Shown: one piece after another, positions 1-64,000 of the stretch | How the letters are laid out: the number at the start of each line of letters is the position of its first letter | Numbering within the stretch: position 1 is the first letter of the stretch | Assembly: GCA_017462035.1 (NCBI GenBank) | Contig: JAFTRY010000007.1 | Coordinates: forward strand, 81,048-145,047 | Length of the DNA stretch: 64,000 bases | Origin: Clostridia bacterium | Lineage (GTDB): Bacteria; Bacillota; Clostridia; Oscillospirales; CAG-272 | Reading direction: 5' to 3' | Translations under genes and position numbers: made by a program | The notes under the pieces: model-generated | Database searches by the model: none | Seen by the model: only the letters and a program-made list of their open reading frames with translations | What the model was told of the DNA's origin: nothing

Positions 1-657
1 GACATTCGTTTTATTGAACTGTTGAATCGATACGGACTAAAGGGAACCTTTAATCTCAATTCGGAATTGTTGGGAAAAGAGGGGATGCTGGTTCGAAACG
101 GTCAGACGGTGACACACAACAAGGTCTTGCCCCATGACGTGCGTTCCATCTATGAGGGACATGAGGTTGCGGCACATACTCTCACTCACCCCAACCTTAC
201 CAAGATTGAGGCTGCTTCGGAAATCGTACGACAGGTAGAACAGGACAGAATCAATCTGTCGGAGCTGTGCGGCTATGAGGTTTTCGGTATGGCATATCCT
301 TGCGGCGGGACAAATAACGATGATCGTGTGGCAAAAATTATTCGAGAGCAAACGGGGATTCGTTACGCGAGAGCTCTGGAAACCAACGGAAGCTTTGACC
401 TGCAAGAAAATCTTTATCGTTTTCGCGGAACAGTCTATCATCATGAGGAGTGGGATCGTTTGTTTGAAATTGGGGAACAATTTTTACATGCAGAGGCTCA
501 AGAGCCTATGATCCTGTATATCTGGGGACATACCTATGAGTTCGATATTTTTCCCGAACGATGGCAAAAAATTGAGGAATTTTTTCAGATGATCGCGGGA
601 CAGAAGGACATTTTTTACGGAACAAACCGTGAGGTTCTCTTGGAAAACAAGACATAA
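1..657 (+). CDS. Polysaccharide deacetylase (CE4) family protein, 5'-truncated by window edge
   Basis: The frame is open from base 1 (DIRFIELLNRYGLKGTFNLN...). It carries a CE4-like HEVAAHTLTHPNL motif and a later WGHTYEF. The track start at 22 is only an internal TTG. Confidence 0.7.
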   Translation, partial: DIRFIELLNRYGLKGTFNLNSELLGKEGMLVRNGQTVTHNKVLPHDVRSIYEGHEVAAHTLTHPNLTKIEAASEIVRQVEQDRINLSELCGYEVFGMAYPCGGTNNDDRVAKIIREQTGIRYARALETNGSFDLQENLYRFRGTVYHHEEWDRLFEIGEQFLHAEAQEPMILYIWGHTYEFDIFPERWQKIEEFFQMIAGQKDIFYGTNREVLLENKT

Positions 658-777
658 TGTTCCTAAAACCATTTTCAAAAAGAAACATGAAAGAAAACAT
701 AAAAGAAAATTCTAAAATACTCTTGAAAAGAGAGAGAAAATCTGTTATAATAAATGAGTAAGTCTGCGGGACAGACA

Positions 778-1080
778 GGCAGACTGTAAAATAAGGCCAT
801 ACCAGCCGGGGAATTAGCGGAGCCCTGTACCTGAAATCCGCTACAGCAGGGGTTCATTCCTTTCTTGAGGGTTGATCCGATACGGTCTGAGTCGTATCTG
901 CTGTGTTGAAGAGCGGGTCTTGCGCAATTGGGAGCTGTGAACCATGTCAGGTGGGGAACCAAGCAGCATTAAGCAGTGCACCCGATGTGCCGCGAGGTAG
1001 CCTGCTCGGAGCAGGAGGTGCGAAGATCGCGTAAAGGTGAGATTCGATTTTAAGGTGTATGGTCTTATTTTGCAGTCTGC
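778..1080 (+). ncRNA. ffs: Signal recognition particle RNA, long Bacillus-type with Alu domain (mature ends probably about 795/1064)
   Basis: Domain IV motif GTCAGGTGGGGAACCAAGCAGC lies at about 945-967. The 5' part GCGGAGCCCTGTACCTGAAATCCGCTACAGCAGGGG closely matches my recollection of B. subtilis scRNA. The 5' segment (778-803) pairs with the 3' segment (1054-1080), and a T7 run follows at 1081-1087. Position upstream of dnaX is the classical Firmicute synteny. Confidence 0.85.
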
Positions 1081-1116
1081 TTTTTTTACAAAAATAAGGG
1101 AAAGGATGTGACGGTA

Positions 1117-2709
1117 ATGCATCAGGCATTGTATCGAAAATGGCGCCCTCAGACCTTTGACGAGGTGTGCGGTCAAGAGCATATTACTTCCATCCTCAAA
1201 TATGAAACAGAGCACGGAAAATTTTCTCATGCCTATCTGTTTTGCGGCTCCAGAGGAACCGGAAAAACGACCTGCGCGAAGATTCTCGCCAAAGCGGTAA
1301 ACTGTGAGTCCCCTGTGAACGGAAGCCCCTGTAATCGATGCGCTTCTTGTATGGCAATTGACGGAGGAAGCGCTACGGACGTGTTGGAAATGGATGCGGC
1401 ATCTAACAACGGTGTAGATAATATTCGGGATATCCGAGACGAGGTCGTCTACACCCCCTCGGCATTGAAATACCGCGTGTATATCGTAGACGAGGTGCAT
1501 ATGCTCAGCGGAAGTGCCTTTAACGCTTTGCTGAAAACACTGGAGGAGCCTCCGGCACACGTCGTGTTTATCTTGGCAACTACAGAATTGCATAAGCTTC
1601 CTTCCACGATTATTTCCCGTTGTCAACGCTTCGATTTCCGTCGGATTGCCACTCAGGTGCTATGTGATAGATTGGCTCACATTTCCGATTCGGAGGGAAT
1701 AGAATACGACACCGATGCCCTCAGAATTCTCGCCAAGCTCGCGCAAGGCGGTATGCGTGACGCAATCAGTCTGCTGGAGCTATGCGCAGGAACAAGAAAA
1801 AAGATCACGGCTACACTAGTGGATGAGACGGTGGGTTCCGGCGGAAGAGAAAACGTGGAACGAACGGTTCGAGCAATTTCCGTTTCCAATTTCGATGCGA
1901 TTTTTTCTGCCATTGATACGGTGGTGCGTTCTTCCAGAGATCTTGCTGTTTACTGGCAGGAGTTGATCTCTTTTTACCGAGATATGCTCGTTATGAAGAC
2001 CACAGCGGCAGCAGACCGATATTTGGATCTGACCGAGGTGGAGTCGGAACGCTTGAAAAAAACCGCGGACCTATTTTCAAAGGAAACCTTGTTGTATCAC
2101 TGTCGAATCCTAGATGACGCTTTGCAAAATATGCAATGTGCCGGTGCCGCCAAGCGTATGGTTGCCGAAATGGCTTTGATTAAGATGTGCGATACCTCCT
2201 TGGATACTTCTACGGACGCGTTGCTGTCCCGTATTTCCAAGCTGGAAAACGCAATAGCATCTGGAGTCGCTTTTCAACCGAATCGGTTGGCAGAACAGCC
2301 TGTAGACAGGGAATTCGAAAGAACAGAAAAAACGGCAGAACCCGTTTCTGACCAAGATACGATCAACGGTATCGATCCTTCCGAAAGCCCACAGAAGGAA
2401 ATACCCTGTACGTTAAAGATTCTTCGGGGATGGAACGAGATGGCGGAAAAGGCGGCGGCAGGTGACGGTGCGGCACTGGGCTTTCTGAAGCTTGCCAAGG
2501 CATTTCGTGATTCAGAGGGAAGGGTCTATGTTAAATTTCCCAATGACTTTGCACGTTCCATGCTGGATCGTCCGCAAATCAGGGACAACATTCGCGCCGC
2601 AATCTCTCTTTCTACTCAGCAGAGTTTGGAGGATCGGGACTTGATCTTCGATCTTTTGAAGGAAAATGAAAATATTTCCGATCTGGATGATTTGGAATTG
2701 GAATCATAA
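1117..2709 (+). CDS. dnaX: DNA polymerase III subunit gamma/tau
   Basis: N-terminus MHQALYRKWRPQTFDEVCGQEHI, Walker A GSRGTGKTT, and Zn module CxxxxxxxxCxxCxxC. ATG at 1117 follows GGAAAGGA. Confidence 0.95.
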   Translation: MHQALYRKWRPQTFDEVCGQEHITSILKYETEHGKFSHAYLFCGSRGTGKTTCAKILAKAVNCESPVNGSPCNRCASCMAIDGGSATDVLEMDAASNNGVDNIRDIRDEVVYTPSALKYRVYIVDEVHMLSGSAFNALLKTLEEPPAHVVFILATTELHKLPSTIISRCQRFDFRRIATQVLCDRLAHISDSEGIEYDTDALRILAKLAQGGMRDAISLLELCAGTRKKITATLVDETVGSGGRENVERTVRAISVSNFDAIFSAIDTVVRSSRDLAVYWQELISFYRDMLVMKTTAAADRYLDLTEVESERLKKTADLFSKETLLYHCRILDDALQNMQCAGAAKRMVAEMALIKMCDTSLDTSTDALLSRISKLENAIASGVAFQPNRLAEQPVDREFERTEKTAEPVSDQDTINGIDPSESPQKEIPCTLKILRGWNEMAEKAAAGDGAALGFLKLAKAFRDSEGRVYVKFPNDFARSMLDRPQIRDNIRAAISLSTQQSLEDRDLIFDLLKENENISDLDDLELES

Positions 2710-2745
2710 AAAAGATAATACTGAAACATAAAGGAGAAAAGAACA

Positions 2746-3093
2746 ATGAGAGCAAATATCCCGAAGGGAATGGGCGGCGGTCCCCAGAATATGAACGCAA
2801 TGATCCGTCAGGCACAAAAGATGCAGGAGGACATGGCTGCACTCCAGGAAGACTTGGATGCCAGAGAATATGATATTTCCGCCGGCGGCGGAGTCGTTGG
2901 CGTGAAGATCAACGGAAAAAAGGAGATTCTTTCCATTGACATTCAGCCTGAGATTGTGGATCCCGATGACATCGAGACCTTGTCCGATATTTTGGTCGCG
3001 GCAGTAAACGAAGCGATCAAGCGTGTTGAGGATACCAACAGTGCCGAGATGGAAAAGATCACCGGCAGTGTAGGTATGCCCGGATTGTTTTGA
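2746..3093 (+). CDS. ybaB: Nucleoid-associated protein YbaB/EbfC
   Basis: A 115 aa protein with MIRQAQKMQEDMAALQEDL and VAAVNEAIKRV. It sits in the conserved dnaX-ybaB-recR order, and AAAGGAG lies upstream. Confidence 0.9.
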   Translation: MRANIPKGMGGGPQNMNAMIRQAQKMQEDMAALQEDLDAREYDISAGGGVVGVKINGKKEILSIDIQPEIVDPDDIETLSDILVAAVNEAIKRVEDTNSAEMEKITGSVGMPGLF

Positions 3094-3701
3094 TGATGAC
3101 TGAATCGATTGAGTCTCTTCAAAAATTAGCAGAGCAGTTTGGAAAGCTACCGGGAGTTGGCAGAAAGTCGGCAATGAGAATGGCATTTGCCTTACTTCAG
3201 CTGGATGAGCTTGACGTAGCGGAATTTGCCTCTGCTATGTTGGACGCAAAACAAAAGATCCACGAGTGCCCCATTTGCGGGAACTTAACCGACGAAGAGA
3301 CTTGTTATGTTTGTTGCGATGAGACGAGAGATCGCGGTGTGATATGTGTGGTAGAAGATGTCAAAGCGGTAATGTCAATCGAAAAAGTGAGAGAATTCCG
3401 CGGTGTATATCATGTGCTTCACGGAGTTATTTCACCCATCAATGGAATTACTCCCGATAAAATACGGTTGAAAGAGCTGATTACCCGTGTGGGAGAGGAT
3501 GGGGTCAGTGAAGTAATCGTTGCCACCAACCCTACTCCTGACGGAGAGGTTACCGCCATGTATATTTCCAAATATCTGAAGCCACTGGGTGTTAAGGTTA
3601 CCAGACTCGCTTATGGTATCCCGGTGGGATCCGATCTGGAATATGCAGATGAAGTCACGTTGGGACGTGCCATTGAGGGACGTCGAGACATCAATTCATA
3701 G
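3093..3701 (+). CDS. recR: Recombination protein RecR
   Basis: Contains LPGVGRKSAMRMAF (HhH), the C4 zinc finger CPICGNLTDEETCYVC, and the Toprim segment VCVVEDVKAVMSIE. The start overlaps the ybaB stop. Confidence 0.95.
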   Translation: MMTESIESLQKLAEQFGKLPGVGRKSAMRMAFALLQLDELDVAEFASAMLDAKQKIHECPICGNLTDEETCYVCCDETRDRGVICVVEDVKAVMSIEKVREFRGVYHVLHGVISPINGITPDKIRLKELITRVGEDGVSEVIVATNPTPDGEVTAMYISKYLKPLGVKVTRLAYGIPVGSDLEYADEVTLGRAIEGRRDINS

Positions 3702-3718
3702 AAGAAGGAGACTTGCCT

Positions 3719-4249
3719 ATGAGTGAAGAAAGAGATCAACAGCAAGATTTTGTGTCATCGGAGACACTTTATGATGAGGATACGGTCCCCTCTAAGACGG
3801 AAGATGCCCCTCTGGAAAAGGAAACCGAGCTTTCGGAAGAAAAGACAGATAACAAAGAAGAAGAGATCATCCGGGTATCCTATACGCAAATGAATACCAA
3901 CGAGCCGTTTGTGGCACAACCTATGCCATCGATTGCTCGCGAATACAACGAAGATGCGTTTCACCGCGCCGAAATGACGGCGTTAATCATGGGCATTATT
4001 GCCATTGTACTGATGGGGTGTTGTTGCGTAAATATCATTTTCGCAATCATCTCAATCTGCTTCGCTGTAAAAGCAAAGAACCTTTCCCAAAATAAAAAAA
4101 TGAGTAGCATGGCTTTAGGCGGTTTGATTTGTTCCATTATTTCTATTGCCTTGACCATAATTATAATTGTTTTGTACGTATTTATAATTGCAATCGTAAC
4201 CATTGCGGAAGCATCTGAGACAGCAAATTATATAAGATTTCTCTTCTGA
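3719..4249 (+). CDS. Hypothetical membrane protein (acidic N-terminal region, Cys-rich multi-TM C-terminus)
   Basis: ORF with GAAGGAGA upstream of the ATG at 3719. The C-terminal half is strongly hydrophobic (IMGIIAIVLMGCCCVNIIFAIISICFAV...). I recognise no family with confidence. Confidence 0.6.
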   Translation: MSEERDQQQDFVSSETLYDEDTVPSKTEDAPLEKETELSEEKTDNKEEEIIRVSYTQMNTNEPFVAQPMPSIAREYNEDAFHRAEMTALIMGIIAIVLMGCCCVNIIFAIISICFAVKAKNLSQNKKMSSMALGGLICSIISIALTIIIIVLYVFIIAIVTIAEASETANYIRFLF

Positions 4250-4344
4250 ACAAAGGATTTCGAGCTTTAGTAAGTTATCTTTAGCGGAGATATGCTAAAA
4301 CGAAGCTTGCCCTGCGGGCAAAGCGTGTAGTTTCCGCGATACAG

Positions 4345-4392
4345 AAAAAGAGCAAACATACAAGATTTTCATCTTGCATGTTTGCTCTTTCT
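4345..4392. terminator. Bidirectional rho-independent terminator between convergent genes
   Basis: Hairpin GAGCAAACATACAAG / CTTGCATGTTTGCTC with an A-run on the left and a T-rich tract on the right. Confidence 0.6.
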
Positions 4393-4517
4393 GTCGTTAT
4401 AAGGGTTTGTTCTCAGTCCCCAATACATTTGTCCAGACAAATGGGATACTTGCACTTAGTGAAATTTTCAAATTATCCGCTAAGAACATGACCCTTTCAC
4501 TCGGGACTTTCTTTTGT

Positions 4518-6176
4518 TTATGCTTGAATAATACTTTCGTCCCACATGGAAGGAGCCTCGTAACCCATGAGGTTGACCATGGTAGCGGCTACGTTGGACA
4601 GACCGAAATTGCCGGTGTCTTCCTTTACAGCATACTGATCCGCATAGAAGTTGTCGTAAATGATGCAGGGAACGGGATTCAGCGTATGGCTTGTCTTTGC
4701 CTTGAAGTTTCCATTCTTGTCTGCCTTAGGCAATCCGGTCTTCTTATCGATTTCATACATTTCATCGGCATTACCGTGGTCTGCCGTAATGAGGGCAACC
4801 CCCTTGACGCGATCAATAGCACTCAAAAGTCTTGCCAGCTGGAGATCCAGTGCCTCCATAGAACATCTGGTAGCCAGCAAAGAACCGGTATGACCCACCA
4901 TATCACCGTTGGGGAAGTTTACACGCAAGTACTTGTACTTACCGGACTCAATGCACTCGATCAGCTTGTCGGTGATCTCGGCACACTTCATCCAGGGTCT
5001 CTGCTCAAAGGGAACCACGTCAGAGGGGATCTCAATGTAGGTTTCCAGCTCCTCTGAGAACTTACCGGAACGGTTTCCATTCCAGAAATAGGTGACGTGT
5101 CCGTACTTCTGCGTCTCAGAAATGGCAAGCTGAGGAACTCCAGTATTTGCCAGATACTCACTCATGGTGTTGGTAATCTCGGGAGGAGATACCAGATAAC
5201 GCTGAGGAATATGCAGGTCTCCGTCATACTCCAGCATTCCCGCATAAACAACCTGGGGAACACGCTTACGGTCAAACTTATCGAAAGCACCGGAAGGAGC
5301 ATCAAATGCCTTGGAGATCTCAATGGAACGGTCTCCGCGGAAATTGTAGAAGATTACGCTGTCGCCGTCCTCGATGGTTCCAACAGGATTTCCGTCCTCT
5401 GCAATAACGAAAGGAGGAAGATCTTGGTCAATCACCTTATATTCTTCGCGGTAGGTATTGACAGCCTCAGCGGCACTGGTAAAGGTTCTGCCTTCGCCCA
5501 GAACGTGGGTCTGCCAACCACGCTCTACCATCGACCAATCTGCCTCGTAACGGTCCATGGTGATCTTCATACGTCCGCCGCCAGATGCGATCTTTACGTC
5601 AAACTGACTGTCTCTCAGCTCATTCAAAAAGAGCTCAAAGGGATTGATATATTCCAGCGCGCTGGTTTCACCAACGTCACGGCCATCGATGAGAATGTGG
5701 ATTCGAACCTTTGTTACCTCTTCCGTCTTTGCCTGGCAGATCATTGCCTTGAGGTGGTCGATATGAGAGTGAACGTTACCGTCTGAGAACAGACCGATAA
5801 AGTGCAGGGCACTGCCATTGGACTTCACATTGGAAATAATGGTTTTCCAGGTATCGGATGCAAACATTTTTCCGCTTTCGATGGACTGAGATACAAGCTT
5901 TGCACCCTGGGCAAATACCTGTCCGGCACCCAACGCGTTATGTCCAACCTCGGAGTTGCCCATATCGTCGTCAGAGGGCAGTCCAACCGCGGGTCCGTGA
6001 GCCTTCAGCTTGACCATGGGATATTTCTCCATGAGCATATCCAGAGTAGGTGTATAAGCACCGTATACCGCATTCGCCTCAGTGGCAGGCGCAATGCCGA
6101 CACCGTCCATCACAATGGTTACAACGGGACCGGGAACGCCGTTAAAATTTTCGAGTTTCTTTAAAGATTCAGCCAT
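4518..6176 (-). CDS. gpmI: 2,3-bisphosphoglycerate-independent phosphoglycerate mutase
   Basis: A 552 aa protein with DGVGIAP, NSEVGHNALGAGQV, SDGNVHSH and ITADHGNADEM, which are the canonical iPGM motifs. Confidence 0.95.
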   Translation of the reverse strand: MAESLKKLENFNGVPGPVVTIVMDGVGIAPATEANAVYGAYTPTLDMLMEKYPMVKLKAHGPAVGLPSDDDMGNSEVGHNALGAGQVFAQGAKLVSQSIESGKMFASDTWKTIISNVKSNGSALHFIGLFSDGNVHSHIDHLKAMICQAKTEEVTKVRIHILIDGRDVGETSALEYINPFELFLNELRDSQFDVKIASGGGRMKITMDRYEADWSMVERGWQTHVLGEGRTFTSAAEAVNTYREEYKVIDQDLPPFVIAEDGNPVGTIEDGDSVIFYNFRGDRSIEISKAFDAPSGAFDKFDRKRVPQVVYAGMLEYDGDLHIPQRYLVSPPEITNTMSEYLANTGVPQLAISETQKYGHVTYFWNGNRSGKFSEELETYIEIPSDVVPFEQRPWMKCAEITDKLIECIESGKYKYLRVNFPNGDMVGHTGSLLATRCSMEALDLQLARLLSAIDRVKGVALITADHGNADEMYEIDKKTGLPKADKNGNFKAKTSHTLNPVPCIIYDNFYADQYAVKEDTGNFGLSNVAATMVNLMGYEAPSMWDESIIQA

Positions 6177-6304
6177 TTTGACCTCCGAAAAATAAATTTT
6201 ATCAATCTAATATAGTATACCGCTAAATTACAATTTTTTCAAGTGGATATTGAAAATTTGTTTTGATTTTTTAAAAAAAATTTGTATTTTGATCATCAAC
6301 AGGA

Positions 6305-6657
6305 ACTCGAAGCCATATGTCCCCTTCGGGGACAAGCTTGTTTTCTCGATCTCCGGATGTTCTCCACCATAAAAAGAGGGATGCCCACGGCATGTTCATG
6401 GGGGGACTCGAAACCATATGTCACCTTCGGTGACAAGCTTGTTTTCTCGATCTCCGGATGTTCTCCACCATAAAAAGAAGGATGCCCACGGCATGTTCAT
6501 GGGGGGACTCGAAACCATATGTCACCTTCGGTGACAAGGCAAGATTCGCCTTTGATAACAAGAAGGGCATAATTCACAAGAATCTTGCGCTTGTTTTCTC
6601 GATCTCCGGATGTTCTCCATCATAAAAAGAAGGATGCCCACGGCATCCTTCTTTTTA
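6305..6657. repeat. Three tandem units of about 101 bp derived from the tRNA-Val 3' end and terminator; the third unit carries an insertion of about 50 bp
   Basis: Unit starts are at about 6305, 6406 and 6507. Units share ACTCGAAACCATATGTCACCTTCGGTGACAAGCTTGTTTTCTCGATCTCCGGATGTTCTCCACCATAAAAAGAAGGATGCCCACGGCATGTTCATGGGGGG with only a few substitutions. The third unit is interrupted at about 6538-6589. Confidence 0.85.
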
Positions 6658-6734
<77 letters not shown>

Positions 6735-6842
6735 TGACGACCTCATTATTATATCATATAAACGTAAAAAAAGCAATAGCTTTTTCATAATTTTTCTTTT
6801 TTATTTTTATAAAAAACCGAGAGAAATGTCTCCCGGTTTCAT

Positions 6843-7058
6843 TTAAGATTTTGTATGATCTTTCTTCAAAGATTTTTTTGTGCCGTCCGGATATTGAATT
6901 ACGGTATTGTCAAGCATGGCACCAAATGACAATCGAATCTCTCTGAGGTATTCCTCTCGAAGCTCCTTCTGCTCAGCCAACTCTTGTTCATTCAACGGCT
7001 CTTGCTTGGATTTCCTTGCTAATTCATTAATTCGGTTTAACTTTTCCTTTTCCATCAT
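6843..7058 (-). CDS. UPF0291/DUF896 (YnzC-like) small helical protein
   Basis: A 71 aa protein, MMEKEKLNRINELARKSKQEPLNEQELAEQKELREEYL, which matches the DUF896 pattern. Confidence 0.7.
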   Translation of the reverse strand: MMEKEKLNRINELARKSKQEPLNEQELAEQKELREEYLREIRLSFGAMLDNTVIQYPDGTKKSLKKDHTKS

Positions 7059-7128
7059 TGACCTCTAAAGTATTTATTAACCAAGAAAGGGAAGTGGCTG
7101 TTGCTTTTGGCAACAGCCACAAATCATC

Positions 7129-9012
7129 TTATTCTTCTTCCTCTGCGGGAATATACAGGTGGTAATCCTTCAACTTCATCTTCTTAAACTGTACGGTTCC
7201 GTAGTAAGTGAAGTCATACTTGGAAATTTCCTCACGAGCTAAGGTTGCATTCTGATTGAAGATAATCGGAATTACAGGAAGATCCTTCATTAAGATTGCC
7301 TCAGCTTCATGCAGAAGAGTTGCTCTTGTTGCCGCATCGGTTGCTTTGTATGCTGCCTCAATCTTCTGATTGTATTCTTCACTGTTGTAGCCGGTAATAT
7401 GTGTGGGAATTGCGAAATCGGCACTCTCCTCAGAGGTTGCTGCACCGCCAGTATAGTTCTTAGCGAGGGGAGCAAGAACAGAGAAAGCGTTTACACTGTA
7501 CGCCACGTAATCAATAGCGGCAACGTAGAACTTTCCAGCTCGATAATCCTCATAGAATACATCGTCCTTAACACCGGCAATGACTTCCTGAGTAGTCTTA
7601 TCATAGTGAACATTATCCGTTACGTCAATCGCATTAATCGCAATGTGGAATCCCAGAGATTCCCAAGCCGCCTGAACCATCTTTGCAATTTCCACATGAA
7701 CTTCATCATAAGAAGGAACAGAAATGGCAAACATATACTTGGAGGCATCTACACCGGCTGCGCTCAGCATCTGCTTTGCTTTATCAACATTTGCACCAGT
7801 GGCAAGAATATCACCGCCGACCGTACGGAACAGATCCTTCTTGGAATCGGTATTAAACACGCCGTAGGGAACCAATCCGGTTGCCGCTTTGGCAAACACA
7901 ACAGCCTTTGCAATTTCTTCACGGTTAATAGCAAGGGACATTGCCTCGCGAACAGCCTGATTTGCAAAAATTGCGTCTCCGTCGGTTCCTGCAACTAATT
8001 CATCCTTATATACGGTTTTAGAGGAAGTTAGCTTTTCAAAGGCACTTGCAGAATAGTAGGGAATCACCGCGTTTTCATTCAAAACGTAGGTATGAGTGCT
8101 GAGTGCATCGGTTACAGTTGCTTGATCCTTCCAGTTGCCGCGTACGGACAGGGGGATGTCACCCACGAAGAACAGCTGACCGTCGGAATATGCCTTCATA
8201 ATCTCTTCATCGGACATGGAGTAGTCAATAATCAGACGGTAGGGGGTTACGGATTTATCATACGCATCCTCCTCAATGTCGCGGTAATAGTAGGCGTTTC
8301 TTTCCATAACAATCTTTTCCGCACCGGGATCGTAAGAGATCTCTCGAATCTTGAAGGGACCGCTGGCAACCATGATCGCAGGAGTCTTTGCCCAGTCATA
8401 GTAATTGACTGCCTGACCAACGATATTTTCACGGAGGGGAGCCAAAGCTACGCTGGTAAGGTTACGCAGGAACGCATCGTAATCGATCTTACCTTCGAAG
8501 TAAATCTCGACCTGAGACTGGTTGATTGCGTACAGGCCAACATCATCAATAGAAGCATCGCCTTCCTTAGCGGCGCGGGCATTCTTGATGTCGTAAAGCA
8601 GAGCGGCAGCTTCAAAGGAATTCGCCACGTCCAAAATACGCTTCCAGGAATACACGACGTCATTGGCGGTGACGGCAATACCGTCAGACCAGAAGGTTTC
8701 GTTCAGAGTGATAATCATTCTGTATTCGTCTGCCTTCTCGTCCTCATAACTCTTATAATCCTTTGCCAAGGATTTCTTTACCTTTCCGTTCTCGTTAAGA
8801 ACGAACAGGTTGTCAAACATCAAACTGACAATCTTCAGTGCCGCCTCGTTTCCGTAAGCCATTGCAGGGTCGAAGCTGTAAACAAGGTCAGACAGATACA
8901 TCGTTACATACGCACCCTTGTCATCTTCATCTACTTCCTTCTTCGCGCAACCGGCAACAACAGGCAGAACCATCAATAAGCAAAGCAAAAGGGAAATGAT
9001 TCTTTTCATCAT
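7129..9012 (-). CDS. ABC transporter substrate-binding lipoprotein, family 5 (peptide/nickel type)
   Basis: Signal peptide with lipobox VVAGC, a size of 627 aa, and SBP_bac_5-like segments (LAKDYK..., WSDG..VTANDVVYSW). Confidence 0.85.
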   Translation of the reverse strand: MMKRIISLLLCLLMVLPVVAGCAKKEVDEDDKGAYVTMYLSDLVYSFDPAMAYGNEAALKIVSLMFDNLFVLNENGKVKKSLAKDYKSYEDEKADEYRMIITLNETFWSDGIAVTANDVVYSWKRILDVANSFEAAALLYDIKNARAAKEGDASIDDVGLYAINQSQVEIYFEGKIDYDAFLRNLTSVALAPLRENIVGQAVNYYDWAKTPAIMVASGPFKIREISYDPGAEKIVMERNAYYYRDIEEDAYDKSVTPYRLIIDYSMSDEEIMKAYSDGQLFFVGDIPLSVRGNWKDQATVTDALSTHTYVLNENAVIPYYSASAFEKLTSSKTVYKDELVAGTDGDAIFANQAVREAMSLAINREEIAKAVVFAKAATGLVPYGVFNTDSKKDLFRTVGGDILATGANVDKAKQMLSAAGVDASKYMFAISVPSYDEVHVEIAKMVQAAWESLGFHIAINAIDVTDNVHYDKTTQEVIAGVKDDVFYEDYRAGKFYVAAIDYVAYSVNAFSVLAPLAKNYTGGAATSEESADFAIPTHITGYNSEEYNQKIEAAYKATDAATRATLLHEAEAILMKDLPVIPIIFNQNATLAREEISKYDFTYYGTVQFKKMKLKDYHLYIPAEEEE

Positions 9013-9193
9013 GGTTTGGGACCTCCTCCAGATTTGAAACTATACCCTTGGTAGGGCTTTTTTACTCACATAATTATAACATTTTTTTCATTCAAAATCA
9101 ATCGTATTCCGAGAAAGAATTTCACTTTTGGTTAAGTGCACAATACAAGCGCAAAAAACTTGTGCAATGTTTACATAAAAAAGCGAGGTAAAC

Positions 9194-10027
9194 ATGAAAA
9201 ATTATTTTTTTACGGATTTAAGCCTTGAAAAAAGAGGATATCAAAGTGACTCAACAGAAAAAATTACGGAAAATATTCATCTTTTCAGGAATTTTCCGAA
9301 TCATTCATCCTCTGATAAAGAGAATTACGTCATGTTTTTCACTCCAAAAATATGGGAAATTAATGCCCATGATTTTTCCATTTTGGAAAGAAAGATCGCG
9401 GACGAGTTAAGGAGAATGATGCACCGTTTGATCTCTCCCGAAGGATCCCGTCACATCTCCGTTTTGGTGGTAGGGCTCGGGAATCAAGAAATCACCTCAG
9501 ATGCAATCGGTCCCGAAACGGTCCGGCATCTCACCGTAACTCGTCATTTACCGATCCGCTCTATGTCCTCCTGTCGAGTATCAGCCATTGCCCCCGGTGT
9601 TTTGGGAAGCACGGGTATGGAGACAGTTGAGGTAATCCTTGGTGTTGTTCAGCGTACCGCTCCTGATCTCGTCATTGCCATCGATGCCCTGGCAGCCAGA
9701 AGCCTTGAGCGATTGGCGGCTGCCATACAAATTTCTGACGGTGGGATTCTTCCGGGATCGGGAATCGGAAATATGAGAAAGGCATTGAGCCGTGACACGC
9801 TGGGGATCCCCGTCATTGCCATCGGTGTCCCCACCGTGGTGAATTCTGCCACCCTGGTAGCTGAAACACTGGGGCAATGCGGAATTCAACAAATCAACGA
9901 CGACCTGCGAGATAAATTGGAAAGCGGAAAAAGCTGCTTCGTGACACCGAAGGAATCTGATCTGCTTTTAAAAAGTGCATCTTTGCTTTTGGCGGTGGCG
10001 ATTAATCGAGCATGTCAGGAGACGTAA
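9194..10027 (+). CDS. gpr: Germination protease (GPR endopeptidase)
   Basis: VLVVGLGNQEITSDAIGPE, VIAIDALAARSLERL, IQISDGGILPGSGIGN and GIPVIAIGVPTVV align with B. subtilis Gpr. Confidence 0.85.
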   Translation: MKNYFFTDLSLEKRGYQSDSTEKITENIHLFRNFPNHSSSDKENYVMFFTPKIWEINAHDFSILERKIADELRRMMHRLISPEGSRHISVLVVGLGNQEITSDAIGPETVRHLTVTRHLPIRSMSSCRVSAIAPGVLGSTGMETVEVILGVVQRTAPDLVIAIDALAARSLERLAAAIQISDGGILPGSGIGNMRKALSRDTLGIPVIAIGVPTVVNSATLVAETLGQCGIQQINDDLRDKLESGKSCFVTPKESDLLLKSASLLLAVAINRACQET

Positions 10028-10092
10028 ACGGTATAATAGAACGCACCCGAGAATATATTGTAGTATCAAATTCAAAAGGAGGGTAAAAACAA

Positions 10093-11346
10093 ATGTTCCA
10101 TAAAATCAAAGAATTGTTTCCTAAAAAGGATTATCCAAGATTAAGCGGCACTCAAGAAAGGCAACGGGGAGAATTCATTTCCCGAAATGTCAAAAAGAGA
10201 AAAATGTATCTGGCATATATGGCAACCTCTCTCACAGCGGTATTTCTTTGCGTGACGGTCCTTTTTGCGTCTATTTTCAGTGGCTCCCATAACGTGACCT
10301 TTGGGCGTTTTATATCCAAGCTGGCATCCGGTATCATTCAAATGAATTTTATGGATCTATCGGGTAGCAATCAGGATGGAGAAAACCGAGAGGAAGAGTT
10401 TTTACCTGATATTTTTGATAATGCCCCCTCTACCGATTCTCCCTATCCAAACAAGCCTCAAAATCCCCCCAACGACACAGATGAAAGCGGTAACAACATG
10501 CCCCTAACCCTTGAAACGCTTTATCAATTTGATTATCTCTCCGTTCCCAGCGGAGAGATCCCCATCATTCCCATGGATCTTTCTCTCAGTGCTTACGGCA
10601 ATCAGTATATTTATAACTCCACAGGACTGGTTCCCGATTTGCAAGCCCTTCTTACCAATCCGCTGACCGCTCAAGAGGGAGCAGAGTACATGTCTGTTAC
10701 AAGTGCTCCGAAGGTTTTGATCCTACATACTCACGGCACGGAGGCTTACAGCGTGGATGGTGCGGTCTCTTATCGAGAAGATGGGGGAGAACTTGCGAGA
10801 AGCACAGATCCCGCGGAATCGGTGGTTTCCGTAGGGGCAGTGATCTCAGATGAGTTGAACCATCTGGGGATCCCCTCGATTCACTGTACGATTATGCATG
10901 ACCAAGAGCAGTATCGAAACTCCTACGCCCGTGCAAAAGAGACCATTGAGAAATATCTGGAACGTTATCCGACCATTCAACTGGTCATTGACGTGCATCG
11001 AGATTCTATTGTAAAATCCACGGGAGAGTTAGTAAGACCGGTTACGCTTCTTAACGGAGAAGCGGCAGCGCAGGTAATGTGCGTGGTCGGCAGCAATTGG
11101 GGCGGAGAGGAAAATCCCAACTGGGAAAAAAATCTGGCTTTGGCATTAAAGCTTCGCGAGCGCTTAAACACTCAATGTGAAAATATTTGCCGTCCTGCCT
11201 ATCTACGGTCTTCTACTTACAATCAAGAATTGTCACCCTATTCGCTTCTGCTGGAAATGGGAGCCAGCGGGAACAGTCTGGAGGAAGCTCAGCGTTCTGC
11301 CTACTTAATAGCGGAAGCTTTAGCAGACCTTTGGAGTGAACTGTAA
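10093..11346 (+). CDS. spoIIP: Stage II sporulation protein P
   Basis: N-terminal TM segment, then VLILHTHGTEAY and IDVHRDS, followed by a SpoIIP amidase-like C-terminus. It is adjacent to gpr, as in many Firmicutes. Confidence 0.85.
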   Translation: MFHKIKELFPKKDYPRLSGTQERQRGEFISRNVKKRKMYLAYMATSLTAVFLCVTVLFASIFSGSHNVTFGRFISKLASGIIQMNFMDLSGSNQDGENREEEFLPDIFDNAPSTDSPYPNKPQNPPNDTDESGNNMPLTLETLYQFDYLSVPSGEIPIIPMDLSLSAYGNQYIYNSTGLVPDLQALLTNPLTAQEGAEYMSVTSAPKVLILHTHGTEAYSVDGAVSYREDGGELARSTDPAESVVSVGAVISDELNHLGIPSIHCTIMHDQEQYRNSYARAKETIEKYLERYPTIQLVIDVHRDSIVKSTGELVRPVTLLNGEAAAQVMCVVGSNWGGEENPNWEKNLALALKLRERLNTQCENICRPAYLRSSTYNQELSPYSLLLEMGASGNSLEEAQRSAYLIAEALADLWSEL

Positions 11347-11442
11347 AAAACATTCAGAATCGGAAAATATTTTTCAAAACCCCTTTACAATCCAGAAAAT
11401 ATATGATATAATTATTCCGTAATTGGAATTTCGGAGGGCGTT

Positions 11443-12267
11443 ATGGATTATATTGACAGAATCAAAAAAATTAAGAGCGAGAAAAAAATCACCAATGACC
11501 GTTTGTCGGAATTAACAGGAATCCCCTTGGGAACTCTCAGCAAGCTTCTTGCCGGAATCAGTGATTCGCCAAAGCTTGTAAACGTGATAGCCATCGCAAA
11601 CGCTTTGAATTGCTCTCTTGACTACCTGGTCAGCGGAATTCCGCAAAATGATCACAATTATACCTTGACCGAGGAAGAGATCCGCTTAGTGGAGCAGTAT
11701 CGCTCTTTGGATCATTTCGGACAGGATCTGATTCTTACGGTAGCCGAAAAGGAAGGAGAACGCGTAAAGTCTTACGTGATTCCGGAGGCTTCGAATTCCA
11801 GAAAAAAGCGAGAGACTTCTTCTGTATCTGCGGGTAATACCGAAAAAACGGCGAAAATTTTGGAGCCTACCTTCGGACGTATCGCTCCCATTGGTGAGAA
11901 GCGTACGCTTTTGTTATATGATCTCCCGGTTTCTGCCGGTCCCGGTGTATATTTGGATGATACTGCCGCGGAGGAAATTCATATTCCAAACAATGAGAAA
12001 ACACAGCTTGCTGATTTCGCGTTGCGGATCAGCGGAAACAGTATGGAACCAAAATTCCACGACGGTGACGTTCTGCTGGTTCAAAACACGGAAGCAGTGG
12101 AAGTGGGTGAATTGGGTGTATTTATTTTGGACGGTAACGGATACTTTAAGAAGTATGGCGGCGACTGTCTCATTTCCCTCAATCCCGAGTACGGCGATAT
12201 TCTGCTCAAAGAGTATGCCGAAGCCGTATGCTGTGGCCGTGTAGTCGGAAAGCTCCGGAGAAAATAA
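11443..12267 (+). CDS. XRE-family HTH repressor fused to an S24 (LexA-like) autopeptidase domain
   Basis: N-terminal HTH (ITNDRLSELTGIPLGTLSKLLAG). The C-terminus has GNSMEPKF...GDVLLV and a later K (YFKKYGG). Confidence 0.8.
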   Translation: MDYIDRIKKIKSEKKITNDRLSELTGIPLGTLSKLLAGISDSPKLVNVIAIANALNCSLDYLVSGIPQNDHNYTLTEEEIRLVEQYRSLDHFGQDLILTVAEKEGERVKSYVIPEASNSRKKRETSSVSAGNTEKTAKILEPTFGRIAPIGEKRTLLLYDLPVSAGPGVYLDDTAAEEIHIPNNEKTQLADFALRISGNSMEPKFHDGDVLLVQNTEAVEVGELGVFILDGNGYFKKYGGDCLISLNPEYGDILLKEYAEAVCCGRVVGKLRRK

Positions 12268-12280
12268 ATTATAACAAGCA

Positions 12281-12322
12281 ATTCCCGATACCAAGTGATG
12301 AACGGTATCGGGGATTATTTTT
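12281..12322 (+). terminator. Rho-independent terminator
   Basis: A 12-bp stem ATTCCCGATACC / GGTATCGGGGAT followed by TATTTTT. Confidence 0.7.
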
Positions 12323-12377
12323 ACTCCGATGGGCAAAATATGTATAAGCAATTCAACAATTCGGAGGAAAATTCTAA

Positions 12378-13547
12378 ATGAAAATCGTAGAGGTGATCAG
12401 TGATACCAATATTGGCGGTGCGGGAGTATTGCTTTGTACACGCCTGAAGCATAGCGATCCAGAGAAATTTCAAACCGCAGTGATTCTTCCCACGGACAGT
12501 AAATTAAAGCCGAGAATCGAAGGGCTGGGACGGAGCGTATATGAGATCCCCGGAAAGGGTGACCGATCCTGGTCTTTGGAGGGTCTCTACGGGTTTATGG
12601 CTCTGTTTTTCCGTCTGCGCCCAGATCTCGTCAACTGTCACGGATCCTTGACAGGGCGTGTAGCAGCAACTCTGTGCGGAATTCCCACGGTGGTATATAC
12701 CCGACACTGCGCCTATCCCACCAAGCCTTGGCAGAAATATAAGCTTGTCAGAGCGATCATGGGGATCTGTCAAATGCCTTTTTATGACCATGTGATTGCG
12801 GTAGCCGATGCGGCTCGGCAAAATCTACAGGATCTTGGAATTCCCAAAAAGCGGATCAGTGTGATTATTAACGGTGTAGAAGAATTAAAAAAATACGCGG
12901 AAGAAGAGAAGTCCGCCATCAGAAAAAAGCTTGGGATTCCGCAGGATGCTTTTGTGATTGGAATTTGCGCACGTTTGGAAGCATGTAAAGGACACAAGGA
13001 TCTTTTAGAGGCGGCACGTATTTTATTGCATCGCTCCCGCCGTTTCCGTTTTCTGATCATCGGCGGCGGAAGCCTTTTTGAACAATTAAAGGTCGAAAGC
13101 AGAAAAAAGGGCATCGAGCCCTATGTAATCTTCACCGATTTCGTAGAAGACGTTACCCCGTATATGAACTGCATGGATCTGCAAGTAAACTGCTCCGTCG
13201 GCACGGAAACCTCCTCCTTGGCGTTGTCAGAAGGAATGAGTCTTGGAATCCCCATGGTCGTTAGTAACTATGGCGGAAATCCCTATATGGTACGGAACGG
13301 AGTCAACGGATATTTATTTCCCGCCGGTCAATTTGAAGTATTAGCGGAAAAGATCCTGTTTCTTTTTGAACATCCGTCAATTTATCAGAAAATGTCAAAG
13401 CAGGCACGCCTCCGGTTTCTCGAAGAGCTCAATGCCCGTGAAATGACTCGCCAAACCAACGCGTTGTATCGTTCATTGATTCTATCGCAAAAAAGGAAGG
13501 GAAGGAGTCAAGTAAGTATTTCTCCTATCTTACGACGTAGGGAATGA
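12378..13547 (+). CDS. Glycosyltransferase family 4 (GT-B, group 1)
   Basis: N-terminal GGAGV motif and a C-terminal E...E region (GTETSSLALSEGMSLGIPMVVSNYGGNPYMV), both typical of GT4. Confidence 0.85.
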   Translation: MKIVEVISDTNIGGAGVLLCTRLKHSDPEKFQTAVILPTDSKLKPRIEGLGRSVYEIPGKGDRSWSLEGLYGFMALFFRLRPDLVNCHGSLTGRVAATLCGIPTVVYTRHCAYPTKPWQKYKLVRAIMGICQMPFYDHVIAVADAARQNLQDLGIPKKRISVIINGVEELKKYAEEEKSAIRKKLGIPQDAFVIGICARLEACKGHKDLLEAARILLHRSRRFRFLIIGGGSLFEQLKVESRKKGIEPYVIFTDFVEDVTPYMNCMDLQVNCSVGTETSSLALSEGMSLGIPMVVSNYGGNPYMVRNGVNGYLFPAGQFEVLAEKILFLFEHPSIYQKMSKQARLRFLEELNAREMTRQTNALYRSLILSQKRKGRSQVSISPILRRRE

Positions 13548-13966
13548 AGCCCATGACGCAGGGGCGGAACCGCATGGGCAATGCGGGAAACGTCTATCTC
13601 TTTTTCTCCGGAATGAATCATATTTTCACTTTCTTTAAAAAAAGATTGTAGGGTAGCTTCTAAGGAAAGAAATTCGTTAAAAACCTTCTCTTCAAGCAAG
13701 ATCAGTTTCTCGTCACCCAAGCGATCTGCTTCCTGAAGCTCACGTACCAATTGGCATACAGTATAACGACACTTCTCCCATTCCCGAGCCAAAATCACGG
13801 CATGAGAGTAGTACTCGGCGGAAAACGATCGAATATCAACCGAGGTAAAAAAACGGTCTTTCGGCTGTTGGGACAATACAGAGTCCAGATAGTGATCTGT
13901 CTGCCGCAGTAGCTTCTCTGCGGATTCATCCAATTGGTGAAGAAGGATCTGAAAAGAATGATTCAT
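13508..13966 (-). CDS. Hypothetical helical protein (152 aa), sitting where ylqD/rimM would normally follow the KH gene
   Basis: The internal ATG at 13966 is preceded by AAGGAGA. The longer track ORF (to 14080) would overlap the KH gene. I recognise no family. Confidence 0.4.
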   Translation of the reverse strand: MNHSFQILLHQLDESAEKLLRQTDHYLDSVLSQQPKDRFFTSVDIRSFSAEYYSHAVILAREWEKCRYTVCQLVRELQEADRLGDEKLILLEEKVFNEFLSLEATLQSFFKESENMIHSGEKEIDVSRIAHAVPPLRHGLHSLRRKIGEILT

Positions 13967-14048
13967 GAATGATTCTCCTTGAATAAGTAAAATGGGGAGC
14001 CGATACGCGCAAGATACGCGAGGCGGTCCCCATTTTATCCGGATATAT

Positions 14049-14285
14049 TTATCGGATCTCGACGGTAACGTCTTTTCCATCCGCAGAAGCCGCCGCTCTC
14101 ATCACAGTGCGGATCGCTTTTGCGATTTTTCCATGCTTGCCAATGACCATACCCATGTCATCCTCAGCAACACTCAGTACAAGATCTACCTTGTTACCGT
14201 TAACGGTTTCTTCTACAGAAACGGCATCGGGACTATCAACAATGGCCTTGGCAATACCACACAGGGTTTGTTTCAAATCGGTCAT
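14049..14285 (-). CDS. KH domain RNA-binding protein (YlqC/UPF0109)
   Basis: A 78 aa protein with VIGKHGKIAKAIRTV (GXXG KH motif), located downstream of rpsP. Confidence 0.85.
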   Translation of the reverse strand: MTDLKQTLCGIAKAIVDSPDAVSVEETVNGNKVDLVLSVAEDDMGMVIGKHGKIAKAIRTVMRAAASADGKDVTVEIR

Positions 14286-14304
14286 CTGGAATCACCAATA
14301 CCAA

Positions 14305-14544
14305 TCAGTCAACAATGTTGGACTTCTTCAGCAGAGCCTTAACAGTATCAGTGGGCTGCGCGCCATTTGCGATCCAAGTCTTTGCCTTTTCAGCATCGAT
14401 TTTGATCTCGTCATTGCGGGGATTGAAGAATCCAATCTCCTCAATGAAACGTCCATCTCTGGGAGAACGGCTGTCAGCAACTACTACACGGTAGGTGGGT
14501 GCCTTCTTTGCGCCCATTCTTCTCAATCTCATTTTTACTGCCAT
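14305..14544 (-). CDS. rpsP: 30S ribosomal protein S16
   Basis: [35 protein letters not shown]. Confidence 0.95.
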
Positions 14545-14598
14545 TTTTTGTTTCCTCCAAAATGTAAATTATTTTTGTTGTTATATAAAAATCCGTAA

Positions 14599-15939
14599 TC
14601 AGTTAAACGGAATTTTCATTTTCTTTCGTCCGAATCGAGACATTTGCTTGGGATTGGAAAACTGCTTCATCAGTTTCTTCGTCTGATCAAACTGCTTTAA
14701 CAATTTGTTGATTTCCTCAACGGTGGTACCGCTTCCTGCGGCAACCCGTTTTTTGCGGGAGGCGTTGAGAGTATCAGGATGAACACGTTCATACGGGGTC
14801 ATGGAGCGTATGATCGCTTCCATGTGCGCCAGCGCTTTTTCATCGATCTTGGCATCCTTGAGAGCACCCGGTTTCATTCCGGGCATCATACCCATGATCT
14901 GATCCAGACTCCCCATGTTTTTCAGCTGAGCGAACTGATCCAGATAGTCATCCAAGGTGAAGGTAGCCTCGCGAATCTTCTTTTCAAGCTCCTGTGCCTT
15001 CTTTTCGTCGTAGGCTTGTTCCGCCTTTTCAATCAAAGAAAGTACATCTCCCATTCCTAAAATTCTCGAAGCCATACGGTCGGGATGGAAGGGCTCAATG
15101 GCATCCAGCTTTTCACCTACGCCAATGAATTTAATGGGCTTTCCGGTCACGTGCTTCACGGACAGAGCAGCACCGCCACGGGTATCGCCGTCCAGCTTGG
15201 TCAGAATCACACCGGTTACGTCCAACAACTCGTTAAAGGTCTTGGCAACGGTAACCGCATCCTGACCGATCATAGCATCAATGGTCAACAGAATTTCCGT
15301 CGGTGCTACCTGGGTTTTAATATCCTGAAGCTCTCCCATCAAGGTCTCGTCGATGTGCAATCGACCTGCGGTATCAATAAATACCATGTCGTGACCTTTT
15401 TTAATGGCGTAGGAAAGTCCCTCCTTGGCAATGGTTACCGGTGAGACTTGATCCCCCATGGTAAAAACGGGAATTCCGAGCTTTTCTCCTACAACCTCCA
15501 GCTGCTTGATCGCGGCAGGACGGTAAATATCGCAGGCAACTAGCAAAGGATTTTTGCCTTGTTTTTTGTACATACCAGCAAGCTTTCCCGCATGGGTAGT
15601 CTTTCCGGCGCCCTGCAAGCCAACCATCATCACCACCGTGGGGGGCTTGGAAGAAATCTGAAGCTTGGATTGTGTTCCTCCCATCAGATTAATTAATTCC
15701 TCGTGAACGATCTTGACGATCTGCTGAGCGGGAAGGAGAGATTCCAACACCTCTGTTCCCACCGCGCGGGCGGATACTGTGTTGATGAATTCCTTCACGA
15801 CCTTGAAGTTTACGTCGGCCTCCAAAAGAGCAAGCTTGATCTCGCGCATACCTGCCTTGATATCAGCCTCGGTCAATTTTCCTTTGTTTTTAAATTTTTT
15901 GAAGGCGTTCTCCAATTTTTCGCTTAAGCTTTGAAACAT
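14599..15939 (-). CDS. ffh: Signal recognition particle protein Ffh
   Basis: NG domain GLQGAGKTT, DTAGR and TKLDGD, followed by a Met-rich M domain. Confidence 0.97.
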   Translation of the reverse strand: MFQSLSEKLENAFKKFKNKGKLTEADIKAGMREIKLALLEADVNFKVVKEFINTVSARAVGTEVLESLLPAQQIVKIVHEELINLMGGTQSKLQISSKPPTVVMMVGLQGAGKTTHAGKLAGMYKKQGKNPLLVACDIYRPAAIKQLEVVGEKLGIPVFTMGDQVSPVTIAKEGLSYAIKKGHDMVFIDTAGRLHIDETLMGELQDIKTQVAPTEILLTIDAMIGQDAVTVAKTFNELLDVTGVILTKLDGDTRGGAALSVKHVTGKPIKFIGVGEKLDAIEPFHPDRMASRILGMGDVLSLIEKAEQAYDEKKAQELEKKIREATFTLDDYLDQFAQLKNMGSLDQIMGMMPGMKPGALKDAKIDEKALAHMEAIIRSMTPYERVHPDTLNASRKKRVAAGSGTTVEEINKLLKQFDQTKKLMKQFSNPKQMSRFGRKKMKIPFN

Positions 15940-15966
15940 ACGACGCGCCCCCTTTCCCGTGGCAAA

Positions 15967-16302
15967 TTATTGTTTAACGACCTGAGTCAGCTGAAGAATT
16001 TTTTCCTTCACATCCTCCGGTAAGGAATGCTGATCGGCAAGCTGACACAAAGAGTCGGAATAAGCCTCTACTTGAAGAAGTTTTTTTGCGAGTCCCAGCT
16101 TTTCCTCATAAAAGAAAAGCTCACTTTCGGTCTTTTTTACAATATTGCGTACACCCTGTCTGGAAATTCCGATCTCATCCGCTATCTCCGAAAGAGAATA
16201 ATCCTCGTCATAGTACATCTCCAGTACCATACGTTTCCGTTCAGGCAACAGCTCACCGTAAAAATCCAAGAGGTACCCCACATTTAAATTCTTCTCAAAC
16301 AT
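15967..16302 (-). CDS. ylxM: YlxM/UPF0122 putative DNA-binding protein
   Basis: MFEKNLNVGYLLDFYGELL...YYDEDYSLSEIADEIGISRQGV. It is located upstream of ffh. The start is trimmed to an internal ATG. Confidence 0.85.
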   Translation of the reverse strand: MFEKNLNVGYLLDFYGELLPERKRMVLEMYYDEDYSLSEIADEIGISRQGVRNIVKKTESELFFYEEKLGLAKKLLQVEAYSDSLCQLADQHSLPEDVKEKILQLTQVVKQ

Positions 16303-16457
16303 GGAATGATCCCTCCTTAAAAGCACGCTAAAACGTGTGTAAACCAAAACGCTTTACAAGTATATCATGAAATTACAATTCTGTCAAGAGCTTTTTAAAA
16401 ATTTTTCCGTTATTTTCGATAAAAGTCTTTTTTCAATTTCATTCACTTTCACTAAGA

Positions 16458-16492
16458 CAGAAAAAGGACCTTTGCAAAAGCAAAAGTCCTTT
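16458..16492 (-). terminator. Rho-independent terminator after tRNA-Leu
   Basis: On the minus strand, AAAGGACTTTTGC-TTTT-GCAAAGGTCCTTT followed by TT. Confidence 0.7.
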
Positions 16493-16579
16493 TGGTGCCG
16501 GTGGTCGGGGTCGAACCGACACGGTATCGCTACCACTGGATTTTGAGTCCAGCACGTCTGCCAATTCCATCACACCGGC
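16493..16579 (-). tRNA. tRNA-Leu (anticodon CAA), class II with long variable arm
   Basis: The reverse complement is GCCGGTGTGATGGAATTGGCAGACGTGCTGGACTCAAAATCCAGTGGTAGCGATACCGTGTCGGTTCGACCCCGACCACCGGCACCA. The acceptor stem is GCCGGTG/CACCGGC and CCA is encoded. Confidence 0.9.
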
Positions 16580-16653
16580 ATCGAACAGAAAACATTATAC
16601 CACTTTCTTGAGAGATTGTCAATAACTTTTTTCAAATTTTTTATTTTCATTTT

Positions 16654-17223
16654 TTAGCAAACAGCGGACTTCTCCACAGAGGATACCGTAATCGCGTCAA
16701 AATTACAATTCTTCAAGCTACCGGCGTAAATTTTCTGAATGTTTCGTATTTTTTGAAAATCGACAGGAAGCATCAGATAAGGATCCTTCGGCAATTGGAT
16801 TTCATCAGACTCCTTTAGCATCAAAGCAACAAACTGAGAACAAACCAAGCGAAACTCCTGGCGTATACGAATCCCCAGACGAAGGGGAATAATCCCCAAG
16901 AAGTTATACCTTGCCCGGCGGTAATTTTTTAGGTAATATTGAAGTCTTTGCTTGATCTTCTCGTACGCTTCATCGCTGATCTCTACCGAATAAAGAACAC
17001 AAGGGCAATCGGGATATAAGGCAAAGACAAAGGAATGAAGGTCCTCCACAATCAATCCGGCATTCAACGGATTCCGAAGTGCTCGTCTGGCATAGCTATA
17101 AAACCGGTCTGTTTTGGGTGCCAAAGCAATAGAGACATGGGTAAAAGCCCCCCCGGTCAGACGATGTATCAAGCGGGAGGGAATGGTTCCGGTTTTAGAA
17201 AGAAGAATATAAACCTGCTTCAT
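16654..17223 (-). CDS. Hypothetical protein, possibly a YiiX/DUF830-like permuted papain-fold (NlpC/P60 superfamily) enzyme
   Basis: His precedes Cys (FTHVSIA ... LVCSQFVA), which is the permuted order. ATG at 17223 follows GAGGT. The family call is from memory only. Confidence 0.45.
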   Translation of the reverse strand: MKQVYILLSKTGTIPSRLIHRLTGGAFTHVSIALAPKTDRFYSYARRALRNPLNAGLIVEDLHSFVFALYPDCPCVLYSVEISDEAYEKIKQRLQYYLKNYRRARYNFLGIIPLRLGIRIRQEFRLVCSQFVALMLKESDEIQLPKDPYLMLPVDFQKIRNIQKIYAGSLKNCNFDAITVSSVEKSAVC

Positions 17224-17443
17224 CAGTAACCTCACGATACGTACAAACTCAAATAAAAGAATCCCTCGTGTGCTTTATTATATCACATCCTGTCGAAAGA
17301 TTCAATGATTATTTCACAGTTTTTTCATGAAAATGCAAAGAGTTTTTCTCAAATGGGTATTTTCTTTTTGAAGAAATTGTGGTATAATCAAGATGTTGTA
17401 TTCGATCTACTATGTAGCGTATTCGGGAAGGAGAAAACGTGTC

Positions 17444-19777
17444 ATGAAAAAAGTCTTCAGTTTATTGGTTTTAGTCGCCATACTGATCCCATGTTTGGCA
17501 CCGATTTTGCGCGCCCAAGACACGAGTACGCAGACCTCCGATACCGAATGGAATACACTGAAGAAAAATTCAGTGACCTATACCTGCACATATCACACCG
17601 AAACCGGTACGGTGACCATCAACGGAACTGTAAATCATGATACCATGATCCGTTGTCGAGACTATCTGGTGGAGGTATATCGAGTCTTGCCGGGGGAATC
17701 CATGGACACCGTCTTTTCTGACGAAACCGCACAGCCGCTGGTAAGTACGGAGATCGCAGTAAAATTCAATTTTTCTCTTTCGGCGCAAACCGCCACGGAA
17801 CGGTTTTCTGGCTATGCCGTAGTACTTAGAGCTCCTGATGGCAAGCTTTATCGGACAGGAGATCCTGTTTATGCTCAAATTCCTACCGCCCAGACGGAAG
17901 AGGCAAGGGATATGTCCTCATTCAAAGGGATCTCCGCCGTTGACGTATCGGTCAGCGGCAACCTGGGCGCGGGCAGTGCCATCGTTCCCGTATACCTGGA
18001 TCGATTGCTCAGCGAAAGCTCAGCGGGTTATTTGTACCATGTAGATCAGGGCTACCGATATTTTGATAAACCTTATGTTGACAACCTGGATTCCATGGTC
18101 CGCAGCTACTCAGCCTCGGGAAGTAAAGTCTATCTTCAACTGTTACTGCCCGCGTCAGGCATCCATTTAGCGGTGAGCCAATCGATTCATACCGACTCCC
18201 AATATTACATGCCGAATGTATATTCGCAAGATATATTGCCGCTTCTGAGTTCAATTTCCACCTTTCTTGTCAGCCGTTATGACGACCCACAGGCTGGACT
18301 CATTTCCGGACTGATTTTAGGTACAAAAATCGATCAAAAAGCCTTTAACGATCACGGCGAGTTATCCGCGGAACAATATGCGAAGCTATACGCCTTTTAC
18401 CTTTTGGTCATGGGAGGCTCGGCAAGAACGCTCCGTCCGGAGCTTACCCTGGTGCTTCCATTCAGTGATGCAAATGATTATGTGCCGGGAAGGACGGTAG
18501 AAGGAAATGATTACTCTCCATCCGCACTTCTGGAATCCATACTGAGCCATCTTACCCAAATGGGATGTACGAAGCTGTCCTGTATCACCATGATTGAATC
18601 CTCGGTCACGCCTTTGGGCATCGACGATCAATTTCTGACAGGAGATAAAGAAGACGCGGTCTTGGATGGCTCCCGTCTGGGAATTGAAAATTTGACACAG
18701 TACGAAACATACTTGACCTCACTTACCCGCCGGTACGCTAACGCGCCAACCGGATATCTGTACCGCTGGACCCCAGACAAGGATCTTAGCGGAAACGCGT
18801 TGGCATGTGCCTATACTTATGCTTATTACTCACTGCTGAGAGAAAACGGTCCCTCGTCATTTATTCTGTCCCTCGCTACGAATACTCAGCTGACCGACTT
18901 GAAACGGATCATTCGTTACATTGACACCTCTGACAGCTTTTCCGTAACGCAGAATCTTCTCGTTTATTTTCAGGCAACGCAATGGGGCGAGGTAATTCAG
19001 GGATTTTCCCAGGAGACCGTCGCGGTTCGGGAGCATGTGGAAAGTTCCGTGATCGCGCCAGCAGAGAAGGACTTTAAGGGTTCCTTCTCATACGTGGATT
19101 TTTCCACAGGGAACGTAAACGATTGGTTTGCGGGAGCATCTTGCGAAGAGATCAAATTCAACTACAATGAAGAGGGACTCCGCGGGGTGTACGCACAGAT
19201 GAATACGCTCCCGGAACAAACGTATGGCGAATTGCTTTGTGTGTATGAATATCCGGAAACCTTGATCTATACCCCCTATATAGAATTTTCCATGGAGGTC
19301 ACCGATTCCGCTCTTCATGACGATTCCATCTATGAAGTGACGGTAACGCTGGGAAGTAAAACGGGAAGTACCTCCGCATCGTATCTGGTCAGATCGGGAG
19401 AACGGACCACTATACTTCTGGATATACATAATTACCATGAAGCGTATTTGGCGGAGTATCTGAAATTCGACGTACGCATGCTTTCCGGTGACGCGGAGAA
19501 CTTTCAGTTCTGGTTATTCGAAATGACGGGACATAGCCAGGACCATACCTCGGAGGAATTAGAAAATCTGATCGCCATGGAACGATTGAAGATTCGAAAT
19601 CAGCTTCAAGTGGACGAGCAGGAACAGGAAAGCCTCAGCTTGGTATGGACCATCCTGGGAATCCTCGTGGCTGTAACCGCAGTAGGTGTTCTACTCATGA
19701 CTCGCTTTAAGCAGGAGGATCGAGACTCCGATACGGCAGGCAGAAGCTCAGACTCATCCCATCCCGAGGAGCAATAA
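17444..19777 (+). CDS. Large secreted, C-terminally membrane-anchored protein of unknown function
   Basis: Signal peptide MKKVFSLLVLVAILIPCLAPILRAQD after GGAAGGAG. There is a C-terminal TM segment (LVWTILGILVAVTAVGVLLM) and a charged tail. Confidence 0.6.
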   Translation: MKKVFSLLVLVAILIPCLAPILRAQDTSTQTSDTEWNTLKKNSVTYTCTYHTETGTVTINGTVNHDTMIRCRDYLVEVYRVLPGESMDTVFSDETAQPLVSTEIAVKFNFSLSAQTATERFSGYAVVLRAPDGKLYRTGDPVYAQIPTAQTEEARDMSSFKGISAVDVSVSGNLGAGSAIVPVYLDRLLSESSAGYLYHVDQGYRYFDKPYVDNLDSMVRSYSASGSKVYLQLLLPASGIHLAVSQSIHTDSQYYMPNVYSQDILPLLSSISTFLVSRYDDPQAGLISGLILGTKIDQKAFNDHGELSAEQYAKLYAFYLLVMGGSARTLRPELTLVLPFSDANDYVPGRTVEGNDYSPSALLESILSHLTQMGCTKLSCITMIESSVTPLGIDDQFLTGDKEDAVLDGSRLGIENLTQYETYLTSLTRRYANAPTGYLYRWTPDKDLSGNALACAYTYAYYSLLRENGPSSFILSLATNTQLTDLKRIIRYIDTSDSFSVTQNLLVYFQATQWGEVIQGFSQETVAVREHVESSVIAPAEKDFKGSFSYVDFSTGNVNDWFAGASCEEIKFNYNEEGLRGVYAQMNTLPEQTYGELLCVYEYPETLIYTPYIEFSMEVTDSALHDDSIYEVTVTLGSKTGSTSASYLVRSGERTTILLDIHNYHEAYLAEYLKFDVRMLSGDAENFQFWLFEMTGHSQDHTSEELENLIAMERLKIRNQLQVDEQEQESLSLVWTILGILVAVTAVGVLLMTRFKQEDRDSDTAGRSSDSSHPEEQ

Positions 19778-19801
19778 AACAAAAAATGAACGGAGGAAAA
19801 C

Positions 19802-22800
19802 ATGGCGGATTTTGTTCATCTCCATTTGCACAGTGAATATAGTCTGCTGGACGGAGCATGCCGAATTTCCGATATTCCTAAGCGAGCCGCGGAATGCGGT
19901 CATACGGCAGTGGCACTGACCGATCACGGTGTCATGTATGGTGCCGTAGCATTTTACCGCGCTTGCCGCCAGGCGGGAATCAAGCCCATCATCGGATGCG
20001 AGGTATATGTTGCCAACGGTTCCCGTTTGGAGCGAAGCCACAGTACCGATGGAAAGTACCATCATTTAGTGTTGCTCTGTGAAAATGAAATTGGCTATAG
20101 AAATTTGATCGCTATGGTCTCCAAAGGCTTCACGGAGGGGTTTTATTCCAAGCCCAGAATCGATATGGAGCTTTTGGAACAGCATTGTGAAGGTCTGATT
20201 GCTCTTTCTGGGTGTTTGGCAGGAAAGATCCCCTCCTTGTTGTTGAAAGGAGAATACGAGGAAGCGGTCTGTTGCGCGAAAAGACTCTCAGTGCTATTTG
20301 GAAAGGAGCGTTTCTACATTGAGATCCAAAACCATGGACTCAACGAGCAAACCCAAATTTTGCCCGACCTGGTTCGCTTAGCGGAGGAATGCTCACTCCC
20401 CCTGGTCGCAACCAACGACTGTCATTATCTGCGGCGTGAAAACGCTCAGACACAAGCAATTCTCATGTGCATTCAAACCAACACGGTCATAACTGACGGA
20501 CGACCTATTGGCTTTGAAACCGACGAGTTTTATTATAAGACCTCCGCGGAAATGAAAATGTTGTTTGGAAAGTACCCGGGAGCCATAGAAAATACTGTAA
20601 AAATTGCCGAAAGGTGTCAGTTTGAATTTCAGTTCAATATCCCCAAGCTTCCCACCTTCCGAGCACCTAACGGAATGACTTCTACAAAATATCTGAGAGA
20701 GTTAACACTCAAGGGTATGAAGCGAAAAATCGAAAACGGATCTTTGGTGATTTCTTCCGAAATGAAGGAGGTCTACGAAGAGCGGGTTGAATATGAGTTG
20801 GGTGTCATTGCTGACATGGGATACTCGGATTATTTTCTGATCGTCCAGGATTACGTGGGCTTTGCCCGTTCCAAGGGAATACCGGTAGGACCGGGAAGAG
20901 GATCGGGTGCGGGAAGTCTCGTGGCTTTTCTGACCGGGATCACCGACATTGACCCCATTCGGTTCGATCTGCTTTTTGAGCGGTTTCTGAATCCCGAACG
21001 GGTCAGTATGCCAGACATTGACGTAGACTTTTGCTACAACCGCCGGGACGAAGTCATTCGCTATATGTTCGACCACTATGGAGATGAGCATGTGTCTCAA
21101 ATCATTGCTTTCGGTACCTTGGCGGCAAGAGCTGCTATTCGGGATGTTGGCAGAGCTTTGGGAATGTCTTATGCTGAGGTAGATCCAGCCGCCCGAGCGG
21201 TTCCCCAGGAGCTTGGTGTTACTCTGCAATCCGCCTTGAAGCTTCCGGCACTGAAATCGCAGTATGAGGCTTCGGAAAAAATCAAACGATTGGTGGATAC
21301 CGCTATAGAGATCGAGGGAATGCCTCGCAATATCACGGTTCACGCCGCCGGTCTGGTAGTAACCGATCAGCCCGTGGCACAGTATGTTCCTCTGGCAGTC
21401 AGCAATGAAACTGTGGTTACCCAGTTTGATATGGATACCATCGCGGATTTGGGACTCTTAAAGTTTGACTTTTTAGGTCTGCGGTATCTGACCATCATAC
21501 AGGATGCTTGCCGTACGATCCAGGAATCGGATCCGAGCTTTGATGTTGAACAGATTCCTTTGAACGACGGCGAGACCTACGAAATGATCGGAAAGGGTGA
21601 CACCTTAGGATTGTTCCAGCTTGAGTCAGGGGGAATGCGTCAGACTCTTGCGGAGTTGAAACCCGATTGCTTGGATGATATTATTGCGGCAATCGCCTTG
21701 TACCGTCCTGGTCCGATGGACTCTATTCCTCGGTATATTCAAGCAAGGCACCATCCGGATAGGATCCAGTACGCGCATCCGCTTCTTGAACCGATTCTGC
21801 GTTCGACCTATGGATGCACGGTATATCAGGAACAGGTCATGAGCATCTTTCGTGTCATTGCGGGATACACCTACGGACATGCCGACATAGTACGGCGTGC
21901 CATGTCGAAAAAGAAAGCTGACGTTCTGGAAGCGGAGAGGGTACACTTTTTGCGAGGGGCAGAGCAGAACGGAGTTCCATCTGATGTTGCGGAAAAGCTG
22001 TTTGACGACATGTCCTCCTTTGCCAACTATGCCTTTAACAAAAGTCACGCGGCGGCATATGCGGTTATTTCATACCGTACCGCCTATTTAAAGAAGCATT
22101 ATCCTTGCGAATATTTTTCCGCCCTGATGACCTCGGTTCTGGGAAATCAGCAAAAGCTTGCCGAGTATATTGATGAGTGTAAAAAATACGGTATTCATGT
22201 GCTACCGCCCGACATTAACGAAAGCCGAATGGTGTTTCACCCTATGGACGGAAATATCGTGTTTGGACTGCTTGCCCTAAAAAATGTAGGGAAGCAATTC
22301 ATTGACTCGATCCTTCGAGAGCGCGCGGGAATGCCGTTTGCCGATTTTGAGGATTTTGTGAGGAGAATGTCCCACTACGACCTGAACAAAAGAATGGTAG
22401 AATCTTTGATCAAAGCGGGTGCTTTTGATCGCTTAGGGGTCTTCCGCAGTCAGCTTCTCGCCGGGTATGAAGCCTTAATTGAGACCGTTCAACAGAAGGA
22501 TCGAAATAATATTGTCGGGCAGTTGGACATGTTTTCCGCCATTCCACAGGCTCAACAGCTACTTAGTGCCTTTCACTATCCGGACCTACCGGATCTGACC
22601 CTGCGTGAGAAACTGCTTTTGGAGAGGGAAAGCTCCGGAATGTATTTCTCTGGGCATCTGCTGGATACCTACGACGGACATCTGTCCCGACTGTCTCCTC
22701 AAACAATTTCCCAGGTGCTGACACTGGATTCCACCCATGAAAAAGAATCTGTCTCCATTGCTGGGGTGGTGTCGGCGATCACCGTAAAAAATACCCGTAA

Positions 22801-23350
22801 GAACGAAAAAATGGCATTTTTTACGCTGGAAGATCGTGCAGGAGAAATCGAGTGTCTGACGTTTCCCACCCAATATACAAAAAGCTATCATTTGCTTCAT
22901 TTGGACATGCCGCTCTACGTAAAAGGAAATCTGTCCTATCGTGACGGAGATGAGGAAGCGCCGAAGCTTCTGGTATCTGAGATTGTTGAATTGATAGAAA
23001 ACAGTAGACTCGGGGAACTTCCCGTTTCAGACAAGAACCCTCAAAAAGAGAACGGTTCTTCCACGGTCAAGGACGTCGAACGGCAAGAAGAAAAAAAAGG
23101 TGATACCGCCCCGCTATCTGCGGGAGTGCGTTCACCTTCTAAAGTGTATTTGCGGGTACCCGATCAGCAGAGTGTTCTATATCACAAAGCGAAAAATTTA
23201 GTAGAATTATTTGACGGTCCCCTTCAAGTCATTTTTTACGACACAGCAACTTCTACCTATTTTCCAAGCCCAACCGGGATTCAGCTTACGGATTTTGTAT
23301 ATGGAGAGCTGATTGCTCTTTTAGGCAAAGAAAATGTGGTGGCAAAATAA
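19802..23350 (+). CDS. dnaE: DNA polymerase III alpha subunit (DnaE type, N-terminal PHP domain)
   Basis: FVHLHLHSEYSLLDG (PHP), the GSGAGS..FERFLNPERVSMPDIDVDF palm segment, and a C-terminal OB region. Length is 1182 aa. Confidence 0.95.
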   Translation: MADFVHLHLHSEYSLLDGACRISDIPKRAAECGHTAVALTDHGVMYGAVAFYRACRQAGIKPIIGCEVYVANGSRLERSHSTDGKYHHLVLLCENEIGYRNLIAMVSKGFTEGFYSKPRIDMELLEQHCEGLIALSGCLAGKIPSLLLKGEYEEAVCCAKRLSVLFGKERFYIEIQNHGLNEQTQILPDLVRLAEECSLPLVATNDCHYLRRENAQTQAILMCIQTNTVITDGRPIGFETDEFYYKTSAEMKMLFGKYPGAIENTVKIAERCQFEFQFNIPKLPTFRAPNGMTSTKYLRELTLKGMKRKIENGSLVISSEMKEVYEERVEYELGVIADMGYSDYFLIVQDYVGFARSKGIPVGPGRGSGAGSLVAFLTGITDIDPIRFDLLFERFLNPERVSMPDIDVDFCYNRRDEVIRYMFDHYGDEHVSQIIAFGTLAARAAIRDVGRALGMSYAEVDPAARAVPQELGVTLQSALKLPALKSQYEASEKIKRLVDTAIEIEGMPRNITVHAAGLVVTDQPVAQYVPLAVSNETVVTQFDMDTIADLGLLKFDFLGLRYLTIIQDACRTIQESDPSFDVEQIPLNDGETYEMIGKGDTLGLFQLESGGMRQTLAELKPDCLDDIIAAIALYRPGPMDSIPRYIQARHHPDRIQYAHPLLEPILRSTYGCTVYQEQVMSIFRVIAGYTYGHADIVRRAMSKKKADVLEAERVHFLRGAEQNGVPSDVAEKLFDDMSSFANYAFNKSHAAAYAVISYRTAYLKKHYPCEYFSALMTSVLGNQQKLAEYIDECKKYGIHVLPPDINESRMVFHPMDGNIVFGLLALKNVGKQFIDSILRERAGMPFADFEDFVRRMSHYDLNKRMVESLIKAGAFDRLGVFRSQLLAGYEALIETVQQKDRNNIVGQLDMFSAIPQAQQLLSAFHYPDLPDLTLREKLLLERESSGMYFSGHLLDTYDGHLSRLSPQTISQVLTLDSTHEKESVSIAGVVSAITVKNTRKNEKMAFFTLEDRAGEIECLTFPTQYTKSYHLLHLDMPLYVKGNLSYRDGDEEAPKLLVSEIVELIENSRLGELPVSDKNPQKENGSSTVKDVERQEEKKGDTAPLSAGVRSPSKVYLRVPDQQSVLYHKAKNLVELFDGPLQVIFYDTATSTYFPSPTGIQLTDFVYGELIALLGKENVVAK

Positions 23351-23351
23351 G

Positions 23352-23738
23352 TCAGCTCGTATAATCCTCGATCAATGCGTTTAACTGAATATCGTTTTCC
23401 AAGTAAATCCCTTCCTTTAGGAGACTCTGGTCTGCTTTGGGAAGGGTTTTTACATAGGTATCCAAAATCTGGTACAGCGTTCCGTCAGGCAAAAAAACAC
23501 CGATCTTTTCACGGTATTCACGAACCCAGTATCCTTCGAGCTCAGAGGAGGTCTCAGCTTCGGTGGTAACCGTCTCTTTCTCTAAATATACATAGATAGG
23601 ATCTGCCGTTTCCGTATTCTGATTCAACTCACGCTCCCGTTTTAACGCATGTAATAGGAACAGAACCGATACGATCAAGATCGTACACAAAACAACGGCA
23701 TACAGTGACAGCAGAATCGGAACGATTTTCTTTTTCAT
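23352..23738 (-). CDS. Small membrane-anchored hypothetical protein
   Basis: ATG at 23738 follows GGAGAA. It has an N-terminal TM segment MKKKIVPILLSLYAVVLCTILIV. The longer track ORF lacks an RBS and overlaps the PBP start. Confidence 0.5.
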   Translation of the reverse strand: MKKKIVPILLSLYAVVLCTILIVSVLFLLHALKRERELNQNTETADPIYVYLEKETVTTEAETSSELEGYWVREYREKIGVFLPDGTLYQILDTYVKTLPKADQSLLKEGIYLENDIQLNALIEDYTS

Positions 23739-23850
23739 GACCTTCGTTTTCTCCGTTTTTTTCTTATTATGAGACAAAGAGTGATTATTTATTCCTGTTT
23801 GGAGGAATAATATAACGAACGATGAATCTGAAAGGAGATGTCTCAAAAAT

Positions 23851-26355
23851 ATGAAACAGGGAAACGAATCCAAGGGTGAAAACCGTGTACTTCGTCTTGT
23901 GACACGCGTTTTGGTAAGTATATTGATCTTGATTGTTGTGATGTGCTGTATTATCACACTGATCTTTGCCTTGTACGTACAAAAAAACGTAGAAAAAAAC
24001 GTAGATGAAACCATTTTTACTGTGGTTGGAACGGATTCGGCAACTGAGTTGTATTATTATGATCGGAATTACAGCACGGATCGTTGGGAGGTAAAGCGAT
24101 TGACAGAAGAATCACTCTACGGAGGATATCATTGCGTTTACGTAGAATACAATCAACTTCCGGAAAATCTGATTCAGGCGTTTGTCAGTATTGAAGACAA
24201 AAGATTTTACAGCCACAACGGAGTGGATTGGCGGCGAACCATCGCCGCTTTCGCCAACTATTTTCTACACTTTAATGACAGCTTTGGCGGCTCTACCATT
24301 ACGCAACAGCTGATTAAAAACGTAACCGATAAGGATGATTATTCCTTTCAGAGAAAAATTCAGGAAATATTTTGGGCAATGGATCTGGAAACAAAAATGG
24401 ACAAGGAGGAGATCATCACTCTTTATCTGAACATTATTAACCTTTCGCAAGGCTGCTATGGAGTACAAGCGGCAGCGGAATATTATTTTTCCAAGGATGT
24501 ATCGGAGCTCACACTGAACGAGTGCGCCTGCATTGCTGCCATTACAAATAATCCATCCTATTATGACCCTCTCCGTAATCCGGAACATAATTTCGAACGA
24601 AAAAATCTGATCCTGGATGAAATGTATGAACAGGGCTATATTACCGAGGAGGAGTGGCAAAGCAATGTTTCCTCATCGGTGGTTCTAAAGATCAATTCCT
24701 CCTTTCAATCCCAAGAGGTTAATTCTTGGTATGTAGATATGGTGGTTGAAGATGTGATCCAGGATCTTATGGAGGAAAAAGGATATAGCCGAGTAATGGC
24801 GAATTTAGTCCTGTATACAGGGGGCTTGAAAATCTATACCGCTATGGATCCGGATATTCAAGATATTTTGGAGGATTACTATGCCGATACGTCTCATTTT
24901 TATACCCAGGCAAGCCAGGAATCCCTTCAATCCTCCATGATCGTGATTGATCCTACAAACGGAGACATTCTTGGTGTTGTTGGGGCAATCGGAGAAAAAC
25001 AGGCGAATCGTTTGCAAAATTTTGCTACACAGACACTCCGTCCGGCAGGATCTGTGATTAAGCCTCTGTCGGTTTACGCTCCGGCACTCGAAAATGGAAT
25101 CATTACCTGGTCATCGGTTTATGACGATGTTCCCGTCAATTTTGGAAACTATAATTTAGATTCATCCAAGGGGAGGATCATAGAGCCCGTCGCATGGCCG
25201 AAAAACGCAAACGGGGTCTATCGCGGTCTTACCAATATCAATTACGCCATCGAGCATTCTATCAATACGGTTACCGTTCGCGTACTGGAGGAGATCGGCG
25301 TTGAAAATTCGTTCCGTTTCCTATATGATAAGCTGCATATAGAAAATCTCATTGACGGAGGATATACCGCCGATGGGCGGTATATTACGGATATGGATTT
25401 GGCGGCACTTGCGCTAGGACAGTTAAATTATGGAGTTACGGTGAGGGAAATTACCGCCGCCTATTCCATTTTTGCCAACCAAGGAATCTATCATTCGCCC
25501 CGATCCTATTATCGGGTAACAGATGCTTTGGGAAGTGTCATACTTGACCGTCCTTATCAAGGAGAGGCGGTCATCAGTGAGGACAACGCGTCCATTATGA
25601 ACCTAATGTTAGAAAACGTGGTCAAGAACGGAACGGCAAATACCATTGCTTTGCAAAATCAAATCTCCTGCGCCGGAAAAACAGGTACCACCCAAAACAA
25701 CTTTGACCGTTGGTATATTGGATATACACCTTATATGATCGGAGGTGTGTGGTATGGCTACGAATACCCGAAAGCACTGAGCGGAAGCAATATCTGTGTG
25801 GACATCTGGGATGACGTAAGCAAGATTATCCACGAGAGAACCGTCTTTTCACAAGTGGCAGAAGAGGATCTGAGGGAGTTTTCCTTAGGAAGTAATGTGA
25901 TAAAAGCGGAATTTTGTGCGGATTCCGGAAAATTGGTTACAAAATCCTGTGAAATGGATCCCAGAAACAACCGTGTTGAGCAAGGATATTTCACAAAAGG
26001 AACCGAACCGACGGAACTATGCGACTGTCATGTACCTGTTGCGTATGATACACTATCAGGAGGGATCGCATCTGAAAGTCATTGCCCCGAATCCAATCGC
26101 GCTTACGTGGGTTTGATCCATGTGGTAAGAAGCTTTCCCATAGAAATCTATGTAACGGATGCGCAGTATGTATGGCGAGACCTACCCTCCGATATTATGC
26201 CGGAAACCTCTCCCGCTTTGCCGTTTTTTTACGGTACACTGAAGGAAGGAGAGTACTGCGGAATCTCGAGAGGCGATGTTCAGTTCAACAGACTCTGCCG
26301 CATGCACTTCGATTACGCTCAATGGAAAAAGGAGAAGGAGAAAATATCCTACTAA
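23851..26355 (+). CDS. Class A penicillin-binding protein (glycosyltransferase + transpeptidase)
   Basis: GT51 motifs EDKRFYSHNGVD and GGSTITQQL. Transpeptidase motifs RPAGSVIKP (SxxK), SIN and KTGTT. Confidence 0.9.
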   Translation: MKQGNESKGENRVLRLVTRVLVSILILIVVMCCIITLIFALYVQKNVEKNVDETIFTVVGTDSATELYYYDRNYSTDRWEVKRLTEESLYGGYHCVYVEYNQLPENLIQAFVSIEDKRFYSHNGVDWRRTIAAFANYFLHFNDSFGGSTITQQLIKNVTDKDDYSFQRKIQEIFWAMDLETKMDKEEIITLYLNIINLSQGCYGVQAAAEYYFSKDVSELTLNECACIAAITNNPSYYDPLRNPEHNFERKNLILDEMYEQGYITEEEWQSNVSSSVVLKINSSFQSQEVNSWYVDMVVEDVIQDLMEEKGYSRVMANLVLYTGGLKIYTAMDPDIQDILEDYYADTSHFYTQASQESLQSSMIVIDPTNGDILGVVGAIGEKQANRLQNFATQTLRPAGSVIKPLSVYAPALENGIITWSSVYDDVPVNFGNYNLDSSKGRIIEPVAWPKNANGVYRGLTNINYAIEHSINTVTVRVLEEIGVENSFRFLYDKLHIENLIDGGYTADGRYITDMDLAALALGQLNYGVTVREITAAYSIFANQGIYHSPRSYYRVTDALGSVILDRPYQGEAVISEDNASIMNLMLENVVKNGTANTIALQNQISCAGKTGTTQNNFDRWYIGYTPYMIGGVWYGYEYPKALSGSNICVDIWDDVSKIIHERTVFSQVAEEDLREFSLGSNVIKAEFCADSGKLVTKSCEMDPRNNRVEQGYFTKGTEPTELCDCHVPVAYDTLSGGIASESHCPESNRAYVGLIHVVRSFPIEIYVTDAQYVWRDLPSDIMPETSPALPFFYGTLKEGEYCGISRGDVQFNRLCRMHFDYAQWKKEKEKISY

Positions 26356-26372
26356 GAAATAGTATACAAAGA

Positions 26373-26410
26373 GGGGAGGTACACTGCTTCGTGTGCCTCC
26401 CCGGCTTTTG
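26373..26410. terminator. Terminator hairpin between convergent PBP and ABC genes
   Basis: GGGGAGGTACAC-TGCTTC-GTGTGCCTCCCC followed by GGCTTTT. Confidence 0.6.
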
Positions 26411-26412
26411 AT

Positions 26413-28167
26413 TTATTGGTTTGCGAATTGACTGCGGTATAGCTCGGAATAAAAACCGTTCTTCGCGAGCAGGGTATGATGGTCGCCTTGCTCGACGATA
26501 TTGCCGTCTCGCATAACAAGAATAATATCCGCTTCCCGAATCGTAGAGAGCCGATGAGCCACGATAAAGCTGGTTCGTCCCCGCATCATAGTAGTAAAAG
26601 CTTTTTGAATCCGAATCTCGGTCCTAGTATCAATCGATGAGGTAGCCTCGTCCAGAATGAGCATTTCAGGAAGACAAAGCATGACTCTGGCAATACACAA
26701 TAACTGCTTTTGCCCCTGAGAGAGACTTCCGCCGTCCTCTGAGATCACGGTTTCGTATCCATTGGGCAAACGACGAATAAAGCTATGCGCGTGAGCACTC
26801 TTGGCGGCGGCAACCACCTCTTCATCCGTAGCATCCGGTTTCCCAAACGCAATGTTGTCCCGAATCGTTCCACTGGAAAGCCAGGTATCCTGCAACACCA
26901 TCCCATAGGAACCGCGAAGCTTCTTTCTCGTGTAATCTCGAATATCCTCACCGTCCAAAGAAATACTTCCTTCATTCACATCATAAAAACGCATCAAAAG
27001 ATTGATCAGGGTGGTTTTTCCACAACCGGTAGGACCAACAATCGCAATATGCTGACCGGCGTAAGCATCCAGATTGAAGCCCCGGATCAGAGGCTTGTCC
27101 TCACGGTAAGAAAACGATACTTCACGGAAAGTAATATCACCGTGTACCGTCTCGGGATCGCACGGCATCTCACAATCGGGTATCTGAACCGGCTCGTCTA
27201 TCAGCTCGAACACGCGAGCGGCACACGCCAGTGCGTTCTGAAGCTCGGTTACTACGCCGGAAATTTCATTAAAAGGCTTGGTATACTGATTGGAATAGGA
27301 AAGAAAGCTTGAGAGCTTACCGATGGACATCATACTTCCGCCGCGAAGGCAAAGGAGGGCTCCCGTAAGCGCTACCAAAGTGTAAACCACACTGTTTACA
27401 AAGCGGGTAGACGGATTTGTGGTAGACGAGAAAAAGATCGCGCGTAAGGAGGCTTTGGACAATTGGTGATTGATTTCATCAAATCTCTCCTGGACGTTCT
27501 CCTCTTGTCCGAAAGCAACCACGATCTTGTGTCCGCTTATCATTTCATCAATGAGAGCGGTCTGTTCGCTCCTAATTTCCGATTGAAGCTTGAACATAGA
27601 ATAGGTTTTCTTGGCAATAAACGCTGCTACAAACAAAGACAGAGGGGTGACAAGCACCACGATCAGTGTAACGGGAGGACTGATTATCAACATAAAGATC
27701 AGGGTTCCCAAAATTGTCATAACTCCGTTGAACAATTGAGAAAATCCCATTAACAGTCCGTCCGCAAACTGATCTACGTCGGTTACCACACGGCTAATAA
27801 TTTCGCCGGTTTGGTGAGAATCTATATACGACACGGGCAACTGTTGAATCCGCACGAAGGCACTGTGACGAATATTTCTGACGATTCCGTAGGTCATTCG
27901 ATTATTCAGCACATTGATCAGCCACTGAAGAATTCCCGTTATAAGGACAGAGATCAGAATTTTCACTAAAATTTGCTGAATACTTGTTAGATCAACCGCA
28001 TTTTGCCCCAAGGCGTAATCAATAGCAGTACCTACGAGAATAGGAACGTAAAGGGTCAGTGCCACCGAAACAGCGGTAAAGAGAAGGGAAATGGCAAAAT
28101 GAATACGATATATTTTCAGATATTTGAAAACCATACCAAAGGTCTTTACGTTTTGTTTGAGCTTCAT
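26413..28167 (-). CDS. ABC transporter ATP-binding/permease fusion (MsbA/multidrug-exporter type)
   Basis: A six-TM N-terminal domain, Walker A GPTGCGKTT, signature LSQGQKQL and Walker B ILILDEATS. Confidence 0.9.
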   Translation of the reverse strand: MKLKQNVKTFGMVFKYLKIYRIHFAISLLFTAVSVALTLYVPILVGTAIDYALGQNAVDLTSIQQILVKILISVLITGILQWLINVLNNRMTYGIVRNIRHSAFVRIQQLPVSYIDSHQTGEIISRVVTDVDQFADGLLMGFSQLFNGVMTILGTLIFMLIISPPVTLIVVLVTPLSLFVAAFIAKKTYSMFKLQSEIRSEQTALIDEMISGHKIVVAFGQEENVQERFDEINHQLSKASLRAIFFSSTTNPSTRFVNSVVYTLVALTGALLCLRGGSMMSIGKLSSFLSYSNQYTKPFNEISGVVTELQNALACAARVFELIDEPVQIPDCEMPCDPETVHGDITFREVSFSYREDKPLIRGFNLDAYAGQHIAIVGPTGCGKTTLINLLMRFYDVNEGSISLDGEDIRDYTRKKLRGSYGMVLQDTWLSSGTIRDNIAFGKPDATDEEVVAAAKSAHAHSFIRRLPNGYETVISEDGGSLSQGQKQLLCIARVMLCLPEMLILDEATSSIDTRTEIRIQKAFTTMMRGRTSFIVAHRLSTIREADIILVMRDGNIVEQGDHHTLLAKNGFYSELYRSQFANQ

Positions 28168-29891
28168 TCTGCGTCACCTCCTTCCGGAAACTGAGAACGG
28201 TAGATTTCCCGATAGATCTCACATCGAGCAAGAAGCTCCTGGTGGGTTCCGGCTCCAACCAGTTCACCGTCGTCCAAAACAAGAATCTGATCGGCGTGCA
28301 TGATGGATGAGGTGCGCTGAGAGATAATAAATAAGGTGGGCTTGTCCTCCAGATGGGAAAGCGCGGTACGCAATTTTGCTTCGGTAGCGTAATCCAGTGC
28401 GGATGCCGAATCGTCCAGGATCAGAAAACGAGGTCTTCTTAAAAGTGCTCTGGCAATAGTCAGACGCTGTTTTTGTCCCCCCGAAAAATTACTTCCGCCT
28501 TGAAGCACAGGCTCATCTAAACCAAGCTCCTTTTCCGCAACAAACTCCTTCGCTTGCGCCAGTTCAAGCGACTTCCAAATTGCATCGTCATCGGCATCCT
28601 CAGCCCCCCACTGTAAATTGGAGCGGATGGTACCCTTGAACAGTACGGATTTCTGAGGAACAATACCAAACATATCGGTCAGCTCCGTTCCATGATACAG
28701 TGCTGTATTTTTTCCGTTAACAAACACGTTACCGGATGAGGGTGTATAAAAACCGGGAATCAAATTGGCAAGCGTCGTCTTACCCGATCCGGTACCTCCG
28801 ATAATACCCACTGTTTCCCCCGGCTTCACCGAGAAAGAAATGTCGCTCAACGCTTCATCTCCGTCCGCGTGATAGCGGAAAGAAACGCGATCAAAAACAA
28901 GGGCATATGCCGTCGCATCACTCTTGCGAGATATTTGCTTCCCCTCGTCCGGCTGGGTAGCAAAAACGTCTGAGATACGGTGAGCGCTGGCAGCTGCCTT
29001 GTTCAATGTAATGATCAAAGAAGCAAGCTTGATTAGTTCCACGAGAATCTGTGACATATAATTGTATAGGGCAATCAACTCACCCTGAGATATTCTGCCC
29101 GAATCCACGGCAAGTGAGCCTCTTTGAATTAGAAAAATAACAGCGGCATTGATGATCACATAGGTGAGAGGGTTCATGAGAGCGGAAATTCCGCCAGCAA
29201 ACCGTTGAATTCTGGTAAGAGCCTGATTACGCTCATCAAAATCGTGAATTTCATCACTTTCCTTATTAAATGCTCGAACCACGCGGGTACCGTTGTAATT
29301 CCCACGTACCTTTCCAACCAAACGGTCTAATGCGCTTTGGGAGTTTTTGTAGATTGGGATGGTGATTAGCATAATCCCAAAGACAACCACTGCTAAAACA
29401 GGAATGACAATGGCAAAAATCAGCGCCAGCTTTACGTCAATGGTAAACGCCATAACCATAGCACCGAAGACAATAAAGGGAGAGCGCATAAATAAGCGAA
29501 GAAACATATTGATACCGGTCTGCACGGCATTCACGTCCCCGGTCATACGGGTGATCAAGGTAGAGGTTCCCAGGCGGTCTGTGGTAGCGTAGCTAAAGCT
29601 TTGAATGTGAGCAAACAGTGAGCTTCTCAATTTTGTTGCAAATCCCACTGCCGCGCGAGCCGCAAAAAATTGAGCACTTAAGGCGCAGATCAAGCCAATC
29701 ACACCAAGTGCGATCATAACTCCGCACATCTGCAAGATCCTTGTATGATTTACTTGACGCACCCCCACGTCAACGATCTGAGCCACGGCAAGAGGAACCA
29801 ATAACTCAAAAATTGCCTCCAAACATTTAAAGGCAGGTGCCAAAACCGATTCCTTGTAGTAGCCCTTTAAGTATTTTAATAAACTCTTCAT
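28164..29891 (-). CDS. ABC transporter ATP-binding/permease fusion, heterodimer partner
   Basis: GGTGSGKTT, FSGGQKQR and FLILDDSAS. The stop overlaps the downstream partner's start. The start is trimmed to MKSLLKYLKG (ATG at 29891). Confidence 0.9.
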   Translation of the reverse strand: MKSLLKYLKGYYKESVLAPAFKCLEAIFELLVPLAVAQIVDVGVRQVNHTRILQMCGVMIALGVIGLICALSAQFFAARAAVGFATKLRSSLFAHIQSFSYATTDRLGTSTLITRMTGDVNAVQTGINMFLRLFMRSPFIVFGAMVMAFTIDVKLALIFAIVIPVLAVVVFGIMLITIPIYKNSQSALDRLVGKVRGNYNGTRVVRAFNKESDEIHDFDERNQALTRIQRFAGGISALMNPLTYVIINAAVIFLIQRGSLAVDSGRISQGELIALYNYMSQILVELIKLASLIITLNKAAASAHRISDVFATQPDEGKQISRKSDATAYALVFDRVSFRYHADGDEALSDISFSVKPGETVGIIGGTGSGKTTLANLIPGFYTPSSGNVFVNGKNTALYHGTELTDMFGIVPQKSVLFKGTIRSNLQWGAEDADDDAIWKSLELAQAKEFVAEKELGLDEPVLQGGSNFSGGQKQRLTIARALLRRPRFLILDDSASALDYATEAKLRTALSHLEDKPTLFIISQRTSSIMHADQILVLDDGELVGAGTHQELLARCEIYREIYRSQFPEGGDAE

Positions 29892-29965
29892 GAAAACTCC
29901 TGTTGTATGTTTGATTGCTGTTCTCGCAGAACCATACATAAAAATATTCCTTTCTATTATAAAGC

Positions 29966-30060
29966 ATAAAAGAAAAAATTTCAACCTGATTTTTTAAAAC
30001 TGTTAAAAAATATTGCATTTAAAGAAAAAGTGTGTTATAAAGCAAAGATGATTGTTTGTA
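29966..30060 (+). repeat. Copy A of a tRNA-promoter-like segment (TTGCAT -35, extended -10 TGTGTTATAA)
   Basis: AGAAAAAATT..ATTTTT..AAAA..TATTGCATTTaaaGAAAAAGTGTGTTATAA..TTGTTTG aligns by eye with 34675-34744, which lies immediately upstream of tRNA-Val(GAC). Confidence 0.6.
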
Positions 30061-30191
30061 GAAAAAAACCTTTTTTGAGCGATTCTTCACGTTTTTTTTG
30101 GAGAATAGTGTTGCTTTTTTATAGTATCGAGTCTTGAAAATCGTGTTTTGCTATGGTAAAATTAAGAAAAAAAGAAAGGTAAGATACGATC

Positions 30192-31205
30192 ATGACAAAC
30201 AAAGGTATATTTTTTGTAGCGTCAGGCGTTGCGGAACTTCGCGACAAGGAAATGCCCGACATCAGCGACAAGCCAAATTACATTATTGTAAAGACAATGA
30301 ATTCAAGCGTCAGCGCGGGTACGGAGCGAGCCAATCTGCTCGGCGATCCCTCAAATTCGGCAGGTACTCGGAAATTCCCCTGCCAGCTTGGTTACAGTCT
30401 CAGCGGTGTCGTTGTTCAGGTAGGCGAGAAGGTAACGCGAGTAAAGGTCGGCGACCGTGTTGCGTGCCGTTGGACGACTCATTCGCTCTACTGCGCGATG
30501 GACGAGGAACTGGCAACCGTTATCCCCGACAACGTTTCCTTTGAGGAAGCGTCGCTCACCAACATCGCTACTTTTCCTATGGCGGCGATCAGAAAATGCC
30601 GTCTTGAGCTTGCCGAGTCGGCTATCGTTATGGGGCTTGGTGTACTTGGAATCTTTGCTATCAAGGAATTAATGCTTGCGGGCGCGGCACCGATCATAGC
30701 CGTTGATCCCATTGCGGAGAAGAGAGAGCTTGCCTTGAGGCTTGGCGCGGACTACGCATTTGATCCTTTTGAAGAGGGCTTTGCGCAGAAGGTGAAGGAG
30801 ATCACGGGTGGCGGAGCAAAGGTTGCGATTGAAGTCACTGGCAAGGGACAGGGACTTGATATGGTACTTGACTGTATGGCTAAATTTGGTCGTGTAGCAC
30901 TCCTCGGATGCACGAGAAACTCCGACTTTACGATAGATTACTACCGCAAGGTGCACATCCCCGGAATTACCATGGTCGGTGCGCACACAAGCGCACGTCC
31001 GGATATCGAGTCTCACGATGGCTGGTGGACGCAGGCCGACGATATGAAGGCGACGCTCCGCTTGATCTCCCTCGGACGGTTTAACGTCAAGGAGCTTATC
31101 GAAGAAACGCATCTGCCCGAGGAATGTGCCGAGGTCTATGCGCGTTTGGCAAAGAGTCCGACCTTCCCAATCGTTCAGTTTGACTGGACCCGGCTTGAAG
31201 GATAA
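30192..31205 (+). CDS. Medium-chain dehydrogenase/reductase (zinc-type alcohol dehydrogenase-like) family oxidoreductase
   Basis: GroES-like N-terminus (GYSLSGVVVQVGEKVTRVKVGDRV) and Rossmann segment VMGLGVLGIFA. Confidence 0.8.
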   Translation: MTNKGIFFVASGVAELRDKEMPDISDKPNYIIVKTMNSSVSAGTERANLLGDPSNSAGTRKFPCQLGYSLSGVVVQVGEKVTRVKVGDRVACRWTTHSLYCAMDEELATVIPDNVSFEEASLTNIATFPMAAIRKCRLELAESAIVMGLGVLGIFAIKELMLAGAAPIIAVDPIAEKRELALRLGADYAFDPFEEGFAQKVKEITGGGAKVAIEVTGKGQGLDMVLDCMAKFGRVALLGCTRNSDFTIDYYRKVHIPGITMVGAHTSARPDIESHDGWWTQADDMKATLRLISLGRFNVKELIEETHLPEECAEVYARLAKSPTFPIVQFDWTRLEG

Positions 31206-31208
31206 TCA

Positions 31209-32210
31209 ATGAGAAAAATCAGAATTGCTCAGATAGGCATCAATCAATACAGTCACGGACCAGAGATGTTCACAAATCTCACACAGCTTCAAGAGCTTTT
31301 TGAGGTCGTGGGCTACGCCCTCGTCGAGGACGAAAGAGAGAGGTGTGCCGACAAGCTCCATGTCTTCGAGGGATACCCCGAGTTGACTCTTGAGGAGATA
31401 CTGAATGATGAAAGTATCGAAGCGGTGGCGGTTGAGGTCGACGAGATACACCTCAACAAATACACGCAGATGGCGGTAGACGCAGGCAAGCATATCCATA
31501 TGGAGAAGCCGGGAAGTCAGGATCTTGCTTCATTTGAAAGGCTTATTGAGAGTGTCAAGAAGAGCGGTAAGGTATTCCACATCGGATATATGTACCGCTA
31601 CAACGAGTATCTCGATGCAGCGGTCAAGGACGCGCAGGAGGGCAAATTCGGCGAGATATTCAGCGTCGAGGCACATATGTGCCGCTGGGACAACAAGACC
31701 ACGCGCGAGTGGCTTGGTACCTTTCGGGGCGGTATGATGTTCTACCTCGGCTGTCACCTCGTTGACCTCGTGCTCAGGATCCAGGGCACTCCCGACGAGA
31801 TCATTCCCGCAAACGTGTCATCGGGAATCTCGGGAGTTGAGAGCGAGGACGTAAGCTTTGCGATGCTCAGATATCCGCACGGTGTGTCGGTGATACGCAC
31901 CAGTGCCGTCGAGGTAGGAGGCTTTTTCCGCCGCCAGCTCGTGATCTGCGGCTCGAAGCGTACACTTGAGATCAAGCCCATCGAGGGTATTGAAAACGGA
32001 CTTTATACCGAGCAAACAGACACGGTTATGAAGGGTGACAAAGGCAGCCGCGGCGAGGTCGAGCACAAGAGAAGTCAGCCATTCAGCCGATACCACAAAA
32101 TGCTCTCGTCGTTCGCGGCTATGGTGCGGGGCGAATGCGAGAATCCCTATACTCCCGACTACGAGCTTGAGCTTTTCAAAACTCTGCTCAAGTGCTGTGG
32201 CGTAGAATAA
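31209..32210 (+). CDS. Gfo/Idh/MocA family oxidoreductase
   Basis: N-terminal IRIAQIGINQYSHG, then HIHMEKP (EKP motif). Only 3 nt separate it from the upstream gene. Confidence 0.85.
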   Translation: MRKIRIAQIGINQYSHGPEMFTNLTQLQELFEVVGYALVEDERERCADKLHVFEGYPELTLEEILNDESIEAVAVEVDEIHLNKYTQMAVDAGKHIHMEKPGSQDLASFERLIESVKKSGKVFHIGYMYRYNEYLDAAVKDAQEGKFGEIFSVEAHMCRWDNKTTREWLGTFRGGMMFYLGCHLVDLVLRIQGTPDEIIPANVSSGISGVESEDVSFAMLRYPHGVSVIRTSAVEVGGFFRRQLVICGSKRTLEIKPIEGIENGLYTEQTDTVMKGDKGSRGEVEHKRSQPFSRYHKMLSSFAAMVRGECENPYTPDYELELFKTLLKCCGVE

Positions 32211-32232
32211 TGTAAAAAATAAGGATAAAAAT

Positions 32233-33216
32233 ATGAAAGCAATACTTGTAAACGAAGACAAGAGCCTTCGCTGGGACGATGTTCCCACCGCGGTATGCGG
32301 CGACGAGGACGTTCTTGTAAAAATCGAAGCAGCGGCACTTAACCGCGCCGACCTTATGCAACGAGAGGGCGACTATCCTCCTCCTCCCGGTTGCCCTGAC
32401 TGGATGGGACTTGAGGTCGCGGGAACTATTATCGAGGTCGGCAGCATTGCCGCGGAAAAATCGAATTGGAAGATAGGAGACAAAGTTTGCGCTCTGCTTG
32501 GCGGCGGCGGTTATGCTGAGTACGTCAACGTAAAATACGATATGTGTATGCCCGTGCCAAAGAATTGCTCTATAGTCGAGGCGGCGGCTATCCCCGAAGC
32601 ATTTGCGACAGCTTATCTCAATCTCTTTATTGAGGGCAAGATCAAGGAGGGCAACACGCTTCTTATGCACGCGGGTGCCAGCGGTCTTGCAAGCGTGATC
32701 ATACCGATGGCAAAGGCGTTTGGCGTTCGCGTGATAACCTCGGTGCTTTCCGACGAGATCGCGGCATCAATAAGCCATCTTGGTGCCGACGTTATTATAA
32801 ACTCATCAAAGCAAAGAGTAGCCGACGTGCTGAAGGCAGAGCTTGAAGCGGGACACGGCGTTGACGTTGCCATCGATTGCCTTGGCGGTAGCTTTATGGG
32901 TGAGTGTCTTCCTTATCTTACACACGGTGCGCGTTGGATTATGATTGCCGCGCTTGCGGGCACGAAGACCGAGATCGACCTCAAAAACATATACGTCCGC
33001 AACGTTCGCATCATCGGAAGCACACTGCGCTCGCGGACACCCGGGGTCAAAGCCGAGATACTTGCAGGCATCGTGCGCGATGTCTATCCCAAGATCGAGC
33101 AGGGACTTGTAAAGCCGACTATCCATGCAATTCTTCCCATTGAGGAAGCGGAGGCAGCTCACGATATACTCTACCGAGGACAGAACGTGGGTAAAGTTGT
33201 TCTAACTGTAAAATAA
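32233..33216 (+). CDS. NAD(P)H:quinone oxidoreductase, zeta-crystallin/PIG3 type
   Basis: VLVKIEAAALNRADLMQREGDYPPPPG, GLEVAGTIIEVG, HAGASGLAS, and a C-terminal GKVVLTV. Confidence 0.85.
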   Translation: MKAILVNEDKSLRWDDVPTAVCGDEDVLVKIEAAALNRADLMQREGDYPPPPGCPDWMGLEVAGTIIEVGSIAAEKSNWKIGDKVCALLGGGGYAEYVNVKYDMCMPVPKNCSIVEAAAIPEAFATAYLNLFIEGKIKEGNTLLMHAGASGLASVIIPMAKAFGVRVITSVLSDEIAASISHLGADVIINSSKQRVADVLKAELEAGHGVDVAIDCLGGSFMGECLPYLTHGARWIMIAALAGTKTEIDLKNIYVRNVRIIGSTLRSRTPGVKAEILAGIVRDVYPKIEQGLVKPTIHAILPIEEAEAAHDILYRGQNVGKVVLTVK

Positions 33217-33436
33217 AGCGTAGGGGACTGTTTAGCTTCGGGTACTAAAAGATATTTTTTCAAGAATGCGGTATATCTCAAAAGAGGTATGCCGTATTCT
33301 TGCTTTTTGTTACTATTTGTGCTATAATAAACTCAACGAAGAGTTGAATGAAGCTCATTTTTAAGTCGCTTCTTTTTGTGTAAATAGTATGCGATAATAT
33401 AACCACAAACCAATTACCTAAAATGGAGGTTTGATC

Positions 33437-34561
33437 ATGAAAGAAACAATGGGACAGATCATACGCAGATTGCGTAAAGAACGGAATCTTACACAAGAAG
33501 AACTCGCCGAACAGCTTGGCGTTACTTTTCAGGCTATTTCAAAATGGGAAACCGATACCGGAATGCCCGATATTTCGCAGGTCGTCCCGATAGCGCATGT
33601 GTTTGGCGTGAGTACTGACGTTTTGTTCGGAACATTTGGGGCGAATGATACGGAAGAAGTTTGGAAAATCGTCAACAATGCGCAAGCACGTCTTTCGCGC
33701 CCACTTACCTCAACAAGTCTTTATCAAAAATATCTTGCTATAAAAGAAGGTTTGAAGCTATATCCAAACAATACAATACTGCTTATGCATTGTTTGGAGA
33801 CTGGTATTGCGCTTTCTTATCCTGAAAACGACGAGCTTTATGATCCTGAACACGCAGAGGATATCTACAAAGAATGTGTTAGATATGCTAATCTTGTTAT
33901 TTCTTATACAAAAAATATTTCAGAAGTTTTGCGTGCTCATATGATCATGGTTATTTTACATTCCGCATACGGAAATTTTGAAAAAGCATGGTTCCATGCA
34001 GAACAGTTTCCGTACCGTGCCGACTTTAATAATCATGTAATGTATGCTTATTATGCACATTGGAAAAAAGATTACGAGCGAGAAGCCCAAAGCTGTCAAT
34101 ATGGCTTTTTGCATTATCTTGAAGGAATGTTGAATATAAACGTAAGACTTGCAAAAAGCTATATGTTACAAGAAAAATATAAAGATGCGGCAAGTGTCTT
34201 GGAAACCTCTCTTGAATTGATACAATGTATTTTCAAAGGTAATGAAGTTATGCCGCCGATTCATCACCGTGAACACGGAGATATATATGCGCTCCTTGCA
34301 GAGATCAATTTAATGGATGGAAATCCTGACAAAGCACTATCCTATCTTGAAAAAATGGTCGATTACGATTTAAACGATTATGCAACAATTGATGGTAATA
34401 CTCAAACAAAATCTCCGATTTTGAATTCAATTCCTCATGGATTGTACCGAAGGAGGATTGATAGACATCAAAATTTAGTAACCAAGCTTACAGATGCACG
34501 CTTTGAAGCCTTAAAAGCAACCGAACGATATCAAAAATTGATCGATCTGGTCAATGAATGA
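33437..34561 (+). CDS. XRE-family HTH transcriptional regulator with a long helical-repeat (TPR-like) C-terminal domain (RRNPP-like architecture)
   Basis: N-terminal IIRRLRKERNLTQEELAEQLGVTFQAISKWE. About 300 aa of helical repeat sequence follows. ATG at 33437 lies 7 nt after GGAGG. Confidence 0.75.
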   Translation: MKETMGQIIRRLRKERNLTQEELAEQLGVTFQAISKWETDTGMPDISQVVPIAHVFGVSTDVLFGTFGANDTEEVWKIVNNAQARLSRPLTSTSLYQKYLAIKEGLKLYPNNTILLMHCLETGIALSYPENDELYDPEHAEDIYKECVRYANLVISYTKNISEVLRAHMIMVILHSAYGNFEKAWFHAEQFPYRADFNNHVMYAYYAHWKKDYEREAQSCQYGFLHYLEGMLNINVRLAKSYMLQEKYKDAASVLETSLELIQCIFKGNEVMPPIHHREHGDIYALLAEINLMDGNPDKALSYLEKMVDYDLNDYATIDGNTQTKSPILNSIPHGLYRRRIDRHQNLVTKLTDARFEALKATERYQKLIDLVNE

Positions 34562-34674
34562 TAGTAGTCTCCAACAAGTATAACAACTTGTTGGAGGCTT
34601 GTTCTTTATTAAATTGCACCACTATATTCAGTAGTGAGTAAGTGCGCACTTGCAGGTTGACATAAGAATAGAAG

Positions 34675-34744
34675 AAAAAATTCCTCCTATTTTTCAAAAA
34701 ACTATTGCATTTGTGGGAAAAGTGTGTTATAATACCATTTGTTT
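34675..34744 (+). promoter_or_regulatory. Copy B: promoter of tRNA-Val(GAC) (TTGCAT - 17 nt - TATAAT with TGTG extension)
   Basis: ACTATTGCATTTGTGGGAAAAGTGTGTTATAAT ends about 12 nt before the tRNA 5' end. It is similar to 29966-30060. Confidence 0.65.
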
Positions 34745-34821
34745 GGAGGCATAGCTCAGCTGGTTAGAGTGCATGCTTGACATGCATGAGGTCACTGGTT
34801 CGATTCCAGTTGTCTCCACCA
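34745..34821 (+). tRNA. tRNA-Val (anticodon GAC)
   Basis: GGAGGCATAGCTCAGCTGGTTAGAGTGCATGCTTGACATGCATGAGGTCACTGGTTCGATTCCAGTTGTCTCCACCA forms a perfect cloverleaf, and CCA is encoded. Confidence 0.92.
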
Positions 34822-34824
34822 ATA

Positions 34825-34854
34825 AAAATCCCCCCGTGTAACGGGGGGATTTTT
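34825..34854 (+). terminator. Rho-independent terminator after tRNA-Val(GAC)
   Basis: AAAAATCCCCCCGT-GTA-ACGGGGGGATTTTT. Confidence 0.8.
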
Positions 34855-34896
34855 ATCTCAATGAAATATGCAAGAAAGGGGGTTGAAAATTATTTG

Positions 34897-36450
34897 CTAT
34901 TCCACACGGGATAGAAGCTCTTTAATTTTTACGGATCCCGTGAGGATCAAGAAAACAAAATACAGCAGAACCGTAAGAATTATATGCGCTGTCAACTGCC
35001 AGGGAGAATCAACACAAGCATGAAAATACCGCAACAACCAACGAATTATCCAAGTAGCTACTACAATGGAAAGCATTGGTTTGATGACCCAATTCATCAA
35101 ATGTGTTTTTACTTTGGTTACCGAAAAAAGTCTATAAATGCTCAGTGTCGCGTTTACAATTTCGGTAAAGTACACCGTAATGATATATCCGTTAATGCCA
35201 CACTGAGGAAGTAGGATCCAAACCAAAATGACGGAAAGGAAAGAATCTACGATATTTACGCCCATACAGTATACTTGCTCTCCCATGCCTTTCAGAATGG
35301 AATCGGTGGACGTATCCAGGTACATCACGGGAATCAGGGGAGCGACCATTAAAATATATTTGCTGGCGTTCGTGTTAGGGTAAATCAAAGAGCCCAATTC
35401 ATAGGAAAAACACATCATGATTCCCGCGCAGCCAATGGCAAAGACCAGAACGGCATGAAATACACGCTGTATGATTCTACCCACGCGCGCGCGGTCTCCT
35501 ACCGCCACAGATTCCGCAATTTCTGGTACCAAAAGACCCGCAAAGGATCCGGATAAAGCAGAGGGGAAGAGAACAAGAGGAAATACCATACTGTGTACCA
35601 CACCGTAGGATGCCAAGGATTGGTCTCTGCTATTCCCGCTTCGTTCCAATCCCCAGGGGATCAGCATGTGCTCAATAGTAACCAAACCAGACCGTACATA
35701 AGCACTGAACGCAACAGGAAGAGCGGTTTGAAAGATTTTTCTTTCGATTTTTTTCTTCTCACCGGAACCGATTTTCTCGTCGGAGTGTTTTTTCTTCTCC
35801 AGCCGATAAAGAATCCATTGGAGCAAAAAGGAAAGAACCTCCGACAGAGCGCCTCCCAGCACCACAGCAACACACGCGCCCTCTACATCTTTTGCCGTAA
35901 ACAATCCAACGAACAAAATGCAGGCATAGATACGTATCACTTGACCTACTACCTGTACTACCGCATTTTTATATACACGGCGTACGGCAGTAAAATAGCC
36001 GCTGAGCACGGAGGAAAACGCAATTGGAGGAAGCGTAAAGGCAAGTATTTGTAACGGTAGAATGGTACGGCTGTCATGTAGCAGACGCTCTCCAATCAAC
36101 GGTGCAAACAAAAACAGAACAGCCGCACTGCCAAAGCTAAAGCAAAGTGCATAAACAGTGCATTTTCGTACTGTGCAAATCACACGAGGATTGTCCTGAG
36201 GTGCCCGGGCAGACTCTGCGTTCATGCCAGCCGCTTCCGCTACCAATCTTGTAGTAGCCAGTCCGATTCCGGAGGTTGCTACAGTAATAGCAAAGCCGTA
36301 AACGGTGGAAATTAATGTAAACAACCCCATTGTAACAGCACCGATCCGATTGGATAGATAAACATTGAAGCTGACGGCAACCGATCGGATCAGCAATGAA
36401 ACCAGGGTAATAAGAATTCCATTCCACATGAATTGTTTGAATTTTGTCAT
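34897..36450 (-). CDS. spoVB: SpoVB-like polysaccharide/lipid II flippase (MOP/MurJ superfamily)
   Basis: A polytopic membrane protein of more than 12 TM segments. The N-terminus FMWNGILITLVSLLIRSVAVSFNVYLSNRIG is typical of SpoVB/MurJ-like proteins. The start is ambiguous (36450 is preferred, and the track gives 36489). Confidence 0.7.
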   Translation of the reverse strand: MTKFKQFMWNGILITLVSLLIRSVAVSFNVYLSNRIGAVTMGLFTLISTVYGFAITVATSGIGLATTRLVAEAAGMNAESARAPQDNPRVICTVRKCTVYALCFSFGSAAVLFLFAPLIGERLLHDSRTILPLQILAFTLPPIAFSSVLSGYFTAVRRVYKNAVVQVVGQVIRIYACILFVGLFTAKDVEGACVAVVLGGALSEVLSFLLQWILYRLEKKKHSDEKIGSGEKKKIERKIFQTALPVAFSAYVRSGLVTIEHMLIPWGLERSGNSRDQSLASYGVVHSMVFPLVLFPSALSGSFAGLLVPEIAESVAVGDRARVGRIIQRVFHAVLVFAIGCAGIMMCFSYELGSLIYPNTNASKYILMVAPLIPVMYLDTSTDSILKGMGEQVYCMGVNIVDSFLSVILVWILLPQCGINGYIITVYFTEIVNATLSIYRLFSVTKVKTHLMNWVIKPMLSIVVATWIIRWLLRYFHACVDSPWQLTAHIILTVLLYFVFLILTGSVKIKELLSRVE

Positions 36451-36715
36451 AAATAACAGTGCCTCTATGTACATATTTTTTATTTTCATTATATGATTCT
36501 GAAATCATCAAATAGAATTTTGAGATAAAGAAACTTTTTATATGTCAAATCGCACGGAATTTACATTTTTCTATGGGATAAAACTGTGCCGACTTACAAA
36601 ATTATCCAAACATTTCATTTATCACAAAAAAACACCTTGACAAGAAGGCGGAGAGGGATTATGATATATAGTGTTGAAAACAAAAGATCTTATACCTAAA
36701 ATTATGGAGGAAAAA

Positions 36716-36901
36716 ATGAAATACGTGTGTGAACTGTGCGGTTATCTGTACAAGCCCGAGAACGGCGATCCCGAGAACGATGTTCAACCGGGAACCGATT
36801 TTGAAGATATACCCGCTGAATGGTGCTGTCCACTCTGCGGAGCCATGAAGGAGGATTTTGAACCTATCTCTTCCTCTGATTACGATGTTTCGGAATTTTA
36901 A
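36716..36901 (+). CDS. Rubredoxin
   Basis: [19 protein letters not shown]...[11 protein letters not shown] contains two CxxC pairs. GGAGG lies upstream of the ATG at 36716. Confidence 0.9.
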
Positions 36902-37087
36902 ACCGAAACATCTCATACGGTAAAAATGCAGACTTTCGCAAATGATTGCGTGAGTCTTTTTTTGATGCTAATTTGCGAATGATGCGAATGGTAGCGACAC
37001 AAAAAACTTGACAAAAATACAAGGTCGGTGTTATACTATATGTATTGCTACTATATGATAAAGGAATTGGGGATAGGAATCAAAATC

Positions 37088-39616
37088 ATGAAAAAAATGT
37101 TAGTTGTTGACGGCAATAGTATTCTGAATCGGGCATTTTACGGAATTCGTTTGCTTACCAATAAAGATGGGCTTTATACCAACGCCGTTTACGGAATGAT
37201 AAATATTCTTTCCCGCCATCTGGAACAGCTCCATCCCGATTACTGTGCCGTGGCATTCGATTTAAAGGCACCTACGTTCCGCCACAAAATGTACGACGGC
37301 TATAAAGCAAACCGCAAAGGAATGCCGGATGAGTTAGCTGTTCAGCTTCCATATGCCAAGGAATGTATGAAGCATCTCGGGCTAAATGTAATCACCTGTG
37401 AAGGATATGAGGCAGATGACATCCTCGGAACACTGGCAGCCGTTTACGGAAAAGAGAATACACATGTATATATACTGACCGGTGACCGAGACTCCTTGCA
37501 ACTAATCACGCCCAATGTGTCGGTGTTGCTGGTGAAAACAAAAGAAACACTCGAAATGACTCCCGAGGCTTTTTTTGCGGAGTATGGTATCCCATCCTCT
37601 GAATTTGTTGATGTGAAAGCGCTGATGGGAGATAGCTCCGACAATATTCCCGGTGTGGCAGGAATTGGAGAAAAAACGGCACTGAAACTTATTGCGCAAT
37701 ACCATTCTATTGAGGAACTTTATGATGGTCTGACTACCTCTACGCTTACGGAAAATACCAAGAAAAAGCTTTTGGATGGAAAGGACATGGCTGAGCTTTC
37801 CCGTACGCTAGCAAAGATTTGCTGCGAGGTACCAATCGATACCGATCCAAGTCACTATCGCTATGAAGGTCCCAACGTGACAGAGCTGAGAGACTTGTTT
37901 GTTCAGCTTGATTTTACGGCTCTGATAAAAAAATTCGGGTTAGAGGACGCGGTTGAATCAAAGAAAACCGAAAGCCATCCAGAAGAAAAGCCGATCGTTT
38001 CGGTATGCCAATCCTTGAGCGAGCTAACAGGTACCCTCTGTTTTGTGTCGCTCTCAGAGAATACCGTTGAAATTTTTGATGGAGTCAACTATATCGAATG
38101 GCATTATCAAGAATGTGACGTATGTGATTGGAATAGATGGATCCAAGGTAAAAGCTTAGTTTGTCATGATTCTAAACAGCTATATAAAACTCTATCTTCT
38201 CTGGGACTCTCTATCCCTACGGTGTCCTTTGATATTATGCTTGCCGCCTACGTATTGGATTCGGGACGAACCAACTATTCCTTGGAGGAATTATGCATCC
38301 GTTATCTGAACGAACCTCTTTCTAAGGAAATGCCTATAACGCTCTCCCTGGCTCGGTTGTATCCGATTTTAAAGGGAGAAATCCAAAGCTCAAGATTTGA
38401 TTCACTTTTATATGAAATCGAAATGCCCCTGGCTTTGGTGCTGGCTGACATGGAACATCTTGGATTTAAAGTCGATTGCGACGGAATTGAGCGCTACGGC
38501 ATGGAATTAAAGGAAGCGGCGGATACCCTGCAGGAACGCATCTATTGCTATGCGGGAGAAGAATTCAATATCAGCTCTCCCAAACAATTGGGGGAGATCC
38601 TATTTGAAAAAATGAGTCTACCCAAATTTAAGAAAACCAAAACCGGATACTCTACCGATGCTGAAACGCTTCAAAAATTAATCCCGTATCACCCAATTAT
38701 CGAAGACATTCTGGATTACCGCCAAGTAACCAAGCTAAAGTCTACCTACGCTGACGGCTTAATCAAGGCGGCTGATTCAGAAAATCGAGTGCACAGTATA
38801 TTCAATCAAACCGGTACGGCAACCGGACGCCTCTCTTCCTCGGAGCCCAATTTGCAGAATATCCCCGTACGTACTGAATTGGGAAGGGAATTCAGGAAGT
38901 TCTTTATCCCAAAGAATAAGGATTATTTGCTGATTGATGCCGACTATTCTCAAATTGAATTGCGCCTTCTGGCACACATTGCCAATGATTCCGCCATGAT
39001 CGATCTATTCTTATCCGGAAAGGATATTCACACCATGACAGCGGCAAAGGTGTTTCATGTACCACCGGAACAGGTAACAGCTGATCTCCGCAAAAAGGCA
39101 AAAGCCGTCAATTTCGGTATTATGTACGGAATTGGAGAATATTCACTCTCCGAGGACCTATCCATTTCCCGTGCGGAAGCCAAAGAATACATCGAAAACT
39201 ATTTTGCCCAGTTTCCCAGTATCCGAGAGTATTTAGACCGAGTACAGGTCGAGGCAAAGGAAAGCGGTTACGCCACCACGTTTTTCGGACGAAGACGTTA
39301 TATTCCCGAAATCCTTTCCTCCAATAAAAATCTCCAACACTTTGGAGAGCGAGTCGCCATGAATAGTCCTATTCAGGGAAGTGCATCAGATATCATCAAA
39401 ATTGCCATGATCTCTGTCGCCAAAGAGCTTTCCGAAAGGAAGCTGGACGCGAGTCTCATTCTACAGGTACACGATGAACTGCTAATCGAGTCCCATAGGG
39501 ATTGCGCAGAAGAGGTACAGAAGATACTCATCAAGTGTATGGAAAGTGCCGCTGATTTGACCGTACCGCTATTGGTAGATGCTCATATCGGAAAGACATG
39601 GTTTGACGCAAAATAA
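37088..39616 (+). CDS. polA: DNA polymerase I
   Basis: 5' nuclease domain LVVDGNSILNRAFYG and GDSSDNIPGVAGIGEKTA. Polymerase motifs DYSQIELRLLAH, AKAVNFGIMYG and QVHDELL. Confidence 0.95.
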   Translation: MKKMLVVDGNSILNRAFYGIRLLTNKDGLYTNAVYGMINILSRHLEQLHPDYCAVAFDLKAPTFRHKMYDGYKANRKGMPDELAVQLPYAKECMKHLGLNVITCEGYEADDILGTLAAVYGKENTHVYILTGDRDSLQLITPNVSVLLVKTKETLEMTPEAFFAEYGIPSSEFVDVKALMGDSSDNIPGVAGIGEKTALKLIAQYHSIEELYDGLTTSTLTENTKKKLLDGKDMAELSRTLAKICCEVPIDTDPSHYRYEGPNVTELRDLFVQLDFTALIKKFGLEDAVESKKTESHPEEKPIVSVCQSLSELTGTLCFVSLSENTVEIFDGVNYIEWHYQECDVCDWNRWIQGKSLVCHDSKQLYKTLSSLGLSIPTVSFDIMLAAYVLDSGRTNYSLEELCIRYLNEPLSKEMPITLSLARLYPILKGEIQSSRFDSLLYEIEMPLALVLADMEHLGFKVDCDGIERYGMELKEAADTLQERIYCYAGEEFNISSPKQLGEILFEKMSLPKFKKTKTGYSTDAETLQKLIPYHPIIEDILDYRQVTKLKSTYADGLIKAADSENRVHSIFNQTGTATGRLSSSEPNLQNIPVRTELGREFRKFFIPKNKDYLLIDADYSQIELRLLAHIANDSAMIDLFLSGKDIHTMTAAKVFHVPPEQVTADLRKKAKAVNFGIMYGIGEYSLSEDLSISRAEAKEYIENYFAQFPSIREYLDRVQVEAKESGYATTFFGRRRYIPEILSSNKNLQHFGERVAMNSPIQGSASDIIKIAMISVAKELSERKLDASLILQVHDELLIESHRDCAEEVQKILIKCMESAADLTVPLLVDAHIGKTWFDAK

Positions 39617-39717
39617 ATGGATTGTTTGTTAAAAAATATTTTTTGGGTATTTTGGGTTTTATTTACTTAATTACTTAAAAAATATTGTGAAAAAATAAGC
39701 AAATTTCTAAAAAAATA

Positions 39718-39746
39718 TGGACAAAAATCGCTTTTTGTAGTATAAT
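39718..39746 (+). promoter_or_regulatory. Putative sigma-A promoter of the hydrogenase-sensor operon
   Basis: TGGACA - 17 nt - TATAAT with a TG at -15/-14. A leader of about 100 nt with a GATGGAGGA/TTCTCCATC hairpin follows. Confidence 0.5.
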
Positions 39747-39855
39747 GATCAGAGAGATGATGGAGGAGTTTGCGTATTTCTGTAGATTTCCGTTCTCCAT
39801 CCTTGTCCTGTGCGTGTTCGGCGAATCTGTTGTGAGTAAATAAAGGAGATTCAAA

Positions 39856-40221
39856 ATGCAAATACGAGAGATTGCGAAGCTTTTGAACGCAAAGGTGCTT
39901 TGCGGCGAGGAGCATTTGGACAGAGAAGTCAAATCCGCTTGTGGTTGCGATATGATGAGTGATGTTCTCGCGTTCGTAAAAGATCAAGCCGTGTTGATCA
40001 CAGGATTGTGCAACCCTCAGGTTGTTCGAACCGCGATGATGATGGATATGAGATGTATCGTTTTTGTGCGCGGAAAAAATCCGCCTCAGGAGGTTATTGA
40101 TCTGGCATGTAGTGCCGGAATTGTTGTTCTTGCGTCCGACGAAAGAATGTATACCGCTTGCGGTACGTTATATGTAAACGGTCTTGCCGGAGGTGCTGAG
40201 GTTCATGACAGAGCATGTTAA
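39856..40221 (+). CDS. DRTGG domain protein
   Basis: A 121 aa protein with GCDMMSDVLAF...VLITGLCNPQVVRTA, matching the DRTGG pattern. This is the usual first gene of [FeFe]-hydrogenase sensory clusters. Confidence 0.8.
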   Translation: MQIREIAKLLNAKVLCGEEHLDREVKSACGCDMMSDVLAFVKDQAVLITGLCNPQVVRTAMMMDMRCIVFVRGKNPPQEVIDLACSAGIVVLASDERMYTACGTLYVNGLAGGAEVHDRAC

Positions 40222-40627
40222 CTTTCACTTTGAAATAGATGGAGAAAATTTTACGTCCGCCGGAGAAGCATCGGTGCGAATTAAAAAGAATCTTCGTGAG
40301 ATGGGTTTCTCTCCTGAAATCATTCGACGCGTTTCAGTTGCCATGTATGAAGGCGAGATTAATATGGTAATTCATGCCAACGGCGGAACCGCTGACGTGG
40401 ATATTTATTGTGATCGGATCGAAATTGTTCTCTCTGATCGCGGTCCTGGGATTTCAAATATTGAACTCGCCATGCAAGAGGGATATTCTACAGCACCTGA
40501 AAATGTCCGCTCTCTTGGCTTTGGAGCAGGCATGGGGTTGCCGAATATGAAGCGTTACACCGACGATATGAAAATAGAATCAAAGGTAGGCGAAGGAACA
40601 ACCATTTCCATGACGGTTTGGGTTTAG
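40205..40627 (+). CDS. RsbW/SpoIIAB-like serine protein kinase (HATPase_c, anti-sigma regulatory factor type)
   Basis: N-box EGEINMVIHA, G1 DRGPGI and G2 GFGAGMGLPN. It overlaps the upstream gene by 17 nt. Confidence 0.8.
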   Translation: MTEHVNFHFEIDGENFTSAGEASVRIKKNLREMGFSPEIIRRVSVAMYEGEINMVIHANGGTADVDIYCDRIEIVLSDRGPGISNIELAMQEGYSTAPENVRSLGFGAGMGLPNMKRYTDDMKIESKVGEGTTISMTVWV

Positions 40628-40652
40628 ACGCTTGTCCTAAGAGGGGGTTACG

Positions 40653-41921
40653 ATGTCCCATAATAAACATTCGGTCACCCTGGATATATCAAAATGTAAA
40701 GGGTGCACCAATTGTATCAAGCGATGTCCAACGGAAGCGATTCGCGTCAGAGACGGTCATGCAGTTATAAAGGAAGACCGATGCATTGATTGCGGCGAGT
40801 GCATCCGTGTATGTCCCTATCAAGCAAAAAAAGCTACATACGATAAGTTTGAGGATTTCTCCCACTACCGCTACAAAATTGCCATTCCTGCCCCTGCCTT
40901 GTACGGGCAGTTTGAAGATCTGGAAGATGTAGATGAGGTGTTAACCGCTCTTCTTCAGTGCGGCTTTGATGCCGTTTTTGAGGTTTCTCGTGCTGCCGAA
41001 TTGGTAACGGAATACACCCGTCGTTATATGAAAAAATTGGACATAGAAAAACCGGTAATCAGTTCCGCATGTCCTGCAATTGTACGGTTGATCGCAATGC
41101 GTTTTCCTTATCTGAAAGATAATTTACTCCCCCTGCTTCCCCCCATTGAATATGCGGCAAGACTGGCTCGCAGAGAAGCTCAAGAAAGCCATCCCGATCT
41201 GACAGATGATGATATCTGCGTATTGTTTATTTCTCCGTGTCCCGCCAAGGTCAGCTATGTAAGAAATCCATTGGGCGTAGAGAAGAGTGCCGTATCAGGT
41301 ACTCTTGCCATTCATGATTTTTATTTTCGAATTCGTTCCAAGCGAAAGGAGATCACCACTCCGTTGCCCTTGTCTCAGACCGGGATTATCGGTTTAAACT
41401 GGGCAAGCTCGGGCGGAGAATCCACCTCTTTACTGTCCGATAAATATTTGGCGGCGGATGGAATTGAAAACTGTATTCATGTTTTGGACGAAATTGAAAA
41501 TGGAACTCTGCACAATCTGGAGTTCGTAGAATTGAATGCTTGTATCGGAGGCTGTGTGGGTGGAACTTTAAATGTTGAGAACCCCTTTATAGCAAAGGCA
41601 AGGCTGCGATCTCTCAGAAAGTATCTTCCCATTTCCCGAAATCACGCGGAAATATCGGAGCAAATTCCCAACGATCTGTTCCTCACATCCGATTTGGAGG
41701 TAGATGCTTCCTCCAAGCTGTCGGAGGATCGTATGACGGCAATCACAAAAATGGCAGCAATAGAACAAATTTACCGAACACTTCCTCATCTGGACTGCGG
41801 CTCCTGCGGAGCACCCAGTTGCCATGCCTTGGCGGAAGATATCGTCAAGGGAGAAGCCTCAGAAACCGATTGTCTGATTCAACTGCGCGAACATTTTGAG
41901 AAACAAGAACCGAATGTTTGA
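40653..41921 (+). CDS. Sensory [FeFe]-hydrogenase-like protein (HydS-type)
   Basis: Domain order is two ferredoxin-type 4Fe-4S sites, an H-cluster domain, then a C-terminal 4-Cys module. The ferredoxin sites are CKGCTNCIKRCP and CIDCGECIRVCP. The H-domain motifs are SSACPA, SPCPAKV and ELNACIGGCVGG. The C-terminal module is CGSCGAPSC...C. Confidence 0.85.
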   Translation: MSHNKHSVTLDISKCKGCTNCIKRCPTEAIRVRDGHAVIKEDRCIDCGECIRVCPYQAKKATYDKFEDFSHYRYKIAIPAPALYGQFEDLEDVDEVLTALLQCGFDAVFEVSRAAELVTEYTRRYMKKLDIEKPVISSACPAIVRLIAMRFPYLKDNLLPLLPPIEYAARLARREAQESHPDLTDDDICVLFISPCPAKVSYVRNPLGVEKSAVSGTLAIHDFYFRIRSKRKEITTPLPLSQTGIIGLNWASSGGESTSLLSDKYLAADGIENCIHVLDEIENGTLHNLEFVELNACIGGCVGGTLNVENPFIAKARLRSLRKYLPISRNHAEISEQIPNDLFLTSDLEVDASSKLSEDRMTAITKMAAIEQIYRTLPHLDCGSCGAPSCHALAEDIVKGEASETDCLIQLREHFEKQEPNV

Positions 41922-41936
41922 TAGGAGGCTCAGAGA

Positions 41937-42263
41937 ATGACCGTAAAAGAACTTGCAAAACAATTTGAATATGAGATTCTTTGTGTCCCTGATCCTGACA
42001 GAGAGGTAGAGGGCGGCTATACGGGTGATCTTCTCAGTTGGGTCATGGGACGGCTGGAGAGTGGAAACGCGTGGGTGACCATCATGTCCAACATCAACGT
42101 TATCGCCGTTGCTGCCTTGGCTGATCCTGCATGTATTATTCTTTCGGAGCAGGTAACACCGGATGAAGGTGTGTTAGAACGAGCCGAAGTTCAAGGAATC
42201 AATTTGCTCCGCACGTCAAAATCCAGTTTTGACGTTTGCGCGGAGCTCGCCTCGATATCATGA
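41937..42263 (+). CDS. DRTGG domain protein (second copy)
   Basis: A 108 aa protein with GYTGDLLSWVM...NINVIAVAALA. Confidence 0.8.
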   Translation: MTVKELAKQFEYEILCVPDPDREVEGGYTGDLLSWVMGRLESGNAWVTIMSNINVIAVAALADPACIILSEQVTPDEGVLERAEVQGINLLRTSKSSFDVCAELASIS

Positions 42264-42997
42264 ATCCCTATTATTATGATCTACATGTCCACTCCTGTCT
42301 GTCACCTTGTGCCGATGACGATATGACCCCCAACAACATTGTCGGCATGGCAGCGTTGAAAGGGCTTACGCTGTTAGCGCTAACCGATCACAATTCCTGT
42401 AAGAATTGCCCCGCTTTTTTTGATGCCTGTCGATCACAAGGGATCGTTCCTGTTGCCGGAATGGAGTTAACAACAGCCGAGGATATTCATCTACTTTGTC
42501 TCTTTGAACATTTGGAGGAAGCCATGGCTTTTGACAGGGAAGTAACGAAGCACTTAATGTCGGTGAAAAACCGCCCGGAGATCTTCGGGAATCAGTGGAT
42601 TTTAGATAATCAGGACGATATAATCGGTAAGGAAGAAAGGCTACTGATTTCCGCCACTGATCTTTGGATGGAAGATGCATTAGAGCTAGCCAAAAAATTC
42701 GGAGCTCACGTACATCCGGCTCATATTGACCGGGAATCAAACGGAATTGTTGCTATCCTGGGAAGTATTCCGGCTGAGTATGAATTTACCCATTTTGAAT
42801 TTAACTGTGCTTCCAATTTTAGTAGCTATCACGAGCGTTTTCCCTATCTTGAGACCACAAACGTGTTGATTTGCTCTGATGCGCATCATTTATGGGATAT
42901 TAACGAAGCGGAGCATTATTTGATGCTTGAGGATGAGCCATACAGCTCCTCCTTGGTTCGTAAAAAGTTGTTTGAATTGCTCACCAGGCGAAAATAA
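42260..42997 (+). CDS. PHP-domain metal-dependent phosphoesterase
   Basis: YDLHVHSCLSPC and ALTDHNS are PHP motifs. ATGA overlap with the upstream stop. Confidence 0.85.
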   Translation: MNPYYYDLHVHSCLSPCADDDMTPNNIVGMAALKGLTLLALTDHNSCKNCPAFFDACRSQGIVPVAGMELTTAEDIHLLCLFEHLEEAMAFDREVTKHLMSVKNRPEIFGNQWILDNQDDIIGKEERLLISATDLWMEDALELAKKFGAHVHPAHIDRESNGIVAILGSIPAEYEFTHFEFNCASNFSSYHERFPYLETTNVLICSDAHHLWDINEAEHYLMLEDEPYSSSLVRKKLFELLTRRK

Positions 42998-43057
42998 AAA
43001 CATTGGGATTTATTATTAAAAATAAATTAAAATAAAATATGGAGGATTTTTTTCATC

Positions 43058-43552
43058 ATGAAAAAGAATTTGACCACAGTAATGTTTCGTGGTACAAAGG
43101 CTCAGGAAGAGCAGCTTTATGCTGTAATTGATGAGTACCGCGACACACCCGGTGCCTTGATGCCCGTGCTTCAAAAAGCGCAGGATATTTACGGTTATCT
43201 ACCGTACGAGGTCCAACGTATGATTGCTTTGAGAATGGGAATTTCCATGGAAGAGGTTTACGGCGTTGCCACCTTCTACTCGCAGTTCGTATTGAACCCT
43301 AAGGGTGATGTCGCGATTGCTGTTTGTCTGGGAACCGCTTGCTATGTAAAGGGAAGCGGTGAGATCTTGGATAAGATCACGCAGATCCTCGGTTTACCTT
43401 CCGGCTCCACCACCTCTGACGGAAAGTACTCCCTGGAGGCTACCCGTTGTATCGGTGCCTGCGGACTCGCACCCGTTCTTACTATCAACAATGAAGTTTA
43501 CGGAAGATTGGTTCCTTCCGATATGGAAGGTATTCTTGCTAAATACAAATAA
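43058..43552 (+). CDS. hydC: NuoE-like [2Fe-2S] subunit of electron-bifurcating hydrogenase (HydC)
   Basis: ALMPVLQKAQDIYGYL, CLGTACYVKG and CIGACGLAP, which form the NuoE/Nqo2 cluster motif. Confidence 0.9.
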   Translation: MKKNLTTVMFRGTKAQEEQLYAVIDEYRDTPGALMPVLQKAQDIYGYLPYEVQRMIALRMGISMEEVYGVATFYSQFVLNPKGDVAIAVCLGTACYVKGSGEILDKITQILGLPSGSTTSDGKYSLEATRCIGACGLAPVLTINNEVYGRLVPSDMEGILAKYK

Positions 43553-43558
43553 TCGATT

Positions 43559-44122
43559 ATGAAGGAATTGTCTCTGAATATTTTGGACGTTGCAAAAAAT
43601 TCGGTGCGAGCAGGTGCATCACTGATTCACATTTCACTGATGACAGATACAAATGCTTGGTTGACCTTACGGATTGTAGATAACGGATGTGGGATGGATC
43701 ATGAAACACTTCACCGCGTAACAGATCCCTTTTACACCACAAGAACCACCCGAAAGGTGGGCTTAGGGTTGCCGCTGTTAAAGTTAGCAGCTGAACAAAC
43801 GGGAGGCTCGCTTTCCATTGAGTCATCTGTTCAGGTACCGCACAATGGAACCACACTGGAGGCAAGATTTGATACCAGTAGCATCGACTGTATGCCGCTG
43901 GGAGATATTATTTCCACCGTGTGCATCTTAATTGCGGGAAGTCCCGAGATTGATTTTGTCTTCACTGATTCATCGGACCACCACAGTGTATCCCTGGATA
44001 CGCGGGAGATCCGTCAGGTATTGGGTGACGGAATTTCTTTAGCAGAACCGGAGATTCAACAATGGATACAAGAATATTTAACAGAGCAATATACTTCAGA
44101 GTCTCAACAACAAACGGATTAA
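43559..44122 (+). CDS. Stand-alone HATPase_c (histidine-kinase-like ATPase) protein
   Basis: LNILDVAKNSVRAGA (N-box), DNGCGM (G1) and GLGLPLL (G2). It has no HisKA/DHp or sensor domain. Confidence 0.8.
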   Translation: MKELSLNILDVAKNSVRAGASLIHISLMTDTNAWLTLRIVDNGCGMDHETLHRVTDPFYTTRTTRKVGLGLPLLKLAAEQTGGSLSIESSVQVPHNGTTLEARFDTSSIDCMPLGDIISTVCILIAGSPEIDFVFTDSSDHHSVSLDTREIRQVLGDGISLAEPEIQQWIQEYLTEQYTSESQQQTD

Positions 44123-44150
44123 TTTTTTGAAAATAAATGGAGGAACTACT

Positions 44151-44525
44151 ATGAAATCTTTGGCGGAACTTGCCGCAATCAGAGAAAAGATGCAGAGCAA
44201 GGTCGTTATTCGCGAGGGGAATGCGACAACCAGAGTAGTGGTTGGTATGGCTACCTGTGGAATCGCGGCTGGGGCAAGACCTGTTTTGAATGCTTTTGTG
44301 GATAGCGTCAACAAAGAAGCACTGACCGACAAGGTTACTGTTACGCAAACTGGATGCATCGGTATTTGTCAGTATGAGCCCGTCGTGGAGGTTTTTGAAG
44401 AAGGCAAGGAAAAGGTTACTTACGTAAAACTGGATGCAGCAAAAGCGGTAGAGATCGTTGAGAAGCATTTGAAGGGCGGAAACGTAGTAACAGAATACAC
44501 CATTGGCGCTTACGAGAAAGACTAA
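44151..44525 (+). CDS. Thioredoxin-like [2Fe-2S] ferredoxin
   Basis: VVGMATCGIAAG and GCIGICQYEP. ATG at 44151 follows GGAGG. Confidence 0.85.
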   Translation: MKSLAELAAIREKMQSKVVIREGNATTRVVVGMATCGIAAGARPVLNAFVDSVNKEALTDKVTVTQTGCIGICQYEPVVEVFEEGKEKVTYVKLDAAKAVEIVEKHLKGGNVVTEYTIGAYEKD

Positions 44526-44552
44526 TTTGACGGAAAGGGTAAGGAAAGGAAA

Positions 44553-46370
44553 ATGATTAGATCACATGTTTTGATTTGTGGCGGTACCGGCTGTACCTCT
44601 TCCGGAAGTCTAAAGCTTCAGGAAGCCATGAACACCGAGCTTGCTACATATGGTCTGCAGGACGAGGTCAAGGTCGTCTTAACCGGATGCTTTGGTCTTT
44701 GCGCGCTGGGACCGGTTATGATTGTATATCCCGAAGGAACTTTCTACAGCAACGTAAAGCTTGAAGATATCCATGAAATTGTAGAAGAGCATCTGTTAAA
44801 GGGACGTCCCGTGGAGCGCCTCGTTTACCATGAGGCGAAGAGCGAGGATATTCACCACGCCACCTCTCTTTCTGAAACGACCTTCTATAAAAAGCAGAAG
44901 AGAGTCGCTCTGAGAAACTGCGGTGTCATTAACCCCGAAAACATTGACGAGTACATCGCAATGGATGGATACGCTGCACTGGGAAAGGTTCTGACCGAAA
45001 TGACTCCCGATGACGTAATCCAGACGATTCTGGACTCCGGTCTCCGCGGAAGAGGAGGCGGCGGATTCCCCACAGGTCTAAAATGGAAGTTTGCTTCCGG
45101 CAACCGAGGAAACGTTCAGAAATACATCGGCTGTAATGCGGACGAGGGAGATCCTGGCGCGTTCATGGATCGTTCCATTCTTGAGGGAGACCCCCACGCC
45201 GTTTTGGAGGCAATGGCGATTGCCGGATACGCAATCGGTGCCGACGAGGGCTATATTTATGTCCGCGCAGAGTATCCTATCGCAATTCACCGTTTGGAGG
45301 TTGCCATCAAGCAGGCGCGTGAATACGGTTTGCTGGGAAAGGATATTTTTGGAACAGGCTTTAACTTTGATATTCAGCTTCGCTTTGGTGCAGGTGCATT
45401 TGTATGCGGTGAGGAAACTGCCCTGATGACCTCTATCGAGGGTAATCGCGGTGAGCCTCGTCCTCGTCCTCCGTTCCCCGCAGTCAAGGGTCTGTTCGGT
45501 CAACCCACCGTTCTTAACAATGTTGAGACCTATGCCAATATTCCCCAGATCATTCTGAAGGGTGTTGATTGGTTCAAGTCTATGGGTACTGAAAAATCTA
45601 AAGGAACCAAAGTTTTTGCGCTTGGCGGTAAGATCACAAACACCGGCTTGGTGGAGGTTCCCATGGGAACGACTCTGCGTGAGGTAGTAGAAGAAATCGG
45701 TGGCGGTATTCCCACCGGAAAGAAATTCAAAGCAGCGCAAACCGGCGGTCCTTCCGGTGGATGTATCCCCGCATCCTTGATCGATACCCCCATCGACTAC
45801 GATAACCTGATTGCCATTGGATCTATGATGGGTTCGGGTGGATTGATCGTTATGGACGAGGACACCTGTATGGTTGACCTGGCACGCTTCTTCTTGGAGT
45901 TCACCGTGGATGAATCCTGCGGTAAATGTACTCCTTGCCGTGTAGGTACTCGGAGATTGCTGGAGATTCTGGATAAGATCATCGCCGGAAACGGTGAAAT
46001 GGAGGATCTTGACAGGCTGGAAGAGCTATCTAACTATATCAAGAGCGCGTCTTTGTGCGGTTTGGGTCAGACTGCTCCTAACCCTGTACTTTCCACGCTT
46101 CGTTACTTCAGAGATGAGTATGTTGCTCATATCGTGGACAAGAAGTGTCCCGCCGGCGTATGTAAGAGCCTGCTACAGTTCAAGATTGATGCGGATAAGT
46201 GTATCGGTTGCGGCATGTGTGCCAAGAACTGTCCTGCGGACGCAATCGCAAGAACGGATTATATTGCTCCCGGTCACAAGCTCGCTTCCTTCGCCATCGA
46301 TCCCAAGAAGTGCGTAAAGTGCGGAGCATGTATGGAAAAATGTAAGCCCCATGCAATTTATAAGGACTAA
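44553..46370 (+). CDS. hydB: NuoF-like NAD(H)/FMN-binding subunit of bifurcating hydrogenase (HydB)
   Basis: N-terminal 2Fe-2S region (CGGTGC...GCFGLC), GRGGGGFPTGLKW, ESCGKCTPCR, and two C-terminal 4Fe-4S ferredoxin motifs. Confidence 0.92.
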   Translation: MIRSHVLICGGTGCTSSGSLKLQEAMNTELATYGLQDEVKVVLTGCFGLCALGPVMIVYPEGTFYSNVKLEDIHEIVEEHLLKGRPVERLVYHEAKSEDIHHATSLSETTFYKKQKRVALRNCGVINPENIDEYIAMDGYAALGKVLTEMTPDDVIQTILDSGLRGRGGGGFPTGLKWKFASGNRGNVQKYIGCNADEGDPGAFMDRSILEGDPHAVLEAMAIAGYAIGADEGYIYVRAEYPIAIHRLEVAIKQAREYGLLGKDIFGTGFNFDIQLRFGAGAFVCGEETALMTSIEGNRGEPRPRPPFPAVKGLFGQPTVLNNVETYANIPQIILKGVDWFKSMGTEKSKGTKVFALGGKITNTGLVEVPMGTTLREVVEEIGGGIPTGKKFKAAQTGGPSGGCIPASLIDTPIDYDNLIAIGSMMGSGGLIVMDEDTCMVDLARFFLEFTVDESCGKCTPCRVGTRRLLEILDKIIAGNGEMEDLDRLEELSNYIKSASLCGLGQTAPNPVLSTLRYFRDEYVAHIVDKKCPAGVCKSLLQFKIDADKCIGCGMCAKNCPADAIARTDYIAPGHKLASFAIDPKKCVKCGACMEKCKPHAIYKD

Positions 46371-46382
46371 GAAAGGAGAACA

Positions 46383-48131
46383 GTGGAAATGGAAACCATT
46401 AACGTTAAAATTAACGGCGTAGAATATGCTGTACCCAAGGGTTCCACGGTTCTTGAGGCTGCTAAGGCGGCTAAGATAGACATCCCCACCCTTTGTTACT
46501 TGAAAGATATCAACGAAATCGGCGCATGCCGTCTGTGTCTCGTTGAAGTCTCTGAGGGAGGACGTCCCTTCCGTTTGGTTACCGCTTGCGTATATCCTGT
46601 AACCGAGGGAATGGAAGTTCTCACCAATACTCCCAAAATCAATAAATCCAGAAAGACCAACCTGGAGCTCTTGCTTTCCAACCATGACCGTCAGTGTCTG
46701 TCCTGTGTTCGTAGCACCACCTGTGAGTTGCAGAAGCTCTGTTTGGAGTACGGTGTTGACGAAAACAAGTTTGCAGGAGTGAAGAACGAATATAAGATTG
46801 ACCGTTCAACCCCTATTATTCGTGATAACAACAAGTGTATCCTCTGCCGTCGTTGTGTAGCAGCATGTCAGAAGGTTCAGGGAATCGGCGTGATCGGTGC
46901 CAATGACAGAGGCTTTGACACTCACATCGGCTCCATCTTCGAGCAGACCCTGTCCGAGACCAGCTGTATCAACTGCGGACAGTGTATCGTGGCATGTCCC
47001 GTTGGCGCGCTCTATGAGAGAGACGATACCGATAAGGTATTGGATGCCATCGCGGATCCCAACAAGCACGTCCTCATCTGTACCGCTCCCTCCGTGCGTG
47101 CGCAGATCGGCGAATGCTTCGGCTATGAGCCCGGTACCGACTGCGAGGGTAAGATGGTAGCAGCGCTGAAGCGTCTGGGCTTCGACGGTGTCTATGACAT
47201 GAACCTAACCGCTGACCTGACCATTATGGAAGAAGCAACCGAGTTCCTCGGAAGAGTAAAGAATGGCGGAGCACTCCCCATGATCACCTCTTGCTCTCCC
47301 GGATGGATCAAGTACTGTGAGCATTACTATCCTGAGTTTACCGAGAATCTGTCTACCTGTAAATCTCCTCAGCAGATGTTTGGCGCAATTGCCAAGACCT
47401 ACTACGCTGAGAAAATGGGATGGAAACCTGAGGATATCTTCTTCGTTTCCGCTATTCCTTGTACCGCCAAGAAGTTCGAGGTAGGGAGACCCGGTCAGTC
47501 CGCAGCAGGCGTACCTGACGTTGATGTAGCAATCACCACCCGTGAGGTTGGCAGAATGATCGCTAAAGCCGGTATCGATTTCAGATCTCTGGCTGACGAA
47601 GCATTTGACGATCCCTTCGCATTTGGAAGCGGAGCGGGAGCGATCTTTGGCGCAACCGGCGGTGTAATGGAGGCAGCACTCCGCACCGCGGCTGAGGTTA
47701 TCGAAAATAAGCCTCTTGAAAAGCTCGACTTCACCGAGGTCCGCGGCGTTGAGGGCGTGAAGACCGCTTCCTATAAGCTGGGTGACATTACCTTGAACGT
47801 AGCGGTAGCTTCCGGTACTGCTAATGCAAAGAAGGTTTTGGATGCTGTAAAGGCAGGTAAGCTTGACGTTCAGTTCATCGAAATCATGGCATGTCCCGGC
47901 GGATGCGTCAACGGTGGAGGTCAGCCCATTCAGCCTGCGGTTGTTCGCATGAACACTGACTTAAGAGCCGTTAGAGCCGCTGTTCTTTACAACGACGACG
48001 TGAACTGCGACGTTCGTAAGTCTCACGAGAACTCCGCTGTAAAGAAACTGTATGATGAGTTCTTTGGCGAGCCCAATAGCCATAAGGCACACGAGATTTT
48101 GCATACCCACTACGTAAAACGCGGTCTGTAA
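46383..48131 (+). CDS. hydA: [FeFe] hydrogenase catalytic subunit (HydA, group A trimeric type)
   Basis: N-terminal 2Fe-2S and His-ligated/4Fe-4S domains. H-cluster motifs are TSCSPGW, IPCTAKKFE and EIMACPGGCVNGGGQP. Confidence 0.92.
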   Translation: MEMETINVKINGVEYAVPKGSTVLEAAKAAKIDIPTLCYLKDINEIGACRLCLVEVSEGGRPFRLVTACVYPVTEGMEVLTNTPKINKSRKTNLELLLSNHDRQCLSCVRSTTCELQKLCLEYGVDENKFAGVKNEYKIDRSTPIIRDNNKCILCRRCVAACQKVQGIGVIGANDRGFDTHIGSIFEQTLSETSCINCGQCIVACPVGALYERDDTDKVLDAIADPNKHVLICTAPSVRAQIGECFGYEPGTDCEGKMVAALKRLGFDGVYDMNLTADLTIMEEATEFLGRVKNGGALPMITSCSPGWIKYCEHYYPEFTENLSTCKSPQQMFGAIAKTYYAEKMGWKPEDIFFVSAIPCTAKKFEVGRPGQSAAGVPDVDVAITTREVGRMIAKAGIDFRSLADEAFDDPFAFGSGAGAIFGATGGVMEAALRTAAEVIENKPLEKLDFTEVRGVEGVKTASYKLGDITLNVAVASGTANAKKVLDAVKAGKLDVQFIEIMACPGGCVNGGGQPIQPAVVRMNTDLRAVRAAVLYNDDVNCDVRKSHENSAVKKLYDEFFGEPNSHKAHEILHTHYVKRGL

Positions 48132-48208
48132 TTTCTGATCAATACTCCGGCAGAATTCCAGTTCTGCCGGAGTAAAAAAATATCAACGAAATAAGGGAAG
48201 GGAAAGCT

Positions 48209-48811
48209 ATGAAAGCACTGGAGCAAAAAATCATTTCCGAAGGAAAAATTTTTGAGGGAGACGTGTTGAAGGTAGATTGCTTTCTCAACCACCAGATTGA
48301 CGTTGCCTTTCTGAACGAGATTGGGAAAGAATTCTTCCGCTTATATCAACCCGAGGGCATTAATAAAATTTTGACCATTGAGGCATCCGGAATAGGAGTG
48401 GCTTGTGTAACGGCTTTGAATTTTGATCCGGCTCTCCCGGTTGTATTCGCAAAAAAAAGCTCCGCCAAAAACGTAGGAGCTAATTTATATCAATCAAAAG
48501 TAGAATCCTATACACATGGGCGGACATACGACGTAGTGGTTTCAAAGGATTATTTGAAGGAAAATGACCGTGTACTGATCATTGACGATTTTTTGGCAAA
48601 GGGAAGTGCTCTAATGGCACTGACAGACCTCTGCCGCCAAGCTAAAGCAACCGTGATCGGAATTGGAATCGTGATCGAAAAGGCATATCAAGGCGGAGGC
48701 GCACTTCTTCGTCAACAAGGATTCCGGATTGAGTCTTTGGCAAAAATTGAATCCATGAATACCGTCGACGGAATTATTTTTGCCAACCCCAACGAAACGA
48801 ACAGTAAATAA
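48209..48811 (+). CDS. xpt: Xanthine phosphoribosyltransferase
   Basis: MKALEQKIISEGKI..VLKVDCFLNHQID and the PRPP loop VLIIDDFLAKGSA. Confidence 0.9.
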   Translation: MKALEQKIISEGKIFEGDVLKVDCFLNHQIDVAFLNEIGKEFFRLYQPEGINKILTIEASGIGVACVTALNFDPALPVVFAKKSSAKNVGANLYQSKVESYTHGRTYDVVVSKDYLKENDRVLIIDDFLAKGSALMALTDLCRQAKATVIGIGIVIEKAYQGGGALLRQQGFRIESLAKIESMNTVDGIIFANPNETNSK

Positions 48812-48961
48812 TATTCCGTACATCCATCGACAATATAGTAAACATCCGCATGGAACACCGTGGGGATGTTTTTTAAAAAAATTGAGAAAAGAATTGACAT
48901 TATTTTGGGGATATGTTATAATGTTATAAAAGAATTTCAATTTTTTCTAACGAGGTAAAAA

Positions 48962-57995: not shown

Positions 57996-58925
57996 GCGAG
58001 ATTCAACTTCCTTCCAATCAAAGAGCCTAAGCCAGAAATCGACAACTGGACGAGAACCACCACAACGAACAAAATCATGATCACCTTTAGCGAAAGCATA
58101 ACTATCGAAGATCAAGCGAAGAATCGACTTGAAATCATGATTCTGGTCAAGCACAAGATTATGAGCTAAGCGATTACGTGTCTGCCACTCGATGCGGAAC
58201 CAGCTATCAGGATCATTATATGGATTAGTCTTTTTATACAAGCCAGAGCTTAAATCAATAAACTGCATCTTTTTATCATAAACTCTAAGCATTTTATCAG
58301 CTTGTGGAGAGCCAAGATAAACAGTTTTCTGACCACCAGTAACAACTCTACAGCCTATAGCTCCATGAGTACTGGCGAGCGGGATCCTACCAGACGGTAG
58401 CATGTTTGAAGCAATATGGTCAAGCATTTGATCGACAAACTCAGGCTTATAGTTAATAAAATCATAAGCCCAGTCAGCACGAGTGAAATGATAGGAGCCA
58501 GAAAGCGGAAGATCAGGCTGCACAAAGCGGTAAGAGTCCATATTGACACCAATAGAACGAAGGTAATCCAAAGCCGATCCGGAGAGCTCAAGCCGAATCT
58601 TAGGAACAATCGTATCAAAAACACCAACGTCAAGATCTACACCGTAGAAATTAAAGCTCGAGGTCTCGATCAAAATACCGTTATAAACAAATTTAAAAAC
58701 TTGATCATATCCCCTACTCTGCTCATAAGCTGTAGCACAAAAATCAGAAACACAATCATCAAGCTTTAGCCACCTAAGAACATGATTTAAGGAGCAATCT
58801 TGAAAAATAGCGGTAAGCCAGTCAAGCTTACAATAAATTTTACCATCATTATCTAATTGATGATAAACAAACGGTTGAGGAACATCATACCTCTGAGTAT
58901 CAATATTAAGCTGTTCAAATTGCAT
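57969..58925 (-). CDS. Rolling-circle replication initiator (Rep_trans / RstA-like)
   Basis: TRADWAYDF, LGSPQADKMLRVYDK and WFRIEWQTRNR resemble the Rep_trans conserved blocks. ATG at 58925 lies 5 nt after GGAGG. Confidence 0.75.
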   Translation of the reverse strand: MQFEQLNIDTQRYDVPQPFVYHQLDNDGKIYCKLDWLTAIFQDCSLNHVLRWLKLDDCVSDFCATAYEQSRGYDQVFKFVYNGILIETSSFNFYGVDLDVGVFDTIVPKIRLELSGSALDYLRSIGVNMDSYRFVQPDLPLSGSYHFTRADWAYDFINYKPEFVDQMLDHIASNMLPSGRIPLASTHGAIGCRVVTGGQKTVYLGSPQADKMLRVYDKKMQFIDLSSGLYKKTNPYNDPDSWFRIEWQTRNRLAHNLVLDQNHDFKSILRLIFDSYAFAKGDHDFVRCGGSRPVVDFWLRLFDWKEVESRIIQNANFV

Positions 58926-58976
58926 AACAACCTCCAATAAAAAGCATTAACAGTAGAAAAAATATACCACACATAT

Positions 58977-59005
58977 ATAATACAACAAATATTTACATAT
59001 GTCAA
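58977..59005 (-). promoter_or_regulatory. Putative promoter for the rep gene
   Basis: On the minus strand, TTGACA - 17 nt - TATTAT. Confidence 0.5.
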
Positions 59006-59065
59006 CATTTTTTTAGAAAATTAACAAGTTTTTTCGGGGGAAATAATAAAACAATAGGTTAAAGC

Positions 59066-59262
59066 AACCGGTTACCCCAGGGGTAACACGGTGATACATA
59101 ACCGTGTTAAAGGAGCCGCCGAGCAAAATCCTGCGGGATTTTGGTCCCGTCGAGGGACGCACCTGGCGGGATGGCTAATACGGGAATAAAAAAAGCCCGC
59201 TTCGAGGGGGGAGAGCAAGCTCTTTCCCCCTCCGAAGCGAGCAACTCCCCCCGGATTGGAAG
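59066..59262. other. GC-rich, hairpin-dense intergenic region (candidate ssDNA origin / packaging signal)
   Basis: Consecutive stem-loops are GTTACCCC-A-GGGGTAAC, AACACGGT-GATACATA-ACCGTGTT, AAAATCC-TGCG-GGATTTT and GTCCC-GTCGA-GGGAC. A long imperfect hairpin GCTTCGAGGGGGGAG...CTTTCCCCCTCCGAAGC follows. Confidence 0.6.
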
Positions 59263-59499
59263 CTAAAAAACAATCTGACGGATCCATTTATAAAGCGTAA
59301 TGCCAACAAACAATGTAAGTCCAGATCCAAGCATAAAAACAAAAAGAGAGATATCAAACAAGCCCCAATCAGGCAAATCGACTACAGCTACGTTCTCTAT
59401 CAAATCTCCAACACTCTGACCAAAAAAATCAAATACACGGTTAGTCAACAAAAGCAGTGATGGAAAAAGATCATTGAAAATGAAATTAACTAGATCCAT
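59263..59499 (-). CDS. Small phage membrane protein (79 aa)
   Basis: ATG at 59499 follows GGAGGT. It has a C-terminal TM segment (ISLFVFMLGSGLTLFVGITLY). Confidence 0.5.
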   Translation of the reverse strand: MDLVNFIFNDLFPSLLLLTNRVFDFFGQSVGDLIENVAVVDLPDWGLFDISLFVFMLGSGLTLFVGITLYKWIRQIVF

Positions 59500-59500
59500 A

Positions 59501-60364
59501 CTAACCTCCTGCAAACCACTTTAAAAACAACGTAACAAGGCTGAAGGCAAAAACAACACCGACAAGATCGCCAAGAGTAAAAAAACCGTCAAAGAAAGAA
59601 ATTGATAGTATATTCCTAAAGAAATCAAAAATCAGGAATGCAAACTCGGTAAACGCTCCAGAAGGTTGGTTTACAGAACCACCTTCAATTACTCCACCGG
59701 AACCGCCACCACCGGGACCGGCTCCGCCGCTCTGAAATATAACAGGTATAAAAATACCCAACCTTTGAGAAATCTGACCATTAACAAAAGGACCACTGAA
59801 GACAGACATATACCATGTATAGAGTGCTTCAATTCCGTAATCATCGGCATACCAGTAATTAGGACCTTGTTCACTACCAAAGTATAAATAAGCGTCAGAT
59901 ACGTAAGTAGTACTATTTAAGGTACCATCGGTATGAAAAAGAACATCTTTAAGACCACCATCACCAATAATATTAAGGTCATTAAGATAACCATAACCCT
60001 CTTGATCATAAGATCGTAGTACAATCTGAATAGTATCATATTCCATTAACGTAGAATTATAACCAAAGCCCTGGCTAAAAGTCATATTTAATACCCAGAA
60101 ACAAACTCCATTACCATCCGCGTCTCGATCATCACGTAATATTTGAATAGGATAAGAAAGACTAATTGTCTCATAATAGATCTCATCCACACTCATGTAC
60201 ATAGAAAATTGCCCTTGAATATAACCAGTTACCGGTGACCAATAACCAGATCGGCTACTATCACCATGCTGATAAATAGGATCATAATTGGCTGCGCCAA
60301 CAGAAACCAGAAAAAAACAACCGGCAAGGACTACAGAAAGTAAAATTAAAATAAATCTTTTCAT
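59501..60364 (-). CDS. Secreted/lipobox protein with Gly-rich linker and C-terminal TM anchor (pIII-like adsorption protein candidate)
   Basis: Signal peptide with LAGC, the linker GGAGPGGGGSGGVIEGGS, and C-terminal VGVVFAFSLVTLFLKWF. ATGA overlap with the upstream ATPase gene. Confidence 0.55.
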   Translation of the reverse strand: MKRFILILLSVVLAGCFFLVSVGAANYDPIYQHGDSSRSGYWSPVTGYIQGQFSMYMSVDEIYYETISLSYPIQILRDDRDADGNGVCFWVLNMTFSQGFGYNSTLMEYDTIQIVLRSYDQEGYGYLNDLNIIGDGGLKDVLFHTDGTLNSTTYVSDAYLYFGSEQGPNYWYADDYGIEALYTWYMSVFSGPFVNGQISQRLGIFIPVIFQSGGAGPGGGGSGGVIEGGSVNQPSGAFTEFAFLIFDFFRNILSISFFDGFFTLGDLVGVVFAFSLVTLFLKWFAGG

Positions 60365-61086
60365 GAAATCCCTCCCTCTACAAGTAAGGATTTAAAATAA
60401 CGAGTATCATAATTAGATCTATTTCGATAAAAGAGCCAACGTCCCTCAACAAGCCCATGTTGATTATAAAAATTATCTTTATAAATATCGACCTGAGACT
60501 TTGCTTCTTTTCCTCTTCCCTTCCGGACTCGGCAGGGACGAACACGAGCTTGACAGGTGTCAGCCCGGTCATAAATTATAATACGTTGAATAACAAAACG
60601 ACCATTAAAGAGAACCAAACAACGATCTGCAGTAATATAGAGATCGGATTGCTCACGAAATTTGTCCCAAGCGCGATTTAAATTCTGAACGTTAAGATGA
60701 ACATTACAATTTGCGATCTGGCGGGACAACGCTAAAAAAAGAGGAATAGAAGCATATAACTTATTAAGTTCATTACAATATTGACTAGGAAAGTAGACCC
60801 CAATATCAGTAATATATATATCGGCACCTTCAGGATACGCATAACAAAATTTTTTGACATTACCAGAAATAAGATCTTTATACGTATTGCCTCCCAACAT
60901 AAGACTATTGAAGTCAAGTTTAAAGTATTCAGAGTTAGGACAATTATAATCAATATTGGCTACGTAAGGTTTACGACGCCTGGCGACAACATTTGCCATA
61001 AGCATATCTTTACCGGTTCCACGTTGACCGGTTACACAAACACTACCACGTTCAAAATAACGCTTAATGAGTTTTTTGAAACGCAT
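60361..61086 (-). CDS. Zot/pI-like P-loop assembly ATPase
   Basis: Walker A GQRGTGKD and Walker B-like DIYITDIG. The following region FLALSRQIANCNVHLNVQNLNRAWDKFREQ parallels M13 pI FLHARKLGWDIIFLVQDLSIVDKQAR. Confidence 0.75.
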   Translation of the reverse strand: MRFKKLIKRYFERGSVCVTGQRGTGKDMLMANVVARRRKPYVANIDYNCPNSEYFKLDFNSLMLGGNTYKDLISGNVKKFCYAYPEGADIYITDIGVYFPSQYCNELNKLYASIPLFLALSRQIANCNVHLNVQNLNRAWDKFREQSDLYITADRCLVLFNGRFVIQRIIIYDRADTCQARVRPCRVRKGRGKEAKSQVDIYKDNFYNQHGLVEGRWLFYRNRSNYDTRYFKSLLVEGGIS

Positions 61087-61090
61087 TAGA

Positions 61091-61276
61091 TCACCGCCAA
61101 TCAAACAATGCTTTACAGAACCTTAACACAACGATAAAAGGCAGCACAACCGCGAAAAGAACCGCCATAGTAGACAAGATACAAAGAATCATATCTTCAT
61201 AAGTACCGGCAAGAACAGAACCACCGTAAATAAAATTATTTAACGTTTGATAACAATCAAGATACCAGTTATGCAT
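61091..61276 (-). CDS. Small phage TM protein (61 aa, pVI-like position)
   Basis: Hydrophobic core ILCILSTMAVLFAVVLPFIVVL. It lies immediately upstream of the ATPase gene. Confidence 0.45.
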   Translation of the reverse strand: MHNWYLDCYQTLNNFIYGGSVLAGTYEDMILCILSTMAVLFAVVLPFIVVLRFCKALFDWR

Positions 61277-61285
61277 AAAATCCCC

Positions 61286-61906
61286 CTAAGATCTAAACTG
61301 CAAAAAATCAGAAATTTTACTTACTAAAAGTAAAAATAAGCTAATACCTAAGGCAACAATAGAACAAATTCCAAACAAAGTCAAACTACCGTCAGACCAA
61401 AAAAGGGACACAATATTTACAAGAACAGAACCAATCCATAAAAAGACAGACATAAAAGTAATACCAATATTGGTGAAAACAGTATCCCCCGGCAAAGAAG
61501 AAGAATCGTATACATAACAATTACTCAATAAGTCTTCAAATGGGACATTATCATTTTCACTTTCAGAAAAATTGCAAATTGCTTCAATATCCTCATAAAT
61601 ATAGACGGTATACGAACCATCGGGAACAGTTCCCAAATAATCATCATAATAAATAAACGTATTCCCATCTATCCAAGAAATTTGAACCTGATCTAATTGA
61701 TACGTTACCCCGTCAACAACTATAGCTGCAGATCCGTCAGGAAAATCCCAAGATTGATAAACTTTAGGCCAATCATAACTAAAATACGTAGAGAACGTAT
61801 AAGTGCCACGTTTGAAAGAATGAGTATACTCGGCAGCAGACGTTGCAAAAGAAAAGCTAGAAAAAAGCAATAGCGTGACTAGTAAACAAACAACAACCTT
61901 TTTCAT
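61286..61906 (-). CDS. Secreted protein with a coat-protein-like C-terminal membrane module
   Basis: Signal peptide MKKVVVCLLVTLLLFSSFSFATSA after GGAGG. The C-terminal roughly 55 aa is homologous to the product of the upstream 69-aa gene (61968-62177). Confidence 0.55.
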   Translation of the reverse strand: MKKVVVCLLVTLLLFSSFSFATSAAEYTHSFKRGTYTFSTYFSYDWPKVYQSWDFPDGSAAIVVDGVTYQLDQVQISWIDGNTFIYYDDYLGTVPDGSYTVYIYEDIEAICNFSESENDNVPFEDLLSNCYVYDSSSLPGDTVFTNIGITFMSVFLWIGSVLVNIVSLFWSDGSLTLFGICSIVALGISLFLLLVSKISDFLQFRS

Positions 61907-61967
61907 AAAACCTCCAAAAAGCAAACGGGCTGGAGCTGACAAATATAACAACTCCAGCCCGAGCGCG

Positions 61968-62177
61968 TCAAGATCTGAACTTCAAAAAATTTTGAATCAC
62001 TCCGACAAGCAAGAAGAAGATAGCTATACCAATCGAAATAATAGCCAATACGCCAAAGAACGTCAAACCTGTTTCAGCAATCCAGAACAAGCCAACAACG
62101 CTGGTAAGAGCTTCAATGAGCCAATCAAAAATGGCAGTAAAGACAGCAAGTACAGCAGTTACAATAGAATCAGACAT
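61968..62177 (-). CDS. Major coat protein candidate (69 aa, two hydrophobic helices, basic C-terminus)
   Basis: MSDSIVTAVLAVFTAIFDWL...FFGVLAIISIGIAIFFLLVGVIQNFLKFRS. GGAGG lies upstream. Position is after the ssDNA-binding-protein slot. Confidence 0.5.
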   Translation of the reverse strand: MSDSIVTAVLAVFTAIFDWLIEALTSVVGLFWIAETGLTFFGVLAIISIGIAIFFLLVGVIQNFLKFRS

Positions 62178-62216
62178 AAAAACCTCCTAAATTTATTTAT
62201 CACCTTGCAAGTATGA

Positions 62217-62456
62217 TCAAACAATAAAGCAATAAGTCAAACCATTTTCACCTTTAATAGTCTGCAATTCATAAACAGAGCCAACATTAACATCACCAGA
62301 ACCCTTAAAATAAAGCGTATATATATATACGTTATTGAAATCCACTTTTGAGTCAACATCCTGATCAGTAAGCCTAGCACAATAAAGAATTGAACCAAAC
62401 TTAGAATTATACTTAGCAATCACATAAAACATACTAGACAAATTAGCCATACTCAT
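62217..62456 (-). CDS. Small soluble phage protein (79 aa), candidate ssDNA-binding protein by position only
   Basis: ATG at 62456 follows GGAGG. It is beta-rich with no TM segment. It occupies the gene V position if the element is circularised. Confidence 0.35.
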   Translation of the reverse strand: MSMANLSSMFYVIAKYNSKFGSILYCARLTDQDVDSKVDFNNVYIYTLYFKGSGDVNVGSVYELQTIKGENGLTYCFIV

Positions 62457-62471
62457 AATAACCTCCAACAA

Positions 62472-62819
62472 TTATAATTTAAAAAATAAGCGATCACTCA
62501 ATCGCCACAAGCCGCCGGATGAGTCCTTTGAATTAAACGGTAATTCATATTGTTTAAGCTGATTGAGCTTATTTATAAAAGCTACTTTACGTCGATCATT
62601 AACAGGATCAGGCAAATAAAGCGACTTAAGATATTTATTACAACGATTTTCAGCCTCTTCCCTTCCAAGCAAAGAATACCACAAAATAAAAGAGCGAATC
62701 ATCGTACTTTCAAAGCTTTTTATAAGCTTCTCTTCCGCTGACTCGCACACAACATATTTTGCATTTTGTATAATTAGATATTTGCCGGGATATAGCAATA
62801 ACCACGTTTGCCTTCTCAA
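62472..62819 (-). CDS. Hypothetical phage protein (115 aa, TTG start)
   Basis: First ORF downstream of the strong promoter at 62842-62870. The RBS is weak and I recognise no family. Confidence 0.4.
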   Translation of the reverse strand: MRRQTWLLLYPGKYLIIQNAKYVVCESAEEKLIKSFESTMIRSFILWYSLLGREEAENRCNKYLKSLYLPDPVNDRRKVAFINKLNQLKQYELPFNSKDSSGGLWRLSDRLFFKL

Positions 62820-62841
62820 TTTTTTCTTCTAGTATTTTATA

Positions 62842-62870
62842 ATTTTATCATATTTCACGTCATATGTCAA
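62842..62870 (-). promoter_or_regulatory. Strong sigma-A-type promoter driving the phage structural operon
   Basis: On the minus strand, TTGACA - 17 nt - TAAAAT. Confidence 0.55.
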
Positions 62871-62932
62871 GACAAAGCGCCCGATAAACTATCCCTCAAA
62901 AAAAGATTTCCGGTTTATTTTTTCAAAACCTA

Positions 62933-62961
62933 TTGATTATTTCTAAAATTCTTGGTATAAT
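62933..62961 (+). promoter_or_regulatory. Promoter of the downstream host gene; it also resembles the left-border palindrome
   Basis: TTGATT - 17 nt - TATAAT. Confidence 0.5.
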
Positions 62962-62997
62962 GAAGACATGAAAAAATATGCCATCTGGAGGTTTATC

Positions 62998-63432
62998 ATG
63001 GCACTGAAAATGAGATTTCTGTACTTCTCCAAAAAAGGAAAAATGAAAGCAATGGCAGAGGCAGTAAAGGCTGAATTTGATCTTGCCCAAAACTTTAATG
63101 CTATTGACATCATCCCACCCGCCTATTCCTGCGAAAACGAGCGCTTGGTGATCCTCGCTGTTTCCGGCAAGGGCGAACCTGATGATATTCTACGTCGTTT
63201 CTGCTCCGAGCTGAACAAGAAAAAGGCACAAAATGTTGCTTTGCTGATAGACGGTGACGAAAAGCTCGGTAACCGGTTGTTGGAGGTTTTAAAGGAAACC
63301 GGCACCAATGTAATGCAGAACGTAAAGTACATCAAAATCGGTGGACTTCCCTTCTTGGGCGGTAAGCTCACCGACGATGAAAGAAAGGATTTGGTTGCCT
63401 GGATTCAGGATATCATCAACAATATCCAGTAA
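62998..63432 (+). CDS. Hypothetical protein (possibly flavodoxin-like fold)
   Basis: ATG at 62998 follows GGAGG. The N-terminus RFLYFSKKGKMKAMAEAV is reminiscent of flavodoxin-like proteins, but this is weak. Confidence 0.45.
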   Translation: MALKMRFLYFSKKGKMKAMAEAVKAEFDLAQNFNAIDIIPPAYSCENERLVILAVSGKGEPDDILRRFCSELNKKKAQNVALLIDGDEKLGNRLLEVLKETGTNVMQNVKYIKIGGLPFLGGKLTDDERKDLVAWIQDIINNIQ

Positions 63433-63625
63433 AATCCCGTTAAACAAAACCATTACTAAAAAGAGCGATTGTCGACGCAAGGACAACTCGCTCTTTTTAT
63501 CTGCTTTTTTTATAAAAAAATACAGTCAGAAGCTCTATTTTTTATTTAAAAAAACATTGTTTTTCTCCCTTGAATATGGTATAATAAATGATGTATATTT
63601 TTCTTAAAAGAGGATGAACTGTAGT

Positions 63626-64000
63626 ATGAAATATTTAGTTTTGATTCCGGACGGAATGGCTGATGAGCCGCTGAAAGAGTTGGGTGATTTAACTCCCATG
63701 CAAAAGGCAAATAAAACCTGCATGGATTTCCTCGCAAAAGATGCCTTAGTGGGAACGGTTTCCAATGTTCCGGACGGTATGGTCCCTGAAAGCGATACCG
63801 CCAATATGGCAATTCTCTCTTTCGATCCCAAGATATACTCCAAGGGACGCTCGCCTTTGGAAGCAGTCAGCATGGGAATCGAAATGCAGCCGGACGAAAC
63901 CGCCTACCGTTGCAATGTGGTAACCCTTTCCGAGGAGGAGGCCGCATACGAAGATCGGATTATTTTGGATCACAGCGCCGATGAGATTACCACCGAGGAA
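63626..64000 (+). CDS. apgM: Cofactor-independent phosphoglycerate mutase, archaeal/ApgM type (3'-truncated by window edge)
   Basis: MKYLVLIPDGMADEP...PMQKANKTCMDFLA..G.V.NVP.GM.PESDTANMAILSFDP is the characteristic ApgM/metalloenzyme N-terminus. The ORF is open to base 64000 and is not in the supplied track. Confidence 0.8.
   Translation, partial: MKYLVLIPDGMADEPLKELGDLTPMQKANKTCMDFLAKDALVGTVSNVPDGMVPESDTANMAILSFDPKIYSKGRSPLEAVSMGIEMQPDETAYRCNVVTLSEEEAAYEDRIILDHSADEITTEE

What the first reader, a model, noticed from the sequence alone, without database searches (positions are those of the whole stretch)
39718..44122. Multi-component sensory module in front of and inside the HydABC operon, with no recognisable output or acceptor domain
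**Seen in sequence.**
- The gene order is DRTGG, RsbW-like kinase, HydS-like sensory hydrogenase, DRTGG and PHP phosphoesterase, with overlapping or coupled junctions at 40205/40221 and 40260/42263-type ATGA joins (the second at 42260/42263).
- Then come hydC, a stand-alone HATPase_c protein, a 2Fe-2S ferredoxin, hydB and hydA.

**Established knowledge.** Similar arrangements accompany bifurcating hydrogenases in Thermoanaerobacter- and Thermotoga-type clusters, and HydS-type proteins are thought to sense H2.

**Open point.**
- The cluster contains two kinase-type ATPases and a phosphoesterase.
- It has no STAS or anti-anti-sigma partner, no HisKA/DHp domain, no receiver domain and no DNA-binding protein.
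- The phospho-acceptor and the regulatory output are therefore not evident.
- The two small DRTGG proteins are the only candidate partners.
Basis: partly seen in the sequence, partly recalled or inferred. Interest (0 to 1): 0.6.

Follow-up and report, generated by a model that had tools for sequence, protein, structure and literature searches.

The report
H2-sensor signalling cassette beside bifurcating hydrogenase
This is the accessory gene cassette of a "group D" hydrogen-sensing [FeFe] hydrogenase, sitting in the operon of an electron-bifurcating hydrogenase; the gene arrangement is already known, but how the signal leaves the sensor is still unsolved, and comparison with related loci points to the two small DRTGG proteins and the first kinase as partners bound to the sensor.

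Summary
**Observation.** Confirmed: ten tightly packed + strand genes follow a sigma-70-like promoter at 39718-39746. They are DRTGG-1, a SpoIIAB/RsbW-like ATPase (KIN1), a HydS-like [FeFe] hydrogenase, DRTGG-2, PHP, HydC, a histidine-kinase-type ATPase (KIN2), a 2Fe-2S ferredoxin, HydB and HydA.

**Identity.** HydS meets every sequence criterion of group D (M2e, TamHydS type). This arrangement next to bifurcating hydrogenases is already published (PMC3561251, PMC8163306). A 2026 paper (PMC13104023) still calls for the interaction partners to be identified.

**What 160 related loci add.**
- DRTGG1-KIN1-HydS is a near-universal core (67/67 genomes; 53-55 of 56 distant loci).
- DRTGG2 and PHP are gained or lost together.
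- No transcription factor, sigma factor, STAS or receiver gene is conserved nearby.
- Natural fusions exist: HydS::DRTGG2, DRTGG1::HydS, KIN1::HydS and PHP::KIN2.

**Protein-level results.**
- DRTGG-1 has the DRTGG fold, not a STAS fold.
- Both DRTGG paralogues carry a near-invariant D-x-x-S loop.
- PHP's nearest solved relatives are nucleases and nucleotide phosphoesterases, not protein phosphatases.

**Best reading.** A self-contained sensor complex in which DRTGG takes the place of the PAS domain, with an output that is probably post-translational. The phospho-acceptor remains unproven.

**Verdict.** New member of a known kind, sitting on a real open question.

The parts
39718..39746 (+). 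Sigma-70-type promoter-like site (TGGACA-17-TATAAT) followed by a leader of about 100 nt
   Evidence: 11 of 12 positions match. The same -35/extended -10 pattern lies upstream of DRTGG1 in L001-L003, L005 and L009. The leader sequence is not conserved, there is no Rfam match and no Rex box.
39856..40221 (+). DRTGG-1, a 121-aa stand-alone DRTGG-domain protein
   Evidence: PF07085 at 41.9 bits. AF2 model pLDDT 85; Foldseek matches 2ioj (TM 0.78), 3l2b and the HPr kinase N-terminal domain, with no STAS structure among the 50 best listed. D32, S35, T49 and G50 are invariant or nearly so in 138 homologues; the D-M-M-S loop has pLDDT below 50. Fused to the N-terminus of HydS in P0282 and P0331.
40205..40627 (+). 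KIN1, a 140-aa SpoIIAB/RsbW-like GHKL serine-kinase/ATPase
   Evidence: PF13581 at 41.4 bits. TIGR01925 spIIAB scores 59.7 bits, below its 135 cutoff. Nearest solved structures are SpoIIAB 1tid/1til/1l0o/1th8 (E about 1e-6) and RsbW 6m36. N, G1 and G2 boxes and the QEGxSTA lid are conserved in 151 homologues. Overlaps DRTGG-1 by 17 nt. Fused to HydS in P0269.
40653..41921 (+). HydS-like group D (M2e) [FeFe] hydrogenase, 422 aa
   Evidence: Two N-terminal 4Fe-4S motifs, an H-domain and a C-terminal PF04060 domain with Cx2Cx4Cx16C; no PAS. H-cluster cysteines C140, C196, C297 and C301 are invariant. SSACP gives C299->Ala and SPCPAK gives M353->Ser, as described for TamHydS (PMC8163306). The family has 7399 50%-identity representatives at E<=1e-3.
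41937..42263 (+). DRTGG-2, a 108-aa paralogue of DRTGG-1
   Evidence: PF07085 at 28.1 bits. 27% identical to DRTGG-1, E 8e-13. D31, S34 and T48 are invariant and N54 is kept in 123 of 124 homologues. Fused to the C-terminus of HydS in P0251, P0271, P0280, P0342, P0351, P0366 and P0374. P0271 was found on two independent assemblies.
42260..42997 (+). PHP-family metal-dependent phosphoesterase, 245 aa
   Evidence: PF02811 at 46.9 bits. H9, H11, D43, H44, E69, H77, H155, D207, H209 and C17 are invariant. Profile search of solved structures gives EndoQ 2e-11, RNase AM 1e-10, then 3e0f, TM0559 and Cv1693. ATGA overlap with DRTGG-2. Fused to KIN2 in L105 and L124.
43058..43552 (+). HydC (NuoE-like 2Fe-2S subunit)
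   Evidence: PF01257 at 164 bits. In most relatives this gene lies before the cassette instead of after it.
43559..44122 (+). KIN2, 187 aa: a histidine-kinase-type ATP-binding (CA) domain plus an uncharacterised C-terminal alpha/beta domain, with no DHp
   Evidence: PF02518 at 56.3 bits. Nearest by sequence is the KinB CA domain 3d36, E 2e-9. N, G1, F and G2 boxes are conserved. AF2 pLDDT 86.8. Full-length Foldseek matches are the MutL/PMS2/topoisomerase VI-B N-terminal ATPases (180-205 columns), while histidine-kinase CA domains match only about 100 columns.
44127..44525 (+). Small thioredoxin-like 2Fe-2S ferredoxin (the HydD-type gene)
   Evidence: NF041612 and PF01257 hits, both below their cutoffs. 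In long related loci KIN2 accompanies the PHP-type variant.
44553..46370 (+). HydB (NuoF-like FMN/NAD subunit)
   Evidence: PF01512 at 153 bits, PF10589 at 122 bits.
46383..48131 (+). HydA, the catalytic group A [FeFe] hydrogenase of the bifurcating type
   Evidence: NF040763 at 859.6 bits against a 765 cutoff.
48145..48172 (+). Perfect 11-bp hairpin just after the hydA stop codon; likely end of the operon
   Evidence: Read directly from the sequence. It is followed by an A-run rather than a T-run, so the terminator scan did not list it.

Best explanation
**Shown.**
- The region is the signalling cassette of a group D (M2e, TamHydS-type) putative H2-sensing [FeFe] hydrogenase.
- It lies in one tightly packed gene block with a HydABC-type electron-bifurcating hydrogenase, behind a strong housekeeping-type promoter.

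**Inferred architecture.** The accessory proteins form one multi-protein sensor complex rather than a linear pathway.
- DRTGG-1 and DRTGG-2 dock on HydS. DRTGG-2 occupies the position after the C-terminal [4Fe-4S] domain, where group C HydS carries its PAS domain.
- KIN1 is paired with DRTGG-1.
- The PHP esterase, together with KIN2, is paired with DRTGG-2.
- The indispensable core is DRTGG1-KIN1-HydS.

**Inferred mechanism.**
1. H2 binding at the H-cluster changes HydS conformation, as reported for TamHydS.
2. The DRTGG domains pass this change to KIN1, an ATP-dependent SpoIIAB-like switch.
3. KIN1 then binds and/or phosphorylates the near-invariant serine of the flexible D-x-x-S loop of the DRTGG proteins (Ser35 in DRTGG-1, Ser34 in DRTGG-2).
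4. Where present, the PHP enzyme resets the state.

**Inferred output.** No DNA-binding protein, sigma factor, STAS or receiver travels with the cassette, and the operon has a constitutive-looking promoter. The output is therefore most likely post-translational, acting on the co-encoded HydABC or on an unlinked target.
For: - **Identity.** Domain scans; the invariant H-cluster and C-terminal cysteines; C299->Ala and M353->Ser, as in TamHydS (PMC8163306).
- **Operon.** All gaps are 60 nt or less, with two overlapping junctions. The promoter is conserved in close relatives.
- **Core and accessory parts.** KIN1 and DRTGG1 lie upstream of HydS in 67/67 genomes, and in 55/56 and 53/56 distant loci. 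Downstream of HydS in the distant set, DRTGG2 and PHP are both present in 27 loci, both absent in 24, and PHP alone in 1. The five-gene block moves as a unit relative to hydC and can stand alone (L071, L126).
- **Physical association.** Natural fusions: HydS::DRTGG2 in seven 50%-identity clusters, one of them on two independent assemblies; DRTGG1::HydS in two; KIN1::HydS in one; PHP::KIN2 in one clade.
- **Candidate acceptor.** D and S of the D-x-x-S loop are kept in 136-137 of 138 DRTGG1 and in all 124 DRTGG2 sequences. The loop is the only internal low-confidence segment of the model. It falls outside the profile alignments to the solved DRTGG proteins, so it may be specific to this subfamily.
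- **KIN1 competence.** ATP-binding motifs are conserved; nearest structures are SpoIIAB and RsbW.
- **No cis output.** No conserved flanking family (best 9 of 80 loci). Distant variants carry only hydCBA or nfnAB next to the triad.
- **Literature.** An H2-induced secondary-structure change is reported for TamHydS, and its partners are stated to be unknown (PMC13104023).
Against: - No experiment shows phosphotransfer, complex formation or H2 dependence for any of these proteins.
- DRTGG-1 does not have the STAS fold of known SpoIIAB/RsbW substrates.
- About half of the distant loci lack PHP, so a dedicated reset phosphatase is not universal.
- PHP's closest solved relatives act on nucleic acids or nucleotides.
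- In P0282's locus KIN1 is absent and KIN2 sits next to DRTGG1::HydS. In P0269's locus no DRTGG1 gene lies upstream. The parts are therefore interchangeable to a degree that a strict kinase-substrate pairing does not predict.
- The near-invariant loop could equally be a docking surface or a ligand site.
- No complex model could be built here.
Confidence: 0.45

Rival explanations
1. Classical partner switching to an unlinked factor. KIN1 acts as an anti-sigma factor or anti-regulator, like SpoIIAB or RsbW. HydS and the DRTGG proteins capture or release KIN1 according to H2, and a sigma factor or regulator encoded elsewhere changes transcription of fermentation genes.
For: KIN1's nearest solved relatives are anti-sigma F factor SpoIIAB and RsbW, and TIGR01925 is its best NCBIfam hit. 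In group C systems, loss of the HydS homologue hfsB shifts fermentation products and gave evidence of regulation (PMC5707799).
Against: No sigma factor, STAS or PP2C gene is conserved in 160 loci. KIN1 scores far below the SpoIIAB and RsbW equivalog cutoffs (59.7 against 135). DRTGG-1 is not STAS-like. The operon promoter looks sigma-A-type. Whole genomes could not be profiled here.
Confidence: 0.2
2. The output is directed at a nucleotide or at RNA. The PHP enzyme (EndoQ/RNase AM/pAp-phosphatase-like), with the MutL-like ATPase KIN2, hydrolyses a nucleotide signal or an RNA such as the operon transcript. The DRTGG domains, whose fold resembles UDP-binding N-terminal domains, bind a nucleotide. 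H2 sensing is thereby linked to nucleotide or mRNA turnover rather than to protein phosphorylation.
For: The PHP profile hits EndoQ (2e-11), RNase AM (1e-10), 3e0f and Cv1693, with no protein phosphatase listed. The full-length KIN2 model best matches GHL ATPases that partner with nucleases. PHP::KIN2 fusions exist. DRTGG-1's weaker fold matches include the LpxD and Mur-ligase-type N-terminal domains.
Against: The PHP matches rest largely on the generic N-terminal metal motifs (about the first 100 residues). By sequence KIN2 is a histidine-kinase CA domain. The core triad works without PHP or KIN2 in about half of the distant loci. No nucleic-acid-binding domain was detected.
Confidence: 0.15
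3. Not a sensor. HydS is a slow catalytic or electron-entry hydrogenase attached to HydABC, and the small proteins are assembly, maturation or stabilising factors.
For: TamHydS is catalytically active, though slow (PMC8163306). The cassette is embedded inside the structural operon in most relatives. [quoted passage not shown]
Against: Two conserved ATP-binding GHKL proteins and a metallo-phosphoesterase are not expected of assembly factors. The cassette occurs without hydABC nearby (L071, L126). The loss of the proton-transfer cysteine and the high H2 affinity fit sensing (PMC8163306).
Confidence: 0.1

Closest known systems
Group D (M2e) [FeFe] hydrogenase loci: TamHydS of Thermoanaerobacter mathranii; TTE0887, Teth39_1463, Cthe_0335, Athe_1292, Csac_1857, Cphy_3798
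   Same: The same HydS domain layout and active-site substitutions. The same position next to an A1-type trimeric bifurcating hydrogenase with a kinase-like gene in between (PMC3561251, PMC8163306). C. thermocellum likewise has a 'histidine kinase' gene, Cthe_0339, inside hydC-...-hydA (PMC3990059).
   Different: This copy comes from an uncultured gut or rumen Clostridia lineage (nearest loci). Here hydC lies after the cassette, whereas most relatives have it before. In the searchable literature the DRTGG and PHP genes are not discussed with hydrogenases.
Group C (M2f) sensory hydrogenases: TmHydS, R. albus HydS, HfsB of Thermoanaerobacterium
   Same: A putative H2 sensor with N-terminal 4Fe-4S clusters, a modified H-domain and the C-terminal Cx2Cx4Cx16C cluster. 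Encoded beside catalytic hydrogenases and Ser/Thr kinase or phosphatase genes. The downstream target is likewise unknown (PMC5707799, PMC11837493).
   Different: Group C carries a fused PAS domain and serine-phosphatase-type partners. Here a DRTGG domain, separate or fused, sits where PAS would be, and a PHP esterase replaces that phosphatase.
SpoIIAB/SpoIIAA/SpoIIE and RsbW/RsbV/RsbU partner-switching modules
   Same: KIN1 is a small GHKL protein with the SpoIIAB-type N box, G boxes and lid. It is encoded overlapping a small alpha/beta partner protein, with a phosphoesterase nearby.
   Different: No STAS antagonist, PP2C phosphatase or sigma factor is present. The partner has a DRTGG fold. 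Some lineages fuse KIN1 to the sensor itself.
[NiFe] regulatory hydrogenase system HoxBC-HoxJ-HoxA of Ralstonia eutropha
   Same: A hydrogenase used as an H2 sensor in complex with a kinase that controls hydrogenase expression (as summarised in PMC5707799).
   Different: Unrelated metal site and proteins. HoxJ is a complete histidine kinase and HoxA a DNA-binding response regulator; neither element exists here.

Membership tests
Group D (M2e, TamHydS-type) [FeFe] hydrogenase | H-domain with the four H-cluster cysteines | tested here: met
   Fe_hyd_lg_C at 101.9 bits. C140, C196, C297 and C301 are invariant in 42 diverse homologues.
Group D (M2e, TamHydS-type) [FeFe] hydrogenase | Two N-terminal [4Fe-4S] motifs, a C-terminal Cx2Cx4Cx16C motif, and no PAS domain | tested here: met
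   Fer4 hits at residues 9-58. PF04060 at 377-408, with the motif CGSCGAPSC-x16-C read from the sequence. No PAS hit.
Group D (M2e, TamHydS-type) [FeFe] hydrogenase | Proton-transfer Cys299 missing; Met353 replaced by Ser or Thr | tested here: met
   SSACP gives Ala at the C299 position and SPCPAK gives Ser at the M353 position, read. Criteria taken from PMC8163306.
Group D (M2e, TamHydS-type) [FeFe] hydrogenase | Actually senses H2 and signals | not testable with these tools
   Only proposed even for TamHydS (PMC8163306, PMC13104023).
Partner-switching module (RsbW/SpoIIAB type) | GHKL serine kinase/anti-sigma factor | tested here: inconclusive
   KIN1 matches PF13581, and SpoIIAB/RsbW structures at E 1e-6 to 1e-3. 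It scores 59.7 against the 135 equivalog cutoff.
Partner-switching module (RsbW/SpoIIAB type) | STAS-domain antagonist, PP2C phosphatase and sigma factor | tested here: not met
   None in the ten proteins and none conserved in 160 loci. DRTGG-1's fold is not STAS.
Two-component system | HisKA/DHp domain with a phospho-histidine, and a receiver domain | tested here: not met
   KIN2 has only the CA domain (N, G1, F and G2 boxes). No histidine of its C-terminal domain is invariant; the window has Ser where most homologues have His. No receiver domain is present.
DRTGG domain family (PF07085) | Profile match above the Pfam cutoff, and the fold | tested here: met
   41.9 and 28.1 bits against a 25.2 cutoff. 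Model against 2ioj gives TM 0.78. The canonical TGGDR motif is kept only as T-G; GDR is replaced by L-x-N.
PHP phosphoesterase family (PF02811) | Profile match and a complete set of metal ligands | tested here: met
   46.9 bits against a 26.4 cutoff. H9, H11, D43, H44, E69, H77, H155, D207 and H209 are invariant.
PHP-type protein phosphatases (CpsB/YwqE) | Sequence relationship to the protein tyrosine phosphatase branch | tested here: not met
   A profile search of solved structures lists EndoQ, RNase AM, 3e0f, TM0559, Cv1693, PolC, HisJ and YcdX, but no CpsB or YwqE at E<=0.1.
HydABC electron-bifurcating hydrogenase | NuoE-like, NuoF-like and group A HydA subunits in one operon | tested here: met
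   PF01257 at 164 bits; TIGR01959 at 506.7 bits (below its 558.65 cutoff); NF040763 at 859.6 bits against 765. Bifurcating activity itself is not testable here.

The most novel reading that the evidence does not exclude
DRTGG domains are a so far unrecognised signal-transmitter module for [FeFe]-hydrogenase H2 sensors, functionally replacing PAS. The six proteins DRTGG1, KIN1, HydS, DRTGG2, PHP and KIN2 form a self-contained, H2-controlled ATP-dependent switch. This switch would act directly on the bifurcating hydrogenase complex, or on its transcript through the nuclease-like PHP enzyme, with no transcription factor. That would be a new kind of bacterial gas-sensing pathway.
Probability: 0.3. 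Interest if true: 0.75.

Novelty: new member of a known kind. Interest (0 to 1): 0.5.

Why it matters
Bifurcating [FeFe] hydrogenases set the H2 balance of gut, rumen and biofuel fermentations. How cells sense H2 and adjust these enzymes is unknown. HydS-type sensors are very widespread: 7399 clusters at 50% identity.

For group D enzymes, the field has explicitly asked which proteins interact with the sensor (PMC13104023). The comparative data here give a concrete, testable answer:
- a DRTGG1-KIN1-HydS core;
- a DRTGG2-PHP(-KIN2) accessory arm;
- a near-invariant serine loop to mutate.

The window itself adds only one more copy of a known arrangement.

Tried and rejected
- **Rex operator.** TTGTGAA-N6-TTCACAA with up to 3 mismatches gave no site near the operon, and fewer hits than chance in the whole window.
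- **Leader RNA or riboswitch.** No Rfam match across 39400-48400 at E<=1. The leader sequence is not conserved among close relatives.
- **A conserved regulator gene beside the block.** Clustering 527 flanking ORFs from 80 genomes found nothing shared by more than 9 loci. The 277-aa and 470-aa genes recurring in distant loci look like NfnA/NfnB by inspection of their sequences; they were not scanned, and they are not regulators.
- **Anti-phage defence reading.** No PADLOC hits for the five accessory proteins.
- **A phospho-histidine in KIN2's C-terminal domain.** The commonest histidine there is a serine in the window.
- **PHP as a CpsB/YwqE-type protein phosphatase.** Not supported by profile search.
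- **Literature.** Searches for DRTGG or PHP together with hydrogenases returned nothing relevant. No paper on phosphorylation by these kinases was found.

Full report
**1.

Ten + strand ORFs run from 39856 to 48131. No gap exceeds 60 nt and two junctions overlap. Pfam and NCBIfam scans give the following.

| Gene | Coordinates | Assignment |
|---|---|---|
| DRTGG-1 | 39856-40221 | PF07085, 41.9 bits |
| KIN1 | 40205-40627 | PF13581 HATPase_c_2; best NCBIfam hit spoIIAB, 59.7 bits against a 135 cutoff |
| HydS-like | 40653-41921 | Fe_hyd_lg_C, two Fer4 motifs, PF04060 |
| DRTGG-2 | 41937-42263 | PF07085, 28.1 bits |
| PHP | 42260-42997 | PF02811, 46.9 bits |
| HydC | 43058-43552 | NuoE-like |
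| KIN2 | 43559-44122 | HATPase_c, 56.3 bits |
| Ferredoxin | 44127-44525 | thioredoxin-like 2Fe-2S |
| HydB | 44553-46370 | NuoF-like |
| HydA | 46383-48131 | NF040763, 859.6 bits against a 765 cutoff |

- The 17-nt DRTGG-1/KIN1 overlap and the ATGA junction at 42260-42263 are in the sequence.
- A perfect 11-bp hairpin at 48145-48172 follows hydA.
- None of the ten proteins has a STAS, HisKA, receiver or helix-turn-helix domain.

**2. What the sensor is**

The 422-aa protein has:
- two N-terminal [4Fe-4S] motifs;
- an H-domain whose four cluster cysteines are invariant among 42 diverse homologues;
- a C-terminal Cx2Cx4Cx16C motif;
- no PAS domain.

Its SSACP and SPCPAK motifs put Ala at the proton-transfer Cys299 position and Ser at Met353. 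These are the features Land et al. use to define the M2e/group D enzyme TamHydS (PMC8163306).

The family is large. There are 7399 representatives at 50% identity with E<=1e-3, and more than 8000 close proteins, with an identical copy in a 'Clostridia bacterium' metagenome-assembled genome.

**3. What is already known**

- Carere et al. (PMC3561251) list group D M2e genes upstream of A1-type trimeric bifurcating hydrogenases. The organisms are Caldanaerobacter, Thermoanaerobacter, Caldicellulosiruptor, C. thermocellum and C. phytofermentans. They call them sensory because of the neighbouring protein kinases.
- Thermotoga has the PAS-containing group C type instead.
- C. thermocellum also has a 'histidine kinase' gene inside hydC-...-hydA (PMC3990059).
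- Land et al. ask how signal transduction is achieved without PAS (PMC8163306).
- A 2026 study shows the C-terminal cluster does not respond to H2. It states that identifying the interaction partners is critical (PMC13104023).
- Full-text searches found no paper linking DRTGG or PHP domains to hydrogenases.

The arrangement is therefore known, the mechanism is open, and the small accessory proteins are essentially undiscussed.

**4. Comparative evidence gathered here**

I fetched 80 species genomes (HydS 51-80% identical, mostly gut and rumen Oscillospirales-type assemblies). I also fetched 80 distant metagenome loci anchored on a 33%-identical family member.

*Genome set*
- DRTGG1 and KIN1 lie directly upstream of HydS in 67/67 loci.
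- DRTGG2 and PHP lie directly downstream in 72/73.
- The five genes move as one block. In most relatives hydC precedes the block, so PHP abuts KIN2. In the window type hydC follows it.
- Clustering all flanking ORFs found no other conserved neighbour; the best family occurs in 9 of 80 loci.

*Distant set*
- KIN1 (55/56) and DRTGG1 (53/56) persist upstream of HydS.
- Downstream, DRTGG2 and PHP are both present in 27 loci, both absent in 24, and PHP alone in 1.
- Variant gene orders are DRTGG2-DRTGG1-KIN1-HydS-hydCBA and hydCBA-nfnA-nfnB-DRTGG1-KIN1-HydS. The nfnAB assignment is by inspection of the sequences only.
- Free-standing five-gene cassettes also occur (L071, L126).
- In long loci KIN2 accompanies PHP, and the ferredoxin gene appears alongside it.

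The core is therefore DRTGG1-KIN1-HydS, with DRTGG2-PHP(-KIN2) as an accessory arm.

**5. Natural fusions**

| Fusion | Examples | Support |
|---|---|---|
| HydS::DRTGG2 (C-terminal) | P0251, P0271, P0280, P0342, P0351, P0366, P0374 |. The identical P0271 protein lies on an NCBI genome contig and a separate JGI metagenome contig, in the order DRTGG1-KIN1-HydS::DRTGG2, a 220-aa gene without Pfam hit, KIN2 |
| DRTGG1::HydS (N-terminal) | P0282, P0331 | P0282 lies in the order PHP-KIN2-DRTGG1::HydS-hydC, without KIN1 |
| KIN1::HydS | P0269 | A single contig only |
| PHP::KIN2 | L105, L124 | One metagenomic clade |

These fusions argue that the DRTGG proteins and KIN1 bind HydS, and that PHP works with KIN2. 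DRTGG-2 sits exactly where group C enzymes carry PAS, after the C-terminal cluster domain.

**6. The individual proteins**

*DRTGG proteins*
- DRTGG-1 and DRTGG-2 are paralogues: 27% identity, E 8e-13.
- The DRTGG-1 model (pLDDT 85) matches the DRTGG structures 2ioj (TM 0.78) and 3l2b. It also matches the HPr kinase N-terminal domain and, more weakly, LpxD/Mur-ligase-type N-terminal domains.
- No STAS structure appears among the 50 best matches.
- Across 138 DRTGG1 and 124 DRTGG2 sequences, the D and S of a D-[LM]-[LM]-S loop and a Thr at the end of strand 4 are invariant or nearly so.
- The T-G pair is shared with the canonical TGGDR motif of AF1212. The D-x-x-S loop falls outside the profile alignments to the solved DRTGG proteins. 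It is also the only internal low-confidence segment of the model.
- This makes Ser35 and Ser34 the best phospho-acceptor candidates. A docking surface or ligand site would look the same.

*KIN1*
- It aligns with SpoIIAB over the N box, G1 box, lid and G2 box.
- These motifs are conserved even in the distant set.

*KIN2*
- By sequence it is a histidine-kinase CA domain with N, G1, F and G2 boxes, but it has no DHp.
- Its model (pLDDT 86.8) aligns over its full length best with the N-terminal ATPase fragments of MutL, PMS2, MLH1 and topoisomerase VI-B. Histidine-kinase CA domains cover only about 100 columns.
- Its C-terminal domain has no invariant histidine.

*PHP*
- It keeps a full set of metal ligands.
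- A profile search of solved structures finds EndoQ (2e-11), RNase AM (1e-10), 3e0f, TM0559 and the pAp phosphatase Cv1693.
- No CpsB/YwqE-type protein phosphatase is listed.

**7. Regulation of the operon itself**

- Close relatives share the -35/extended -10 promoter but not the leader sequence.
- There is no Rex box and no Rfam match.
- No strong internal promoter or terminator was found. A weak promoter in the AT-rich 60-nt gap before hydC cannot be excluded.
- Together with the absence of any DNA-binding partner, this favours a post-translational output. That step is an inference.

**8. Explanation and rivals**

*Best reading (confidence about 0.45).* This is a self-contained sensor complex.
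- HydS is flanked by DRTGG adaptors that couple it to KIN1 and to PHP/KIN2.
- The H2-induced conformational change reported for TamHydS (PMC13104023) switches KIN1's binding to, or phosphorylation of, the D-x-x-S loops.
- PHP resets the state where it is present.
- The target is HydABC or an unlinked protein.

*Rivals.*
- Classical partner switching to an unlinked sigma factor or regulator (0.2).
- A nucleotide- or RNA-directed output through the nuclease-like PHP and the MutL-like ATPase (0.15).
- A non-sensory catalytic or assembly role (0.1).

None can be excluded without biochemistry.

**9. Verdict**

- The system is a new copy of a published arrangement, not a new kind.
- The added value is a sharpened, testable partner map and the correction that 'kinase plus phosphatase plus acceptor' is only one of several readings.
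- Interest 0.5.

Noticed in passing
window 49738-51215: A PqqD-family protein (50471-50734; PF05402, 58 bits) lies between two proteins with no Pfam hit. One is 236 aa with a P-loop-like GTGKST motif; the other is 162 aa with a GTSMLP motif that resembles S24/S26 peptidases. This may be a small peptide-modification (RiPP-type) cluster.
   Followed up: partly
L001-L080: In most related genomes hydC lies before the five-gene cassette, giving hydC, cassette, KIN2, ferredoxin, hydB, hydA. The cassette is then embedded inside the structural operon. The window has the minority order.
   Followed up: yes
L119, L122, L127 (about 4900-7200 in each locus): Distant relatives place genes that look like nfnA (277 aa) and nfnB (about 470 aa) between hydCBA and the DRTGG1-KIN1-HydS triad. 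This links the sensor to a second bifurcating enzyme. These loci lack DRTGG2, PHP, KIN2 and the small ferredoxin. The nfnAB assignment is by inspection only.
   Followed up: partly
L126 6501-10447: A free-standing five-gene cassette lies directly behind a gene that resembles a [NiFe]-hydrogenase maturation protease. PAS histidine kinases and response regulators are nearby, and no hydABC is present.
   Followed up: no
window 48145-48172: A perfect 11-bp hairpin lies after hydA. It is followed by an A-run rather than a T-run, so it is not a textbook intrinsic terminator on this strand.
   Followed up: no
P0198, P0408, P0487: Public annotations are inconsistent. A DRTGG-1 homologue is named 'predicted transcriptional regulator', although the window's DRTGG-1 shows no DNA-binding domain in Pfam. 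KIN2 homologues are named 'sensor histidine kinase' or 'anti-sigma regulatory factor'. The 'AraC family regulator' reported next to TamHydS (PMC8163306) may be a similar annotation transfer.
   Followed up: no
window 37028-39616: DNA polymerase I lies directly upstream. The listed GTG start adds a hydrophobic N-terminal extension, so the real start is probably the internal MKKMLVVDG. polA is adjacent in only 5 of 80 related loci, so it is not linked to the cassette.
   Followed up: no
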